Source: Candidatus Spongiisociaceae bacterium (GTDB lineage Bacteria > Actinomycetota > Acidimicrobiia > Spongiisociales > Spongiisociaceae). Taken from it: a stretch of 64,000 nt of DNA. Below are positions 1-64,000 of the stretch, piece by piece. The position numbers were made by a program, and so were the translations under genes. The stretch is taken from assembly GCA_965219685.1 (NCBI GenBank), contig CBDCOH010000002.1, positions 2,400,001 to 2,464,000 of the forward strand. The letters are read 5' to 3'. Positions within the stretch are counted from its first letter, which is position 1, and each line of letters opens with the position of its first letter. Below the pieces are notes generated by a model. The model was not told the DNA's origin, did not search any database, and saw only the letters and a list, made by a program, of their open reading frames with translations.

Positions 1-602
1 CCCCCGACCCAGTCCCTCAACGCGCCGGCGTCCGTGGGCAGGGGGTCCGCGTCCAGCATTCGCCCGATCCGCGCCTGCTCGGCCACGAACCGGTCGGCTT
101 CCGAAGGCGCCAGGGACCTGGGACCGTATGCCTGGAAGGCGGCCAGGAACGAGTCGGTGAGCACGTTGTGGACCCAGGCCGAGAGGGCGGGCGCGCCTGC
201 CGAGTACGGCAGGCCCCGATGGGATCGCCCGACAACCATCTGGTGGGCGGCACGGACGAGATCGACGGCCCGGGAAACCTCGGGCATGGCGCCGAAAGTG
301 GTAGCGGTCACGTATGCCGAAGTGCGGGACAGACGGCCCAGTGGATCCTCCCTGAACAGCGAGTGGTCGGCCACGCCGGCCACGACCTCGGGATGGGCGC
401 TCTGGATCAGGAGCGCCCGGATGCCTCCCACGAAGGCCGCCACATCCCCTATCAGGGGCCACGAAGCAGATCCAGGGCCGCATACCCCCGGGTCGCCCGG
501 ATAGTCGAGGGTCCTCCGCAGCGGGTACTCGACATGACTGAACAGACCGGCCGTAGACGCTCGGATCCGCGTGCGCAGATAGCCCGGAGTCCCGGCCGCC
601 AC
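1..602 (-). CDS. Oxygenase MpaB/DUF2236 family protein (partial, runs off window start)
   Basis: Hand translation, absent from the ORF track because there is no stop in the window: ...DPGVCGPGSASWPLIGDVAAFVGGIRALLIQSAHPEVVAGVADHSLFREDPLGRLSRT...WVHNVLTDSFL; GTG start just after the anti-sigma stop. Confidence 0.8.
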   Translation of the reverse strand, partial: MAAGTPGYLRTRIRASTAGLFSHVEYPLRRTLDYPGDPGVCGPGSASWPLIGDVAAFVGGIRALLIQSAHPEVVAGVADHSLFREDPLGRLSRTSAYVTATTFGAMPEVSRAVDLVRAAHQMVVGRSHRGLPYSAGAPALSAWVHNVLTDSFLAAFQAYGPRSLAPSEADRFVAEQARIGRMLDADPLPTDAGALRDWVG

Positions 603-609
603 GATCAGA

Positions 610-849
610 TCAGCGGCGAGTCAGGTCGCGAATGGAGCGCCTTATGCGATCGACCATCTCGGGCGGCGCTTCGACTCTGGAATGGTCACGGATGAATCTG
701 AGGAGACGCTGTTCGAACTCGTAGGCCCGCTCGCAGTTCAGGCAACTGCGCAGGTGGAGCCGGATCCGCACTTTGCGGACCGCCCGAATCTCCCCGTCCA
801 GGTACGAGTAGACGCGGGACAACGCTCGGATACAACTCCCTCTATCCAT
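610..849 (-). CDS. rsrA: Zinc-binding anti-sigma factor (RsrA/RshA-like)
   Basis: YSYLDGE and HLRSCLNC (HxxxCxxC ZAS motif); ATG 849 overlaps the 3' end of the sigma gene. Confidence 0.88.
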
Positions 850-1426
850 GGTCGAAGTCACCCGTAGAGTCCACGATGCCCTGCTCCCTCGCCGTCTCCC
901 ACAATAACTTCTGCAGCGCCTTTCTTCCACGATGAAGGCGGGACATGACCGTACCGATGGGGATTTCGAGCATGGCGGCGATTTCCTTGTACGAAAAGCC
1001 CTGGATGTCAGCCATCAGGACCGGCATCCGGTAGGGTGCCGGCAGGGAGTCTATGGCGTTCCGCACATCGGCGCCTTCGAGCGCCTCGAACACTTGGTCC
1101 TCGGCCGACCGCGCCACCCTGTTGCCCTCCAGCGGCGCCAGCTTCCGGTAGAGGTACAGGTCTTGGACCTCGTCCAGTTCGACTTCGTGGGGACGGCGCT
1201 GCAGCTTCCGGTAGCGGTTGATAAAGGTATTGGTAAGGATCCTGTAGAGCCAAGCACGCAGGTTGGTGCCCTCGGTGAACCCCTCGTAACCGCGGTACGC
1301 CTTCAAGAACGTCTCCTGCACCAGGTCCTCGGCATCGGCCGGGTTGCGGGTCATCCGGAGCGCGGCCGAGTAGAGCCTGTGGGCGTGTTGGAGCGCATCC
1401 CGCTCGAAGTCTGCCGTATCCGCCAT
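842..1426 (-). CDS. sigH: ECF sigma factor, SigH/SigR-like
   Basis: [68 protein letters not shown]; the longer ORF start overlaps the tRNA, so ATG 1426 is chosen. Confidence 0.9.
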
Positions 1427-1528
1427 CGTCCCACGCCCTGCTCGACTGCCATCAGGCAGATGGCCTCCACACCCCCGCCGAATGATGCGGACCGGATGCC
1501 CGGTGGCAGGGGCGGTGGCGGTCCACCG

Positions 1529-1601
1529 AGCCGGAGAGGGGAATCGAACCCCTGACCTGCTCATTACGAGTGAGCCGCTCTGCCGACTGAGCTACTCCGG
1601 C
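1529..1601 (-). tRNA. tRNA-Thr (anticodon CGT), CCA not encoded
   Basis: GCCGGAG TAGCTCAGTCGGCAGAGC GCTCA-CTCGTAA-TGAGC ... GGTTCGATTCC ... CTCCGGC T folds into a cloverleaf. Confidence 0.95.
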
Positions 1602-1736
1602 GCGATCAATGATCCTAGCCGGAGCGGTCGGCCTACCCTACGGTGCGATCTCCGAGAGATGCGCCAGGTGACGGTCCACACCCCGACCCCGCCATGCCCA
1701 CCACAGGGACGGACCGGTCACCATCCCGGGAGCAGC

Positions 1737-2393
1737 TCAATCGGTGGAGAGCCCATCGGAGGACAGAGACCGTATCTCCCGGTCGAGAACCGAGAAGACC
1801 GCATCCGTGAGAGCTCTCACCCCGTCCGAACCTTCGAATCGGGACGGTTCGATCGGGCAGCCCACCACAACCCGGATGGGTGCCCGCCTGATCCTCATCC
1901 CGTCCAAGGGCATGGCGTGCTGTGTTCCCCACACCGCGACCGGCACGATCGGGACATCGGCGCGGGTCGCAAGCCAGGCCGCGCCCGAGGCGACCGGCGC
2001 CTCTCCCCAGTCACGCACCCGGCGGCCCTCCGGAAACACCCCGACGATCCCGCCCGCCTCGAGGTGGCGCAGAGCCGCCCTGAATGCCCCGACCGGATAG
2101 CGGCGTTCCCTGGGGAACGGGATCGCGCCGAACAGGTTGAAAACCCAGTCGAGGATCACCGCATTACCCCACAGCTCGTCGAGTGCCAGGAACCGGACGG
2201 GCCGACCAAGAGCGAGACCGGCGATCGGCGGATCGAGATGGGACAGGTGGTTGATGGCCGCCACATACGGCCCGGCCGGTGGTCTGCATCGTCTAACCGC
2301 TGAATACGGGAACCAGGCGGCCAGTACCCGGGCCGGCGGCCACGCGAGCCTCCAGAGCGCGCGGCGCGCTAACCCCTCCCAATAGCCGGGCAC
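1737..2393 (-). CDS. Lysophospholipid acyltransferase (PlsC family)
   Basis: NHLSHLD (NHxxxxD) and FPEG motifs, VPIVPV. Confidence 0.88.
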   Translation of the reverse strand: MPGYWEGLARRALWRLAWPPARVLAAWFPYSAVRRCRPPAGPYVAAINHLSHLDPPIAGLALGRPVRFLALDELWGNAVILDWVFNLFGAIPFPRERRYPVGAFRAALRHLEAGGIVGVFPEGRRVRDWGEAPVASGAAWLATRADVPIVPVAVWGTQHAMPLDGMRIRRAPIRVVVGCPIEPSRFEGSDGVRALTDAVFSVLDREIRSLSSDGLSTD

Positions 2394-2399
2394 GCGGCG

Positions 2400-3431
2400 T
2401 CACTCCTCCTGCGACCGCAGCCTCAGCGCTTCGAGTTGCTCGTCCGTCCCGAAGCAGATCAGCAGATCGTCCGCCTGGAATACCAAGTGCAGGGAGGGAT
2501 TCGTAATGAAGGAACCATCCCGGAGCACGGCCAGAACGGAGGCCCCGGTGGTGCTCCGGATTGCGCAGTCCGCCAGCGACCGATCTGCGAACACCGAACC
2601 GGCGGCTACCCTGATCTCGACGAGCCGTACCGCGAAATCGCCGTTGTTCATCACGACGTCCAGGAACTGAGCCACTTCCGGATGCGCGACCAGGGCCGCC
2701 ATTCGCGCCCCACCGATCTGGTCCGGATTGACCACGCGGTCTGCTCCCGCGTGCTGCAGCTTGGCGACCGTGGCGGACTCGTTGGCCCTGGCCACTATGA
2801 AAATGTCCGGGTTGATGTAGCGCGCAGTGAGCGTTATGAACAGGTTGTCGACATCGGAGTCGAGGGCGACGATCAGGGTCTTAGCCTGCCCGAGCCCGGC
2901 TCGGACAAGGACATCGTCGTCAGTGGCATCACCGACCACGACCCGGTGTTGGACACCATGCATGGCCGCCGGCTCATCGCGGTCGACGATTACCACTTCT
3001 TCGCCGGCCCGGATCAACTCGTCCTCGATTGCTTTTCCGACCTGGCCGAATCCGCACAGGACCACATGATCCCTCAACCGCTCGATCCTGCGTTGCATGC
3101 GTCGCCTCCGGAACCGGTCGTCGAGCCTACCTTCGAACATCGTCTCGATGAGGACGCCCAGCGTATACAGGCTGGTGCCAGTGCCGAACAGGATGAGGAA
3201 GACCGTGAAGACCTGGTAACGCTCGGCCACCGGACCTACCTCCCGGTACCCGACGGTGGAGATGGTGATCACGGTCTGGTAAACGGCGTCCAGGAAGTCG
3301 AGACCGAGCGCCACGTAGCCGCCGGTGCCCGCCAGCAGCACCAGAGCGATCACGCCTAGACCCGCTCGGAACCGTCGCCACGGATCCTCGAGAGCATGGG
3401 CGGCCGAAAGCCGCCGGGATATCAACTTCAC
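2400..3431 (-). CDS. Potassium channel with RCK (TrkA-N/TrkA-C) domains
   Basis: Pore motif TISTVGYRE between two TM helices; CGFGQVG Rossmann motif, GDATDD; start at GTG 3431 is uncertain. Confidence 0.85.
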   Translation of the reverse strand: MKLISRRLSAAHALEDPWRRFRAGLGVIALVLLAGTGGYVALGLDFLDAVYQTVITISTVGYREVGPVAERYQVFTVFLILFGTGTSLYTLGVLIETMFEGRLDDRFRRRRMQRRIERLRDHVVLCGFGQVGKAIEDELIRAGEEVVIVDRDEPAAMHGVQHRVVVGDATDDDVLVRAGLGQAKTLIVALDSDVDNLFITLTARYINPDIFIVARANESATVAKLQHAGADRVVNPDQIGGARMAALVAHPEVAQFLDVVMNNGDFAVRLVEIRVAAGSVFADRSLADCAIRSTTGASVLAVLRDGSFITNPSLHLVFQADDLLICFGTDEQLEALRLRSQEE

Positions 3432-3509
3432 GCCAGCGAAGGATAGATACAGTGGCTGGCGGTCACGGACCACAGGACACCGGGCGCGGACCACTCATCA
3501 CTCACCAGC

Positions 3510-4754
3510 TCAGAGTGCTGCGGTCAGTCCGCCGGCGGCTGCAGTGAAAGTCACGACCAACCATGGAGGGAGCTTCCAGAACGCGAGCATTAGGAATGCT
3601 ATGAGTGCCAACCCGAAGTCGGCAGGCCCGAGAATTGCGCTCGACCACAGCGGATCGTAGAGAGCCGACAGCAGAATCCCCACCACCACTGCGTTGACAC
3701 CTCGCAGGACTGCCTGTACACGCGGCCGGGAACGCATAGCCCCGAACGTGGGCAGGGTGGCTACCACGATCAGGAAGGACGGCAGGTAGATGGCGGACAA
3801 GGCGAGGGCGGCGCCCGCCACCCCGTTGGGCTCAGGACCCATGGCGAACCCGATATAGGCCGCGAACGTGAAGATCGGCCCGGGTATGGCCTGAGCTGCG
3901 CCGAAGCCGGCGAGGAACGTCTCCTCGTCGATCCAACCGGACTCCACCACCTCTCGCTCGAGCAACGGCAGGACCACCGGAGCGCCCCCGAACACGAGGG
4001 CGCCCGAACCGTAGAAGGCGTCGGCGGTATCGATGGCGTGAGAATCGAGCGCGGCGCGCACCACCGGCAGCGCCACCAGCAGGCCAACGAACAGCGCAAT
4101 GCTCACCACCGCCGCCCCCCGACCGGCGCCCAACTCACGGGAGCGGGCCACCGGCGTCTCCCGGCGCAGTAGGAACCATCCCAGGATCCCGCCGGCGACT
4201 ATGACCACCACGATGGTCGTGCGCGCCGAGGACGGGAACGCAAGGAGAGCAGCGGTGGCGAGGACGACCATCGAACTCCGCGTCTTGTCAGGAGCCAGTT
4301 GGCGCCACAGTTTCCATACGGCCAAAGCCACCACCGGCACCGCCACGACCACCAGCCCATGGATCCATCCCGCGAGCTGATCGGTCAGCCGTGAGGCCGT
4401 CCATGCGAACGCGGTGAGCAACACGGCAGATGGGAGGGCAAAACCGAGCCACGCCGCGAGGCCGCCCAGCATCCCGCGGCGCATGATGCCGATGGCGATG
4501 GCCAACTTGCTGCTTCCCGCTCCCGGGAACACCTGGGAGAGGGCGACCAGGTCCGCAAACGTCTTGGTGTCGAGCCACCCTCGTCGCTGCACGTACTCGT
4601 CCTCGAAGTACGCGAAGTGGGCCAGCGGACCCCCGAAGGCAACGCACCCCAGCCGAAGAGACACCAGAAAGATCCGGATGGCGGACTCCCGCTCCGGGGC
4701 CGGACCTCCCGCTGCGGATGTACCGACCGGTTCGCGGTCTTGCCTACCGGTCAC
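3510..4754 (-). CDS. chrA: Long-chain chromate efflux transporter (CHR family), copy 1
   Basis: AFGGPLAH, ALSQVFPGAGSS, FGGAPVVLPLL, AQAIPGPIF, YLPSFL. Confidence 0.9.
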   Translation of the reverse strand: MTGRQDREPVGTSAAGGPAPERESAIRIFLVSLRLGCVAFGGPLAHFAYFEDEYVQRRGWLDTKTFADLVALSQVFPGAGSSKLAIAIGIMRRGMLGGLAAWLGFALPSAVLLTAFAWTASRLTDQLAGWIHGLVVVAVPVVALAVWKLWRQLAPDKTRSSMVVLATAALLAFPSSARTTIVVVIVAGGILGWFLLRRETPVARSRELGAGRGAAVVSIALFVGLLVALPVVRAALDSHAIDTADAFYGSGALVFGGAPVVLPLLEREVVESGWIDEETFLAGFGAAQAIPGPIFTFAAYIGFAMGPEPNGVAGAALALSAIYLPSFLIVVATLPTFGAMRSRPRVQAVLRGVNAVVVGILLSALYDPLWSSAILGPADFGLALIAFLMLAFWKLPPWLVVTFTAAAGGLTAAL

Positions 4755-4814
4755 AGAGTCCCTCCGGTGAATGGTCAGTGATTCTCGACCGGGACGATAC
4801 CGACCTCGATGGTC

Positions 4815-5203
4815 TCAGCCGGGAGAAGCCACTCTCCCGCGACCCGGCGCGCCTATCACCTCTCCGCGCTCGTAAACCACCCGGCCCCGCAGGATCGTGC
4901 GATCGATGGCCCCGACAACCGGGCGCCCCGCGTCGGGCGTCCAACCGCACTTGCTGTGCACCAGGTCGTCGCTGATGACCTTCGGAACCCGTCCTCGAGG
5001 GACTCGGAGTGCGTCACATCGGCTTCGATACCGGCAGCAATGCCTCCCGAGTTCCGGAGCCGGGCGGCGGCTCGGGCCGCGGCCCCACCGTCGACGTCCA
5101 GGACAGCTACCCGCCCACCTTCCGCGATGATGTGCTCGGCCACGGCCATCCCGATACCGCCGACCGCTCCTGTGACGACGGTCGCCCTCTCCTCGAGCGT
5201 CAC
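4815..5203 (-). pseudogene. Chimeric remnant: SDR N-terminus fused out of frame to a dihydroorotase/allantoinase C-terminus
   Basis: VVTGAVGGIG...VAVLDVD...ADVT (SDR) stops resembling an SDR near 4985; another frame gives SKCGWTP...TILRGRVVYERGEVIGAPGRG*. Confidence 0.75.
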
Positions 5204-5339
5204 GGCAATCCCGCTCCGGATCCGGAAAGGCTGAGGAGGGCGTGCGGCAGAGGCGCATCGTGTGTGGGATGACCTTGGATCGTGGGCAGCAACCGGCCGT
5301 CTCCGGCAGGCATCTGGACCCTGCAACTACAGTCCACAA

Positions 5340-5373
5340 CGATATCGGATCACGATATCGAGTGTCGAGGGCC
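5340..5373. promoter_or_regulatory. CGATATCG-N5 operator array, site 1
   Basis: CGATATCG gatca CGATATCG agtgt CGAGGGCC in the divergent SDR-remnant/MmgE gap, just after a TACAGT -10-like hexamer. Confidence 0.8.
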
Positions 5374-5394
5374 TTGCGCGGAGGCAAGAACCGG

Positions 5395-6711
5395 ATGGAC
5401 CGCAACCCGCTGGATGTACTCGCCGACCACATACTCGAGCTCAGGTTCGAGGCGATACCCGACCAGGTGATAAGGCAGGCGAAGGCCGTCATACGCCACG
5501 ACCTGGCAGTCGGGATGCTCGGCAGCGGCACCGACGAGGCCCTTAGAGCAGTGGATTTCGCGACTTCGACGGGCAATTCGGGCTCGTCGACCGTAATCGG
5601 GCACCGGATGACACTGGCTCCGATCGACGCGGCGTTCGCCAACGCGGTGATCATGCGCTCGCTCCGGCAGGAGGATTCGATCCTCCCTTCGTTCATCCAC
5701 CCCGGTCCCATGGTCATACCCCCCGCCCTGGCGATCGCCGAAGCACGCGGGCTTGCCGGACACGAGGTGATCACCGCGGTGGTAGCGGCCTACAACGTGC
5801 TCGGAGTGTTGGCCGGATCGGAATGGACGTGGGAGAAGTGCGCCCGCACGCCTTCCCATGTATACGGCGCTTTCGGAGCGGCAGCCGTTTCGGCCCGGCT
5901 CCTGGGTCTGGACCCCGATCAGACGCGAACGGCGCTGGCTTACGCCGGTAACTACGGCGCGATGATCACCCACGGTTTCCACAACCACCAGTACGGCGTC
6001 CTGGCCCGTAACGGTATGACCGCGGCCGGACTCGGGCGAGCTAGGGCCCCTTACAGGGAAGATGCTCTCGAAGGGCCGCACGGCTTCTTCGAAGCCCAGG
6101 TCGGCGCAGTGCGGCCGAGCCTCCACGAGGACCTGCAAGGAGTCGGAAGGCGCTGGGAGATCATGACCGCCGTTCTCAAGCCCTACCCGTGCACGGCGAT
6201 CAACGTGGTACCGCTCACTCTGATTGAAGAGTTGTTGAGACGGGAAGGACTCTCCGCCGACGGGGTTGCCCGGCTGACGGTACGGAGATCGAGAGATTCG
6301 TTCCGCGTTCCCGGGATCAACGACCCTGATCCGCATGCGAAGGAGTTCGGACGGGTCAGTTCGCTGCAGTTCAACCTGGCGGTCATGCTGCTGCGAGGAT
6401 CGGTGACACCGGAGTCTCATAGGGATCCCGACCTCGCCGAACGTGCCGCCGGCCTGGCGGGCATCATCCGGATCGAGCCTTCCGCCTCGACGGACCTACT
6501 CCACCACGAGGTACTCCTGACCGCATCGGACGGACGCCGGTTCCGTGTCTCCGGAGGTGCGGAGGTCCTGGCCGCGCCCCGACCGGTGGCCATCGCGCGG
6601 ATGTATCCCGGGAGCGACTCGACGGCAGCCCGGATCGAACGGATGGTCTCCGAGGTCCATCAACTCGACTCGGCCGACCGCGTAACCGGGTTGATGCGAT
6701 GCGTCGCGTGA
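5395..6711 (+). CDS. MmgE/PrpD family protein (1)
   Basis: IPDQVIRQAK, DAAFANA, IHPGP..IPPALAIAE, LEGPHGFF, KPYPC. Confidence 0.88.
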   Translation: MDRNPLDVLADHILELRFEAIPDQVIRQAKAVIRHDLAVGMLGSGTDEALRAVDFATSTGNSGSSTVIGHRMTLAPIDAAFANAVIMRSLRQEDSILPSFIHPGPMVIPPALAIAEARGLAGHEVITAVVAAYNVLGVLAGSEWTWEKCARTPSHVYGAFGAAAVSARLLGLDPDQTRTALAYAGNYGAMITHGFHNHQYGVLARNGMTAAGLGRARAPYREDALEGPHGFFEAQVGAVRPSLHEDLQGVGRRWEIMTAVLKPYPCTAINVVPLTLIEELLRREGLSADGVARLTVRRSRDSFRVPGINDPDPHAKEFGRVSSLQFNLAVMLLRGSVTPESHRDPDLAERAAGLAGIIRIEPSASTDLLHHEVLLTASDGRRFRVSGGAEVLAAPRPVAIARMYPGSDSTAARIERMVSEVHQLDSADRVTGLMRCVA

Positions 6712-6811
6712 CCACCGGCGCAGCGGGGCCGGGTCGTAACGACCGGTCGGGAGTCACGGCCGCGCTGTTAGCGTGCCCCGAACCCGAACCCCGGCGCGGG
6801 GAGGAGCCGCC

Positions 6812-7180
6812 ATGATGGAAGACCTGATCGCGAATACCTACGACGTGATCGACGCCAACCCGGTCCTCGCGGGCGAGACCTTCCGGGTAACCCACCTTCA
6901 ACGAACCGAGAGATCCACGAGCGCGGTGTGCTCCATCGAGGCGGGCGGGGGCCTACGACCGCACATCCACCACCACCACGACGAGGTCATCGTCTTCCTG
7001 GAAGGCGAAGCCGACTTCCGCCTCGGCGACGAGATACGGCAGGTGAGAGCCGGTGATGTGGCGGTCGTACCGGCCGGAACCGCACACGCCACTATGAACG
7101 CCGCCACCCGTGTGGTCATAGCCGCGGTCTTCGCTCCCAACTTCGATCCCGAGAACGAGGACCGCGAGTACGTCGACTGA
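6812..7180 (+). CDS. Cupin domain protein
   Basis: PHIHHHHDEVIVFLEG and GDVAVVPAGTAH cupin motifs; GGAGGAG RBS. Confidence 0.88.
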   Translation: MMEDLIANTYDVIDANPVLAGETFRVTHLQRTERSTSAVCSIEAGGGLRPHIHHHHDEVIVFLEGEADFRLGDEIRQVRAGDVAVVPAGTAHATMNAATRVVIAAVFAPNFDPENEDREYVD

Positions 7181-7348
7181 CCGTCTGGGTGTCAGGTGAT
7201 TGTACGGATTCCTGACATCTTCGACTGCCGAAGTCGACCGGCATAACGAGCAAGGTGCGGTAGCCGTTTACGGCAACCGGCAACCCGCACCTGACTGCCG
7301 CCGCGGCCGGTTGGGAAGCGAGCCGGTGGGCCACGTAGTGTGGTGCCC

Positions 7349-8554
7349 ATGGCATCGACCGCGCCACCGGATAGGCCGCGCTCCGCCGACGTCTCCCCGG
7401 CAGATCCCGGGTTCCTGGAGCGGATCATCGGTCTGCGGCGAGAATTGCACCGCCATCCGGAACTCTCGGAGCAGGAGGAGCGGACTGCCGGTCTCATCTG
7501 CTCGTTTCTGGAGGAACTCGGAATCCCTTACCGGGCCGGGGTCGGAGGGAACGGTGTGGTGGCGCGTTTGAGCGGCCGCAAGGTCGGGCCCGTGGTGGCC
7601 CTTCGAGCCGATATCGATGCCTTGCCGATACGGGAGGAGACCGGGCTCCCGTTCGCTTCGGCGGTCGAAGGCGTGATGCACGCCTGCGGCCACGACGGCC
7701 ACACCGCCATGCTGATGGGCGCGGCGATTCTGCTCCGCGCAGAGCCTCCCCCTTACCCGGTCCGGCTCCTGTTCCAGCCGGCCGAGGAGCGCGGGAGCGG
7801 GGCGCGGATGATGATCGCGGACGGGGCTATCGACGGGGTATCCGCCGTCTTCGGCGGACACCTGGACATCAACTACCCGGTCGGAACGCTGGTGGTCAGC
7901 GATGGAGCGGTCAACGCAGCGTCCGACTACTTCACGATCCGTATCAAGGGCAGGACGGGACACGCCGCCAGGCCTCACCAAGCGGTGGACGCAGTGGTTG
8001 CCGGGGCGTCGCTGGTGAGCGCACTCCAGACGATCGTCGCTCGAGAGGTAGACCCAGCAGATCCGGCGGTGCTCACGGTGGGAAGTTTCACCGCCGGAAC
8101 CGCCGAGAACGTAATCGCCGGCGCCGCCAGGCTCACTGGGACCATCCGTACCCTCGACCCCGAGGTACGCCGGCATCTCTGTGACTCGGTGGTCCGGATG
8201 GCCACCGCGGTCGCGCAGTTGCATGGCTGCGCGGTGGAACCGGAGGTGCGAGAGGGTAACCCACCAGTCGTCAATGCCCCGGCTATTACGCGGTTGGCCC
8301 GGCAGGCCGCGTCGGCGGTCGTGGAGGACACCGGCTTGCTACAGATGCACACCGTCAACATGGGATCCGAGGACTTCGGGCGATACCTGGAGAGGGTTCC
8401 CGGCTGTTACATCCGGTACGGCGGTCTCACGCCCGGTCATGAACCGTCGCCAGCCCATTCGGGCCGTTTCGACTTCGATGAGCGGGCGCTCGGCATCGGG
8501 GCGCGATGGCTCGACAAGGTCGCACGGGTAGCGGGCGAGGAACTGGCCCGCTAG
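7349..8554 (+). CDS. M20D-family amidohydrolase
   Basis: LHRHPELS, LRADIDALPI, MHACGHDGH, FQPAEE, GSEDF. Confidence 0.93.
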   Translation: MASTAPPDRPRSADVSPADPGFLERIIGLRRELHRHPELSEQEERTAGLICSFLEELGIPYRAGVGGNGVVARLSGRKVGPVVALRADIDALPIREETGLPFASAVEGVMHACGHDGHTAMLMGAAILLRAEPPPYPVRLLFQPAEERGSGARMMIADGAIDGVSAVFGGHLDINYPVGTLVVSDGAVNAASDYFTIRIKGRTGHAARPHQAVDAVVAGASLVSALQTIVAREVDPADPAVLTVGSFTAGTAENVIAGAARLTGTIRTLDPEVRRHLCDSVVRMATAVAQLHGCAVEPEVREGNPPVVNAPAITRLARQAASAVVEDTGLLQMHTVNMGSEDFGRYLERVPGCYIRYGGLTPGHEPSPAHSGRFDFDERALGIGARWLDKVARVAGEELAR

Positions 8555-8558
8555 CTAC

Positions 8559-9671
8559 TCAACCCTCCAGTGCTCGCGTGACCGCCGCCATGAAACGGCG
8601 TCCCTCGGCGCCATCGATTATGCGATGATCGTAGGAGAGGCTGAGGGGAAACTGCCGGACGGCGGCAATGGCGCCATCCCGGACCACCGGACGCGGTTCG
8701 GCACGCCCGACCGAGAGGATGGCGGTGGTTCCGTAGGGGATGATCGGAGTCCCGCGTCCCCCACCGACCGCCCCGATGTTCGAGACGGTGAAGGTCTGGC
8801 CCCTTAGTTCATCAACCTGCAAGGTCCGTTCCTTCGCGCCAGAGGCCAGCCTGCGCACCTCTGCGCCCAGATCCTCGATCGAGAGGGTGTCGGCGTCATG
8901 GACTACCGCAACCATCAGCCCGTCGGGGGTGTCGACCGCGAATCCGATGTCGTAGAACCGGCGTTCGACGATGTCATTACCTTCCACCGCTGAGTTGAAT
9001 CCGGGAAACCGAACCAGCAAGGGGACGAGGCGGGCGATGAGGAGAGCCTCGACCGGTGGCTTGCCGAGACGTCTCCGTTCAGCCATGAGCCGGTCCGAAT
9101 CCGCGTGCCCGTAGGTGGTCACGTGGGGTATCTCCCGCCAGGACCGGGACAGGCTCTCTGCGATTGTCCTGCGGAGGCGGGCCATCGGTATCCGGACCGC
9201 AGGACGGGCGGAGGCGGCCGCCCGCACATCATCTTCGGTGATGCGTCCTAGCGGACCGGTTCCGCGAACCCCTGAGAGGTCCACCCCCAACTCGTCGGCC
9301 AGTTTCCTCACGTAGGGCAGGGCGAGCGGCCGGCGGGGTACTCCAGGATCCGCCTCCGGGAGAACACCTACCACAGGCGCTGACCGCCGCTCAGCGGGCG
9401 GCGGCGCTCCGGGTGCGTGGTCCCAACGCTCACCGGGCTCCCCGATCACCGCGAGGAGCGAATCGACCTCCACCGTTTCCCCGTCCTCCCCGCCTCGGTG
9501 CAACAGAACACCCGCGAACGGCGAAGGTATGTCGACGATCGCCTTGTCGGTCTCCACCTCGACCAGCGGTTCGTCGAGCCCGACCCGTGCGCCCACCTCC
9601 ACGTACCAGGAGACGATCGTCGCCTCCACGAGACCCTCGCCCACGTCGGGAAGGTGGAATTCTCGCGCCAT
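8559..9671 (-). CDS. pdhC: 2-oxoacid dehydrogenase E2 (dihydrolipoamide acyltransferase)
   Basis: Lipoyl domain EVETDKA, GTGPLGRITEDDV, SYDHRIIDG. Confidence 0.92.
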   Translation of the reverse strand: MAREFHLPDVGEGLVEATIVSWYVEVGARVGLDEPLVEVETDKAIVDIPSPFAGVLLHRGGEDGETVEVDSLLAVIGEPGERWDHAPGAPPPAERRSAPVVGVLPEADPGVPRRPLALPYVRKLADELGVDLSGVRGTGPLGRITEDDVRAAASARPAVRIPMARLRRTIAESLSRSWREIPHVTTYGHADSDRLMAERRRLGKPPVEALLIARLVPLLVRFPGFNSAVEGNDIVERRFYDIGFAVDTPDGLMVAVVHDADTLSIEDLGAEVRRLASGAKERTLQVDELRGQTFTVSNIGAVGGGRGTPIIPYGTTAILSVGRAEPRPVVRDGAIAAVRQFPLSLSYDHRIIDGAEGRRFMAAVTRALEG

Positions 9672-9672
9672 C

Positions 9673-10647
9673 TCAGCCCGCCAGAGCGTGCTCGGCAGCA
9701 GAAACGATCCGGGACACCGATGGCATGTAGTGACGTTCTGCGAGCCGCAGTGGAACCACGACATCCCACCCCGTCACTCTCTGCACCGGCGCTCGCAGCG
9801 AATAGAGGGCCCGTTCCTGTATCAGCGCCACGATCTCGGCGCCGTAACCGCCGGTCAGGGGTGCCTCGTGAACGATGACGGCGCGGCCGGTCTTCTCGAC
9901 CGACGAGACGATCAGATCCGCGTCGAGGGGCACGAGGGTTCTCACGTCGACCACCTCGGCGCTCACGCCCTCTTCAGCCAGCTTGGCAGCGGCCTCCCTC
10001 GTCTCGCGCATCATCGCGCCGTAGGAGACGAGTGATACATCGGAGCCCGGTTGCTCGACTACGGCCGAGCCGATGGCCGTCGTGTAGCGGCCACTCGGCA
10101 CCTCGCCCCGGGCCGCCCGGTACAGACGGATCGGCTCCATGAATATGACCGGATCCGGGTCGTCCACCGCCGCGAGGAGCAGACCCTTCGCGTTCTCGGG
10201 CGTGGAGGCAACCACGACCTTGAGGCCCGGAATGTGAGCGTAGATGGCTTCTGTCGACTCGCTGTGGTGCTCGGCGGCTCCTATCCCCGCTCCGAAGGGA
10301 AGCCGGATCACCATGGGGGCGGTGAATCGGTGCCGGGATCGGTTCCGGATCCTGGCAACGTGGTTGATCACCTGGTCGTAGGCCGGATAGGAGAAACCCA
10401 TGAACTGGATCTCGACTATGGGCCGGATTCCGGCAACCGCCATCCCGAAGGCAGCTCCGACTATCCCCGACTCCGCCACCGGGGTGTCGATGACCCGCTC
10501 CGTTCCATGCTTGCGGGCCAGCCCGTCGGTGATCCGGAACACGCCTCCGGTCGTCCCGATGTCCTCCCCCATCACCACCACCCGGGGATCCGACAGGGCG
10601 TGGTCGAGCGCCGAGTTGAGAGCCTGCGCCATGGTCATGACGCTCAT
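9673..10647 (-). CDS. pdhB: 2-oxoacid dehydrogenase E1 beta
   Basis: GEDIG..GGVFR, DTPVAESGI, EHHSES. Confidence 0.93.
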   Translation of the reverse strand: MSVMTMAQALNSALDHALSDPRVVVMGEDIGTTGGVFRITDGLARKHGTERVIDTPVAESGIVGAAFGMAVAGIRPIVEIQFMGFSYPAYDQVINHVARIRNRSRHRFTAPMVIRLPFGAGIGAAEHHSESTEAIYAHIPGLKVVVASTPENAKGLLLAAVDDPDPVIFMEPIRLYRAARGEVPSGRYTTAIGSAVVEQPGSDVSLVSYGAMMRETREAAAKLAEEGVSAEVVDVRTLVPLDADLIVSSVEKTGRAVIVHEAPLTGGYGAEIVALIQERALYSLRAPVQRVTGWDVVVPLRLAERHYMPSVSRIVSAAEHALAG

Positions 10648-11684
10648 CGCCAGCCCCTCTCCGCCAGGCAACGCTGGAGCAACAACGGCGCGGTCGGCTC
10701 CTGGTAGGTGGCGTCGAAGATTTCCCCGGCGCTGAACGACGCTAGTGACTCAGCCTCGGCAACGGCATCCTCGATCCGCTGTGATGCCCGATCCTGCAGG
10801 TCGGCCTGCCACCTGTCGTTCCAGGCTTCCCGCCGCTGCAGCCATAGGCGAACCCGCTCCAGGGGGTCCTTGCCGCGCCACGCGGTGACATCCTCCTGCT
10901 CCCGGTACCGTCGATGGTCGTCTGCAGTGGTGTGGCCGTGAATCCGGTACGTGAGGGCCTCGATCAGCGTCGGGCCCTCACCGGCGCGAGCCCTTGCGAC
11001 CGCCTCGCCGACAACTTCTTCGACGGCCAGGACATCGTTGCCATCGACCATGACTCCCGGAAAGCCGTAGGCCACGGCCTTCTGGGCGATGGTTTCGGAC
11101 GCCGTCTGCCGGGACCGGGGCATGGAGATGGCCCAACCGTTGTTCTGGCACAGGAACACCGTGGGGAGGCGGTAGACGCCCGCGAAGTTCATCGCCTCGT
11201 GGAAGTCCCCCTCCGAGGTGGCCCCGTCCCCGAACATCGTCAGGGCAACGGCATCGGTTCCCATCAGCTTCTCCGCCCAGGCGACCCCCACCGCATGGAT
11301 CATGTGCCCGCCCACCGTTATGGAGGGCGGGAGGACTTTGACACCCTCCGGTGGATGACCGCCCCGCTCGTCGCCCATTCTGGTTAGGAGCAGGTTCGTC
11401 CATGGGTAGCCGTGGAAGCGCATCGCGGCGGCATCCCGGTAGCTGGCCACCAGCCAGTCCCCCTTAGCCAGCGGTGCGACCGCCCCGACCTGGGCAGCCT
11501 CCTGGCCCTCGTAAGGTGCATAGGTGGCGAGGCGACCCTGGCGCTGGAGGGCCGACGCCTTGTGGTCGTAGAGTCGCGCCTCCACGAGCGCTGCGTACCG
11601 GGCGCGCACGGTGCGCACGTCGGGCGCTGTGCGGCCGGTCAGAACACCGTCCGGAGCGAGTATCTGGCGAGGCTTGAGGTGCAT
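10644..11684 (-). CDS. pdhA: 2-oxoacid dehydrogenase E1 alpha
   Basis: LQRQGR, GQEAAQVG, GDGATSEGDF...NN TPP motif, HTTADD. Confidence 0.93.
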   Translation of the reverse strand: MHLKPRQILAPDGVLTGRTAPDVRTVRARYAALVEARLYDHKASALQRQGRLATYAPYEGQEAAQVGAVAPLAKGDWLVASYRDAAAMRFHGYPWTNLLLTRMGDERGGHPPEGVKVLPPSITVGGHMIHAVGVAWAEKLMGTDAVALTMFGDGATSEGDFHEAMNFAGVYRLPTVFLCQNNGWAISMPRSRQTASETIAQKAVAYGFPGVMVDGNDVLAVEEVVGEAVARARAGEGPTLIEALTYRIHGHTTADDHRRYREQEDVTAWRGKDPLERVRLWLQRREAWNDRWQADLQDRASQRIEDAVAEAESLASFSAGEIFDATYQEPTAPLLLQRCLAERGWR

Positions 11685-11706
11685 GTTCGGGAAGGCTACA
11701 GTGTGT

Positions 11707-11740
11707 CGATAACGAATCACGATATCGGATGTCGAGACCA
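11707..11740. promoter_or_regulatory. CGATATCG-N5 operator array, site 2
   Basis: CGATAACG aatca CGATATCG gatgt CGAGACCA between divergent pdhA and ferredoxin; TACAGT at 11697. Confidence 0.8.
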
Positions 11741-11796
11741 TCGGTCGGGAGGGCAGGAATGCACCGCCGTCCCGTGCCGGGTCAGCGGGGATTCAA

Positions 11797-12045
11797 ATGG
11801 CGGACATCGTTGAGCGCAAGGTGGGTGACCTGACCCTCCGGATTGATCGCGACCTGTGCGTCGGATTCGAGCATTGCACGGACGAGTCGCCCACCGCCTT
11901 CCGGCTCGGTGACTACGACGTGGTCGAGTTCGCCGACCCCGAACAGGAGGACAGGTCACGCCTGATCACGGCATCCGAGGTCTGTCCCGTGGACGCACTT
12001 ACCGTGGTCGACTCGGAGGGCAACCAACTGGTTCCGCGAGCCTGA
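11797..12045 (+). CDS. Ferredoxin (probably 3Fe-4S type)
   Basis: IDRDLCVGFEHC...EVCPVDAL (CxxXxxC...CP). Confidence 0.85.
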   Translation: MADIVERKVGDLTLRIDRDLCVGFEHCTDESPTAFRLGDYDVVEFADPEQEDRSRLITASEVCPVDALTVVDSEGNQLVPRA

Positions 12046-12108
12046 GCCGGCCCCCGGGCGGGCGGGAAACGTCGTACGATTGTGAGCAGACCGACGGAAG
12101 GGACCGGG

Positions 12109-12435
12109 ATGAGCAGCGGATCGCTGGTGGAGTTGACGACGGCCGCGGCCGAGAAGGTGATCGAACTCGCCGACGGGGAGGCGGACCGCGCCTACCTGCA
12201 CGTCTATCCCGCGGGCCAGGGATGCTGCCGGACGGTCTACGGCCTCGCGTTCCTACCCCAGGTAGACGACGAGTTCGAGGTGTCCGAGACGCACGGCGTC
12301 AAGGTGGCGGTGGCCACCAAGTCCCGCGATACGGTCCAAGGCGTCGAGATCGACTTCGTGCAAACACCCCAAGGCGATGGGTTCACGGTCATCAACCAGA
12401 ACCCCACCGCAGGCGGTGGCTGCGCCTGCCACTGA
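12109..12435 (+). CDS. HesB/IscA family Fe-S carrier
   Basis: LTTAAAEKV, GQGCC, IDFV..PQGDGF, C-terminal CACH. Confidence 0.85.
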   Translation: MSSGSLVELTTAAAEKVIELADGEADRAYLHVYPAGQGCCRTVYGLAFLPQVDDEFEVSETHGVKVAVATKSRDTVQGVEIDFVQTPQGDGFTVINQNPTAGGGCACH

Positions 12436-12601
12436 AGCCGGGTGCCAGTTGAGTTGTACCCCTCCGAGGAGCGTCACAGGCTTCTCTAACCACTAAGCCA
12501 CCAGCCACCAGGGTGTTACCTCCGGTGAGCGCCCTGCCGGATGTACAAGGCGCTGATCTGGCCGGTCCGTGCATCCCGGTCGCCGATACTCCGAGCCGGC
12601 T

Positions 12602-12635
12602 CGGTATCGGGCTACGATATCGCCAATCAAGGTCG
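12602..12635. promoter_or_regulatory. CGATATCG-N5 operator array, site 3
   Basis: CGGTATCG ggcta CGATATCG ccaat CAAGGTCG upstream of the ABC operon. Confidence 0.78.
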
Positions 12636-12664
12636 CCGCCGGAGAGAACCAGAGGAGGCGGGCT

Positions 12665-13654
12665 ATGTGGGCTTACATCCTGCGACGAGCAGCCCTCGGC
12701 CTTCTCACGTTGTTCGTCATCTCGATCATCTCCTTCATCATCATCCAGCTACCGCCGGGCGATTTCGTGTCAACTGCACTCGCGGAGTTGGCTGAGAGCG
12801 GAACCGAGACCGCAGACGAGTTCGCGGCGCAACTCCGCGCGGAGTACGGGCTGGATCGCCCGCTCGTGGTCCAGTACGGCATCTGGATGAGCCGGGTGCT
12901 GAGGGGCAACCTCGGTACGTCGTTCTTCTACCAGAAACCCGTGGTGGAGGTGATCGGGGATCGGTTGCCGCTCAGCATGCTGGTGTCGATCTCGGCGCTC
13001 GTCTTCACCCTGCTGATCGCGATCCCCATCGGTATCTACTCCGCGGTCCGCCAGTACTCGGTCGGCGACCACATAGCCACGTTCTTCGGCTTCCTCGGCC
13101 TGGCCACGCCCAACTTCCTTCTCGCCCTGGTGCTGTTGTACGTGGGTTTCCTATGGCTCGACGTCTCCTTGGCAGGTCTGTTCTCGGCCGAATACGCGAC
13201 CGCGCCATGGAGCCTCGCCAAGATCGGAGACCTCCTGGTTCACCTTCCGATTCCGGCCATCGTGCTGGGGACCGCGGGAGCAGCGCAATTGATCCGGATC
13301 ACCCGGGCCAACCTGCTGGACGAGAAGCGCCAGCCCTACGTGACGACCGCCCGGGCGAAGGGCCTGTCGAACCGCCGGGCCATAGGCAAGTATCCGGTCA
13401 GGGTGACGATGAATCCGGTCGCGAGCTCGGTGGGCCTGCTGTTTCCCAGCATCGTCTCGGGTGCGGTGATCGTGTCGGTGGTGCTGAGCCTCCCCACGAT
13501 GGGTCCGGTCCTGCTGAGTTCTTTGCTCAGCCAGGACATGTACCTCGCCGGGGCCATCATCCTCCTGCTGGGCGCGTTCACGGTACTCGGGGTGTTCCTC
13601 TCCGACCTTGTCCTGATGTGGCTCGATCCCCGCATCCGCCATGGCCACTACTGA
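12665..13654 (+). CDS. Peptide/nickel ABC transporter permease (DppB-like)
   Basis: YILRR, LPPGD, YGLDRPL..QY, YVTTARAKGL, LDPRIR. Confidence 0.93.
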   Translation: MWAYILRRAALGLLTLFVISIISFIIIQLPPGDFVSTALAELAESGTETADEFAAQLRAEYGLDRPLVVQYGIWMSRVLRGNLGTSFFYQKPVVEVIGDRLPLSMLVSISALVFTLLIAIPIGIYSAVRQYSVGDHIATFFGFLGLATPNFLLALVLLYVGFLWLDVSLAGLFSAEYATAPWSLAKIGDLLVHLPIPAIVLGTAGAAQLIRITRANLLDEKRQPYVTTARAKGLSNRRAIGKYPVRVTMNPVASSVGLLFPSIVSGAVIVSVVLSLPTMGPVLLSSLLSQDMYLAGAIILLLGAFTVLGVFLSDLVLMWLDPRIRHGHY

Positions 13655-14819
13655 CGAGAGCCGCCAATCCGCCCCTACCGGAGCAGGGTTGCCAACCAAG
13701 CGCGGTTCGACGGCGGACAGCGATCGGGACGGCGTCTATGTCGCACCGCAGTGGAAGCTCATGTGGTGGAGGTTCCGCAAACACAGGGTCGCGGTGAGCG
13801 CCGGTGTGGTCGTGGGTGCCTTCTACCTGGTCGCGCTGCTCGCCAACTTCATCGCCTACTCGGATCCCGAGGACTCCCGAGCCGAGCAGTCATTCGTGCC
13901 GCCCAGCCCGATCCACTGGTTCCAGGATGACGGCTCCTTCTCCCCCCATGTCCACCCGCTGGTCGGCGAGCGCGATTTCGAGACCTTCAAGAAGGTCTGG
14001 ACAGCCGACGAATCTGTGTCCATCCCGATCCGTCTGTTCGCTCGCGGCTACGAGTACCGGTTGTTCGGTGTCTTCGACACCGACGTTCACCTGATCGGGG
14101 TCCCTGACGAGTACGAAGCGGAGTCCACGATCTTCCTACTCGGAAGCGACAACTTCGGCCGGGACATCTTCTCGCGGCTGGTCCTCGCCACCCGAACCTC
14201 CCTGACGATAGGACTGGTCGGAGTGTTCCTAAGTCTCGTTCTGGGCGTCACCCTCGGGGGGATCTCCGGCTATTACGGTGGCATCACCGACTCGCTGATC
14301 CAGCGGGTGATCGAGATACTGCGCTCGGTTCCCGTGATACCCCTCTGGCTGGGCATCGCGGCGGCGCTGCCACAGACTTGGAGTCCAACCCGGATCTACT
14401 TCTCGATCACCATCATCATCTCGCTCATCGGATGGACGGCCCTGGCCCGCGAAGTCCGGGGAAGGTTCCTGCAGCTACGCCATGAAGACTTCATAATGGC
14501 CGCTCAACTGTGCGGGGCCGGCGACCGGCGCATCATCCGGGTCCACATGGTCCCCCTCATGACCAGCCACATCATCGCCGCCACCACCCTGGCGGTGCCG
14601 CTCATGATCATCGCTGAGACGTCACTCAGTTTCCTGGGTCTCGGACTGCGACCGCCCGCCATATCCTGGGGGGTCATGCTTCAGGACGCCCAGAATGTCC
14701 AGACTGTCGCCCAAGCGATCTGGATGCTCATACCCGTGGCACCGGTGATCCTGGCCGTGCTGACCTTCAACTTCCTCGGCGACGGTGTCCGGGACGCGGC
14801 CGATCCCTATGCAGCCTGA
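13641..14819 (+). CDS. Peptide/nickel ABC transporter permease (DppC-like)
   Basis: WWRFRKH, LGSDNFGRDIFSR, ETSLSFLGLG, NFLGDGVRDAADP. Confidence 0.93.
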   Translation: MATTDESRQSAPTGAGLPTKRGSTADSDRDGVYVAPQWKLMWWRFRKHRVAVSAGVVVGAFYLVALLANFIAYSDPEDSRAEQSFVPPSPIHWFQDDGSFSPHVHPLVGERDFETFKKVWTADESVSIPIRLFARGYEYRLFGVFDTDVHLIGVPDEYEAESTIFLLGSDNFGRDIFSRLVLATRTSLTIGLVGVFLSLVLGVTLGGISGYYGGITDSLIQRVIEILRSVPVIPLWLGIAAALPQTWSPTRIYFSITIIISLIGWTALAREVRGRFLQLRHEDFIMAAQLCGAGDRRIIRVHMVPLMTSHIIAATTLAVPLMIIAETSLSFLGLGLRPPAISWGVMLQDAQNVQTVAQAIWMLIPVAPVILAVLTFNFLGDGVRDAADPYAA

Positions 14820-15858
14820 CGTGCGGACCGACCCCCCGCTGCTCTCGGTGCGGAACCTCAGAACGTACTTCCTGGCCGACGAGGGAACCACCAAGGCGGT
14901 CGATGGCGTGAGCTTCGACGTGTTGGCAGGCCGGACGCTCGGGATCGTCGGAGAGAGCGGCTGCGGGAAGAGTGTCACCGCGCAGTCGATTCTGCGAATC
15001 GTCGACGACCCGGGCCGGATCGTCGACGGCGAGATCCTCTTGTCCCGCAACGGTGGGAGGCCGGTCGATCTGGTGAAGCAGCGCAAGAACGGGAAGTTCA
15101 TGCGTTCGGTGCGCGGAGGTGAGATCGGGCTGGTGTTCCAGGAACCGATGACGTCGTTCAGCCCGGTCCATACCATCGGCAACCAACTCGTCGAAGCCAT
15201 TCGCCTCCACGACAGCCTGACGAAGAGACAGGCCAGGGACAAGGCGACCGATCTGCTCACCATGGTGGGAATCCCCCGACCCGCCTCGACCCTGGACCAG
15301 TACAGCTGGGAACTCTCCGGGGGTCTTCGCCAGCGTGCCATGATCGCCCACGCTCTCGCACCGGACCCCAGACTGCTGATCGCAGATGAGCCGACCACTG
15401 CGCTGGACGTCACGACCCAGGCCCAGATCCTCGACCTCATGATGTCCCTCCAGGACGAACGGTCGATGGCCGTGATGCTCATCACCCATGACCTCGGAGT
15501 CATCGCCGAGACCGCCGACGAGGTGGTGGTCATGTATCTGGGTCGCGAGGTAGAGAAGGGTTCGGTGGAGGACATCTTCTACGATCCCCAGCATCCCTAC
15601 ACGCGGGCGTTGTTGCGTTCCATACCTTCCCTGGACGCGGCGCCGAAACTCAAGCTTCCCGCCATTACCGGATCTGTCCCCCATCCGTTCGACCGCCCGT
15701 CCGGGTGCGGCTTCCATCCCAGGTGCCCGGAAGCCATGGAAGGCTTGTGCGACATCGTAGAGCCGGCGACCTGGACACCTGCCGATGGCCGGGAGGTGGC
15801 ATGCCATCTCTTCGGCGATCACCAGACGGTCGTATCCCTCGAGGGGAGGCGGTCATGA
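14809..15858 (+). CDS. ABC transporter ATPase (DppD-like)
   Basis: [25 protein letters not shown]-terminal GCGFHPRC. Confidence 0.94.
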
Positions 15859-16907
15859 CCCCGGTTGGCGGCGCCGGCCCGGATCCCGACCACCAGCGCG
15901 AGAACATCCTCGAGGTCCGCGATCTCAAGAAACACTTTCCGATCAGGGTCGGCTTCACTAATCGGGTAGCGGGTCACGTACGGGCCGTCGATGGGATCAG
16001 CTTCGATGTGCGCCGGGGAGAGACCCTGGCCCTGGTGGGTGAGAGCGGGTCGGGCAAGACCACCACCGTCCGATGCATCGTGCGGGCTCTCGAGCCGACC
16101 GCCGGCCAGATACGGTTCCGGACCGATTCCGGCTCATGGATCGAACTCGGCGATCTCTCCAGGCGGGAACTCCGCCCGCTGCGTCCCCAGATGCAGATGG
16201 TGTTCCAGGACCCTCGTTCTTCCCTGAACCCCAGGATGACCGTGCTCGACATCATCGGCGAACCGTTGCTGCTCAACGGGATGGAGAACCGTCGCGACCG
16301 CATCGATCGGGTCGAGGAGTTGCTCCGGTTGGTAAGGCTGCGTCCGGAGTACATGCGGAGATTCCCGCACGCATTCAGCGGTGGTCAGCGGCAGAGGATC
16401 GGAATCGCCCGGGCGTTGGCGTTGAACCCGCGCCTGGTGATAGCCGACGAGCCCGTGTCGGCTCTCGATGTCTCCGTTCAGGCACAAACGCTCAACCTGC
16501 TACTCGAGCTTCAGGAGCAGCTGGGTCTCACCTACATATTCGTCGCCCACGACCTGAGCGTGGTCAAGCACATCAGTGACCGCGTGGCGGTCATGTACGT
16601 GGGGAAGATCGTGGAGATCGGAGAACGCGATGACGTCTTCTTCGATCCCAAGCATCCCTACACAGCAGCTCTCCTGAACTCGGTACCGCGCACTGATCCC
16701 AGAGTGCGCCGGACGAGGATCCCTCTGCGGGGAGAGGTTGCCGATCCGGCCAACCCTCCCCCGGGCTGCCACTTCCATCCGAGGTGTGCTCACGCCATCG
16801 ACCGGTGCCGTACCGAGACTCCTGCCGCCGAGGTTCTGGAGGGGGCACGGCGCGTCGAGTGCCTTCGGGTAGCCGAGTTGGACCTGCCAGGTATCGGTAC
16901 CGGCTGA
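15855..16907 (+). CDS. ABC transporter ATPase (DppF-like)
   Basis: [32 protein letters not shown]. Confidence 0.94.
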
Positions 16908-17000
16908 CCCGATCTGCAACCCTCGATACAACCCCGATCCGGCGGCCTCCCCAGCAACCTTGCGAACCCCCGAAACCAGTTGACACTCCGGCTGGCGCGC

Positions 17001-17034
17001 GGATATCGTGAGTCGTTATCGGGATGTGATACCA
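17001..17034. promoter_or_regulatory. CGATATCG-N5 operator array, site 4
   Basis: GGATATCG tgagt CGTTATCG ggatg TGATACCA upstream of the substrate-binding protein gene. Confidence 0.78.
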
Positions 17035-17102
17035 ACAGGACTAGGCCTACCGATGGAAGGGCTGCCCCGACCCGTTAAGGCGTAGGCGGAGGAGGTTCTT
17101 CG

Positions 17103-19352
17103 ATGGCGGCAGACAACACCCGAGGTAACGACGGTCTTTCGAGACGCCGTTTCCTGAAGCTGGCAGGTGGAAGCGTAGGGGGCGCCATCGTGATCGCTGC
17201 CTGCGGAGCGGACGAGACGGATCCGGCGCCCCAGACCACCGCCGCCGCCACGCCCACGAGCGCGGCCCCGGAGACGACCCAGGCGGCCACCACGGAGACA
17301 ACCGCAGCCGCCGCCGCGGACGGAACCACCACCACGGCCGCTGCCGGCGAGGCACCCGCGACCACAGCCGCGGCAGTCGTAGAGGAAACGACTACCACTA
17401 CCCGCGCTATCGAGCGGGGTTTGCCCGAGATCGAGGGTCACATCGTGATCACCGATCCTGCCCGGTATCCCACGAGCTTCAACGAGTCGCCGGAGATGGC
17501 GGCCCGGGTGGCGGCGGGCGAGCTCCCACCGGTTGGCGAGCGTGTGCCCAAGAATCCCTTGGTGGTCGAGCCGGTTCACGAGATCGGCAGCTACGGAGGG
17601 CGTGAGTTGCGCCGCGGCTACATATCCACGGTCAACGACCGCCAGAACGCCAACCGGTTCAACGGTGGCCCCGACAACCTCATCTACTGGGACTACCTGC
17701 ACAAGGAGCTCATCCCCAATGTCGCGGCCGGCTTCGAGGTCAACGCCGATGCCACCGTCCTTACGATCTACCTGCGCGAAGGGATGAAGTGGTCCGACGG
17801 GGCGTCGTTCACGGCCGACGACATCGTCTGGTGGCGGGACCACATGAGCCTGAACTCCAATGTGACCAACCCCCCTGGCCAGTTGCGCGTCGGTGGAGAG
17901 CATATGGCCGTGGAGAAGGTAGACGACTACACGGTCACGTTTACGTCGGTCGCGCCGTATCCGCTGCTTCCCCAAATTATGGCTGGGTGGGGATCCATCA
18001 ACGGTCAGAGCATCACCGGCCAGTTCGGACTCGGAGGGTACGCACCGGCCCACTACCTGCAGCAGTTCCACGCCGACTTCAATGCTGACGCCGACCAGAT
18101 GGCCAAGGACGCCGGCCAGGAGAACTGGGGCGCCTACCTCAAGAACCGCAACACCTGGCAGTTGAATCCAGAACTCCCGACCGTGACGCCCTGGGTGATG
18201 ACCCGGCCCATCAACGACCCGCCATGGGAGTTCGAGGCCAACCCGTACAGCATCTGGGTGGACACGGCCGGCAACCAGCTGCCCTACATCCACAAGATAA
18301 GCATGGCCGGCGCCGAGGACCGGGAAGTACTGGTGCTCAACGCGGTCGCCGGAGAGTACGACTTCCAGGACCGCCATCTACAGGTGGCGAGCCTTCCGGT
18401 GTTGCTCGAGAACCAGGAGCGGAGCGGGTACACCATCCACCGGACCCCCGGTGAGGAATCCGACTTCGGGGTGCGGATCAACCTTGCCTACAACACGGAC
18501 CCGGTCATCGGCGAGTTGATCCGGACCGCCGACTTCAGAAGAGCCCTGTCGATGGGAATCGACCGGGACGAAATCAACGAGGCGATCTTCCTGGGGACGA
18601 GCCAGCCCACCTCACCGGCTCCCTCACCCAACAACGCGTACTATCCCGGCCCCGAGTGGACCACCAGGTGGGCGACCCTGGATGTCGGTGCGGCCAACGC
18701 GTTGCTGGACGGGATCGGCTTGACGGAGAAGGACGGCGACGGCTTCCGGCTGCGTCCCGATGGGAGCGGCGACCGGCTCGTGCTGGTGTACGAGGCTCCG
18801 GCGAGCTTCGCCGACTTCCCCGCAGCCGGCCAGTTGATCCGTGAGCATTGGAAGGAAATCGGTATCGACCTGAGTGCCGGCCCCGCCGTCACGGGCGGTC
18901 TGCTGGTGGAGAAGGCCGAGGCCAACGAGATCATGCTCTCCGGTCACGTGGTCTCGTCCCCCGATCCGTTCCGGCAGCAGGACCTGATCATGCCGACCCG
19001 GACCAACAACTATCCGGGCCTCATCGGGATCCCCTACGCCAGGTGGCGTGCCACCGACGGCGCCGAAGGTGCCGAACCGCCCGATCAACTGATGATCAAG
19101 GAGGGTTGGGCCCTGCTCGATGAGGGTCTGGTGGCCACGGACGAGGCGGAGCGGATCCGTATCGGCCAGGAGATCTACAAGCTCCACGTCGATCAGGTCT
19201 GGTCCATCGGCGTGGTCGGCTTCGGCATGGCGATCTACGGGATGTACCTGTCCAACAACAACCTGGGCAACGTCCCGAACCGGATCCTCAACACGCTGGA
19301 CCAGCGCTCCCCTTCCAACGCCCTCCCACCCGGCTTCTACTGGAAGTCCTGA
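17103..19352 (+). CDS. ABC substrate-binding lipoprotein, family 5, Tat-exported
   Basis: SRRRFLK Tat motif, IAAC lipobox, Thr/Ala-rich linker, GELPPVGERVP, LREGMKWSDG..FTADD. Confidence 0.92.
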   Translation: MAADNTRGNDGLSRRRFLKLAGGSVGGAIVIAACGADETDPAPQTTAAATPTSAAPETTQAATTETTAAAAADGTTTTAAAGEAPATTAAAVVEETTTTTRAIERGLPEIEGHIVITDPARYPTSFNESPEMAARVAAGELPPVGERVPKNPLVVEPVHEIGSYGGRELRRGYISTVNDRQNANRFNGGPDNLIYWDYLHKELIPNVAAGFEVNADATVLTIYLREGMKWSDGASFTADDIVWWRDHMSLNSNVTNPPGQLRVGGEHMAVEKVDDYTVTFTSVAPYPLLPQIMAGWGSINGQSITGQFGLGGYAPAHYLQQFHADFNADADQMAKDAGQENWGAYLKNRNTWQLNPELPTVTPWVMTRPINDPPWEFEANPYSIWVDTAGNQLPYIHKISMAGAEDREVLVLNAVAGEYDFQDRHLQVASLPVLLENQERSGYTIHRTPGEESDFGVRINLAYNTDPVIGELIRTADFRRALSMGIDRDEINEAIFLGTSQPTSPAPSPNNAYYPGPEWTTRWATLDVGAANALLDGIGLTEKDGDGFRLRPDGSGDRLVLVYEAPASFADFPAAGQLIREHWKEIGIDLSAGPAVTGGLLVEKAEANEIMLSGHVVSSPDPFRQQDLIMPTRTNNYPGLIGIPYARWRATDGAEGAEPPDQLMIKEGWALLDEGLVATDEAERIRIGQEIYKLHVDQVWSIGVVGFGMAIYGMYLSNNNLGNVPNRILNTLDQRSPSNALPPGFYWKS

Positions 19353-19361
19353 CACCGACAA

Positions 19362-19401
19362 CGCAGGCGAGGGTGGCCCGCTCGGGCCACCCTCGCCTGC
19401 G
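19362..19401. terminator. Perfect 18-bp hairpin after the SBP gene (terminator or mRNA stabiliser)
   Basis: CGCAGGCGAGGGTGGCCC-GCTC-GGGCCACCCTCGCCTGCG, no U-tract. Confidence 0.7.
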
Positions 19402-19479
19402 CACCGGATCCAACCACCATCCCGACGCCGACGCCTCATCCCACCACGAACACGAACCGGCGGCCACCAACCACCCGAA

Positions 19480-19536
19480 CTGACACCAACTACCAATCAC
19501 TAACTATCGTCTACCAACTACCGACTAGGAACTAGT
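19480..19536 (-). repeat. Degenerate heptamer array (GGTAGTT-like)
   Basis: Minus strand after the stop: ACTAGTT CCTAGTC GGTAGTT GGTAGAC GATAGTT AGTGATT GGTAGTT. Confidence 0.65.
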
Positions 19537-19539
19537 CCC

Positions 19540-19725
19540 CTAGGAGGGAAGAGGGCGCCGGCGGCGCTCGATGCGCCCGATGACGGCCATCCACAATCCC
19601 GATCCGATGACCAGCGCGGCGCCGAACGCGGCTTGGCCCCAGGTGCGCCAGATGAGCGCGAAGAACAGCAACACGATACCCAGTCCCATCGGTAGCAGGG
19701 CTATCAACTTGACCAGCTTCAGCAC
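19540..19725 (-). CDS. Small two-TM membrane protein
   Basis: Two hydrophobic helices; GAGGAGG RBS; directly follows the upstream gene. Confidence 0.6.
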   Translation of the reverse strand: MLKLVKLIALLPMGLGIVLLFFALIWRTWGQAAFGAALVIGSGLWMAVIGRIERRRRPLPS

Positions 19726-19726
19726 G

Positions 19727-20362
19727 CTACCTCCTCCTCAACACGAGGTCACCCTTCTGAACCGCCGCGTAGTCAGGCACGCGGCTCGTCCCCATGGAAT
19801 AGCCCCGCATGCCGGCTCTCAGAAACCTCTGCGCCCGTACCACGCCACGAGCGGGCGCGCCGGGATCTCTCAGCAGGAACTTGCTGAACGGAACGCAGGG
19901 GTTGAGAACATCGGGAGGATCCAGTTCCAGTTCTCCGCCAGAGGTGCGGATGACAAAGCCTTTGGAGACATCCTCGTGATACAAGCGCTCCTCGGTGTCG
20001 ACGACGATGTTCTCACCCGCCGCGCCCAAGGGAGCCCATCCGAACTCGCCCTCGATCAGCTTGTAGTGCCTCGTGAAGCCGATGCTCAGGATCCGGCGAG
20101 GACGATGCTCGTGCACCTCCGCGGGATGCCCCGAGTGATGGCGATCGAGCACCCAGCCGCCGTCGACCTCGGCGATGACCCCGGCCCTACCTACCTTCAA
20201 GGACTCCACCGGGATCAACGAGGTGGTCCTGTAGACCTTGCCCTCGTGGGTGACCACGTTGAGCTTCTGCTTCTGGATCTGGAGAAGGACCACCAGCCCG
20301 ACCGGGACCAGCCGACTATCCGGGGTCGGGTCCGCTTCCGGACCCTCGGTTACGTTGCTCAA
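19727..20362 (-). CDS. MOSC-like domain protein
   Basis: GAAGENIVV, LNPC, GMRGY, VQKGDLV resemble MOSC motifs; TTGA overlap with the opine dehydrogenase stop. Confidence 0.55.
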   Translation of the reverse strand: MSNVTEGPEADPTPDSRLVPVGLVVLLQIQKQKLNVVTHEGKVYRTTSLIPVESLKVGRAGVIAEVDGGWVLDRHHSGHPAEVHEHRPRRILSIGFTRHYKLIEGEFGWAPLGAAGENIVVDTEERLYHEDVSKGFVIRTSGGELELDPPDVLNPCVPFSKFLLRDPGAPARGVVRAQRFLRAGMRGYSMGTSRVPDYAAVQKGDLVLRRR

Positions 20363-21429
20363 GCCACCGCCTCCCGGATTTCCTCAGGGGTCATACCATC
20401 AATCCCCATGTCCTCCAGCGAGCGACCTTCACTCCGGTAGTCCCTTCCCGTGGCGGCCCCCGCCAGAGTGATGACCGCGTCGATCACCGGAGTGCGGACA
20501 CCGACCAGCCGGGCCATCCGGGTCATCGGAACCAAGCCCAGCGGCACGTCCTCGGTGACGTAACGGCCCCGCATCCCGTCCGGGACGGAGATACCCCTCA
20601 TGATGTTCGATGCCAACTTCCTCTCCACCTCCATGGCGTCGGACCCGACGATACCGTAGGAGCGCTGCAGCCAGGCCTGATGGCTCCTCACCGGGACCCC
20701 GAGCGCCAGGCCGGCCTCCATCCTCTCGGCATCCAACGCCTCCATGGCACGGACGACCGACGGCGTCAACCCGTCGGCGTAGAAGTCGAAGAGGCCCCCG
20801 TCCATGGAACCGGCGTTGAGCACCGCCACGACCGGGTGCGCCACCGGGTTCATGTTGTCGAAGCTCGTCTCCAGGACGGAGCCGGCCGCCTCGACATCCG
20901 GGAAGGCATGAGCGAGCAGTTCGAGCACTTCCGGGGTCTTCGAGGCACCCAAGGCCGCGACCGAGAAGACCTTCTTGACCCCGCCCACATGCACCGTCCC
21001 CGGCTCCACCACCCGGCACGCGTAGGCGAGGGTGTTGGTCTCGGCCAGGCGAACGCTGGACGGAACTCCGATGTCCGACCAGGTCCTCCCCACCTCCAAG
21101 GCTCCTCCGAATCCGCCCGGGTGGAGCACCACCGTCTCGCCTCCGTCGAGGACCGCCGCCAGTTCGGTCGCTATGTACCGGTGCGCGAAGCCGGGGACAG
21201 ACACGAGGATCAGGTCGGCGCCCGAGATGGCCCTGCCCATGTCGGTGGTGGCCATCTCGATGGGACCGGTCTCCTCGATCGCTCCGCTCGCCCGGACCCT
21301 GCCCAGCGAGGAGAGCGGCCCGACTACGTCGGAGAAACGATCGTAAAGCCTCACCGAGTGACCGGCGTATCCGAGGCGTGCGGCAGTGGACTGGCCACCG
21401 TTACCGGATCCGAGAATCGCTACCCGCAT
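20359..21429 (-). CDS. NAD/NADP octopine/nopaline (opine) dehydrogenase family
   Basis: ILGSGNGG, LAETNTLAYACR, NMNPVAHP, RYVTEDVPLGLVP. Confidence 0.9.
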   Translation of the reverse strand: MRVAILGSGNGGQSTAARLGYAGHSVRLYDRFSDVVGPLSSLGRVRASGAIEETGPIEMATTDMGRAISGADLILVSVPGFAHRYIATELAAVLDGGETVVLHPGGFGGALEVGRTWSDIGVPSSVRLAETNTLAYACRVVEPGTVHVGGVKKVFSVAALGASKTPEVLELLAHAFPDVEAAGSVLETSFDNMNPVAHPVVAVLNAGSMDGGLFDFYADGLTPSVVRAMEALDAERMEAGLALGVPVRSHQAWLQRSYGIVGSDAMEVERKLASNIMRGISVPDGMRGRYVTEDVPLGLVPMTRMARLVGVRTPVIDAVITLAGAATGRDYRSEGRSLEDMGIDGMTPEEIREAVA

Positions 21430-24161
21430 ACGTCCACCATAACTTTCAGGAGGGTCGAGGCATCGTGCACCGTTTCCAGCCTGTCGACCAGATCCAGAAC
21501 CTCCGCGACCCGACCCCGGGAACCGGCAGGCAAGGCGGCCTCCAACGAGACTCGCCGGCTCGCGCGATATGTCGGCAGGACCGAGAGCCCCCCTTGAAGT
21601 CTCTCAACCCGGCCGGAACTCGTGGTCACCGTCACCCTGGCGGAATATGGATCGTCGAAGTGCCGGTAGTTAAGTCTTACACCCGCCGGCAGAGGCGACC
21701 TCGCGGCGGCCGAACCCGGCCCCATAACCACTTCTGCCGGTTGCCTCCCCTCCATCAGCCGCGCGACCTTCAGGCGCAGCACGTCGGCCTGGGACATCCG
21801 GCGATCGAAGCCCGGGAGGCTGCACCGGGCGGAGGCGTCCCAGCGCCTGCGAATCTCGGGGAGCGAGACCTCCGCCGCAACGGGTCTCTCCTTCTCGGTC
21901 GCCAGCATGGCCGACAAGCGGCCGGCCAGTTCGATGGGGACGAGGTGGTTGTGATCGACGGAGTGCCGGCTGACGATGGCCTCGTCGAGTCCGAACCTGG
22001 CGCCCAGTCGCGACAGCGCCTCGTCCAGGCCTGCCGGAACCGAACCCAGAGTCGACCTGTACAAGCCGAACTCACCCTCGATCATCAGGTCGGCGGCCGG
22101 GAACCCCGCCTCGGCGAGGAGCGCAGCGAAGACACCGTTGCGAGCCAGTTGTGCATTGACGACTGCTTCCTCCTCGACTCCCTCGATCAGTCCCATGGTC
22201 AGGTGACAGGCCTGTCCCATGGCGTCGGCTGTGAGTTTCTCGTCCAGTCCGAGCAGGCGGGCCGCCATACAGGCAACCGCTACTGGCCCGAACACGCAAT
22301 CAGCCCGGCGGGCCGTCGCGGTCCCCCACGCCCAGGTGCCGGCGGACAGCGCGAGGGCGACGTCGTAGCCGATGGCGATGGCCACCAGCAGTTCCCTCCC
22401 CGGGACGTTCCGGTCCTCGCTCAGTGCCAGCGCGACTGGAATGGTCATGGCCCCCGGACGGAGACCCCCGGCCATACTGTCCTGCCAACCCCGGGCCTGC
22501 ATGCTCAGCGAATTCGCAAACACCGCGTCCAGGAGGCGGAGAGTGGGACGCTGGCCTATGAAGGAATACCTGCCGGGTCTCCCGGTCCGTGGATCAGCCG
22601 CGGACGACCGACCCTGCAACGCCAGCGCGAGATGGTGGACGAGTAGATCCTTGCCCCGGTCAATGACCGCAGGAGGGAAATCCCGGTACCTGGCTCCGGC
22701 CGTGTAGGCGGCTATCCGCTGGGAAGCCGTCCGGCCCGGGACACGATCAAGACCCCAGAAGACCCCTGGCGCCGGATCGGCTCGGGTGGCGAACCGGTCA
22801 AGCGCAGTCCACAGGCCGGCGGCACCGTGCGACTCCTCGAGCCCCTCAACCGAGGTCACCAGGTGTTCGATCGCGGGCGAAGGGGCTGCCGGGAGGAGAT
22901 CGGCCAACCATTCCCTGTGGTCCATGGGAGGGGTCGGGGAAGCGGCATGACTCTCCCGGACATGCCGCCGGCCGTTGGTGGTGACAACCGTTAGGCGAGC
23001 CGAGCGTAGAGGCAACCCGTGCACGTAGTCCAAGGATGTCCGATCGACCAGATCCAGGAATCCCGCGGGCATGTCCTCGCGGTACCGGGCCGGATTCAGT
23101 TCCCCATCCCACAGCCACGCGGCCACCAGGAACCGGGGAGACGCGTAACGGCTGATATACCGGCGTTCACCGGCGTCCCGGTACCGGCGGAAGTTGCGGT
23201 CGAAGTCCTCCTCGCGAGGCCGACGCTCTTCGGGAAGCGTGAGGTGGATCAAGGCGACGTCGGGCACGGTTATCCCAGTGGTCCGGATCAGGTCGTCCAT
23301 CAACTCGACCGGCACGACGTTGAAACCGCTGCACCGGTAACGCTTCCGGAATGCGTGCGAGATCCCGAAGTCCGTTCCCAACCCGTCCATTGCCGAGACG
23401 ACCTCTCCGGGAACCTCTCCCAGGTAGGTCTCGTACAGACCGAAAGGACCCTCGAGAATCGATGGAGTGGATCGGACCCCGGCCGAAGCCAGCAGAGCAG
23501 CCTCAACCCCGTTGCGCGTGATCTGCGGATAGAGGACCCGAGCGAACGGAGTCCCCTCGATGAGGCCGACCGCACCGTTGGCCGCCAGTCCCAGCGCGTG
23601 AGCCGTCCGATCCGCACCGAACCCCAGTAGGCGCGACGCTACCGCCGCCACGCCCACCGGACCCACCACGCAACCGGAACGGCGGGGCGTGCTAACCCCC
23701 CAGGTCCAGGTGCCCCGGGCAAGGGCCACAAGGAGGTCATACCCGACCGCCACGGCTGACAGAAACTCCCGACCGGTGATGGGTCTCGTCTCGGCGAGCG
23801 CCAGGACGGTGGGGAAGACCAGCACGCCCGGGTGGGTGCCCCCCAGGGCCGCGTCGTCCAACGCATCCTCGCCCATGAGCAACGAATTGACGAACACCGC
23901 CTCGAGCAACCCGTACCTGCCCCTTGCGCCCAGAACCCTGTGTCGCCCCCCTCCATCCGATAGCCTTCCGGCCAGAGACCGTGCCCTCCCCGCGCTCGGG
24001 TTTCCGGTGGCGGCCAGAGCAAGACCGACATGGTGCACCAGGTGATCCTTGGCGAGCCCGACCACGTCGGGGGGGATCGCCTCGAACGGGAGTCCCGACA
24101 CGTGGCTCGCCAACCTTCGGGTTAGAGAGACGGCTGGTTCACCGGCGGTCGGCATCGACAT
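21420..24161 (-). CDS. Tandem double-domain MmgE/PrpD protein
   Basis: Two full repeats (AKDHLVHHVGL...THPG...LEGPFGLY; GKDLLVHHLAL...LRPG...IEGEFGLY); start ATG 24161 or 24155. Confidence 0.85.
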   Translation of the reverse strand: MSMPTAGEPAVSLTRRLASHVSGLPFEAIPPDVVGLAKDHLVHHVGLALAATGNPSAGRARSLAGRLSDGGGRHRVLGARGRYGLLEAVFVNSLLMGEDALDDAALGGTHPGVLVFPTVLALAETRPITGREFLSAVAVGYDLLVALARGTWTWGVSTPRRSGCVVGPVGVAAVASRLLGFGADRTAHALGLAANGAVGLIEGTPFARVLYPQITRNGVEAALLASAGVRSTPSILEGPFGLYETYLGEVPGEVVSAMDGLGTDFGISHAFRKRYRCSGFNVVPVELMDDLIRTTGITVPDVALIHLTLPEERRPREEDFDRNFRRYRDAGERRYISRYASPRFLVAAWLWDGELNPARYREDMPAGFLDLVDRTSLDYVHGLPLRSARLTVVTTNGRRHVRESHAASPTPPMDHREWLADLLPAAPSPAIEHLVTSVEGLEESHGAAGLWTALDRFATRADPAPGVFWGLDRVPGRTASQRIAAYTAGARYRDFPPAVIDRGKDLLVHHLALALQGRSSAADPRTGRPGRYSFIGQRPTLRLLDAVFANSLSMQARGWQDSMAGGLRPGAMTIPVALALSEDRNVPGRELLVAIAIGYDVALALSAGTWAWGTATARRADCVFGPVAVACMAARLLGLDEKLTADAMGQACHLTMGLIEGVEEEAVVNAQLARNGVFAALLAEAGFPAADLMIEGEFGLYRSTLGSVPAGLDEALSRLGARFGLDEAIVSRHSVDHNHLVPIELAGRLSAMLATEKERPVAAEVSLPEIRRRWDASARCSLPGFDRRMSQADVLRLKVARLMEGRQPAEVVMGPGSAAARSPLPAGVRLNYRHFDDPYSARVTVTTSSGRVERLQGGLSVLPTYRASRRVSLEAALPAGSRGRVAEVLDLVDRLETVHDASTLLKVMVDVCG

Positions 24162-24189
24162 CGGACTACGATATCGGTTGCCGAGATCA
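24156..24189. promoter_or_regulatory. CGATATCG-N5 operator array, site 5
   Basis: CGACATCG gacta CGATATCG gttgc CGAGATCA between divergent MmgE genes. Confidence 0.8.
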
Positions 24190-24237
24190 CGGTCAATCGA
24201 CCCGAGTCGTCGCCATCGGCAAGGAGGCCGGCCAAGC

Positions 24238-25584
24238 ATGCCCTCAAGCGGTCCATCGGTAAGCGAGAGACTGGCCCGCCATGTCGTCTCGCTGCGTTTC
24301 GATGATCTGCCCACCGAGATCGTGGAACGCGCCAAGGACCACCTGGTGCACCATGTGGGTCTCGGAATACAGGGCCGGAACAGTGAGTACGGGAAGAAGG
24401 CGCGCCGAAACGCGGCCCGGCTCAGCGCGACCGGCGGGCGGTTCTCGGCCATCGGCGAGAAGCCGGCCCTAGGACTGCTCGACGCGGTGTTCGTGAACTG
24501 CCTCTACATGCACCACAGCGGCCAGGACGATTCGGAGTCTGCCGGCACCCATCCCGGGGTCCTCGTGTACCCGGCGGCTCTGAACCTCTCGCAGGACCGC
24601 ACCGTCAGCGGGAAGGAGTTCCTGGTGGCTTGCGTGATCGGCTACGACGTGTCGATGGTCCTGAGCGCCGGAACTTGGGCATGGACCGCCCCCGCGCCCA
24701 GGAGAAGCAATGCGATCTTCGGGCCGGTCGCGGTCGCCGCCACCGCCGCCCGCCTGCTCGGCCTTTCCGAGTCACAGACCGTGGATGCGCTGGGCCAGGC
24801 CTGCCATGGAGCGCTGGGTCTGATCGAAGGAACCCGGTTCATATGGGTGGTGTATCCGTGGGAGTGCCGGGCGGGAGTGTTCGCCGCCACCCTCGCCGAG
24901 TCGGGCCTCCGGGCCGCGCCGAGCATGATCGAAGGCGACTTCGGCCTTTACCGGACGCTGCTCCAGGAGGTCCCGTCCGGCATCGACGAGAACCTCGCCA
25001 CTCTGGGCTCCTACTTCCGCATCGTGGAAGCGCGAGTCAAGAAGTACAGCGCCAGCAACCTGAACGCTGGCATCCTCGACGCGACGAAGAGGGTGTGCGA
25101 GGCGAAGTCGATCCGGCCGGAGCATGTGGAGTCGATCCTGATCGAACTGCCCGACAGCCGCAGGATACGGGAGAAGCGCATGGAGGAGAACTTCTCCAGG
25201 TACGTGGATCTCGCCTCGCGGTGCGGCTCGCTGCGCTTCCTGACGGCGTTGATCCTCCGCGACGGCGACCTCGACAGCCGGATCTACACCGACCCCATCC
25301 CCGAGGACCTCCGGGCGCTGATCGACTCGATCTCCCTGCGCTTCCTGGACGAGGCACCGTCCAATTACTACGGGAGGGTCACCATACGGACCACCGACGG
25401 CGGGGCGGAAAGGGTCGAGTACGGGCGCGACGGCGTCGACTATCCGGAAGTGGACCGGGAGGGATGGATGTCCAGGTGCGTGGGCGACGATCCCTCGGTC
25501 GACGTTGATCGTCTCCTGCAGATCGTCAGCGAACTGGAGCAGCTACCCGACGCATCGGTCCTCCTCGAAGCCCTCTCGGGCTGA
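24238..25584 (+). CDS. MmgE/PrpD family protein (3)
   Basis: AKDHLVHHVGL, DAVFVN, GTHPG, IEGDFGLY; AGGAGG RBS. Confidence 0.88.
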   Translation: MPSSGPSVSERLARHVVSLRFDDLPTEIVERAKDHLVHHVGLGIQGRNSEYGKKARRNAARLSATGGRFSAIGEKPALGLLDAVFVNCLYMHHSGQDDSESAGTHPGVLVYPAALNLSQDRTVSGKEFLVACVIGYDVSMVLSAGTWAWTAPAPRRSNAIFGPVAVAATAARLLGLSESQTVDALGQACHGALGLIEGTRFIWVVYPWECRAGVFAATLAESGLRAAPSMIEGDFGLYRTLLQEVPSGIDENLATLGSYFRIVEARVKKYSASNLNAGILDATKRVCEAKSIRPEHVESILIELPDSRRIREKRMEENFSRYVDLASRCGSLRFLTALILRDGDLDSRIYTDPIPEDLRALIDSISLRFLDEAPSNYYGRVTIRTTDGGAERVEYGRDGVDYPEVDREGWMSRCVGDDPSVDVDRLLQIVSELEQLPDASVLLEALSG

Positions 25585-25708
25585 TGGTGCGTACGAGGAT
25601 GGTCCTGCATGCCTGGGAGAGCGTTCCGAAAGGAACCGGGATGGATCGAACGGGACTCTTGATCCGGGTTACGACCGGCGCCACGGCCCCGGTGACAGGA
25701 CGGACATC

Positions 25709-26440
25709 ATGACCGGCGCCCGAGGTGGAAGGACCGTCTACGGGCTGGCGCTCGGCGTCATCATGCTCGACACCAAGTTCCCGCGCCTCCGGGGCGATGT
25801 CGGCAATGCCCGCACCTGGCCCTTCCCCGTTCGTTACCGGATCGTGGAGGGGGCCATCCCCGAGCGTATGGCCCAGGCCGATCCCGATCCCGAGTTACTG
25901 GCTCCCTTCTTGGATGCCGCCCGTGCGCTGGAGTCGGAAGGCGTGCGAGCCATCTGCACCAGCTGCGGGTTCCTGGCGGTCAACCAGCCGGAGTTGGCGT
26001 CGGCCGTGGAGGTACCGGTCTTCTCGTCGCCGCTCCTCCAGGTTCCGATGGCGGCCGCCGCGGCGGGGGGCAGGAAGGTGGTGATCCTGACCGCCCGGAC
26101 CGTGCTCACCGAACAGCACTACCGGGGAGCGGGCTGGTCCTCGCAGGATTTGTCCGTGGTCCAGATGGCGCCCCCCGAGGACAGCCACTTCTACACCACC
26201 TTCGTGGGTAACTCGCCCGAGGCGGACAGCCGGATACTCGAGCGGGAACTTGCCGACCTGGCCAGGAGGGTCGTCTCCGAACACCCCGACGCCGGGGCGA
26301 TCGTGATGGAGTGCGCCAACTTCCCGCCGTTCGGCCAGATCGTCCGGTCGATCACCGGCCTGCCGGTCTTCGACCTGTACACGATGGGGATGTACGCCTA
26401 CCTGGCGAGTTCCGGGACCGAGTTCCCGCGAACCCTGTAA
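25709..26440 (+). CDS. Asp/Glu racemase-family protein (1)
   Basis: GVIMLDTKFPR..GDVGNA.TWPFPV; two catalytic-type Cys in TSCGF and ECANF. Confidence 0.85.
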   Translation: MTGARGGRTVYGLALGVIMLDTKFPRLRGDVGNARTWPFPVRYRIVEGAIPERMAQADPDPELLAPFLDAARALESEGVRAICTSCGFLAVNQPELASAVEVPVFSSPLLQVPMAAAAAGGRKVVILTARTVLTEQHYRGAGWSSQDLSVVQMAPPEDSHFYTTFVGNSPEADSRILERELADLARRVVSEHPDAGAIVMECANFPPFGQIVRSITGLPVFDLYTMGMYAYLASSGTEFPRTL

Positions 26441-26444
26441 CCCG

Positions 26445-27044
26445 GTGAACGCACCTAAGGAGGGATCGACCGAACCGCGGCGGGACCGGCTGGGGATCGG
26501 CGCCATCGCCACGGTCTTCTTCAGGATGGGGATCGTGGCGTTCGGAGGGCTTCTCCTGCTGCTCGTATTGATCGAGCGGGAGTTGGTGGACAAGCGCCCG
26601 GCGCTGACCAAGCGGCAGATCACCGAAGCCGTCACCTACACGCGCCTCCTTCCCGGTTCGGGTGGCCCTCTCGTGGTCTCCTACCTCGGCTACGTGCTGA
26701 GGGGGGTCGGCGGGTCGGGGGTCGCCACCCTGATGTATCTCCTTCCCGGGATACTCGTCATGACCGGGTTGGCGGTGGGTTTCGTCGCCATCTCCACCCT
26801 GCCCTTGCTCAGCCCCGCCATCGAAGGCCTCCTGGCTGCCGTCGTCGGCATCCAGTCGGTATACCTCTACCGGTTCGCCCGGAAGGCGATCATCGACGCG
26901 GTCACGGCCACCATCCTCGTAGCCGGGCTGTGCGCGACGCTCCTCCTGGATGTCAGCGCGCCGCTCGTCGTCCTGCTGGCCGGAATGGTGGGGATCGTCC
27001 TGTTCACCAAGAGCCTCGGTGCGGAAGTTGCGGATGATGGCTGA
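26445..27044 (+). CDS. Short-chain chromate transporter, N-half
   Basis: FFRMGIVAFGG, LLPGSGG, YLLPG. Confidence 0.8.
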   Translation: MNAPKEGSTEPRRDRLGIGAIATVFFRMGIVAFGGLLLLLVLIERELVDKRPALTKRQITEAVTYTRLLPGSGGPLVVSYLGYVLRGVGGSGVATLMYLLPGILVMTGLAVGFVAISTLPLLSPAIEGLLAAVVGIQSVYLYRFARKAIIDAVTATILVAGLCATLLLDVSAPLVVLLAGMVGIVLFTKSLGAEVADDG

Positions 27045-27597
27045 ACTGCTCGACCTGTTCTGGCAGTTCATGCTGTTCAGCCTTCTCGCCTTCGGTGGAG
27101 GGGGAACCGTATTGGGCCTGGTGGACCGGGTGGCCGTGGCGGACAAGGGATGGATCACGCCGGCGGAGTTCTCGGCGGCGGTCGGCTTCACTTTCATCAC
27201 TCCGGGACCGATCCTCGTTCTGGCGCCCTTCGTCGGCTATCTCGTGGCGGGAGCGCCGGGCGCGGTGGTCGCCACCTTCGGCGTATTCCTGGCCCCTTGG
27301 ACACTGGCCATGGGATCGGCCCACCGGCTCCGGCAGTACCTCCACCATCCCCGGCTCCGGGCCTTCGGCAAGGGCGCGGGACCGGCCATCGTCGGCCTGT
27401 TCAGCCTCGCCGTGCTCACCATCGCCAGATCCAGCATCTCCAACGTGGCCATGGTCGCCGTGGCGCTGGTAGCAGGGGTCCTGATGACGAGGACGAAGCT
27501 CCATCCGATCCTCATCCTGGTGGGCGGAGCGTTGGCGGGCCTGGTGCTTGGCCTCACCGGCCTCGGCGACGCGATACCGGAGGTCCGGATCCCCTAG
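27037..27597 (+). CDS. Short-chain chromate transporter, C-half
   Basis: LLAFGGG, KGWITPAEF, ITPGPI, FVGYLVAG..GA. Confidence 0.85.
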   Translation: MAELLDLFWQFMLFSLLAFGGGGTVLGLVDRVAVADKGWITPAEFSAAVGFTFITPGPILVLAPFVGYLVAGAPGAVVATFGVFLAPWTLAMGSAHRLRQYLHHPRLRAFGKGAGPAIVGLFSLAVLTIARSSISNVAMVAVALVAGVLMTRTKLHPILILVGGALAGLVLGLTGLGDAIPEVRIP

Positions 27598-27649
27598 TTG
27601 GTAGTTGGGGTTAGATCGGGTCGCTTTCCATCAACAAAGGGATCCAGCC

Positions 27650-28918
27650 CTACCTGCGGTCGAGGATCCGGAAGCGGGAAGGGCGGAAGGGGGCCATGTC
27701 CACGGATGGATCCTCGTTCGATACGAGTTGGCCGATGATCTCGCCGGTGATCGCGGCCAGGGTGAACCCGATGTGGCCGTGGCCGTAGGCGAGGAAGACG
27801 TTGGCATGGCGGGGCGCCCGGCCGATGACCGGAAGGGAGTCGGGGTGCGACGGGCGGTAGCTCATCCATCTCCTCGCCCCGTCCGTCCGCAACTCAGGAA
27901 ACACCAGCCTGGTGGCCTCGATCAGGCGGTCGGCGCGCCGGTAGTCGGGCGGGGCTTCGAGTCCGGCCAACTCGTCGGTGCCGGCCAGGCGGAGGCCGTC
28001 GGGAAGGGGGGTCATCGCGAAGTGATGGTCCATCGAGACGATGGGAAAGGGGAGTTCGACCCCCGGATGCGGCAGGTCAACCCCGTAACCGCGCTCCGTG
28101 TCGAGGGGGGTCGCGAAGCCGAGCATCCTCGTGAGGTGCTTGGACCAGGCCCCGGCAGCGATCACCACCAGGTCGGCGGGAAGCGCCCCGCTCGTCGTCT
28201 CGACGGCGACTATCCGATCTCCCGACCGGACGAACCCCGAGACCTCCCCCGCCACGCGACGACCCCCCGCGGCGACCATGCGGTCCGTAAGCACCGTGCA
28301 CAGTCGTAGCGGGTCGGCCCAAGGGGCCTTGGGAATGTAGACGCCGTGGCTGAAACGGCCCGCCAGCACCTCGGACAGTCCCGCCACTCCGTCCGCGTCA
28401 AGGACCCGCATGTCGATGCCCCGCCTCCGCCTCGTCTCGATGGCGAAGGCCGCCTTGGCGAACACCGCGTCGGTCCCATAACCCAGTAGATGCCCGCCTT
28501 CGATGAGAGCGCCGCCGGAGTCATGCACGGGTAGCACCTCCTCCCACGCCCGGAGTGCCTGCTTGACCAGACGAGCGAGCGCGATGGAGGCGCGCTCGAC
28601 ACGCGCCGGCCTCGCCGAGGCGATGAACCGAAGCAGCCATGGCACCATCCGCGGTAGGTAGCGCCACCGGATCGCGAGGGGTGAGTACGGGTCGAGCAGC
28701 ATCCGGGGCACCGACCGGATGACCCCGGGAGTCGCCGTCGGGAGGCAGTTTCCCACCGAGAACAGACCGGCGTTGTGACCTGAGGCTCCGTCGCCGGGAG
28801 CGCCCCTGTCCACGACGGTCACCTCGTAGCCACGCCGGAGCAGATGCATCGCGCAGCAGAGTCCCACCGTTCCACCGCCTACTACGACAGCAAGCCTTGG
28901 ATCCCCGGACGATGTCAT
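27650..28918 (-). CDS. FAD-dependent D-amino acid dehydrogenase (DadA/DAO family)
   Basis: VVGGGTVG, ASGHNAG, ERGY, RPSHPDSLPVIG, GHGHIGFT. Confidence 0.9.
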   Translation of the reverse strand: MTSSGDPRLAVVVGGGTVGLCCAMHLLRRGYEVTVVDRGAPGDGASGHNAGLFSVGNCLPTATPGVIRSVPRMLLDPYSPLAIRWRYLPRMVPWLLRFIASARPARVERASIALARLVKQALRAWEEVLPVHDSGGALIEGGHLLGYGTDAVFAKAAFAIETRRRRGIDMRVLDADGVAGLSEVLAGRFSHGVYIPKAPWADPLRLCTVLTDRMVAAGGRRVAGEVSGFVRSGDRIVAVETTSGALPADLVVIAAGAWSKHLTRMLGFATPLDTERGYGVDLPHPGVELPFPIVSMDHHFAMTPLPDGLRLAGTDELAGLEAPPDYRRADRLIEATRLVFPELRTDGARRWMSYRPSHPDSLPVIGRAPRHANVFLAYGHGHIGFTLAAITGEIIGQLVSNEDPSVDMAPFRPSRFRILDRR

Positions 28919-28926
28919 CGGCCCTC

Positions 28927-28960
28927 CGATATTGGGATGCGATATCGAACTTCGAGCATT
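28927..28960. promoter_or_regulatory. CGATATCG-N5 operator array, site 6
   Basis: CGATATTG ggatg CGATATCG aactt CGAGCATT in a divergent gap. Confidence 0.78.
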
Positions 28961-29000
28961 ATGGTACGTCCCGACCGAGGCACGGTGGATCGGAGGATCT

Positions 29001-30134
29001 ATGGGTTCCGGGTTCTCCCCCAAAGAGTTCTATGGGGGCATGGCGAACAGCCTCGCCATGCAGGTGGCACGGGACGAGGTGGCATGGACGGATCGCCACC
29101 GGACGCCCGACGGCCCCGTGGACACGCTGCTCGCGTTCGGATGCGCCGTCCAGCACACACCGCACCTGATGCGCGCCGCAACGAGGGTCTTCGACGTGCT
29201 CGGGATCGAGCACCGGGCAGTCGCCGGGCGCCAGTACTGCTGCGGCCGGCCCTTCCGGCGGACCGGGAAGGTCAAGGCCGCCGACAACATAGTGGCCAGT
29301 TCCTACGCACGCTTCGCGTCCTACCGTCCGCAAACGATGGTGCAGTGGTGCGGGGCGTGCATGATCACCTATATCGACGTCGCCAGCCGCCGCATGACCA
29401 CCCCGTTCGAGGTGATCCACGTCTCCACTTACATGGCCCGTGTGCTGCGCGAGCGGGCGGGCAGCCTCCCGTGGCGGGAGACCGACCGGCTAACCGTCCT
29501 CGTCCACCGCCATGTCCAGCCCAAGGTCCCCAACGATCGCTCATCCGAACACCGCGGAAAGCCGGGCCGTGACCAGGTCACCGACGCCACGATCGAGGCG
29601 GTCGACGAGATCCTCTCGCGCATCCCGGGAGTCGAGAACCTGGGGGTCGTCGAACCGCCATCGAGCGGCGCTCCCTGTGATCTCAAGAAGGTCAACGACC
29701 GGTTCGTGGGCTTGGGTGATATCAGTTCCGACGCCCATCGGGCGATCCTTGGGCATCTGGCGGAGCAGGCCGATCGCACCGGGGCAGAGATCGTCGTGAC
29801 CCCTTACCACGCCTGCCAGAAGCAATGGTCCAAGCTGGCGAGCCACAAGCTGGGCGTGCGCCACTGGATGTCCGTACTCGCCGATGCCCTCGGGGTCGGC
29901 GTCGAGGACCGCTACCAGGCCTACTGGCGCCTGGCCGATCCGGAGGCCATCGTGAAGTCATCCAGCCCCGCTTGGAGTTCGTGGGGGATCAGTTCCGAAG
30001 ATGCCTACGAGCACGCTCGGACCCACTTCACCGCAGCCTTCTCGGACAGCATCCACGACTGCGAGTGCGGCGGCTCAGGCTGCGGAGCGCCCACTCCGGA
30101 GTTGGTCTGGCCACTGGTAAGCGGAGCCCGTTAG
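29001..30134 (+). CDS. Stand-alone CCG-domain (HdrB/GlpC-related) Fe-S protein (1)
   Basis: FGCAVQHTPHL, YCCGRPF, WCGAC, PYHAC, C-terminal CECGGSGC. Confidence 0.7.
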   Translation: MGSGFSPKEFYGGMANSLAMQVARDEVAWTDRHRTPDGPVDTLLAFGCAVQHTPHLMRAATRVFDVLGIEHRAVAGRQYCCGRPFRRTGKVKAADNIVASSYARFASYRPQTMVQWCGACMITYIDVASRRMTTPFEVIHVSTYMARVLRERAGSLPWRETDRLTVLVHRHVQPKVPNDRSSEHRGKPGRDQVTDATIEAVDEILSRIPGVENLGVVEPPSSGAPCDLKKVNDRFVGLGDISSDAHRAILGHLAEQADRTGAEIVVTPYHACQKQWSKLASHKLGVRHWMSVLADALGVGVEDRYQAYWRLADPEAIVKSSSPAWSSWGISSEDAYEHARTHFTAAFSDSIHDCECGGSGCGAPTPELVWPLVSGAR

Positions 30135-30151
30135 GCCCTACACGGTAGGTT

Positions 30152-31366
30152 TCAGACCAGGTCGAGGACGGGGAGTTCCATACCGGCCTCCAAGGTGGCC
30201 TTCCAGGAGGTGTCGCAAGCCGCCCCTGCTCCGGCGGAGCGCGCACCGGCGACCGCCTCGACGCAGTTGCCCTCGCAGGGACAGCGCTGGACCCGGGACG
30301 CGTACTCGGGCATGAAGTGATGCTTCACGATGTGTCGAGCCTCCTTCTCATCCATCCCCCACGACTCCCAGTGGCGCCTCGTCTGCTCGAAGATCATGTC
30401 CGGATCCCCCAGCTTCCAGAGGGTCTGGAACCGGTCGGGAATCCTGATCCCCAGCGCTTCTGCGAGCAGCGACTGGTAGTGGAGAACGGGAAGACGGTCG
30501 CTCCCGAACTTGCACCACTCCCGGTGACACATGTGGTGGTGGGTCAGGATGGCATCGGCCCCGACCGCATCGGCCTGGGCCTGAAGATCCTGCTGGACTT
30601 CCAGGTATTGCTCCGGGGTGATGTCGTTGAGAACGCTTGGTTCTCCCGGACCCTTGGTCGCGCACGGCTGGCCGAGTGCGGGACTCTCCACGATACCCAC
30701 GTACTCGATCCCCGGGATCAACTCGAGCGTCCTGATCACCGCCGACTTGGCTGCTTCCTTGGTGGGATGGACCTCGGCGCCCTCGGCATGGAGCATCACC
30801 CGGCGGGGTATGGACTTGCGCCACGGTATGCCGTCGCCCATCTCGACCAGGAGGTCGGCCAGGTAGTCCGTTATATGGATCACCTCGAAAGGGGCCTGGC
30901 CGCGCTGGTCCGAGATGACCTTCACGTGGTAGTCGAACTCGATGAGGCACGAACCGCAGCACTGCACGTTGACCTCCGGCTGCCACGAAGCGAACCTGTC
31001 GATGGCCCGCGCCGCCATCGCGTCGCCGACTTGGCCCTTGCCGAAGCGTTGGAAGGGCCTGCCGCAGCAGTACTTGTTACCGGCTACCGCGACGAAGTCG
31101 ACCCGGAGCGCCTCGAACAGGGCGACCTGGGTGAGCATCAGGTGCGGCGTGTTCTGGACGCCGCAACTCAGGTTCAGGACCACCTCCGCCCCTTCGGCCG
31201 GTTTCGAGTACCGCTCCAGCCAGGTGACCTCGTCTCGCGAGATCTGGAGGCGTTCCGAGTTGAGGTGATCACGATAGAAGCGGGTGAAGCTGAACTCCTT
31301 GGCCCGCGAGAGATCGAAGTCCTCCCCTGCCGCGTTCTTCGTGACCATCCGGTCGTCAACCACCAT
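30152..31366 (-). CDS. Stand-alone CCG-domain Fe-S protein (2)
   Basis: LSCGVQNTPHL, YCCGRPF, CCGSC, HHMC, CPCEGNC. Confidence 0.7.
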   Translation of the reverse strand: MVVDDRMVTKNAAGEDFDLSRAKEFSFTRFYRDHLNSERLQISRDEVTWLERYSKPAEGAEVVLNLSCGVQNTPHLMLTQVALFEALRVDFVAVAGNKYCCGRPFQRFGKGQVGDAMAARAIDRFASWQPEVNVQCCGSCLIEFDYHVKVISDQRGQAPFEVIHITDYLADLLVEMGDGIPWRKSIPRRVMLHAEGAEVHPTKEAAKSAVIRTLELIPGIEYVGIVESPALGQPCATKGPGEPSVLNDITPEQYLEVQQDLQAQADAVGADAILTHHHMCHREWCKFGSDRLPVLHYQSLLAEALGIRIPDRFQTLWKLGDPDMIFEQTRRHWESWGMDEKEARHIVKHHFMPEYASRVQRCPCEGNCVEAVAGARSAGAGAACDTSWKATLEAGMELPVLDLV

Positions 31367-31426
31367 CGATCCGTTCCTTTTCGTCTCGCTTCAATCTAGT
31401 AGGGAGCTCGCTCCGACGCCCGGCCA

Positions 31427-32407
31427 TCAGCGGGGCGCCGGGCCCTTCGAGAGCTGCTCCAAACCCCTGCGTATGGCCGCACGCTCCGCACTGGCGCCGA
31501 CCCTTCCCAGCGCCAGGCCGTGCCGTTCCCGCACCAACTCGATCCGCTCGTCCAATGGAAGCAACGGGCAGTTCTGACACAGCCGACCCCGGCGATCGTC
31601 CAACCGGTAGGTGAGACAGCACGCATGGCGGCGGTGGATGCCGTGGGGGAACATCGGGTCGTCGATCTCATCCCACACCACGAGGCCTCGCAGGGGGTTG
31701 GGTCCCGGTACCCCCGGTATGGCCGGAGCGCCCAGCAGGGCTCGGCGGTCCTCCACGTAGGGTCGGCCGGCCCCGCCTAGGTACTCGTCGGCCGAGTCCG
31801 AGACCATCCCCACCCATTCGGCCGCGTTGGTCCACAGCAGACGTTCCGAGACCCGCGTCAGGCTCCGGACAACCTCGAAGAAGGGCGCCAGGTGCCGGCC
31901 GTACAGGGTCTCCCAGGCATGCGCCCTGACCTCGGCCAGAGTTGCAGCGGCTTGGGCGTCCACCTTCCACGGCGTGAGCCGCTCGCCGGTCACCACTGCT
32001 CCCTCTCCGAGATCGTCCAGCACCAGTGCGAACGGGAGGGACACACGGGTGAGGATCCTGCAATGGCGCGGCGAAAGGTCCAGGGCCACTCCGTTGGCCA
32101 GGGCACATAATGCCGCAACGGTTAGGCAACCGGTGTAATGGCGGGTCAGCCGTGAGACGGCGATCCGCAGATCGATGTCCACCTCTGAGCGGTCATCCAG
32201 ATGATCCGCCGGATCCGCGAACAGCAACTCGCGGTCCACCGTATGGGACGCGGCGATCGCCCGTCGCAGGAAGTCCGGTTCGAAGTAGCGAGTGGCCGGA
32301 ACGGCCTCTGGAGACGCCGGGTCGTCGAGTAGGTAACGCCCCTCGAACCAACGCCCGAGCCGTCCGATGCCGTCCGCCAGGGACCGCTTCCAATCCTCGG
32401 TCGGCAT
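31427..32407 (-). CDS. FhuF-like (2Fe-2S) ferric-chelate reductase domain protein
   Basis: ERLLWTNAA and C-terminal RRHACCLTYR...LCQNCP (CC-x-C-x2-C); ATGA overlap with the chrA stop. Confidence 0.75.
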   Translation of the reverse strand: MPTEDWKRSLADGIGRLGRWFEGRYLLDDPASPEAVPATRYFEPDFLRRAIAASHTVDRELLFADPADHLDDRSEVDIDLRIAVSRLTRHYTGCLTVAALCALANGVALDLSPRHCRILTRVSLPFALVLDDLGEGAVVTGERLTPWKVDAQAAATLAEVRAHAWETLYGRHLAPFFEVVRSLTRVSERLLWTNAAEWVGMVSDSADEYLGGAGRPYVEDRRALLGAPAIPGVPGPNPLRGLVVWDEIDDPMFPHGIHRRHACCLTYRLDDRRGRLCQNCPLLPLDERIELVRERHGLALGRVGASAERAAIRRGLEQLSKGPAPR

Positions 32408-33654
32408 CAGAGCGTAGCGAGCAGGCCACCGCCGGCCGCGGTCAGGATGACGACCAGCCAAGGGGGAAGTTTCCAGAAAGCCAGGAGCCCCAGCGCGACG
32501 AGCGCGAGCCCGAAGTCCTCGGGACCGAGGATGGCGCTCGACCAGAGAGGATCGTACAGGGCGGCCAGCAGGACCCCCACCACTGCTGCGTTGACCCCGC
32601 GCAGGACTGCCTGCACCTCGGGGCGTGCGCGGAGGGCCCCGAAGGTGGGGAGGGTGGCGACCACTATGAGGAAGGAGGGCAGGAAGATGGCCAGGAGGGC
32701 CAGGAGAGCACCACCGACCCCGTTCGGCTCGGTACCAAGGGAGGCGCCGAGATAGGCCGAGAACGTGAATATGGGCCCCGGCACAGCTTGGGCCGCACCG
32801 AATCCGGCGATGAAGGTCTCATCGTCGACCCAACCCGGTCCGACCACCTCGCTCTCGAGCAAGGGCAGGACGACAGGGCCTCCGCCGAACACCAGTGCCC
32901 CGGAACCGTAGAAGGCGTCAGCCGTCCCGATGGCCGGAGCGTCGAACGCCGCCCTGGCCACCGGCAGCAGGGCCAACAGCGCGAAGAACAGGACCGCGCT
33001 GACAATCGCAGCCCGGCGTCCTGATCCGAGTTGGTACGAGCGGGCAGCAGCGGCTTCCCGGCGCAGGAAGAACCAGCCCACGATCCCGCCCAGGATGATG
33101 ACGACCACGATCGTGGTCCGCGCCGACGAGGGAAAGGCGATCACCGCCAGCGTTGCCAGGACCGCCATCGAACTGCGGAACCGGTCCGGCGCCAGCTGGC
33201 GCCACAGCTTCCACACCGCCAGGCCGACCACGGGAACGGCCACCACCACCAGCCCGTGGATCCACCCGGCCGCCTCCTCGGTGAGACGCGAAGCCGTCAG
33301 GCCCAGCACCGTCATGATCACGGCCGAGGGCAAGGTGAACCCGAGCCAGGCGATGACCCCGCCCCACAGACCACCCCGAGCCATCCCGATGGCCATGCCC
33401 AGCTTGCTGCTACCGGCGCCCGGGAACGCCTGCGAGAGGGCAACGAGGTCGGCGAAGGTCTCCTCATCGACCCAGCGGCGCCGCTGGACGTACTCGTCCT
33501 GGAAGTAGCCGATGTGGGCGATTGGGCCACCGAAGGAGGTGAGCCCGAGGCGCAGAGCCACCCAGAAGATCTCGACCAGCGGCCCTCGTTCCGGGATGAA
33601 AGTAGCCGGGGCAGGGCCGGCGTGGTGGTCGTTCGGGTTGCTATCGTCCGTCAC
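32407..33654 (-). CDS. chrA: Long-chain chromate efflux transporter, copy 2
   Basis: LGLTSFGGPIAHIGYF, FGGGPVVLPLL, AQAVPGPIF; visibly close paralog of 3510..4754. Confidence 0.92.
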   Translation of the reverse strand: MTDDSNPNDHHAGPAPATFIPERGPLVEIFWVALRLGLTSFGGPIAHIGYFQDEYVQRRRWVDEETFADLVALSQAFPGAGSSKLGMAIGMARGGLWGGVIAWLGFTLPSAVIMTVLGLTASRLTEEAAGWIHGLVVVAVPVVGLAVWKLWRQLAPDRFRSSMAVLATLAVIAFPSSARTTIVVVIILGGIVGWFFLRREAAAARSYQLGSGRRAAIVSAVLFFALLALLPVARAAFDAPAIGTADAFYGSGALVFGGGPVVLPLLESEVVGPGWVDDETFIAGFGAAQAVPGPIFTFSAYLGASLGTEPNGVGGALLALLAIFLPSFLIVVATLPTFGALRARPEVQAVLRGVNAAVVGVLLAALYDPLWSSAILGPEDFGLALVALGLLAFWKLPPWLVVILTAAGGGLLATL

Positions 33655-33682
33655 CGGTATCCCCTAGTCATGCATCGCGGGC

Positions 33683-33703
33683 CAATATCGGGCTACGATA
33701 CCA
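33683..33703. promoter_or_regulatory. CGATATCG-N5 operator array, site 7
   Basis: CAATATCG ggcta CGATACCA between divergent chrA and padR. Confidence 0.72.
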
Positions 33704-33752
33704 GGCATCCGAATGGCGAACCGCGACGGACCAGCGACGAACAGGCGGCCAG

Positions 33753-34130
33753 ATGAGCAGGACCGACCGAATCGAGGGCCATCCCACCTTCGAGGCCCAT
33801 AGCAGGCTCTTCCGCGACATCCTGCTGGGTTTCGTTAGGGTGCATGTGCTCCACTGCGCCAGTAGAGGTCCCGTCTACGGGGTGGCGCTCAACGAGGAAC
33901 TCGCGGTCCACGGCTACAACCTGTCGCCGGGAACCCTCTATCCACTCCTCCACGGACTCGAGGACATCGGGTTTCTCGAGCGGACTCCGGAAGTCGTCGG
34001 CGGCAAGGTACGGAAGTACTACTCGCTGACCGACCGGGGACACCAGGCGCTTGAGGATCTCCGTTACAAGATTCGCGAGTTGGTCAGCGATGTGCTGGAT
34101 GGCGAGACCGTACCGGCGGGCTCCCGGTAG
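33753..34130 (+). CDS. PadR-family transcriptional regulator
   Basis: LGFVRVHVLH, VYG...EEL..HGYNLSPGTLYPLLH.LE, RKYYSLT..G. Confidence 0.92.
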   Translation: MSRTDRIEGHPTFEAHSRLFRDILLGFVRVHVLHCASRGPVYGVALNEELAVHGYNLSPGTLYPLLHGLEDIGFLERTPEVVGGKVRKYYSLTDRGHQALEDLRYKIRELVSDVLDGETVPAGSR

Positions 34131-34193
34131 CCCTACCGGACCGGGGCAGCGCCCGATGGGGAGCGGTCGGCTTCCCGAACGCCGGAGTCTCCT

Positions 34194-35132
34194 ATGAGGA
34201 TCGGGCTGATGGCATCGATCTCTGCTGCCGGCGAGCCGACCCTCGAGAACATCACGGCAACCATCGTCCGGGCTGAAGCAACCGGGTTCGACACCGTTTG
34301 GACTTCGGGACGGATGGACGCCCTGACGCAACTGGCTCTCGCCTCGGTACGCACTAACCGTGTCGAGCTTGGCACGGCCATCGTGCCCACCTATCCCCGC
34401 CATCCGCACGCCTTGGTCCAGCAGGCCCTGACAGTCCAGATCGCCTGCGGCGGCAGACTGGCGCTCGGCGTTGGGGTGAGCCATGACACTTCGATGTCAT
34501 CCCTTGGTTTCGACTGGTCTGCGCCGGTCCGCCACGCCCGCGAGTACCTGAGCGGTCTGAATGGGTTGCTGGCAGGAGCGGAGGTTACGTTCGAAGGGAC
34601 CGACTTCTCCCTCTCGAATGCAACCGCGCCGCTCGCCCACCTGACGGCCGTCCCCCCGGTTCTCCTGGCTGCGCTGGGTCCGCAGATGCTGCGGGTGGCC
34701 GGAACGCTTTCCGACGGGACCGTCCTCTGGCTCAGCGGCGCGCGCTATGTGAGAACGGTGGCGGTGCCGGAGATCGCGGCCGCGGCGAAACGAGCCGGCA
34801 AACCCCCGCCGCGGGTGGTGGCAGGAGGTCCGGTGTGCGTGACCGACGATGCGAAGGCATCCTACGAACGCGCCGAACGCGTCCTGCACGCCATCGGGAA
34901 CAGGCCGGTCTACCGGTCGGTACTGGACCTCGACGGTTCGGCCAGCCCGGCCCAGGTAGCCCTGATCGGCGACGAAGCCCTCGTCGGTGAACGTCTTGAC
35001 GAGTTGGCCGAGGCAGGCGCCACCGACTTCGCCGCCCAGATCCTCGCCGCCTCTCCCGAGGAGTACGAGCGGACCCATGCCTTCCTGGCGGGCCGCGCCG
35101 GGACTGGTCACCGTGCCGGCACGGGTCGGTGA
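34194..35132 (+). CDS. LLM-class (F420-dependent-like) oxidoreductase
   Basis: ELGTAIVPTYPRHP, RLALGVGVSH, LAALGPQMLRVAG. Confidence 0.88.
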   Translation: MRIGLMASISAAGEPTLENITATIVRAEATGFDTVWTSGRMDALTQLALASVRTNRVELGTAIVPTYPRHPHALVQQALTVQIACGGRLALGVGVSHDTSMSSLGFDWSAPVRHAREYLSGLNGLLAGAEVTFEGTDFSLSNATAPLAHLTAVPPVLLAALGPQMLRVAGTLSDGTVLWLSGARYVRTVAVPEIAAAAKRAGKPPPRVVAGGPVCVTDDAKASYERAERVLHAIGNRPVYRSVLDLDGSASPAQVALIGDEALVGERLDELAEAGATDFAAQILAASPEEYERTHAFLAGRAGTGHRAGTGR

Positions 35133-35139
35133 CAGCTGC

Positions 35140-35160
35140 CGATATCGGGCTACGATAACG
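35140..35160. promoter_or_regulatory. CGATATCG-N5 operator array, site 8
   Basis: CGATATCG ggcta CGATAACG upstream of the membrane protein gene. Confidence 0.8.
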
Positions 35161-35202
35161 GTTGGACGGCAGTCAAGGTGAGAGAAAGCGAGGAGGCCGG
35201 TT

Positions 35203-35616
35203 GTGGATTGGGATCTGTTCGTGGTGCATTGGCTTCACGTCGCCTTCGGGATCTTCTGGGCCGGGTCGATCGCGTTCACGAGGGTGACCCTGTTCCCGGC
35301 CCTGGCCACGCTTCCCAAGGAACAGGCAGTGGCGGCGAGGAACACCCTGTTGACGGGGAATGCGAAGCGGATCACGTTGATCACGGCCGCCGGGACGGTG
35401 ACAACCGGGATCCTGCGGGGCCTCATGACCGGTGTATTGGATCAGTTGGACACGTCCTACGGATGGATCTACATACTGTCGGGCGTCATCGCGATCCTGA
35501 TGTTCCTCTTCCTGCTCGACTGGTCACCCAAACCGGCCGTCCTACGGCACATCTACCTCGCAGCCTTTCCGGTGCTCTTCACGATGATGGTGCTGATGCG
35601 TTTCGGAGGGTTCTAG
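35203..35616 (+). CDS. Four-TM membrane protein (CopD/DUF2269-like N-terminus)
   Basis: HWLHVAFGIFWAG, TTGILRG; GAGGAGG RBS. Confidence 0.65.
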   Translation: MDWDLFVVHWLHVAFGIFWAGSIAFTRVTLFPALATLPKEQAVAARNTLLTGNAKRITLITAAGTVTTGILRGLMTGVLDQLDTSYGWIYILSGVIAILMFLFLLDWSPKPAVLRHIYLAAFPVLFTMMVLMRFGGF

Positions 35617-36854
35617 GAGGCTGGTGGCCGGTCGAGCGTTTCCTCCTCCACCCGGCCGGCCATCAGGCACAAGGGGAGGGCGACCGCCGACGCTACCAAG
35701 AAGCCGAGCGACAGGAATGTCACCGTACCGTCATAGGCGCGGTCGATCAGCGATCCCAGTAGCGCCCCTCCTCCGGTCGATGTTGCCCCGATGATCGACC
35801 CGGCGGTTCCTGCCTGCCCGGCCATCGGATCGAGGGCCAGGCTGTTCAGGTTGGCGACAACCAGGCCGTGCATGGCGGCGAGCACCGATAGACATACCAG
35901 GAAAAGTGCGAACGTCGGCCTTCCCTCCCCTACCCAGGTTGCGGTCGTCAATGTGAGCGCGGCCGCCAAGTAGATCACGAGGATCCCGACAACCACCCGC
36001 TCGGTCGTAAGCGTCTCGACCAACGCCGCGTTGGCGATCATGGCCGTGGCCATGATCGCGGTAATCCCCCCGTATATCCAGGGGAACTGCTGGGCGCGAC
36101 CGAAGATGTCGGAGAAGATCAGTTCGGAACTCGCCATGTACGAGAAGAAGGCGCCGAAGCTGAACGCCATAGCGACCGTGTAGAAGACCGTGTTGCGGTT
36201 GCGGAGAACCCGCAGGACGGAATTGCCTAGACGGGACACCGACCACCCGACGGCTGGCCGGACCGCCCGCGTCTCGCCGAGCCGGGTCGCCCAAACAGCC
36301 ACCACCGCCGCGAGCCCCACGGCCAACCAGAACACTCCGTGCCAGGAGGTGACATCCGCGATGGTGGCGCCCGCAACGGGAGCGAAGACAGGAACGATGG
36401 TGAAGACGGCGAACACCGACGACATGATCCTCGCCAGGCGATCCCCGTCGAACAGGTCCCTCACGATGGCCAGCGCCACGATCCGGGGCCCGGCCGCCCC
36501 CACACCCCAGAGAGCCTGAGTCGCCAGGAGCAGCGAGAGAGAACCTACGCTCCCCGCGAGTACCGACCCGGCAGCCCCGAGCGCATAGATCGAGAAGCCG
36601 ATCCTCAGCGCCGGCTTCCTCCCCAAAGCATCCGACAACGGCCCGTAGACCAGCCCGCCGACGGACAGACCGACGATGTAGGCCGTGATCGCCCCTGCGA
36701 GGCGGTTCGAGTCCTCGGCCAGCCCGAGAACCTGGCGCATCTCCCCGAACGCAGGCAGGATGAGCCCCACGAGCGCTGAAAGCGCCATCGCAGAGGACAG
36801 GAGCACGATCAGTTCCCCTTCGCGCATGCTCCTTGCGGGTGGGGTCAGGGTCAC
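35613..36854 (-). CDS. Bcr/CflA-family MFS efflux transporter
   Basis: YGPLSDALGRKP, AIVRDLFDG, APVAG, AGTAGS. Confidence 0.88.
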   Translation of the reverse strand: MTLTPPARSMREGELIVLLSSAMALSALVGLILPAFGEMRQVLGLAEDSNRLAGAITAYIVGLSVGGLVYGPLSDALGRKPALRIGFSIYALGAAGSVLAGSVGSLSLLLATQALWGVGAAGPRIVALAIVRDLFDGDRLARIMSSVFAVFTIVPVFAPVAGATIADVTSWHGVFWLAVGLAAVVAVWATRLGETRAVRPAVGWSVSRLGNSVLRVLRNRNTVFYTVAMAFSFGAFFSYMASSELIFSDIFGRAQQFPWIYGGITAIMATAMIANAALVETLTTERVVVGILVIYLAAALTLTTATWVGEGRPTFALFLVCLSVLAAMHGLVVANLNSLALDPMAGQAGTAGSIIGATSTGGGALLGSLIDRAYDGTVTFLSLGFLVASAVALPLCLMAGRVEEETLDRPPAS

Positions 36855-36921
36855 GGCTCCTCCCGGCGGTCCGTCGCCAGAAGGCGGGGCACTCAGGCCT
36901 GGCCAGGATGACCGTTTCAGG

Positions 36922-36942
36922 CGAAGTCGGCTACCGATATCG
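36922..36942. promoter_or_regulatory. CGATATCG-N5 operator array, site 9
   Basis: CGAAGTCG gctac CGATATCG followed by TAATAT, in a divergent gap. Confidence 0.7.
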
Positions 36943-36979
36943 GATAATATAAGGGTGGCCTGCCGGATGGAGAGACCTC

Positions 36980-38077
36980 GTGATCGACAAGACGAAGTTC
37001 GATGTAAAGGGCTACTACACGGCCATGGCCGAGAGCAAGTCGCTTCTGATCGCCCGCGACGACCTCAAGTGGACCGAGCGGTGGGTGGAGCCCGACCGTC
37101 CCTACGACGCACTGCTCGCCTACGGTTGCGCGGTCCAGCATACGCCACACCTGATGCAGGAGGCCGCCAACGTCCTCGACGTGCTGGGCGTCGACTACTT
37201 CGCGGTCACCGGCCGACAGTTCTGCTGCGGCCGGCCGTTCGAGAAGATGGGCAAGGACGGCGCGGTCGCCGACCGCATCTCCGACAAGTCCTACCGGCGG
37301 TTCATGTCCTACCGCCCCAAAGTCGCGGTGCAGTGGTGCGGCGCCTGCATGCGCCAATACCTCGACACGATCAGCGCCCAGCAGGATCCCCCGTTCGCGG
37401 TGGTCCACGTCACCAAGTTCCTTGCCGACCTGCTCGAGGCGAGAGCCGCCGAGGTCCCCTGGGTTAGAGAGGTGAAGACGCGGGTCCTGCTGGAGGCCCA
37501 CCACGACCATGCCCAAGCCGACATAGACACCGCCTCGATTCTCCGCATCTTCGAGATGGTTCCCGGTGTCGACTTCGCCGGGTTCGTCGAGCCGCCGTCC
37601 GCCGGCACCCCGTGCGACCTCGAGGGTCCCAAGGCTGTGGGGGTACTCAACAAGGTCGACACCGAGACCTTCCAGCGCGCCATCACGGAACTGGAGGACC
37701 AGTTGGAGAAGGCAGGGGCAGACACCTTGGTGACCCCCTACCACAAGTGCCAGATGGAGTGGTCGAAGCTCTCCACGAAGAAGCTGGCTATCCGCGAGTG
37801 GATCTCACTGGTTGCGGAAGCGATGGGGGTGGGCGTCCAGGACCGCTACACCATGTACTGGCATCTGGGCGATCCCGAGAGAATCGCCGAGGAGGCTCGG
37901 CCGCAGTGGGAGACCTGGGGCTGGTCCGAGGAGCAGGCGATCGAGGCCGCCCGGCGGCACTTTGTTCCAGAATACGCTATCGACGTGCACCACTGCGACT
38001 GCGGCGGCAGCGGCTGCGGGAGCGAGGGAGCCGACCTGCTCTGGCCGGGACTCGTCGACGTGGCCTCCCTAGTCTGA
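36980..38077 (+). CDS. Stand-alone CCG-domain Fe-S protein (3)
   Basis: YGCAVQHTPHL, FCCGRPF, WCGAC, PYHKC, CDCGGSGC. Confidence 0.7.
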   Translation: MIDKTKFDVKGYYTAMAESKSLLIARDDLKWTERWVEPDRPYDALLAYGCAVQHTPHLMQEAANVLDVLGVDYFAVTGRQFCCGRPFEKMGKDGAVADRISDKSYRRFMSYRPKVAVQWCGACMRQYLDTISAQQDPPFAVVHVTKFLADLLEARAAEVPWVREVKTRVLLEAHHDHAQADIDTASILRIFEMVPGVDFAGFVEPPSAGTPCDLEGPKAVGVLNKVDTETFQRAITELEDQLEKAGADTLVTPYHKCQMEWSKLSTKKLAIREWISLVAEAMGVGVQDRYTMYWHLGDPERIAEEARPQWETWGWSEEQAIEAARRHFVPEYAIDVHHCDCGGSGCGSEGADLLWPGLVDVASLV

Positions 38078-38105
38078 GCCCAGGGCCCTATCGATCGAAT
38101 CGGGT

Positions 38106-38464
38106 TCACAGCCGCACCGAGGGCAGCCGCCTCAACTCGCGGTTGACGGGATCGACATGGATTCCAGCAGACTCCAGCGCAGTGGCGCCCAACAGCGGCT
38201 CGGAGTGGGGTTTGCCGAAGATCACGGTCGCGCCGACCGTCTCTCCCATGATCTCGAACTCGGCAACCGTGACATCGAACCGGACTCTGTACCGTCGGCA
38301 AGCTCGTACCCGCGAGTGCTCCGTGGCGTCAGGCCTATGGATTCGAGCCACGGTCCGGGAACCGACGAGTCGATGGCTCCCGTGTCGACCAGAAACCGAC
38401 CTCGCCACTCCTGCTCCGGCGCGCCAGGATTCCGTACGATGATGTTTGCGTAGGTCATGCCCAT
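38106..38464 (-). pseudogene. Clan AA aspartic protease (AF_0612-like), frameshifted
   Basis: MGMTYA...LVDTGA...YELADGT in one frame continues RVRFDV...EPLLGATALES in another; one base missing near 38289. Confidence 0.8.
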
Positions 38465-38703
38465 GGACTCTCCTTTGGGGTAGCGACTATAATGCAGTTA
38501 ATCAGATATCAACAATTGCAGAATACTGTTACAACCGGGTCGTAAGGCTCGATTACTCAAACGACAACCAGCAATGACCCCCGGGCGCTGTTGCTCGTGC
38601 TGCCCTATCGATGCGGGTTCGAGCGCGCCGTCCGGTCGGCGACCGGACGGCCTCGCGTACCGGGATAGGCGCCGCCCCGCTATCGAACTCGGTATGGGGC
38701 CGG

Positions 38704-39528
38704 CTACAGAGCGAAGCCGAAGTCGCGGGCGGCCTCCATCAACTCCAGCTTGTCGTCGTGCGCGCCGGAGCGCCTACCGATGATGAGAGCGCAGTTCACC
38801 TCGAATGTTCCACCGGGGAACTCCCGCGTCCGGCTGCCCGGTATCACGATCGATCGCGGCGGGACCTCCCCTTTGTGGGTGACAACGGGGTTCTGAGTCA
38901 CATCGATCACATGGGTGGATCCCGTGATCGAGTTCTGGGCGGCGATGACCGCTCCTTCGCCGACGATGACTCCCTCCACGATGATCGAGCGGGATCCGAT
39001 GAAGGCGTCATCCTCAACGATCACCGGCCTCGCCCCGGCGGGCTCCAGCACGCCCCCGATACCGACCCCGCCCGAGAGGTGCACCCTGCGGCCGATCTGC
39101 GCGCCGCTGCCGACCGTTGCCCAGGTGTCCACCAGCGTGCCCGTGCCCACGTAGGCGCCGATGTTGACGAAGCTGGGCATCATCACCACGCCGGGCTCCA
39201 GGTGGCTCCCGTAGCGGGCGATACCGCCGGCCACCACCCGGTTGCCCCGGGCCTCGTAGTCGTGCTTGAGGGGAAGTCGGTCGTAGAACTCGAGCGGCCC
39301 GGCGTGCAGGGTCTCCATCTCGGTGACTCGGAAGTAGAGGTTGATGGCCTGCTGGATCCAGGCGTGAACGATCCAATCGCCGTCGACCTTCTCCGCCAGC
39401 CTGAGCGCACCCTGGTCGAGGAGAGCCACGGTCTGCTCGACGGCATCGACTTCGTGGTCCTCCATGGCAGACGGGTGCCGCGCGGCCGCGCCGATGGTCC
39501 GCTCGAGGTGGGTGACGGTCGTGCTCAT
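38704..39528 (-). CDS. dapD: Tetrahydrodipicolinate N-succinyltransferase
   Basis: MPSFVNIGAYVG.GTLVDTWATVGSGAQIG..VHLSGGVGIGGVLEP. Confidence 0.95.
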   Translation of the reverse strand: MSTTVTHLERTIGAAARHPSAMEDHEVDAVEQTVALLDQGALRLAEKVDGDWIVHAWIQQAINLYFRVTEMETLHAGPLEFYDRLPLKHDYEARGNRVVAGGIARYGSHLEPGVVMMPSFVNIGAYVGTGTLVDTWATVGSGAQIGRRVHLSGGVGIGGVLEPAGARPVIVEDDAFIGSRSIIVEGVIVGEGAVIAAQNSITGSTHVIDVTQNPVVTHKGEVPPRSIVIPGSRTREFPGGTFEVNCALIIGRRSGAHDDKLELMEAARDFGFAL

Positions 39529-39546
39529 CGGTCCTCCTTCCGTGCT

Positions 39547-41256
39547 TTACTCGGCGTTCACCGGCGGAGCCCCACGAGTGGGTTGGTCGAGAACGACATC
39601 GACGACGTAGGGCGTCGCGGCGTCCATCCCCCGCCGGATGGCCGACCCTAGGTCTCTCGCCGTATCCACCCTCTCGCCCGGCACTCCCAAGGAACCGGCA
39701 AGGGCGACGAAGTCCACCCCCGGCCCTTCGATGTCGATACCCGGTAGGTCCGACCCGCCTTCGCTCCAAGGTCCACCCATGCGGTTGACGATCAGTTCGA
39801 GAACCCGGTAGCCGCCGTTGTTGAGGATGACCGCGAGTACCGGTAGCCCGCGGTTCGCTAGGTTCCAGAGAGCGTGGGGATAGTAGAGAAAGGACCCGTC
39901 TCCCACTGCGACCACGATCTTGCGATCGGGCAGCCCGAGTTGAAGCCCGGCCGCGACGCCCACGGAGAATCCGAGCGATATCCCGTTCGCTCCCATGTAG
40001 GAGAGAGGATCGGCGAACTCGAGCACGTTCACGAACCAGGGCCGGTTCGAAATCGTCTCATCGACGAAGACCCCTCCGGCCGGGAGCGTATCCCGGATCG
40101 CCTTCGCCACCGCGCCCGTGGTCGGCCTCCGCTCGCGGGCCACTTGATCGACTCTCCGATCCCACGCCGCGCGGCGGGTATCAGCATCCGCGCGCACCAT
40201 CCTGGTTCTGGCAGCAACGGATCCGGGAACTCCCGGCCTCCTCTGGAGTGCGGTACAGAGGCGGCGCAGGTTCGATCCGACATCACCGAGCAGGGCTACC
40301 GACGCAGGGTGGTTCTTACCGAGTTCGCCGGGATGGTCGTCGACAGCCACCGTTCGCACATCGAATGGGATCAAGGGTCCGCCGCCGTCGTAGCGTGAGA
40401 CCGGCGCCGCCGCGGTGACACCGCACAGGAGCACGACGTCGGATCGGGCAAATCTGTCCCGCATCTCGGCCGCCAGGTTGGGCATCGGTCCCAGGTACAA
40501 GGGGTGGCGGGAGGGATAGTTCCAGAGCGTCGCATAGCCTTCGGTGTAGACGCGGGCCCCCAGGGCCTCGGCTATGGTCACGACCTTGTCCCATGCGCGG
40601 GCGTGGCCCACCCCGTCGCCGGCCACGATCATCGGCCTCTCGGCCGAGGCGAGCAAGTCGGCAGCTTCCCGGATCCCCGCTTCGTCCGCCATCGAAGCGG
40701 TCGGCGTGGTGACCCTCGCCTGGCCGAGACCGTCGTGCTTCTCCAGAAGGACGTTGGGCGGGACCGACACGAAGACCGGTGCGAACGGTGGGGTGACCAA
40801 CTCCTTGAAGGCCCGCTGCATGACCATCGGCAACTCCTCGAGGAAACGAACCTCGTAGGACCATTTGGTGAACTGCCCGACGATGGCGCGAAGGTCCGAG
40901 GTCAGGATGGGATCCTGGACCAGTAGACCGGTGTGATGCTGGCCGGCGGCTACCAGGAGAGGGACGCGGGCTCGATGGGCGTTGTAGAGGTTGCCGAGAC
41001 CATGAGCGACACCTGGGGTGACGTGGAGGTTCACCACGCCGACCTTGCCCGACGCTCGCGCATACCCGATGGCTTGGGCGACTGCGACGTCCTCGTGAAG
41101 GGAGAGGACGTACTCAATCGACGGGTAGTCGTTGCATCCGTCCACGAGGGGCAATTCCGTGGTGCCCGGGTTGCCGAAGATGTAGCGGACATCCTGGCAG
41201 ACCAGGTATTCGAAGAAGATATCCCGTCCGAGGGCTGTAGGCCGGCTACCCGTCAC
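39547..41256 (-). CDS. TPP-dependent enzyme (benzoylformate decarboxylase-like)
   Basis: FGNPGTTELP, LHEDVAV, GDGSFLY...NN. Confidence 0.9.
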   Translation of the reverse strand: MTGSRPTALGRDIFFEYLVCQDVRYIFGNPGTTELPLVDGCNDYPSIEYVLSLHEDVAVAQAIGYARASGKVGVVNLHVTPGVAHGLGNLYNAHRARVPLLVAAGQHHTGLLVQDPILTSDLRAIVGQFTKWSYEVRFLEELPMVMQRAFKELVTPPFAPVFVSVPPNVLLEKHDGLGQARVTTPTASMADEAGIREAADLLASAERPMIVAGDGVGHARAWDKVVTIAEALGARVYTEGYATLWNYPSRHPLYLGPMPNLAAEMRDRFARSDVVLLCGVTAAAPVSRYDGGGPLIPFDVRTVAVDDHPGELGKNHPASVALLGDVGSNLRRLCTALQRRPGVPGSVAARTRMVRADADTRRAAWDRRVDQVARERRPTTGAVAKAIRDTLPAGGVFVDETISNRPWFVNVLEFADPLSYMGANGISLGFSVGVAAGLQLGLPDRKIVVAVGDGSFLYYPHALWNLANRGLPVLAVILNNGGYRVLELIVNRMGGPWSEGGSDLPGIDIEGPGVDFVALAGSLGVPGERVDTARDLGSAIRRGMDAATPYVVDVVLDQPTRGAPPVNAE

Positions 41257-41271
41257 CGGAGGGTGTCTCCT

Positions 41272-41305
41272 TGAACTCGCGAACCGATATCGGAGGACGT
41301 TACCG
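41272..41305. promoter_or_regulatory. CGATATCG-N5 operator array, site 10
   Basis: TGAACTCG cgaac CGATATCG gagga CGTTACCG in a divergent gap. Confidence 0.75.
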
Positions 41306-41371
41306 ATGCACTAGGGTGGTGTCAATCGGCGTCCGCCGGGCACGATCATCGCCGAACCAAAGGGTAGGACC

Positions 41372-42556
41372 ATGGAAGCATCGCGACGCGCCGGCCCCTT
41401 CGAGCTCACCGATGAACAGCAACAACTTCGAGCCCTGGCAGGCGACCTAGCGCGGACGATCTATGCGCCCCGCGCACGGGAATGGGATGCGGCCGAGGCC
41501 CACCTGCCCGATGAGGAGCGGCGGCGACTCGGCGAACTCGGATTGCTCGGTATCACGCTTCCCGAAGAGCACGGAGGGATGGGACGGCCGCTGATCGACG
41601 CCCTGATCGTGATCGAAGAACTGGCCAAGGCCACCCAGGTGGCCGCCTGGCCGGTGTTCGAAGCCACCACCGGACCCGCCCGCGTCATAGACCTGTTCGG
41701 CACCGAAGAGCAGAAGCGCCGCTGGCTCCCTCCGGTCTGTCGAGGAGAGAAGACGATCGCGGTTTCCATCTCCGAGCCGGATGCCGGTTCGGCCGCCACC
41801 GACATGTCCACCCGGGCGCGGGTCGACGGCGACGAGATCGTGATCGACGGCATGAAGCGATGGTGCTCCGGGGCCGGCTACTCCGAACAGTACCTCGTAT
41901 ACGTACGACTCGGGGAGGAACTCGGCTCCCGTGGCATCGGCGCCGTCGTCGTCGATCAGGACACACCCGGTCTCGAGTTCGGACCGCAGGAACGGCTGAT
42001 GGGGTTCCGGGGTATCGGATCGGCCGACATGTTCTTCAACGGGGTGCGGATTCCTCGTGAGGACCTGCTGGTCGCCAAGGGCGGATTCTCGAAGCTGTTC
42101 ACCGCGTTCTCCATCGAGCGTCTCGGCAACGCCACGATGGCCCTCGCGATCGGGCAGACGGCTTTGGACCGATCCGCCCGCTACGTACAGGAGCGACGCC
42201 AATTCGGACGGCCCGTCGCCGAGTTCCAACTCGTGCAGGCGGCCATCGCCGACATGGTCATGCAGGTCGAGGCGGCGCGGCTGCTCATCCATCGGGCTGC
42301 GATCTCGGCCGGGAGGGGAGCACCTCCGGCCTTGGAGGCGTCGGTGGCCAAGTGCTACGCCAACGAGATGGCCAAGCGGGTCTCCGATCTCGGCATCCAG
42401 CTACACGGCGGCTACGGCTACTCAGTCGAGTTCGACATGGAGCGCCTCCACCGGGATGCGCACGGTTGGGCTCTCGCCGGCGGTACCACCAACATCCAGC
42501 GGGTGAGGATCGCGTCGGAGTACCTGGGACGCCGCTTCGGCCAACGCAGGAACTGA
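41372..42556 (+). CDS. Acyl-CoA dehydrogenase
   Basis: SEPDAGS, DGMKRW, RRQFGRP, QLHGGYGY, GGTTNIQR. Confidence 0.93.
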   Translation: MEASRRAGPFELTDEQQQLRALAGDLARTIYAPRAREWDAAEAHLPDEERRRLGELGLLGITLPEEHGGMGRPLIDALIVIEELAKATQVAAWPVFEATTGPARVIDLFGTEEQKRRWLPPVCRGEKTIAVSISEPDAGSAATDMSTRARVDGDEIVIDGMKRWCSGAGYSEQYLVYVRLGEELGSRGIGAVVVDQDTPGLEFGPQERLMGFRGIGSADMFFNGVRIPREDLLVAKGGFSKLFTAFSIERLGNATMALAIGQTALDRSARYVQERRQFGRPVAEFQLVQAAIADMVMQVEAARLLIHRAAISAGRGAPPALEASVAKCYANEMAKRVSDLGIQLHGGYGYSVEFDMERLHRDAHGWALAGGTTNIQRVRIASEYLGRRFGQRRN

Positions 42557-42562
42557 CGCTGG

Positions 42563-43747
42563 TCAGGGAAGGAGCGCGTCGGCGGCCGCTTCGATACGTT
42601 CCATCGCCTCGTCGAGGCGGGCATCGGGAATGGTGAGGGAGAACCTGACGTAACCCTCGCCGTAGCGGCCGTAGCCGATTCCCGGGATCGCCACCACCGC
42701 GGTGTGCTCGAGTAACCGGGTGAAGAAGTCCATGCTGCCGATCCCTGTGGGGAGGGGCGCCCACACGTAGAAGGTTCCGGGAGGCGGATCCACCTCCAGG
42801 CCGATCCGGCGCAGGGTGGCCACCACCCTGTCGCGTCTCCGCCGGTAGATAGTCATCTTGGCCCGTAACACGGAGTCGGGAGTCCCGAGGGCGACGATAG
42901 AAGCCTGCTGGACGGCGCCGAACACGCCGGCGTCCGTGTTCAGCTTCATGCTCCGGATCATGCCGACGATCTCGGGATTGCCGACCGCCATCCCGCTGCG
43001 CCACCCGGTCATGTTGTAGGACTTGGACAGGCTGTTGAACTCGACGGCGACGTCCTTGGCCCCGTCGACGGACAGGACACTGGGCGCCGGAACGCTTCCG
43101 AACGTGATATCTGCGTAGGGGTTGTCGCTCACCAGGATGGTGCCCGTCCGGCGGGCGAACTCCACCGCTTTCGCGAAGAACTCGAGCGAGGCGACCGCCG
43201 CAGTCGGATTGTTCGGATAGGAGATCCAGATGGCCCTTGCGCTGGTCGCGAGGTCCCGGGGAATCGAGTCGAAATCGATGAGGAATCCGTTCTCGGCCAG
43301 GAGCGGCACCTTTCGCACCTCGGCCCCCGCCAGGATGGCGGCCGCCTCGTAGGCGGGGAAGGCAGGATCGGGAACAAGGACCACATCCCCCGGGTTGAGG
43401 GCACCCATACAGAAGTGGAGGTTTGCCTCCTTGCTGCCCATCAAAGGCAGCACATCGGTTTCGGGATCGACGGCGACATCGAACCGGCGCTCGTACCAGG
43501 CGGAGATCGCGGAGCGGAACTCCGGCAACCCGCGGGCCAGGCCATGGGGATACTGGTGGTTCACCGGATCCTGGGCCGCTTCCAGGAGAGCCTCCACCAC
43601 ATGCGGCGGGGTCGGGAGGTCGGGGTCGCCCTTCCCCAGGTCTATCACATCCCGACCCGCCTGGAGGGCCTCCGACACCCGGCGATGTATCTCCACGTAG
43701 ACATAAGGCGGTAGGGATTCGAGGCGCTGAGATCTGGCCAGGTCCAT
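42563..43747 (-). CDS. Class I aminotransferase, LL-diaminopimelate aminotransferase-like
   Basis: LPPYVY, IDLGKGDPD.PTP, GSKE, YPNNPT, SLSKSYNMTGWR. Confidence 0.85.
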   Translation of the reverse strand: MDLARSQRLESLPPYVYVEIHRRVSEALQAGRDVIDLGKGDPDLPTPPHVVEALLEAAQDPVNHQYPHGLARGLPEFRSAISAWYERRFDVAVDPETDVLPLMGSKEANLHFCMGALNPGDVVLVPDPAFPAYEAAAILAGAEVRKVPLLAENGFLIDFDSIPRDLATSARAIWISYPNNPTAAVASLEFFAKAVEFARRTGTILVSDNPYADITFGSVPAPSVLSVDGAKDVAVEFNSLSKSYNMTGWRSGMAVGNPEIVGMIRSMKLNTDAGVFGAVQQASIVALGTPDSVLRAKMTIYRRRRDRVVATLRRIGLEVDPPPGTFYVWAPLPTGIGSMDFFTRLLEHTAVVAIPGIGYGRYGEGYVRFSLTIPDARLDEAMERIEAAADALLP

Positions 43748-43782
43748 CGGCAGGTCCACGGAGTCGGCGGTCCCGGTGAGGC

Positions 43783-43816
43783 TAGCATCGAGACCCGATA
43801 TCGGTACACGAAACCG
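43783..43816. promoter_or_regulatory. CGATATCG-N5 operator array, site 11
   Basis: TAGCATCG agacc CGATATCG gtaca CGAAACCG in a divergent gap. Confidence 0.75.
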
Positions 43817-43830
43817 GGTGAGGAGCGGCG

Positions 43831-45225
43831 ATGGGGACGGGTGGGGTAGGCCATGGACAGCTGGAGCGAAGCGGCCGCGACTTCGCCCCGGTGCCTTACC
43901 CGACCCAGACCGAACGGCTCGCCGCACATGTGGTGGGGCTCCGTTACGACGACATCCCGCGACCCGCCGTGGACAAGATGAAGGACCACATCGTCCATCA
44001 CCTCGGACTGGCCCTGCGGGGTCTCGGCACCGGAGAAGGCCGCCAAGCCATCCGGATCGCCGAGTCCTTCCGCCATGGGGGATCTGCCACCATCGTCGGC
44101 AGGCGAACCCGGACGGCTCCCCTGGAGGCCACCTTCGCCAACACGACCCTCATGCGTTCCGACTTCCTCGACGATGTGCTCTTTCCCGCCGGTGTCCACG
44201 CCGCTCTCGTGACCCTCCCACCTGCGCTGGCCGTCGCAGAGGAACGCCATCGGTCCGGAAAGGAGTTGCTCACCGCCCTGGTCGCCGCCTACGACGTGAT
44301 CGGCAAGCTGGGAAACGCGGCCGGAATACGCTCGGCGAGGGCGCCGAGAAGACCGACAATTCCCTTCGGACCCTTCGGCGGCGCGGCGGCGGTCGCCCGC
44401 CTGCTCGGCTTGTCGAAACACCCGACCGCCCACGCCCTGGGCTACGCGGCGCACTCGGGCATGGGCCTCAGCGAGGGTGATTTCGTCACTCACTACTACA
44501 GCCTGGTGGCCAGGAACGGCCTGATGGCAGCGCTGGCGGCCGACCATGGGGGGCAAGCGGCCCTGGCGGTGATGGAGGGTCGGTTCGGCTTCTGGAACAC
44601 ATTCTTCACGGGAGTTCCCCCGACCCTGGACGACTCGCTCGCCACCTTGGGTAAGGAGTTCGAGATCATGAACGCCACGACCAAGCGTTACCCGGGTACG
44701 GGGCTGAATATCGTCCCGATCGAACTCACCACCCACTTGGTGGAGGACCATTCCCTGACCGTTGCGAATACCCGCTCGGTGACCGTGTTCCTGCCCGCCG
44801 AGCGGGAGAGCTTCGTCACGGGCCACATGCAGCCCCCCTTCGAAAGCGAAGCGGCGGCCCGCAGCTCGCTGGTTCTGGCCATCGCCACCATCCTCGCGAC
44901 CGGCCGGATCGACCCGGCGCTTGTCAAGCAGTACGCCCGTCCGGATCTGGTGGAACTCTGCAGCCGGATCCGCGTGGTCCTGGAGGAGGGCCATCCCATC
45001 CGCTACGCCCGGATCGAGATCGCCACCCGCGACGGACGCTCGCTAGCCGCCCAGGGACATGACCACTCCTTCGATCCGGCGGAGTGGCTCCGCTGGATCT
45101 CCATCGGCGGAACCGATGTCCTCGGACGCGATGCGCTCGCCGCGCTGGTGGAGACAATGGATCGCCTCGAAGACCTTGACGACGTAGCCGACTTGACAAC
45201 CTTGCTCCGACCTCCCGATAGTTGA
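43831..45225 (+). CDS. MmgE/PrpD family protein (4)
   Basis: MKDHIVHHLGL, EATFAN, DFLDD..PAGVH, MEGRFGF, KRYPG. Confidence 0.88.
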   Translation: MGTGGVGHGQLERSGRDFAPVPYPTQTERLAAHVVGLRYDDIPRPAVDKMKDHIVHHLGLALRGLGTGEGRQAIRIAESFRHGGSATIVGRRTRTAPLEATFANTTLMRSDFLDDVLFPAGVHAALVTLPPALAVAEERHRSGKELLTALVAAYDVIGKLGNAAGIRSARAPRRPTIPFGPFGGAAAVARLLGLSKHPTAHALGYAAHSGMGLSEGDFVTHYYSLVARNGLMAALAADHGGQAALAVMEGRFGFWNTFFTGVPPTLDDSLATLGKEFEIMNATTKRYPGTGLNIVPIELTTHLVEDHSLTVANTRSVTVFLPAERESFVTGHMQPPFESEAAARSSLVLAIATILATGRIDPALVKQYARPDLVELCSRIRVVLEEGHPIRYARIEIATRDGRSLAAQGHDHSFDPAEWLRWISIGGTDVLGRDALAALVETMDRLEDLDDVADLTTLLRPPDS

Positions 45226-45361
45226 TAGATGATAGTTGATAATTGATAGTTTCCGTTAGATCGGATCATTCACCATCCTCAATAGCAAGGCACTATCCAT
45301 CGATGAGCCACCAGCCATTAGCAAAACTCACAACTACTAACTAATAACTACCAACTATTAA
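45217..45361. repeat. Two facing heptamer arrays between convergent genes
   Basis: + strand GATAGTT GATAGAT GATAGTT GATAATT GATAGTT (45217-45251); CTCACAA CTACTAA CTAATAA CTACCAA CTATTAA (45327-45361). Confidence 0.8.
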
Positions 45362-46082
45362 GTAGCTCCCGTCCGAACAGTGACTGATGGGTCGACGTCA
45401 CCAGGGAGTAGAGATCGAAGATGGGGAGGCCGGTCGCGCGCCGCATCGCGTTGCCCCAAGGAACGAAGTTCGTGCACTCGAGGACGATCGCGCCCACATC
45501 AGGATGCTCCTCGACCTGGCGGCGAGCCAGCGCCACCAGCTCTGCCTCCAGCACGGCGGTGTCGGCGACAACCGTCTGGTCGATGTACACCTGTGGGAAG
45601 ACGGCATCCCTCGGCATGGATGTGACGACCGTGTCGACTTCCCCCGGTTGCCAGCCCATGCCGACGAAGTGGCGGTCGGTGAGGTGCGGGCGTTCGGTCA
45701 GGATCCCGACCTTCCGTCCCGGCCCGACGAGCCGGCCCGCCAACGGGACCTGGAGCAGGGCGGAGGTGAGCATCGGGACGCCGACGCTCGCCTGCATCGC
45801 CCGGTGGAAGACCGATAGGAAACCACAGCTGGTGGTGATCGCCCTCACTCCCTTCGCCTCCAACTCTCTCGCGCCTTCGATGAAGGGGGCGAGCAGCGTC
45901 GGGTCGGGCTCCGAACCCATGATCCTGCTCGTGTCGGCCCCCTTCACGACCTTGTAGAGAACCGGGAACGGCCACGTCAGGGCGTTTCCCACGTCGCCGG
46001 GTGGTCTGGGACAGGTCGTGTCGAGCATGAGGATCCCGATGTCGTGGCCGTAAACGGTACGGCCGCCTTTCACTATCGCCAT
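45348..46082 (-). CDS. Asp/Glu racemase-family protein (2)
   Basis: GGRTVYG, GILMLDT, TSCGF, ECTNF. Confidence 0.85.
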   Translation of the reverse strand: MAIVKGGRTVYGHDIGILMLDTTCPRPPGDVGNALTWPFPVLYKVVKGADTSRIMGSEPDPTLLAPFIEGARELEAKGVRAITTSCGFLSVFHRAMQASVGVPMLTSALLQVPLAGRLVGPGRKVGILTERPHLTDRHFVGMGWQPGEVDTVVTSMPRDAVFPQVYIDQTVVADTAVLEAELVALARRQVEEHPDVGAIVLECTNFVPWGNAMRRATGLPIFDLYSLVTSTHQSLFGRELLNSW

Positions 46083-46139
46083 CGCCCTCCTTCAGCCACG
46101 GGCGCCAGACCCCCACTCGGGAGCCCGAGACTATCAACC

Positions 46140-46173
46140 TGATTACGAACCCCGATATCATGATCCGAGTTCG
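46140..46173. promoter_or_regulatory. CGATATCG-N5 operator array, site 12
   Basis: TGATTACG aaccc CGATATCA tgatc CGAGTTCG in a divergent gap. Confidence 0.72.
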
Positions 46174-46198
46174 AGTTTCGTCACCGGAACGGAGCGCG

Positions 46199-47476
46199 AT
46201 GAGGCTCACATACGAAGACCTCGAGATGCTGGACGGCAAGCAGGGAGAGGCCCGGCGCCGGGCGATGGAGGGACTCGTCCAGTTGGGCGCGGCCTTCGGG
46301 GCGGAAGACCTGGTGTCGATCGGGTACGCCCACGTGCATCCGGGCATGGCCATGTACGCCCAGGATGTGGAGTTGCTCGAGGAATTGGTGGATCTCGGCG
46401 GGCAGGTTGTGGTCCCGACCACGGCCAACGTCACCAACGTCGACACGGAGAACTGGAGGCAGACGGGAGCCCCCGAATCGCTGGCCCGGCTCCACATGCG
46501 GGGGGTACGAGCCCACAAGGCTCTCGGCTGCGTGAGCGCCATGACCTGTACACCCTATTGGGCCGGGCATTGGCCGACGTGGAACATGCACATGACCTCG
46601 ATCGAGTCCGGGGTCACGGTGTTCTGCAACTCGGTGCTCGGCGCCCGCTCGAACCGGGACGGTTTCTTCAGCGTCTACGCGGCATTGACCGGCCGCTATC
46701 CCCGCTTCGGCTACCACCTCGACGAGAACCGGGCGGGCACGCATCTGGTTACGGTGGAGACCCCCCTGGACAACACGACCGACTTCAGTTGCCTGGGCTA
46801 CCACCTGGGACCGCTGGTCGGGACCGGCGTACCGGTCTTCACCGGCTTCTCCAGGCGTCCCTCACTCGACGAACTGGACGCTTTGGGAGCGGGTCTCGCC
46901 ACAACCGGAGGCGTATCCATGTTCATCGTCCCCGGCATCACACCCCCGTACCAGTCGAAGAGCCAGGCCATGGCGGGCAATCGGGCTCCGGTGGAGATCC
47001 GCGTAGGGCCTCCCGACATCGACCGGGTATACGACTCCTTCTCCTCGTCTCCAGCCGGATCCCGGATCGACTTCGTCCATATCGGATGTCCCCATGCCTC
47101 CTTCCAGGAGATGAAGGAGTACACTGCGCTGCTCTCCGGACGGACCGTCCACCCCGACGTGGAACTGTGGATCACCACCAGCGGCGCCGTCAAGGCCCTG
47201 TGCGCACGGGAAGGATTGATCGACACGCTCACCGATGCAGGCGCCAAGGTCATAACCGACACCTGCCCGATGTCATGCCATTTCGCGCGGACAACCTCGC
47301 CGGATCCCGGGATCGTGCTTCCCGAGCCCCACATCCGCCGGATGGTCGTGGACTCCGCCAAACAGGCCAAGTACAGCCGCGACATGATCATGTGCGAGAC
47401 CCTCCTGGCAACGACCACCTCCGCAGTCGCGACCGCAATCTCCGGGCGGCTCGTGACAGGGAGGGCCCACCCGTGA
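46199..47476 (+). CDS. Aconitase X catalytic (large) subunit
   Basis: MLDGKQGEA, MTCTPY, ESG...NSVLGARSNR, IGCPHAS, DTCP, DSAKQAKY. Confidence 0.9.
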   Translation: MRLTYEDLEMLDGKQGEARRRAMEGLVQLGAAFGAEDLVSIGYAHVHPGMAMYAQDVELLEELVDLGGQVVVPTTANVTNVDTENWRQTGAPESLARLHMRGVRAHKALGCVSAMTCTPYWAGHWPTWNMHMTSIESGVTVFCNSVLGARSNRDGFFSVYAALTGRYPRFGYHLDENRAGTHLVTVETPLDNTTDFSCLGYHLGPLVGTGVPVFTGFSRRPSLDELDALGAGLATTGGVSMFIVPGITPPYQSKSQAMAGNRAPVEIRVGPPDIDRVYDSFSSSPAGSRIDFVHIGCPHASFQEMKEYTALLSGRTVHPDVELWITTSGAVKALCAREGLIDTLTDAGAKVITDTCPMSCHFARTTSPDPGIVLPEPHIRRMVVDSAKQAKYSRDMIMCETLLATTTSAVATAISGRLVTGRAHP

Positions 47477-47910
47477 ACGGTCGGTACCGGATCGCGGCGC
47501 GTGGCATCGTCCCCGGCAAGGCGTCGGGCCCCGCCCTCGTCTCGACCGAAGGCCTCTCCTTCCTGGGGGATCTCGACATCAGGAGCGGCCGGGTCGTGAA
47601 CAGGACGCACGAGATGCGGGGCCGCAGCGTGACCGGGACGGTTCTGGTGCTCCCGCACAGCGTGGGTTCGGCGGGGGCATGGCGTTTCCTCTACCAGTTG
47701 CAGGTACACGGCACGCACCCGGTGGCAATCGTCCAGAACGCTCTGCCCGACTCCTCGCTCGTCCAGGGCGCCATCCTCGGCGGTATACCGGTGGTATGCG
47801 AGCCCGAAGTGGACGTGACCACCGCGATCCGTTCGGGGGACACAGTCGAGGTAGACGGCGGGACGGGCGTCGTGAGCATATGGCCGGGACTATCGGGGGT
47901 ACCGGCATGA
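47473..47910 (+). CDS. Aconitase X swivel (small, DUF126) subunit
   Basis: GKASGPALVS..GLSFLG...GSAG...GDTVEVDG..G; GTGA overlap with the large subunit. Confidence 0.88.
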   Translation: MNGRYRIAARGIVPGKASGPALVSTEGLSFLGDLDIRSGRVVNRTHEMRGRSVTGTVLVLPHSVGSAGAWRFLYQLQVHGTHPVAIVQNALPDSSLVQGAILGGIPVVCEPEVDVTTAIRSGDTVEVDGGTGVVSIWPGLSGVPA

Positions 47911-48635
47911 TCGACGGAGGACGAACGGTCTACGGCTTCGAACTCGGAGTCCTGATGCTGGACACCGTATTCCCACGGCTGGTCGGGGATGTGGGGAATG
48001 CCGGCACCTGGCCCTTTCCGGTCCGGTACCGGGTCGTACGGGGGGCGACCTCCCGCCGGGTCGTCCAGGAACCGGACGACGCGCTACTCGGCCTGTTCAT
48101 AGACGGCGCCAGGGATCTCGAGCGGGACGGAGTGCGGATGATCACCACCAGTTGCGGATTCCTCGCCCTTTACCAGAAGGAACTAGCGGCAGCCGTCTCC
48201 GTCCCGTTCCTCTCCTCTTCCCTGCTCCAGGTACCCGATGCCGCCCGGCTCATCGGGCCCGATCGCAAGGTCGGCATCCTGACCATGAGCCGGGACGACC
48301 TCACCGAGGCACACTATGCGGCGCTCGGGTGGTCATCGACCGACCTACCGGTGATCGTGTCGTCCTCCGCCCCCGGGGCACTGTTCTGGGAGACCTATCT
48401 GGTGGGCCGCCCGAGTGTCGATCCCGCGGCCCTCGAGGGGGAACTGGTCGACCTCTGTGGCGACCTCGTGGCCGGCAATCCCGAGGTGGGGGCTCTGGTT
48501 CTGGAGTGCACCAACTTCGGCCCGTTCGCTCCGGCTCTCCGCAAGGAGTTCGGTCTTCCGGTCTATGACCTGGCAACGCTCGTACTCCAGACCCGCATGG
48601 CGATATCGGGCGCCGGATTCGAGGCCATCCGATGA
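47907..48635 (+). CDS. Asp/Glu racemase-family protein (3)
   Basis: GGRTVYG, GVLMLDTVFPR, TSCGF, ECTNF; ATGA overlap. Confidence 0.87.
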   Translation: MIDGGRTVYGFELGVLMLDTVFPRLVGDVGNAGTWPFPVRYRVVRGATSRRVVQEPDDALLGLFIDGARDLERDGVRMITTSCGFLALYQKELAAAVSVPFLSSSLLQVPDAARLIGPDRKVGILTMSRDDLTEAHYAALGWSSTDLPVIVSSSAPGALFWETYLVGRPSVDPAALEGELVDLCGDLVAGNPEVGALVLECTNFGPFAPALRKEFGLPVYDLATLVLQTRMAISGAGFEAIR

Positions 48636-49705
48636 TCCCTGGACCTGATCAGACGCCCGACGGCATGGTCCTCGTCGCCGCGTCCCATCTGGAGGGATTC
48701 GCCTCGCGGGTCTTCCGGTCGCTGGGCATGGACAGCGACCATGCCGCGTTGATGGCGGAGCAGATCACCTGGGCCCATGCGCGGGGGCACTCCTGGCTGG
48801 GCGCACCCAAGATCATCCAGTACGGATCCAGGATCCGTACTGGGGCCACCTCACCGGTGGGCGAACCCCGGGTGATCTCGGAGACGGGTGCGTTCACGCT
48901 GCTCGACGCAGGCAACACGTTCAGCCAGATCTCCGGGGTCCGGGCCATGGACCTCGCCATCCGCAAGGCCGGGGAGATGGGCGCCGCCGTCTCGGTGCTG
49001 CGCAACACCACGTCAGCCGGAGCGCTCGGTTACTTCGCCATGCGTGCTGCCGACCGGAGGATGATCGGCATGGCCAACAACAACGCTCCTGCCCTGATGC
49101 CTCCGTGGGGGGGCACCACCAAGCTCATCGGCAACCAGGCCTTCGCCATCGCCAGCCCGGCCGGGAGGCACCAACCGGTCCTGCTCGACATGGCCCTGTC
49201 GGAGATGACCCTGGTCCGGTACCACGAGTACGAGGAACGCGGGGAGCAGCTTCCGGCAGGAGTCGCCCTCGATGCGTCGGGCCTGCCCACGACCGATCCG
49301 GCCGAGGCCCTCAAGGGCATGATGGTTCCGATGGGAGACCACCGCGGCTACGGGCTGGCGGTCATGTGGGAAGTGATCACGGGGGTGCTCTCGGGTTCGT
49401 TGCGATTCCTCGACGAGGTGACGATGCCGGACGTGTTCGACCGCCCGCAGGCGGTGAGCATGTTCTTTCTCGCGCTCAACCCGGAGATGTCGATGCCGTT
49501 CGAAGAATTCGCCGGGCGGGTCGACGGGCTCGTCGACGCCATGCACGGTTCCCCGCCGGCGCCCGGCGTGGAGCGCGTCTACGTCCCGGGAGAGCGGAGC
49601 GCCGAACTCGCCGGGGAACGCATGCGCAGCGGCATACCCATGCCCAGGGCTCTCATCGGCCGGTTGGAGGGCTTCGGTAACGAGGTGGGAGTGCCATGGG
49701 CCTGA
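48632..49705 (+). CDS. Ldh_2 (malate/L-lactate, DpkA/AllD/ComC) family oxidoreductase (1)
   Basis: ARGHSWLG, GALGYFA, LIGNQAFAIA, LLDMA, GDHRGYGL, VYVPGE. Confidence 0.88.
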   Translation: MIPGPDQTPDGMVLVAASHLEGFASRVFRSLGMDSDHAALMAEQITWAHARGHSWLGAPKIIQYGSRIRTGATSPVGEPRVISETGAFTLLDAGNTFSQISGVRAMDLAIRKAGEMGAAVSVLRNTTSAGALGYFAMRAADRRMIGMANNNAPALMPPWGGTTKLIGNQAFAIASPAGRHQPVLLDMALSEMTLVRYHEYEERGEQLPAGVALDASGLPTTDPAEALKGMMVPMGDHRGYGLAVMWEVITGVLSGSLRFLDEVTMPDVFDRPQAVSMFFLALNPEMSMPFEEFAGRVDGLVDAMHGSPPAPGVERVYVPGERSAELAGERMRSGIPMPRALIGRLEGFGNEVGVPWA

Positions 49706-49781
49706 GACCGGCGCTGGTGGGCCCTTGGCACGGCACCCTTTGTCCACCATCCTTGCACGCCGGTGCCGGCCGGAGGCCGGT

Positions 49782-50837
49782 ATGAGCCCGCCGCCGGTCC
49801 GGATTCCGGCTGAACAGCTCCACGGCCTGGGCCTGGCACTCCTCGAGGCCATCGGTATGCCGCCCGCCGATGCCGCCATCGCGGCCGGGGCGATGGTATG
49901 GAACGAGTTGCGGGGGGCGGCCGGGCACGGCCTGGGGCGGATCCTCCAGATTCAGGAAAGGTCGGGAGCGGGCGGTCTGAATCTCGAAGTGGATTGGACG
50001 CCCATTCGCGAGTCACCTGCCACGGCGCTGATCGACGCGCAGAACGGATGGGGGGTGGTCGCGGGCACGAGGGCCATGCGGATCGCAATCGACAAGGCTC
50101 GGCTGAACGGGGTCGGGACCGTGGTGGTGCGCAACAGCGACGTCACATCCGCCATGGGCTACTACCCCTACGTGGCGACGGAGGCCGAGATGGTCGGGCT
50201 CGCCGTCACCAACTCGGTGCCGCTGATGCCGCCCTGGGGTGGTAGCGAAGTCCTGCTGGGAAACCAGGCCTTCGCGATCGGGGTCCCGGCAAGGATCCAC
50301 CCGCCTCTGATCTTCGACTCGTCGACTAGCGCCTACAACATGGGAAAGATGCGCCAAGCGGCTGTCTCGGGCGAGAGGCTGCCTCCCGGCGTAGCCCTCG
50401 ACGAAACCGGAGAGGAGACGGACGATGCAGAAGCCGCGCTCGCCGCGTTGCGCCTCCTGCCGATGGGCGGTCACCGCGGGGGAGGTCTGGCGATCATGTG
50501 GGAGGTCTTCACCGGCATCCTCGCCGGTGGGAGGTCCACAACCGAGGTCGTGGGCATGCAGCACCTGGACAGGACCCAGGGTCTGAGCCTCTACGTGCAG
50601 GCTCTCGATCCGCGCAGCTTCCTGCCATACGAGGAGTTCCTGTCCAGAGTTGACCGGTTGATCGGCCAGATCCACTCCAACCCGCCCCGAGAGGGCTTCG
50701 GCCAGGTGCGGGTACCGGGCGAGCGCAAGGCCGGGTTCGAAGCCGAGTACCGGACGCGGGGCGTGCCGTTCCCCACCGAGAACCTCGAACGCCTCCGGGC
50801 ACTGTGCCTGGATCGCGGGGTGGTATGGCCGTGGTGA
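49782..50837 (+). CDS. Ldh_2 family oxidoreductase (2)
   Basis: ELRG..GHG, LLGNQAFAIG, GGHRGGGL, VRVPGE. Confidence 0.88.
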   Translation: MSPPPVRIPAEQLHGLGLALLEAIGMPPADAAIAAGAMVWNELRGAAGHGLGRILQIQERSGAGGLNLEVDWTPIRESPATALIDAQNGWGVVAGTRAMRIAIDKARLNGVGTVVVRNSDVTSAMGYYPYVATEAEMVGLAVTNSVPLMPPWGGSEVLLGNQAFAIGVPARIHPPLIFDSSTSAYNMGKMRQAAVSGERLPPGVALDETGEETDDAEAALAALRLLPMGGHRGGGLAIMWEVFTGILAGGRSTTEVVGMQHLDRTQGLSLYVQALDPRSFLPYEEFLSRVDRLIGQIHSNPPREGFGQVRVPGERKAGFEAEYRTRGVPFPTENLERLRALCLDRGVVWPW

Positions 50838-51925
50838 GGTCGCAGCCGGGCAACCGGCCACCGGACGACCAGACTCTTCCGACCGTCGACGCCGGCGACC
50901 TGCGGCGGTTCGCGGCCGCGGTCCTGCAGGCCCAGGGAGTGGCGCCTGCGGACGCGGCCCTCGCTGCCGATGCCATGGTCTGGGCCGACCTCAGGGGAAG
51001 GTACGCTCACGGAACGAGCAGCAAGCTTCCCCAATGTGTATCCCGGATCCGGGCCGGTGGGACATCCACATCTGGCGAGTTGCCCTTCGTCTCGGAGACT
51101 GCTGCGACCTTCGTGCTCGACGGGCGCCACTCTTGGGGTCAGATCGCAGCTTCGAAGGCGATGATGGCGGCCGTGGAGAAGGCTCGGTCCGTTGGCGTGT
51201 CCGTCGGCGTCGTGCGCGACTGCAGTTCCGCAGCCGCGATGGGTTACTACCCCCTGCTGGCAGTGGCCGAGGGCATGATCGGCCTCGCCGTCACCAACGG
51301 ACCTCCCCTCATCGCTCCTTCCGGGGGTTCCACCAGACTGTTGGGAAACCAGGCCCACGCGATAGGCTGCCCGGCCAACCGCCACCATCCGATCGTGTTC
51401 GACGCGGCGACCACCGCCATGTCCACCTCCGAGATGGATCTCGTCCACGAGCGCGGCGAGCTACTCCCGGAAGGAGTCCTGTACACCGCCGACGGAACAC
51501 CGACCAGAGATCCCTCGCTCTGGGTTGACGGCCTCCTGGCCCCGGCGGGAGGTCACCGTGGCTACGGGTTGTCGCTGATGTTCGAGATTCTCACGGGTGT
51601 GCTGGCGGGAGGCGCGAGGCTCGCTCCTGATGTAGGGCATCCGTTCGACAGCCGGGAACCCCAGGGCGTATCCCTGTTCGTGGTGGCGATCGACCCCGAG
51701 CACTCGATCGGATACGGAGAGTTGACGCGGCGGGTCGACTCGCTGATCGACCGGCTGCACGCCTCTGGGACCGCCCCCGGCATCGAGAGGATCTACGTAC
51801 CCGGTGAACGGAGCTTCATCCTGGCCGAGAGGCGGGAACGGGACGGAATTCCGATGCCGGTGGAGCGGCTGGAGGCCCTCCGCCGGATCGGTTCGGAGTC
51901 GGGCCTGACGCTTGCTAGTTGGTAG
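50825..51925 (+). CDS. Ldh_2 family oxidoreductase (3)
   Basis: ADLRGRYAHG, LLGNQAHAIG, GGHRGYGL, IYVPGE. Confidence 0.88.
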   Translation: MAVVRSQPGNRPPDDQTLPTVDAGDLRRFAAAVLQAQGVAPADAALAADAMVWADLRGRYAHGTSSKLPQCVSRIRAGGTSTSGELPFVSETAATFVLDGRHSWGQIAASKAMMAAVEKARSVGVSVGVVRDCSSAAAMGYYPLLAVAEGMIGLAVTNGPPLIAPSGGSTRLLGNQAHAIGCPANRHHPIVFDAATTAMSTSEMDLVHERGELLPEGVLYTADGTPTRDPSLWVDGLLAPAGGHRGYGLSLMFEILTGVLAGGARLAPDVGHPFDSREPQGVSLFVVAIDPEHSIGYGELTRRVDSLIDRLHASGTAPGIERIYVPGERSFILAERRERDGIPMPVERLEALRRIGSESGLTLASW

Positions 51926-51964
51926 TTTGTAGTAGTGCCCACTGACCACTGACCGCAACCCCTC

Positions 51965-52663
51965 CTAGCTGGTTGCGTCTTCCTCCTGGTTGACCGACCG
52001 GATCAGGTCTACAACGGCGCGCATGCCCAGGACAGCCACCACATTCGTGTCCACCGCGGGGTCGCGGTCATCCTCCGGTGAAAGGATTCCCACCGCCCCC
52101 TTGGTCTTGATCGGTTGGCGGCCAAGGACCACACCGGCCAGCGTCGGCACATCGCCCGCGGTGGCAGACAGCACGGGCCCTCCCACCATTCCGGGGTTGA
52201 ACGAACCATCGATGTAGAACGTCGGGTCGTCCTCTCCCGATACCGCGGCCACCGAACCCCCGAGAACGAAGGGAACGTTGCCAGCTCCGCCGAGACCCCG
52301 GATCCCCCGCAGGTACCCGAGCGAGAAGACCGGCTGGGAAGCCGCCGGCAACCAGTCCAGAGGGGGGATGTCGAGAGAGGGGATGAAGTTTGCGGATGTG
52401 ACCCCGCAGACAACGGCCCGGCCCGCTCCGACAACTCCGAGGCGGGCGACGTCGAGAATACGGTTCGCCTGTTCGAAGGTCACCAGTAGCCGCTGGGTAC
52501 TCTTCCCCACTACCTCGGCCGCGGTCAACAGGAACGGGGTTTCTCCCACTTCGACGACGAAGCCGCTGGCCTGCGCGCTCGGGCTTGTTGTCCTCACCAC
52601 CCGAGCGAGGAACTCCCCCGGAACGGTAGGACCGAAGCGGTCCTGCGCTCGACCGGGTGTCAA
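51965..52663 (-). CDS. Trypsin-like fold protein lacking canonical catalytic residues
   Basis: ASGFVV, LLTAAEV, IDGSFNPGMVGGPV. Confidence 0.65.
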   Translation of the reverse strand: MTPGRAQDRFGPTVPGEFLARVVRTTSPSAQASGFVVEVGETPFLLTAAEVVGKSTQRLLVTFEQANRILDVARLGVVGAGRAVVCGVTSANFIPSLDIPPLDWLPAASQPVFSLGYLRGIRGLGGAGNVPFVLGGSVAAVSGEDDPTFYIDGSFNPGMVGGPVLSATAGDVPTLAGVVLGRQPIKTKGAVGILSPEDDRDPAVDTNVVAVLGMRAVVDLIRSVNQEEDATS

Positions 52664-52699
52664 CGTGGCCTCTTCGCGGTCAGGAGCCGGCGGGGAGGC

Positions 52700-53362
52700 T
52701 CAAACCTTGCGGGCGAACAGAACCCCGTCTCCGATCGGGAGCAGCGACACGTCGACCCGGGGATCCCGCGCGGCCCTCCCGTTGAGTGCACGCAAAGTGG
52801 CGGTGATGTCATCGGTGCGCTCCTGATTCGCTACATGGCCTCCCCAGAGAGCATTGTCAACGAGCAGCAGGCCCCCGCTCCTCAGGAGTTGCAGGCAGCG
52901 GTCGTAGTAACGGGGGTAATTCAGCTTGTCGGCGTCGATGAAGGCGAAGTCGAAGGTCCCGGTCTGGCCCTGCCCGATCATCCTGTCGAGGGTTTCCATC
53001 GCCGGACCTATCCGTAGATCGATCTTGGCGGCCACGCCCGCCCGTTCCCAGTAGCGGCGGGCGATGTCGGTGTACTCGACGCTGATGTCACAAGCCACCA
53101 GCAAGCCGTCCTCGGGGAGCGCCCGGGCCACGCACAGGCTGCTGTATCCGGTGAACACACCGACCTCGATGGCGCGGGATGCGCCGGCCAACCTCACGAG
53201 CATGCCCATGAACTGGCCCTGATCGGATGAGATCTGCATCCTTCCCTCCGACATGCGGGCCGTCTCCTCCCGCAGGTCGGAGAGCACCGGATCATCCCGG
53301 AGAGTGGTGGACAGGATGTACTCGTAGAGATCGGGGTCGATGAACGCGTTGTCTCTGCTCAT
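52700..53362 (-). CDS. SAM-dependent O-methyltransferase (CCoAOMT-like)
   Basis: EVGVFTGYS, FDFAFIDADK, DNALWGG, PIGDG. Confidence 0.93.
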   Translation of the reverse strand: MSRDNAFIDPDLYEYILSTTLRDDPVLSDLREETARMSEGRMQISSDQGQFMGMLVRLAGASRAIEVGVFTGYSSLCVARALPEDGLLVACDISVEYTDIARRYWERAGVAAKIDLRIGPAMETLDRMIGQGQTGTFDFAFIDADKLNYPRYYDRCLQLLRSGGLLLVDNALWGGHVANQERTDDITATLRALNGRAARDPRVDVSLLPIGDGVLFARKV

Positions 53363-53482
53363 GGCTGAATAACCACCTCCCCCACGGATGATCGCGCGGC
53401 GCGGATCGCTGTCGTTACCCGCTCTCCCCGCCCGCACCGCCGTTGCGTCCGGTCGTAGACGAGTATACGTCCCCGGTTGCTG

Positions 53483-54559
53483 TCAGGTCTCCGCGTCCAG
53501 ACTGGTGAACAGCCAGGCGAGGACAAGCCTGGGTCGTTGGTTCCGGCGTAGCTGGACGGCTGCGTCCAGAACGAGTTCCGCACACCGGACAGCCCGCCCG
53601 GGGGCGGTGCGGGTCAATTCGGTCGGTCTGAGGTCCGGATTGCGGAGCGGCCCACCGTACTGGGCCGAGGCAGAGTCGAGATACCACGACGCCAGCATCT
53701 CGAGACCCGTCACCACCAGAGCGTTCCCGGTTCGCTTGAGGGCTCGATCATGGCGGTCCACCAAGGCTTTCGGGACCGGATAGCCGCGCGCCTTGATCTC
53801 GTCGATCTCCTTCTGCCTCCGCTCCTTGACCGCATCAAGCAGGGGACGGTGCGCCGCCAGCATCTCATCAGCGAGGCGGAACCCGTCGCCGGGCCTGGAG
53901 GAGACCTTGGTAGGAACTCCCAGCCAGCGTCGCCGGAAGTCCCCTACCCCGCGATCGGCCACGAGATCGAGCGCCAGGCCCGGGCTGCCGGCGGCGATCC
54001 GGGCGGTCATCGCAGCGCGCTCGACTTCCACACCCATGGCTACCAGCGCGGTCGAGACTTCGGTCTCGGGAACGCGCCCGAACCGTATCACCCGGCACCT
54101 GCTCACCACCGTGGCGGGAAGATCGTCCTCGGACTCGGCCACGAGGACGAACACTGTACGCGCCGGGGGCTCCTCGAGGGTCTTGAGCAGGGCATTGGCC
54201 GCTGCCTCGGTCATCAGCGAGGCGTCGTCGAAGATAGTCACCTTGCGGTCGCTCTCGACCGGCCGAAGGCTGGCGCCGGAGATGGCCCGGCGAGCCTGGT
54301 CGACACCGAGCATCGCCCTGCCCTCCGGCCCGACGACGGATACGTCCGGGTGAACGTGACGCATCACCCTGGACCGGCCGCCTTCCGAGATGGCGACAAG
54401 CGCGGCCGCGAAGATCAGGGCCACCGTGGCTTTGCCCACGTTGGACGGGCCCACGAACAGGTAGCTGTGGGAGGGCTCTCGGACCTCTCGTTCCAGGGAC
54501 GCCAGGACGGACCCGTGGCCGATGATCCCATCCGCGGACATCCCGGTCATCCCGCTCAT
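53483..54559 (-). CDS. holB: DNA polymerase III delta' subunit
   Basis: HSYLFVGP..VGK, HPDV, AANALLKTLEEP, TVVSRC; ATGA overlap with tmk. Confidence 0.9.
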   Translation of the reverse strand: MSGMTGMSADGIIGHGSVLASLEREVREPSHSYLFVGPSNVGKATVALIFAAALVAISEGGRSRVMRHVHPDVSVVGPEGRAMLGVDQARRAISGASLRPVESDRKVTIFDDASLMTEAAANALLKTLEEPPARTVFVLVAESEDDLPATVVSRCRVIRFGRVPETEVSTALVAMGVEVERAAMTARIAAGSPGLALDLVADRGVGDFRRRWLGVPTKVSSRPGDGFRLADEMLAAHRPLLDAVKERRQKEIDEIKARGYPVPKALVDRHDRALKRTGNALVVTGLEMLASWYLDSASAQYGGPLRNPDLRPTELTRTAPGRAVRCAELVLDAAVQLRRNQRPRLVLAWLFTSLDAET

Positions 54560-55149
54560 CGCTGGACGGCCGCCCATGCTTGATCCACAACCAGTCCCAG
54601 CGGTTGTTCCGCGTCGATGACCACGAACCGGTCAGGTTCTTGGGAGGCCAGACGCTCGAAGGCCTCCGCCACCGATGCGAGAAGTGCGCTCCCCTCCGAT
54701 CCGATGCGATCCGCCTTCTCCTGGCGGGCCAACCCTGCCTCCGGCGCAACTACCAGAAGCATCACCAGGTCGGGCCACGTACCCGATAGACCAGGCTCGT
54801 TTATCTGACGGACCCGGCCAACCCCCAAGCCCCGTCCGGCGCCCTGATAGGCGAGCGAGGAGTAGACGGAGCGGTCGCTCAATACCCAGGCGGATCTTGC
54901 CAGCGCCGGACGCACCACCTCCTCGACCAACTGCGCCCGGTCCGCGGCGAACATGAGAGCTTCAGCCCAGGCGGACATGGGCGGCCCCTCCAGCAGGAGA
55001 GCACGGAGGGACCCGCCGACGGCCGTGCCTCCCGGTTCCCGCACGCACACCACCTCATGTCCGGCGGCCTCGAGCCGTTCCGCCAGTGCAACCAGCACAC
55101 TCGTCTTGCCGGCGCCGTCGATACCTTCCAAGGCTACGTAGCGACTCAT
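54556..55149 (-). CDS. tmk: Thymidylate kinase
   Basis: EGIDGAGKT, REPGGT, ADRAQ, DRSVYSSLAYQG. Confidence 0.96.
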   Translation of the reverse strand: MSRYVALEGIDGAGKTSVLVALAERLEAAGHEVVCVREPGGTAVGGSLRALLLEGPPMSAWAEALMFAADRAQLVEEVVRPALARSAWVLSDRSVYSSLAYQGAGRGLGVGRVRQINEPGLSGTWPDLVMLLVVAPEAGLARQEKADRIGSEGSALLASVAEAFERLASQEPDRFVVIDAEQPLGLVVDQAWAAVQR

Positions 55150-55172
55150 CCCTTTGACCGTACCGGCGGCCG

Positions 55173-56567
55173 TCAGCCGTCACTGTCGCGTTTCGCGACC
55201 CGGCGCTTCTCGTTGATCCAGCCCACCGCACGCGAAGCGTCCCTGATCGAGCGCCGGACCTGCGGCGGTATCTCGTGGTGGATCAGAGCCGAGCGGATAG
55301 CCACCACCGAGAGCAGGCCCGTTCCCAGGATCAGGACCCCGGCCAGGGCGAACAGGTTCCTTATACCGTTGTCAAGGGGCGGGGGGAACAGGCCGTCGAG
55401 CGTGGAGGCGGCCAGCACCGCCAGCGTGAAGGAAACCAGCATGGCCGTTCTCACCAGCGCGAAGAGCGCCGCGAAGGTGCGACCCCGCAACGTGTCGTCG
55501 ACGGCGCCGTGCAGATGCGTGAATCCCATCACGTAGGCGAAGCCGGTGCCGACGCCGGCTACCAGCACCCAACCAGCCGCTCCGGTCACCGTCCCCGCGA
55601 AGGCTGCAAGGCCGATCGACAGACCGGCCACACCGAGGCTCAGGGCGTAGGTCAGGTCGTAGCGGGTGCGCTCGGTGCTGAAGGCCGCCACTCCCAGCAT
55701 TCCGAGTCCCACCCCGACTCCCAGAGCGGTGACCAGGACACCGAAGCCCGTGTCGCCGCCGCCGAGCACGTCCCGGGCGAAGGACTGGCCAAGGGGCAGC
55801 AACGCGCTCCCGCCGAACAAGGCTACCGCCATCCCCAGGACCACTCTCCGGACCGGGCGGGTCCTCGTGACGAAGACGAAGCCCTCCACCAGATCACGGA
55901 AGGGCTGGCGCCAGTCTCCCTGAGCAACCGGGTCATGAGCGGCCCGGTCGGCGAGGGTGGGTTTGGGCACGGCGATGGTCGCCACGATCGCTCCGGAGAC
56001 CACGAAGGTGACCGCGTCCAGGGCGAAGGCCAGGTCGGGCCCGCGGTCGATGGGACCGAGGACACCGACAACGGAGAAGAGGGCTGCCAGTCCGGCCCAC
56101 GCAGCGGCTCCCAGAGGAGCGGTGCCGTATGCGGCCGCAGCCGAGAAGCTGTTGGCCCGCACCAGTTCGTCCCCTTTCACGAGGGTTGGAACCGCCGCCT
56201 CCCTTGCCGGCTGGCGGATCATGGTGAGGATCTCGAGGACCGAGGAGATCACCGCGATCTCCACGAGGTCGTCGGCGAACACGAGCCCGAGCACCACGAC
56301 CCCCCGACCCACGTCGGAGAGCACCATCACCCACTTGCGGTCGAGGCGGTCGGCGACCACCCCAGCCAGCGAACCGAGCAGCAACCCTGGGACGATCCTG
56401 CTCATCAGGGGGACCAGGGCCGCGCTGCTGCCGCCGATGTGGCTGGCGAGGGCCAGCGTTGCGAAGAAGGTTATCCAGTCACCCCAGGAAGACGCGGCAC
56501 TCGCCCACCACAGCCTCGAAAAGGGCCCTCTGCGTAAGAGTTCGATCTACAACCCCCGCCCGGTCAT
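55173..56567 (-). CDS. MFS transporter upstream of tmk, with an in-frame TAG at codon 7 (56547-56549)
   Basis: The frame extends upstream of the ORF-track start: MTGRGL*IELLRRGPFSRLWWASAASSWGDW...; ADRLDRK motif. Confidence 0.8.
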
Positions 56568-56682
56568 CCGGCGACACTCTCGGAGCCTCACGGGCCCGAA
56601 CCGCCCCGGAAGAGGATGTCGGGCCTGTCCGTCAGACCCGCTCATCTTGACAGGCTCGCCCCCCCTAGGGTAATCATGCATC

Positions 56683-59277
56683 ATGCCTAGACCTCTCATC
56701 ATCGTCGAGTCGGCGACCAAGGCACGCACGATCGCCGGCTATCTGGGGCGCGGATACCGTGTGGAGTCCTCCCAGGGCCACATCCGTGATCTACCCAACA
56801 ACGCCAAACAGATCCCGGCCAAGTTCAAGGACCAACGTTGGGCCAGGGACTGGGGCGTGAACGTGGATCGTGACTTCAAGCCCCTGTACGTCGTTCCGCC
56901 TGAGAGCCGCAAGACGGTCCAGACCCTCAAGCGCCTGGTCAAGGAGGCCTCCGAGTTGTACCTCGCAACTGACGAGGACCGAGAGGGCGAGGCGATCGCG
57001 TGGCACCTCAAGAAGGTGCTCAAACCAAACGTGCCGATGCACCGGATGGTGTTCCACGAGATAACCCGCGCGGCGATCCGAACAGCGCTCGAGAATCCGA
57101 GAGAAATCAACAGCGATCTGGTCGACGCCCAGGAAGCCCGCCGCACCCTAGACCGCCTGGTCGGCTACGGCCTGTCGCCCGTGCTCTGGAGGAAGGTGAA
57201 GCGCGGCCTGTCCGCGGGACGCGTGCAGAGCGTCGCGGTCAGGCTGATCGTGGAACGGGAGCGACGACGCATCGCCTTCCGCTCGGCGGGCTTCTGGAGC
57301 ATCGAGGGACTGTTCGCCACAGAACGTGGTGAGACGTTCACCGCCTCTCTCACAGCAATCGACGGGACGCGCCCGGCCGGGAGCAGGGACTTCAATGAAC
57401 GCGGCGAACTCACGACCTCGAAGGTCGTACGGCTCGACGAGACCCGCGCACGCGATGTCTCAGCCGGGATCGAAGGCTGCCATCTCGCGGTGCGGTCCGT
57501 CGTTGCCAAGCCGTACAGCAGGAATCCCTACGCCCCGTTCCGTACCTCGACACTCCAGCAGGAAGCGTCCCGGAAGCTGCGGTTCGCCGCGTCCAGGACG
57601 ATGAACGCCGCGCAGCGGTTGTACGAGCGCGGTCACATCACCTACATGCGTACAGACAGCACCAACCTCTCGGAAACGGCGCTGAAGACGGCCCGGGCGG
57701 AGATCCTCAAGCGCTACGGATCCCGGTACCTGGCCGCCAAGCCGCGGCGCTACGCCAACAAGGTCAAGAACGCCCAGGAGGCGCACGAGGCGATCCGCCC
57801 GGCCGGCGACTCGTGGCGAACACCCCAGCAGCTGTCGAAGCTCGTCAACGACCGGGACCAGCAACGCGTCTACCGCCTGATCTGGACCCGCACCCTGGCG
57901 TCGCAGATGGCCCCCGCTCGGGGCGAGAGCACCCGGGTCCGGCTCGGTGGGACGATCCAAGGAGGGACCGATGTGGAATTCGGGGCCACCGGCAGGACGG
58001 TCACCTTCGCAGGGTTTCTCCGGGTCTACGTGGAAGGGCAGGACGACCCCGACAGGGAAGTCGACGACCGCGAGCGCCATCTCCCGGCCTTGGCCGTCGA
58101 TGATCGGGTCCTGGCCCGGGATGTCACGGCGAAAGGGCGCCAGACGCAGCCCCCGCACCGTTTCACCGAGGCCTCGCTCATCAAGCAACTGGAGGACATG
58201 GGTATCGGCCGGCCCTCGACCTACGCCTCGATAATCGCAACGGTGATCGGGCGCGGCTACGTGTTCAAGAAGGGGAACGCCCTCATCCCCTCGATCACCG
58301 GGTTCGCCACCACCCAGCTGCTCGAACGCCACTTCGAGGACCTGGTTGACTTCGGCTTCACCGCACGGATGGAGGACGACCTCGACAAGATCGCCAGGGG
58401 TGAGACGGAGAAGGTTCCCTGGCTCCGACGCTTCTTCCACGGCAACGGGGCTCCGGGCCTGTACCGCCTGGTGTCGGGCGAGCATGTCGACGGCATCGAC
58501 CCGCGCCAGATCTTCCTTGATCTGGGGAAGGACGAGCAGGGCGAGCCGGTGATGGTACGGGTCGGCAGGTACGGTCCCTACGTCGCCAGGGGTGACGATC
58601 GGGCATCGGTGCCGGAGGACATCCCGCCCGACGAGTTGTCCGTGGAGCGGGCCGTGGAGATGTTGGAAGCGCCGCAGGGGGACAAGATCCTGGGCACGGA
58701 TCCCGACTCGGGTCTCACCGTGCTGGCTCGAATCGGTCGATACGGACCGTACGTGCAACTGGGCGAGGACGCGAAGGGAGCAGGAAAGCCCAAGCGTGCC
58801 TCCCTTCTCCGCAACATGGTCATCGATGAGTTGGCGCTTGACGACGCCCTGAAGCTGCTCTCCCTTCCCCGCCAGGTCGGCGCTCATCCGGAGACGGGCG
58901 AGATGATCGTGGCGGGTAACGGACGCTACGGCCCATATCTCAAGATGGGCAAGGCCTACCGGAACCTCGACAACCCGCAACGCCTGTTCGACATCACGCT
59001 CGGGGAGGCCGTCAAGGTGATGAACGCCCCCAAGCAGACCAGACGCCGGGGAGCCGCCCCCCCACTGAAGGAACTCGGGAAGGATCCGGTATCGGGAGGC
59101 ACGGTCCTACTCAGGACCGGACGCTACGGACCCTACGTGACCGACGGCGCCGTCAACGCCTCCGTGCGCGAGGATGCCATCCCGGACCTCAGCCTCGAAC
59201 AGGCCGCCGTCCTGCTGGCACGCCGGAGAGAGAAGCTCAAGGAGCAAGGCAAGTGGCCTCCCAAGAAGAGACGTTAG
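56683..59277 (+). CDS. topA: DNA topoisomerase I
   Basis: IVES..KA, GHIRDL, ATDEDREGE, SAGRVQ, ITYMRTD, GIGRPSTY; GRYGPY C-terminal repeats. Confidence 0.97.
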   Translation: MPRPLIIVESATKARTIAGYLGRGYRVESSQGHIRDLPNNAKQIPAKFKDQRWARDWGVNVDRDFKPLYVVPPESRKTVQTLKRLVKEASELYLATDEDREGEAIAWHLKKVLKPNVPMHRMVFHEITRAAIRTALENPREINSDLVDAQEARRTLDRLVGYGLSPVLWRKVKRGLSAGRVQSVAVRLIVERERRRIAFRSAGFWSIEGLFATERGETFTASLTAIDGTRPAGSRDFNERGELTTSKVVRLDETRARDVSAGIEGCHLAVRSVVAKPYSRNPYAPFRTSTLQQEASRKLRFAASRTMNAAQRLYERGHITYMRTDSTNLSETALKTARAEILKRYGSRYLAAKPRRYANKVKNAQEAHEAIRPAGDSWRTPQQLSKLVNDRDQQRVYRLIWTRTLASQMAPARGESTRVRLGGTIQGGTDVEFGATGRTVTFAGFLRVYVEGQDDPDREVDDRERHLPALAVDDRVLARDVTAKGRQTQPPHRFTEASLIKQLEDMGIGRPSTYASIIATVIGRGYVFKKGNALIPSITGFATTQLLERHFEDLVDFGFTARMEDDLDKIARGETEKVPWLRRFFHGNGAPGLYRLVSGEHVDGIDPRQIFLDLGKDEQGEPVMVRVGRYGPYVARGDDRASVPEDIPPDELSVERAVEMLEAPQGDKILGTDPDSGLTVLARIGRYGPYVQLGEDAKGAGKPKRASLLRNMVIDELALDDALKLLSLPRQVGAHPETGEMIVAGNGRYGPYLKMGKAYRNLDNPQRLFDITLGEAVKVMNAPKQTRRRGAAPPLKELGKDPVSGGTVLLRTGRYGPYVTDGAVNASVREDAIPDLSLEQAAVLLARRREKLKEQGKWPPKKRR

Positions 59278-59400
59278 GTGTTTGGTATTAGGTGTTAGGT
59301 GTTGGGCGGCTTCTACCACGTTGTAATATGTCACCATTCACCATTCACCATTCACCATTCACCATTCACCATTCACCACTCACCACTCACCACTCACCAC
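59273..59400. repeat. Facing heptamer arrays: GTTAGGT-like x4-5 and (TCACCAT)6(TCACCAC)4
   Basis: GTTAGGT GTTTGGT ATTAGGT GTTAGGT across the topA stop; 70-bp array at 59331-59400. Confidence 0.92.
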
Positions 59401-59402
59401 TC

Positions 59403-60578
59403 CTAACCCCCAGCCACCATCAAACGCCACAGATTCCTTCCCCTCCTCGCGCGGGCGCCCGCCCCCATCGCTAGCACTACCAGACCGACTGCCGCCCCTA
59501 CGGAGGGGAACAGAAGGATGAGCAACTCCAAGGGAAGCAGCGGCAGGACGAATGCTCCGTAGACACCCAACCGGTTACGGCTCGCGAAGCGCCCCAGGAA
59601 GACCAGGACGGGTAGCGGCGCCGTCGCTATCAGTAACAGCAGGGCCACCAGCAGCACCGGGATCGCCGCCAGGCCGACAAGCGTCAGACCCGCCGCCATC
59701 CTCGGCGATCCCCAAACCACCCCCGCGATCGGAACGGCGACCGGTAGAGCCAGCATGGCCAGGCGGACCAGACCTATGCCGAAACATTTGACCGGGTGGC
59801 TCCGCAGGTTGGCGACCGAACGTTCCAACTGCTCGGGGGCATACCAGATCCGGAGAAGACCGTAGGCGAGTAGAAGCAGGAACGCGACGACTCCGTACAT
59901 CAGGGCGCCAGCTTTGAAGCGGAAGTCGGGAGCCAGGGGAAGCCGCCGAACCGCGGTGCCGCCGATGACGGCCTCCGGGTGGACGGTCGCCGCTCGGGCG
60001 CTGCGGTAGCCGAGATCCTCTACAACGTGCGCACCGTCGAGAACCACCATGCTCCCGACGGTCATCTCCACATCCCTTCCGACCGTCCCGGAGATGACCG
60101 TACGGCCGAAGGTGCGCCCTCCCATGTCGTGACCTACGTCGCCGCCCATGATCAGCGATCGGGACCAGACGAGGCTATCCACGCCGATCGACCCTCCGAG
60201 GTAGACATCACGCCCCAGCCCGACCACATCGCGCCCCACCTCGCCGCCAATGTCGAGGTCGACACCCACCAGCCGGACCGATCCGGTCACCACACCGGTG
60301 ACGCTGGCGGTGGTGGCGACCCCGATGATGTCGCCCTCCACCCGGCCCGACACGTCCAGATGCTCCCCTGCCAGGACGACGAGATCCCCCTCGATCGTCC
60401 CCGCCATCCTCACGACAGACGCCGCCACGTAGAGGCTCTCCTCCACCACCTCCCCCTCGCGGATCAGGAAGATGCCGGCCGACGCTGTCCGGAGGGCTTG
60501 CGGTGCGTCGGCGGCGACGAGGAGAACCATCGCCAAACCCAGTCCGACAAGACCGGCAAGGCGCTTGGGCTCAACCAC
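59403..60578 (-). CDS. Secreted beta-helix (bactofilin-like repeats) plus multi-TM membrane protein
   Basis: Signal peptide, GxVxGD/GxIxGD repeats, C-terminal hydrophobic helices. Confidence 0.7.
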   Translation of the reverse strand: MVEPKRLAGLVGLGLAMVLLVAADAPQALRTASAGIFLIREGEVVEESLYVAASVVRMAGTIEGDLVVLAGEHLDVSGRVEGDIIGVATTASVTGVVTGSVRLVGVDLDIGGEVGRDVVGLGRDVYLGGSIGVDSLVWSRSLIMGGDVGHDMGGRTFGRTVISGTVGRDVEMTVGSMVVLDGAHVVEDLGYRSARAATVHPEAVIGGTAVRRLPLAPDFRFKAGALMYGVVAFLLLLAYGLLRIWYAPEQLERSVANLRSHPVKCFGIGLVRLAMLALPVAVPIAGVVWGSPRMAAGLTLVGLAAIPVLLVALLLLIATAPLPVLVFLGRFASRNRLGVYGAFVLPLLPLELLILLFPSVGAAVGLVVLAMGAGARARRGRNLWRLMVAGG

Positions 60579-62013
60579 CAGCCCGGGTCAGCAAGTCCAT
60601 GAGCGGACCGGGAAAGACCCCGAACGCGATCGTGATGGCGGTCGAGGCGAGCAGTACGCCCCGTACGTGCAAGGCGGGAGACACCTCGGCCCCGCTCCCG
60701 TCGCCGGAACGGAAGTACATCAGCACCACCAGGCGAAGGTAGAAGAAGAAAGCGGCCACCGACGAGAGCAGACCGACGATCACCAGCCACCCGTACCCTC
60801 CGTCCCATGCCGCGCTGAACACCTGGAACTTGCCGATGAAACCGGTGGTGAGGGGCATCCCGGACATGGCGATCATCAGGGTGGCCAGCACGGCTGCCAC
60901 GACCGGGGACCGGCTGCCCAGACCTCGGTAGTCGTCGAACGCGCTGCCGGACGAGGCGGGACCGCTCACCGCGGTAACAGCTGCGAAGGCCCCGACAAGC
61001 ATCACAGAGTAGGTGGCCAGATAGAACAGCACGCCATCGGTCCCGGCCAGGCCGGCCGTGATCCCGGTGAGTATGAAACCTGCGTGCGCCACACCCGAGT
61101 AGGCCAGCATGCGCCGGACGTCGGACTGCTGGATCGCCAGCAGGGTCCCGAACACCACCGAGACAGCTGCGAGCACCGCCAAGCCGTCCGCCCATGCCCT
61201 CTGGTACCTGTCGAAGCCGATGATCAGGATGTTGATGAGGGCCGCGAACCCGCCCACCTTGGCCGCGGCCGCCATGAAACCTACGACGCCGGCCGGCGCC
61301 CCTTGGTAGACATCCGGCGCCCAGGAGTGGAACGGAGCAGCCGTGACCTTGAATCCCATCCCGACAACCAGCAACGCCATGCCTATCAGGAGCACCGCCG
61401 GGCGCGCCACGTGGTAGGCGCCCAGCACACCGCCTGTCTCCACCAGGTTGGTGGTTCCGGTTCCCGCATAGGCAAGCGCGCCACCGTAGATGAAGATCGC
61501 GGATGCGAAGGCCCCCAGGAGGAAGTACTTCATGGCCGCCTCGTCACCTGCAGTGGAGTTGCGCACTATCCCGGCCAGCACGTAGAGGGCTATGGAACCG
61601 ACCTCCAGCGCCACGAACACCATGACGAGGTCCGCCGACGCCCCCATCAGCATGAAACCGGCGGTCGAGACGAGGACCAGGCTGATGCCCTCAGCCATCC
61701 TGCGCCCGAGCCCGACGAGCATCTCCCAGGCGGTGACCGTGCCCAGCACGGCCACGACCAGCAGCACGATACGGGCGGACACGGAGAGGTTGTGCAGGAA
61801 GAGGGTCCCTCCGAAGGAGGTTCCCACACCGTCGATCCCGACCCGGTGCCATTGCCCTCCGATCGCCACAGCCACTGCCACGAACGTGACCGCGGCGATC
61901 CACCCGTGCACTCGTGGCCGCGGGTGGACGAACACATCCACCATGAGTACCGCCACCGCCCCCACCAGCAGGAGGAGTTCGGGAGCGATGGCGAGGTACG
62001 AGACGTCTATCAC
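60571..62013 (-). CDS. nuoN: NADH-quinone oxidoreductase subunit N
   Basis: EAAMKYFLLG, GFKVTAAPFHSWAPDVYQGAP, RMLAYSGVAHAG; GTGA overlap with nuoM. Confidence 0.95.
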   Translation of the reverse strand: MIDVSYLAIAPELLLLVGAVAVLMVDVFVHPRPRVHGWIAAVTFVAVAVAIGGQWHRVGIDGVGTSFGGTLFLHNLSVSARIVLLVVAVLGTVTAWEMLVGLGRRMAEGISLVLVSTAGFMLMGASADLVMVFVALEVGSIALYVLAGIVRNSTAGDEAAMKYFLLGAFASAIFIYGGALAYAGTGTTNLVETGGVLGAYHVARPAVLLIGMALLVVGMGFKVTAAPFHSWAPDVYQGAPAGVVGFMAAAAKVGGFAALINILIIGFDRYQRAWADGLAVLAAVSVVFGTLLAIQQSDVRRMLAYSGVAHAGFILTGITAGLAGTDGVLFYLATYSVMLVGAFAAVTAVSGPASSGSAFDDYRGLGSRSPVVAAVLATLMIAMSGMPLTTGFIGKFQVFSAAWDGGYGWLVIVGLLSSVAAFFFYLRLVVLMYFRSGDGSGAEVSPALHVRGVLLASTAITIAFGVFPGPLMDLLTRAGG

Positions 62014-63554
62014 TCGCCGCCTCCGGAGAGGATCAACCCGGGTCCGCCGGGGTCGGGCGCTTCGTAGCCGGTGGTGGCTTCGATCCTGGCAAGCACCGCG
62101 TCGGTGGACGGCCCGATCACGTCCAGCGCCACCTTCGGGTATACCCCGAGCAGGATGATCAGGGCCACCAGTGGGACGAACACCAGAGTCTCGCCGATCG
62201 AGAGATCCGCCACCCCGTGGTTGGCGGGATCGGTCGGCTTCCCGGTGAAGACCCGCTCGTACGCCCACAGGAGATAGACCGCGGCGAGGATCACGCCGAC
62301 CGCGGCGATGACCGTGTAGACCGGCAGGGTGGGGTAACTACCCATCAGGATGAGGAACTCTCCGACGAAGCCGTTGAGGCCGGGAAGGCCGATGGAGGCG
62401 AAGGCTATGAACAGGAACATCCCCGCGAACACCGGCATCGACGAGGCCAGTCCTCCGAAGTCGGCGATCAGCTTGGTGTGGCGGCGCTCGTAGATGATCC
62501 CCACCAGGAGGAACAGAGCGCCCGTGGTGAGCCCGTGGTTGATCATCTGCACGACTCCGCCCTGGAGGCTCTGGGAGGTCAGGGCGAAGGTGCCGAGCAC
62601 GATGAAGCCCAAGTGGCTGACCGATGAGTAGGCGACCAGTTTCTTCAGATCGGGCTGGACGATCGCCACCACCGCCCCGTAGATCACCCCCACCACGGCC
62701 AGGGTGGCCAGCAGGGGGACGAAGTCGAGCGTGGCTTCGGGGAACAGCGGCAGGTTGAAGCGGAGCAGCCCGTAGGTGCCGAGCTTCAGCAACACCCCCG
62801 CCAGGAGGACCGAGCCCGCAGTGGGCGCCTCGACGTGGGCGTCGGGCAGCCAGGTGTGGAACGGGAAGACGGGCACCTTGATGGCGAAGGCCAGGGCGAA
62901 AGCCCCGAACAGCCATCTCTGCGTTGTGACGCCCAGATCGAGATCGAGCATCGCCAGGTACGAGAATCCGAACTCGCCGGTCTGGTCCCTATGGATGAAT
63001 GCCAGCGCGATGATGCCGGCCAGCATCAACGCCGAACCGAACGCCGTGTAGAGGAAGAACTTGATCGCCGCGTAGATGCGGTTCTCGCTTCCCCATATGC
63101 CGATGATGAAGGCCATGGGGATCAGGATCACCTCGAAGAACACGAAGAAGAGGAACAGGTCGAGCGAGAGGAACACCCCGATGAGGCCGGCTTCGAGGAG
63201 CAGGTTCATAGCCACGAAGAGCCTCACCCTGTGATCCACGCCCATGGATGCCCCGAGGGCCACCGGAACCAGCACGGTGGTGAGCACCACGAGCAGGAGG
63301 GATATGCCGTCCACGCCCAGATGCCAGGCCACGCCGAGTTGTTCGATCCAGACCACCCGCTCGACGAACTGGAATCCGGCCCGGCCCCGCTCGAACTCGA
63401 GGAACAGGACCCCGGCCGGCGCAACCGGTAGAAGGCTCAGGATCACCCCCAACGGGCGAACCAACTCGCGACGCCGCTCGGGGATCAGCATGACCACCAC
63501 CGCCGCCAGCGCGGGAACCAGGATCAGTGCGCTGAGCGTCGAGAAGCCGCTCAT
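62010..63554 (-). CDS. nuoM: NADH-quinone oxidoreductase subunit M
   Basis: LGVDGISL, KVPVFPFHTWLPDAHVEAP, AYSSVSHLG. Confidence 0.96.
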   Translation of the reverse strand: MSGFSTLSALILVPALAAVVVMLIPERRRELVRPLGVILSLLPVAPAGVLFLEFERGRAGFQFVERVVWIEQLGVAWHLGVDGISLLLVVLTTVLVPVALGASMGVDHRVRLFVAMNLLLEAGLIGVFLSLDLFLFFVFFEVILIPMAFIIGIWGSENRIYAAIKFFLYTAFGSALMLAGIIALAFIHRDQTGEFGFSYLAMLDLDLGVTTQRWLFGAFALAFAIKVPVFPFHTWLPDAHVEAPTAGSVLLAGVLLKLGTYGLLRFNLPLFPEATLDFVPLLATLAVVGVIYGAVVAIVQPDLKKLVAYSSVSHLGFIVLGTFALTSQSLQGGVVQMINHGLTTGALFLLVGIIYERRHTKLIADFGGLASSMPVFAGMFLFIAFASIGLPGLNGFVGEFLILMGSYPTLPVYTVIAAVGVILAAVYLLWAYERVFTGKPTDPANHGVADLSIGETLVFVPLVALIILLGVYPKVALDVIGPSTDAVLARIEATTGYEAPDPGGPGLILSGGGE

Positions 63555-63596
63555 GGTCCACCGGTCCACACGGTGCGATCCCTACGGGTGCCCATC

Positions 63597-64000
63597 TCAA
63601 AGACCCCGGGCGACTATCCAGGCCACGATCCCGACCGCGCCCGCCGCCAGCACCGCACCGTACGACCGCACGAATCCTGACTGCAGGGGGCGTAGCCGCC
63701 GGCCCAGTCGCCGGACGGCCGCCCCGACCCCGTTCACGAGACCGTCGATGGTTCTCTGATCGACGGCCCCTGCGCTCCACAGGGCGATCCTCATACCCGG
63801 CTTGACGATCAGGGTGCCGTAGACATCGTCCACCCAGTAACCGTTCTCCCACGCCATGAGCGGTCGCCGCACCTTGCCCAGGAGGCGCTCCCGTGTCTCC
63901 TCGGAGGCATGGCGATAGAGAAGGAAGGCGATGGCGATGCCCACCACCCCGGCGGCGACCGAGACCAGGGCCAGCGCGCCGAGCAGGAACCCGTCCTCCG
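63597..64000 (-). CDS. nuoL: NADH-quinone oxidoreductase subunit L (C-terminal part)
   Basis: NGYWVDDVY, DQRTIDGLVNG, LQSGFVRSY; upstream of nuoM. Confidence 0.9.
   Translation of the reverse strand, partial: EDGFLLGALALVSVAAGVVGIAIAFLLYRHASEETRERLLGKVRRPLMAWENGYWVDDVYGTLIVKPGMRIALWSAGAVDQRTIDGLVNGVGAAVRRLGRRLRPLQSGFVRSYGAVLAAGAVGIVAWIVARGL

Follow-up and report, generated by a model that had tools for sequence, protein, structure and literature searches.

A small PadR-family protein appears to be the dedicated regulator of a 45-kb metabolic gene cluster in a Candidatus Spongiisociaceae bacterium, of which we analyzed one 64,000-nucleotide stretch of DNA (here, the window). We consider it probable that this PadR binds the inverted repeat TATCG-N5-CGATA in the divergent promoter that it shares with a ChrA-family gene (chrA3) and in 11 further regions, presumably as a dimer and most likely as a repressor relieved by a ligand. 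Our results support PadR as the likely regulator of the cluster, and the "master regulator" of the original prediction is better taken in this restricted sense. Within the window, to which our view of the genome was limited, no site lies outside 5.3 to 46.2 kb.

The gene padR (P0001; 33753..34130, + strand) starts with an ATG and codes for a 125-aa winged-helix regulator of PadR subfamily 2, with residues 32 to 101 matching the Pfam family PadR (PF03551) at 67.1 bits, above the gathering threshold of 27. The range initially given for the protein, 33654..34130, is in fact the promoter plus padR, as 33654 is the first base of the ChrA open reading frame (ORF). In the AF2 model (pLDDT of 84.3), three helices (residues 13 to 37, 43 to 51, and 59 to 71) are followed by a wing of two strands (75 to 82 and 85 to 92) and a C-terminal helix (94 to 115). 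The product has every feature that defines subfamily 2 (three helices, a two-strand wing, a single C-terminal helix, and a size of ca. 100 to 125 aa), and the top Foldseek matches of the model in the PDB were all PadR proteins of subfamily-2 size. Orthologs with 75 to 99% identity were found in Acidimicrobiia MAGs, and a 20-sequence alignment shows H10, E14, and H16 of the N terminus to be invariant. PadR proteins are homodimers that recognize an inverted repeat, usually located in their own promoter, and leave the DNA upon binding a small ligand.

Divergent from padR, across a 98-bp spacer, lies chrA3 (32407..33654, − strand), whose product matches PF02417 at 245 bits and TIGR00937 at 307.8 bits (cutoff, 171.7). 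A PadR gene adjoining a CHR-family gene is the context typical of ChrI, and the divergent arrangement is found both in the window and in five of the loci used for comparison (L001 to L005). The same five loci keep the order of the probable operon of chrA3, a FhuF-like gene (31427..32461), and a gene for a CCG-domain protein (30152..31366), identified by Pfam and NCBIfam (30152..33654, − strand). On the other side, padR is probably cotranscribed with a gene coding for an F420-dependent LLM-class oxidoreductase (34194..35132, + strand; TIGR03564, 270 bits against a cutoff of 234), since only 63 bp separate them and there is no operator in between. This linkage is also kept in L001 to L005, while in L008 the order is reversed and an operator is found ahead of the LLM gene.

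The spacer does contain the site that had been proposed for it, an exact match to TATCG-N5-CGATA (TATCGGGCTACGATA, 33686..33700), which is the 15-bp core of the 21-mer quoted in the original prediction (CAATATCGggctaCGATACCA, 33683..33703). A weaker overlapping unit, CATCGCGGGCCAATA (33673..33687), is located 13 bp upstream of it. With a matrix trained on distant loci, this operator scores 22.6 bits, and it is placed 52 nt ahead of the padR ATG and 18 nt ahead of the chrA3 start. The pattern CATCG..CAATATCGG.(C/T)TACGATA.CAG is invariant in all five orthologous padR loci (75 to 99% protein identity), while the remainder of the spacer varies among them in both sequence and length.

The motif is strongly enriched in the window. 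With at most one mismatch, the 15-mer has 14 matches against 0.90 expected, a number reached by none of 100 shuffles, and with at most three mismatches, the 21-mer has 7 matches against 0.05 expected. An independent matrix, built from 101 training sites in 59 distant loci (<70% identity), gave 16 window matches of at least 14 bits, while 30 first-order Markov simulations averaged 0.1 and never exceeded 1. These matches group into 12 operator regions, all located from 5.3 to 46.2 kb with none elsewhere in the 64 kb, and each of the 12 apparently precedes transcription units when the onset of homology is taken as the gene start. A frequent form is doubled in a 13-bp register, TATCG-N5-CGATATCG-N5-CGATA. 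There are 12 exact copies of CGATATCG in the window, two of which, at 48601 and, within the M20 gene, at 7609, have no support from the independent matrix.

The first region (5343..5357, 29.2 bits) lies between a short-chain-dehydrogenase fragment with chrA1 (3510..5326, −) and the genes PrpD1-cupin-M20 (ca. 5360..8554, +). A tandem operator (11710..11737, 26.0 and 17.4 bits) separates E1alpha-E1beta-E2 (8559..ca. 11700, −) from ferredoxin-IscA (11797..12435, +); we placed it upstream of E1alpha because the longest ORF shows homology only from residue 25 on, and operators are likewise found ahead of the E1alpha and ferredoxin homologs of L006 and the ferredoxin homolog of L007. The operator at 12605..12619 (23.3 bits) precedes Opp-type ABC permease and ATPase genes (ca. 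12640..16907, +), as operators do ahead of the OppB homologs of L006, L007, L008, and L013, and a tandem operator at 17004..17031 (20.1 and 18.7 bits) precedes a family-5 solute-binding protein gene (17103..19352, +) with homologs preceded by operators in L006, L007, and L013. The tandem operator at 24159..24186 (22.8 and 18.4 bits), with an orthologous tandem in L004 at 580/593, is situated between double-PrpD-opine dehydrogenase-hyp211 (19727..ca. 24150, −) and PrpD3-racemase-chrA2a/b (ca. 24190..27597, +), and that at 28930..28957 (23.6 and 11.9 bits), with orthologous sites in L001 to L003, is between a FAD oxidoreductase (27650..ca. 28920, −) and CCG1 (ca. 28960..30134, +).

Beyond padR, two single operators have orthologous sites in L001 to L004, one (35143..35157, 24.5 bits) located 45 nt ahead of hyp137 (35203..35616, +) and the other (36925..36939, 15.3 bits) between an MFS transporter (35613..36854, −) and CCG3 (36980..38077, +). 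They are followed by a tandem operator (41275..41302, 10.1 and 19.1 bits) between a TPP enzyme-DapD-like pair (38704..41256, −) and an acyl-CoA dehydrogenase (41372..42556, +), which has orthologs in L001 to L004, the TPP homologs of L006 and L015 also being preceded by operators. Another tandem operator (43786..43813, 15.3 and 15.2 bits) separates an aminotransferase (42563..ca. 43785, −) from PrpD4 (43831..45225, +), and the corresponding divergent pairs of L002, L003, and L008 likewise share an operator. The weakest tandem operator (46143..46170, 15.0 and 12.1 bits) lies between racemase 2 (45348..46082, −) and AcnX-swivel-racemase 3-three Ldh_2 genes (46160..51925, +), and the racemase/AcnX pair of L008 has an operator as well. 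Altogether, operators ahead of homologs of the same genes (Opp, TPP, E1, ferredoxin, aminotransferase/PrpD, and AcnX) were found in L002 to L004, L006 to L008, L013, and L015.

Jointly, the 12 regions stand ahead of nearly all transcription units from about 3.5 to 52 kb. The cluster codes for about 35 enzymes and for several transporters, namely, four CHR-family permeases (with one gene split in two), an MFS transporter, and an Opp-type ABC importer. As had been claimed, padR is the only transcription factor gene found there: in a Pfam scan of 74 translated ORFs (13 of them gap ORFs), it was the sole carrier of a DNA-binding regulator domain from 3.5 to 52 kb. Two of the scanned ORFs gave little or nothing: 19727..20362 had a weak MOSC match (E value of 0.0033), and hyp137, a small membrane protein with nine close relatives in a homolog search, matched no Pfam or NCBIfam family. 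Most NCBIfam matches of the cluster enzymes are below the curated cutoffs. Those passing them are the DapD-like protein, the PDH E1alpha, the LLM family TIGR03564, an amidohydrolase subfamily, and the PRK07475 racemase-like family, together with two narrow passes, the aminotransferase PRK09276 (one bit above its cutoff) and an Fe-S accessory protein of the IscA type (TIGR00049, about one bit above). The resulting NCBIfam names fit no known pathway, and metallophore or organosulfur roles for the cluster are speculation.

The motif accompanies padR far beyond this lineage. We compared the best 80 of 581 loci. As these had been retrieved with two peptide patterns, including that of the recognition helix PGTLYPLLH, the set covers only PadR proteins with this helix. 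TATCG-N5-CGATA, with at most one mismatch, was found within −250 to +30 of the padR homolog in 64 of these 80 loci (43 exact), against a background in the same loci of 0.02 per 280 bp (95 matches in 1,298,710 bp); 59 other half-site permutations of the same architecture were found in a mean of 0.44 loci and in 5 at most. Among the loci with <70% identity, 59 of 75 have the motif near padR and 37 of 75 have it as a tandem pair. The taxa include Actinomycetota, Chloroflexota, Betaproteobacteria, Bacillota, and Acidobacteriota. A proximal site is absent from 16 of the best 80 loci, and 3 of the 80 have no matrix match whatsoever; in 6 of the 16, a site is located 0.8 to 1.3 kb upstream of padR, and in four of them (L008, L031, L059, and L074) a codirectional gene was identified in between. 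In 35 of the best 80, padR has a chrA gene no more than 2 kb away, and the expectation that padR-chrA pairs of other genomes would carry the same motif was borne out in Burkholderiales, Chloroflexota, and Clostridia and in a plasmid module of Enterobacterales. In these loci, we saw no sign of the motif traveling with a different regulator, padR being the only gene that all of them share.

A single operator region is the rule in these relatives (48 of the best 80). The idea that a local regulator has been expanded to a large metabolic cluster is in this sense correct, with 12 regions in the window against one in most relatives, but the expansion is not unique, since L001 to L004, L006 to L008, and L015 have 5 to 10 regions each. 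Such multioperator clusters belong to a subset of the loci only, mainly of Actinomycetota and Chloroflexota.

LmrR of Lactococcus and PadR of Bacillus subtilis are autoregulated local repressors of an export or detoxification gene that are released by a ligand, with regulons of one or two operons and operators of the ATGT-N8-ACAT type, unlike TATCG-N5-CGATA. Both (the latter as PDB 5x11) share the fold of the window PadR according to the Foldseek list. The closest solved structure is Rv3488 of Mycobacterium tuberculosis (PDB 5zhc, 5zhv, 5zi8, and 7wh4), with a phmmer E value of 2.4e-21 over residues 20 to 124 and the best fold match in the PDB (5zi8_B, 43% identity; Foldseek target-normalized TM of 0.88, at 42 to 43% identity for Rv3488). 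The recognition helices are nearly equal (SPGTLYPTLH against SPGTLYPLLH). The window protein has about 19 additional N-terminal residues and scores 95.1 bits against the Rv3488 family (NCBIfam equivalog NF053635), below the cutoff of 140, which by the NCBI criterion makes it a relative and not a member.

Relatives of the window protein are encoded in 1,906 of 72,556 plasmid records. In the chrA-padR module beside sul1 and IS6100 on resistance plasmids of Enterobacterales (e.g., NZ_CP023854.1), the PadR shows 42% identity to the window protein over 97 residues and a tandem unit of the same operator is located about 40 nt ahead of chrA. Unlike the window, the module has chrA followed by padR in one operon, with one operator region and no metabolic genes. 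A small PadR-family gene beside a CHR/ChrA gene is also seen in Bacillus cereus SJ1, where regulator and transporter are coexpressed from the two-gene chrI-chrA1 operon, which is induced by chromate (He et al. 2010, PMC2936356), and padR-chrA pairs have already been reported there from many genera. Chromate induction means that expression is ligand responsive in a ChrA-linked PadR system. In the window, unlike in that operon, padR is divergent from chrA and its operator is repeated at 11 further promoter regions. No operator is defined in PMC2936356, and the likeness to ChrI considered here is one of gene context. A literature search outside subscription journals found no paper defining the operator of a ChrA-linked PadR or of Rv3488; PMC6624303 is about other PadR proteins.

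We predict that a PadR dimer would bind the inverted repeat, as PadR proteins do, occupying its own divergent promoter with chrA3 and the other 11 operator regions, and that repression of the cluster operons, relieved by a presumed small ligand, is the most likely mode. Two dimers on half-sites that overlap in the 13-bp register would be expected to clash sterically, a point against the proposed binding that concerns the stoichiometry at the tandem operators.

It is improbable, though the strongest of the alternatives, that PadR binds the motif and activates the cluster operons, or both activates and represses them. Some proteins with the PadR fold are activators, such as AphA of Vibrio, and the interval between operator and start ranges from 17 to about 70 nt. 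A scan of 33560..34260 for sigma-70-type promoters and terminators found nothing, so no promoter can be placed there, and the overlap of operator and promoter is unproven in the window genome. Predicted promoter hexamers directly adjoin or overlap the operator in two Clostridia loci, but at counts (4 against 1.2 ± 1.1 and 2 against 1.3 ± 1.1) not above those of shuffled sequences, and we attach little importance to them. However, several operators are only 17 to 18 nt from start codons (17 nt in the case of PrpD4 and 18 nt in those of chrA3 and the TPP gene, from the coordinates), which is unlikely for an activator site and fits occlusion of the promoter or the transcription start, and the characterized PadR proteins of subfamily 2 are repressors. 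The joint rise of chrI and chrA1 of B. cereus SJ1 on induction is also what an autoregulated repressor predicts (PMC2936356).

We give even less weight to a PadR that controls only its own promoter and chrA3, with a paralog or another factor from outside the window serving the other 11 regions. The predominance of single operator regions among relatives would agree with this, and as our view covers 64 kb of the genome, a paralog with the same recognition helix elsewhere is conceivable. Against it, one matrix trained on the autoregulatory sites of distant padR genes fits all 12 regions, the sites at 12605, 33686, and 35143 carry an identical 15-mer, and no second regulator domain was found in the cluster. 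Moreover, padR lies inside the cluster versions of L006 to L008, L012 to L015, L018, and L019, and those that were mapped have operators before homologous genes.

That the motif is a promoter element, e.g., for the extracytoplasmic function (ECF) sigma factor encoded nearby, or a short dispersed repeat instead of an operator is very unlikely. In favor of it, several Acidimicrobiia sites have a TACGAT in the spacer that fits the loose actinobacterial −10 pattern TANNNT, and the ECF sigma factor gene is present (842..1564, −, by Pfam; about 3.8 kb outside the first operator site). Against it, the motif forms a perfect inverted repeat, its half-sites being spaced by 10 bp and its variable spacer differing from phylum to phylum, it is kept ahead of padR across phyla of 30 to 75% G+C with very different promoters, and it is covered by no repeat element or Rfam family (the only Rfam hit in the whole window being a tRNA at 1529..1601).

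Returning to a ligand-relieved PadR repressor, a more doubtful extension concerns what it senses. In this lineage, the CHR permeases and the ChrI-type PadR might serve sensing and transport within a catabolic regulon and not be a chromate resistance system. The substrate would be an amino-polycarboxylate, opine-like, or organosulfur compound, and PadR would respond to an intermediate of the pathway or to an oxyanion that is released (sulfite, for example); the response of other bacteria to chromate and the module on clinical plasmids would then reflect mimicry of that physiological anion. There are only hints of this: the CHR permeases share the operator with the enzyme genes, in L010, a gene of the TauE/SafE sulfite-exporter family neighbors padR and carries a tandem operator of its own, and the best NCBIfam names for three types of enzymes, each far below its cutoff, are sulfolactate dehydrogenase, 3-sulfinopropanoyl-CoA desulfinase, and cysteate racemase. 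A literature search on CHR proteins and sulfur returned nothing relevant.

A concrete and testable candidate operator, TATCG-N5-CGATA, often as a 13-bp tandem, is now available for a widespread PadR subfamily hitherto without biochemical characterization, which includes the chrA-padR module of many Enterobacterales resistance plasmids. A single regulon joining about 45 genes in uncultured Acidimicrobiia and related Actinomycetota and Chloroflexota would be a strong functional link for their annotation. By placing CHR-family permeases in a metabolic context, it may also make their physiological substrate approachable through what releases PadR from DNA.

The window (66% G+C) contains a padR gene (33753..34130, +) coding for a protein of 125 residues, P0001 (Pfam PadR, 67.1 bits against a cut-off of 27), divergent from a CHR/ChrA-family ORF with Pfam and NCBIfam matches (chrA3; 32407..33654, -). 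The PadR gene of the original prediction stands, but the start given for it, 33654, is the first base of this divergent ORF. The nearest solved structure is Rv3488 of M. tuberculosis (E 2.4e-21). An AlphaFold2 model made from a 20-sequence alignment (pLDDT 84.3) has the order of a subfamily-2 PadR, three helices followed by a wing and a single C-terminal helix. Its top Foldseek match was Rv3488 as well (target-normalised TM 0.88, 43% identity), with further small PadR proteins ranking next. Since P0001 scores 95.1 bits against the NCBIfam Rv3488 family, under the 140-bit cut-off, by sequence it is a relative of that family rather than a member. Unlike Rv3488, it possesses an N-terminal extension (residues 1-19, window 33753..33809), in which every sequence of the 20-sequence alignment has H10, E14, and H16; the histidines H53 and H67, beyond the extension, are invariant too, and these residues could conceivably form a metal or ligand site. 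Acidimicrobiia MAGs code for orthologues at 75-99% identity, and the next relatives are at most 66% identical.

The 98-bp padR/chrA3 spacer holds the site that had been quoted for this divergent promoter, CAATATCGggctaCGATACCA, at 33683..33703. Its core, TATCGGGCTACGATA (33686..33700), is an exact match to TATCG-N5-CGATA, and a weaker CATCG-N5-CAATA unit lies 13 bp upstream, overlapping the core. Allowing one mismatch, TATCG-N5-CGATA occurs 14 times in the window against 0.90 expected, a number that none of 100 shuffles reached; the 21-mer form occurs seven times (0.05 expected) and CGATATCG, as an exact match, 12 times. Doubling is common among these sites (TATCG-N5-CGATATCG-N5-CGATA), which then consist of two inverted repeats with a common central palindrome in a 13-bp register. 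The classic operators, those of PadR and LmrR, have the form ATGT-N8-ACAT.

The original prediction raised the question of whether padR-chrA pairs of other genomes carry the same motif. A search of genome contigs with the PadR alignment gave 581 confirmed loci, of which the best 80, with flanks of up to 10 kb each, were analyzed. Candidates were picked via two peptide patterns, both from within the coding sequence and one corresponding to the recognition helix, so the upstream DNA had no role in selection and the sample is restricted to PadRs with the same recognition helix. Within -250..+30 of the padR match, 64/80 loci had a site with no more than one mismatch (exact in 43). Below 70% identity, 59 of 75 loci had the site, and 37 of the 75 had the 13-bp tandem pair. 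Outside the padR neighborhood of the same loci there were 95 matches over 1.30 Mb (0.02 per 280 bp), and 59 other half-site permutations of the same architecture, used as a composition-matched control, gave a mean of 0.44 loci and a maximum of 5, versus 64. The loci, with a G+C content of 29-76%, belong to Actinomycetota, Chloroflexota, Betaproteobacteria, Bacillota, Acidobacteriota, and other groups. Among the 16 loci lacking a proximal site, six have one 0.8-1.3 kb upstream, with a co-directional gene identified between this distal site and padR in four; three of the 80 loci gave no match at all in the matrix search.

This position matrix was built from 101 sites of 59 distant loci only (consensus cgaTATCGaatttCGATAtcg), and gave 16 window matches of at least 14 bits, whereas 30 first-order Markov simulations averaged 0.1 and never exceeded 1. 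The matches form 12 operator regions (5343, 11710/11723, 12605, 17004/17017, 24159/24172, 28930/28943, 33686, 35143, 36925, 41275/41288, 43786/43799, and 46143/46156), and the search of the 64-kb window found none beyond 5.3-46.2 kb. Certain sites fall inside the longest possible ORFs; because homology to relatives begins downstream of each of them, all 12 regions can be assigned a putative promoter or divergent-promoter placement. Jointly they precede every transcription unit of the metabolic cluster. The chrA1 gene is reached from the 5343 site via an N-terminal short-chain-dehydrogenase fragment (4856..5326, -; profile positions 3-70 of 195), which starts 17 nt from the site and is probably a gene remnant, now the leader of the chrA1 transcript. 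The operator block in the padR/chrA3 spacer does not vary among the five orthologous loci, while the rest differs in sequence and length. Orthologous operators are also retained at the DAO/CCG1, hyp137, MFS/CCG3, TPP/ACAD, and aminotransferase/PrpD4 junctions. Distant Actinomycetota and Limnocylindria loci have padR within rearranged forms of the cluster, where operators are found ahead of the homologues of Opp, the solute-binding protein, TPP, E1alpha, ferredoxin, chrA, aminotransferase/PrpD4, and racemase/AcnX.

Pfam and NCBIfam scans of 74 ORF translations, 13 of them from gaps between called genes, identified no DNA-binding regulator domain other than PadR between 3.5 and 52 kb, in agreement with the claim that this is the only transcription factor of the motif-bearing region. 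An ECF sigma gene (842..1564) lies outside the cluster; a tRNA gene (1529..1601, -; Rfam 71.2 bits) overlaps its longest-ORF start, so the real start is further downstream. The 3.5-52 kb region codes for CHR permeases (three full-length genes and one split pair), an MFS transporter, and an Opp-type ABC importer with a solute-binding protein of weak similarity to NikA and CntA. It also contains five MmgE/PrpD paralogues (one a 1010-aa double-domain fusion), four Asp/Glu-racemase-family proteins, AcnX with its swivel subunit, and three tandem Ldh_2 paralogues. The paralogy of the MmgE/PrpD, racemase-family, and Ldh_2 proteins, all behind the same operator, is striking (21420..24452, -; 5242.., 24049.., 43831..; 48632..51925). 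The remaining content comprises an opine-dehydrogenase-family protein, an FAD oxidoreductase, an acyl-CoA dehydrogenase, an F420-dependent LLM oxidoreductase, three CCG-domain proteins, an FhuF-like protein, a ferredoxin, IscA, a 2-oxoacid dehydrogenase E1/E2 set, a TPP enzyme, an M20 amidohydrolase, a DapD-like acyltransferase, and a DapL-like aminotransferase. As most NCBIfam matches of these enzymes fall under the curated cut-offs, we give the cluster no pathway name.

The hyp137 gene (35203..35616, +; 137 aa) has its own strong operator and no family in Pfam or NCBIfam; by its sequence, the product resembles a small multi-pass membrane protein. Just nine close relatives turned up in the protein collection, and hyp137 is kept in L001-L004 of the 80 loci, with a second copy (47% identical) in L002 and L003 and distant copies (38-42%) in L008, L012, L013, and L018. 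Between CCG3 and the DapD-like gene, a 627-bp gap holds two overlapping ORFs in different frames (38106..38464, -), one with a retropepsin-like aspartyl protease match (PF13650, 25.1 bits), which have the look of a small gene broken by a frameshift; since the DapD-like gene is absent from L002-L004, the gap could belong to an insertion. Linkage of padR with the LLM oxidoreductase (TIGR03564; 34194..35132, +) is conserved, and a Limnocylindrales MAG (L008, 8709..9890) has the reverse order, operator, LLM, padR. Throughout the 20-kb locus L004 (OZ241390.1), many cluster genes (DAO, LLM, MFS, ACAD, aminotransferase, PrpD4) are split in the alignments into two or three neighboring pieces, a pattern suggestive of frameshifts, from assembly errors or from decay of the genes in this complete-chromosome MAG.

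Motif, placement, and co-inheritance with padR are direct observations. One PadR dimer would bind each inverted repeat, whose half-sites are spaced 10 bp centre to centre, as suits a winged-helix dimer. Repression would act by occupancy of the promoter or transcription-start region: chrA3, the TPP gene, and PrpD4 each start 17-18 nt from an operator. PadR presumably regulates its own gene as well. Promoter scans were of no help in locating promoters in the window's genome, and gave no significant results in two Clostridia loci. Where half-sites overlap in the 13-bp register, tandem sites could represent mutually exclusive registers or a higher-order complex. Ligand binding may release PadR from DNA, by analogy with B. 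cereus SJ1, where the PadR gene chrI and its chrA1 form one chromate-induced operon (PMC2936356).

A chrA-padR module adjoining sul1 and IS6100 on an E. coli resistance plasmid (NZ_CP023854.1) has a tandem motif unit (1230..1257 of locus L081) ~40 nt before chrA, its PadR being 42% identical to P0001. In a padR-chrA pair on a Hydrogenophaga plasmid, the motif lies where padR starts. Relatives of P0001 occur in 1906 of 72,556 plasmid records, mostly from Klebsiella and Escherichia.

In 35/80 loci, padR has a ChrA-like gene no more than 2 kb away (17 divergent, 13 padR then chrA, 3 chrA then padR, 2 other). Other neighbors in L006-L045 (91 ORFs scanned) include genes for ABC ATPases, MFS and CDF transporters, EB_dh-domain proteins, and a TauE/SafE exporter. 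The latter, of the sulfite-exporter family, adjoins padR on a Chloroflexota contig (L010, 1260..2045), has its own tandem operator (1213..1240), and is followed by short ChrA-like genes, a hint that control of anion exporters may be a more general role of the subfamily. At most one mismatch being allowed, 48 of the 80 loci have one operator region, 17 have two, two have none, and 13 have at least three (0.26 per locus expected by chance), with five to ten in eight (L001-L004, L006-L008, and L015). In a maximum-likelihood tree (81 rows, 103 columns; many forks unresolved), P0001 falls within a well-supported set of 10 rows (99/96), of which eight are multi-operator loci and two are short contigs.

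PadR-fold regulators with large regulons exist, e.g., AphA. PadR-ChrA adjacency and a chromate-responsive ChrI have been published (PMC2936356), and no operator for this PadR subfamily was found in the open-access literature searched, PMC6624303 included; what appears new here is a defined operator and an unusually large, cluster-wide putative regulon for a PadR protein. The observation of padR and its motif is confirmed, and comparative genomics supports the interpretation: the window PadR is very likely the cognate, and probably repressing, regulator of the 12 operator regions. A local transporter regulator with an expanded regulon, as originally proposed, fits the data, but is not unique to this genome; the predicted expansion is common to a group of lineages.
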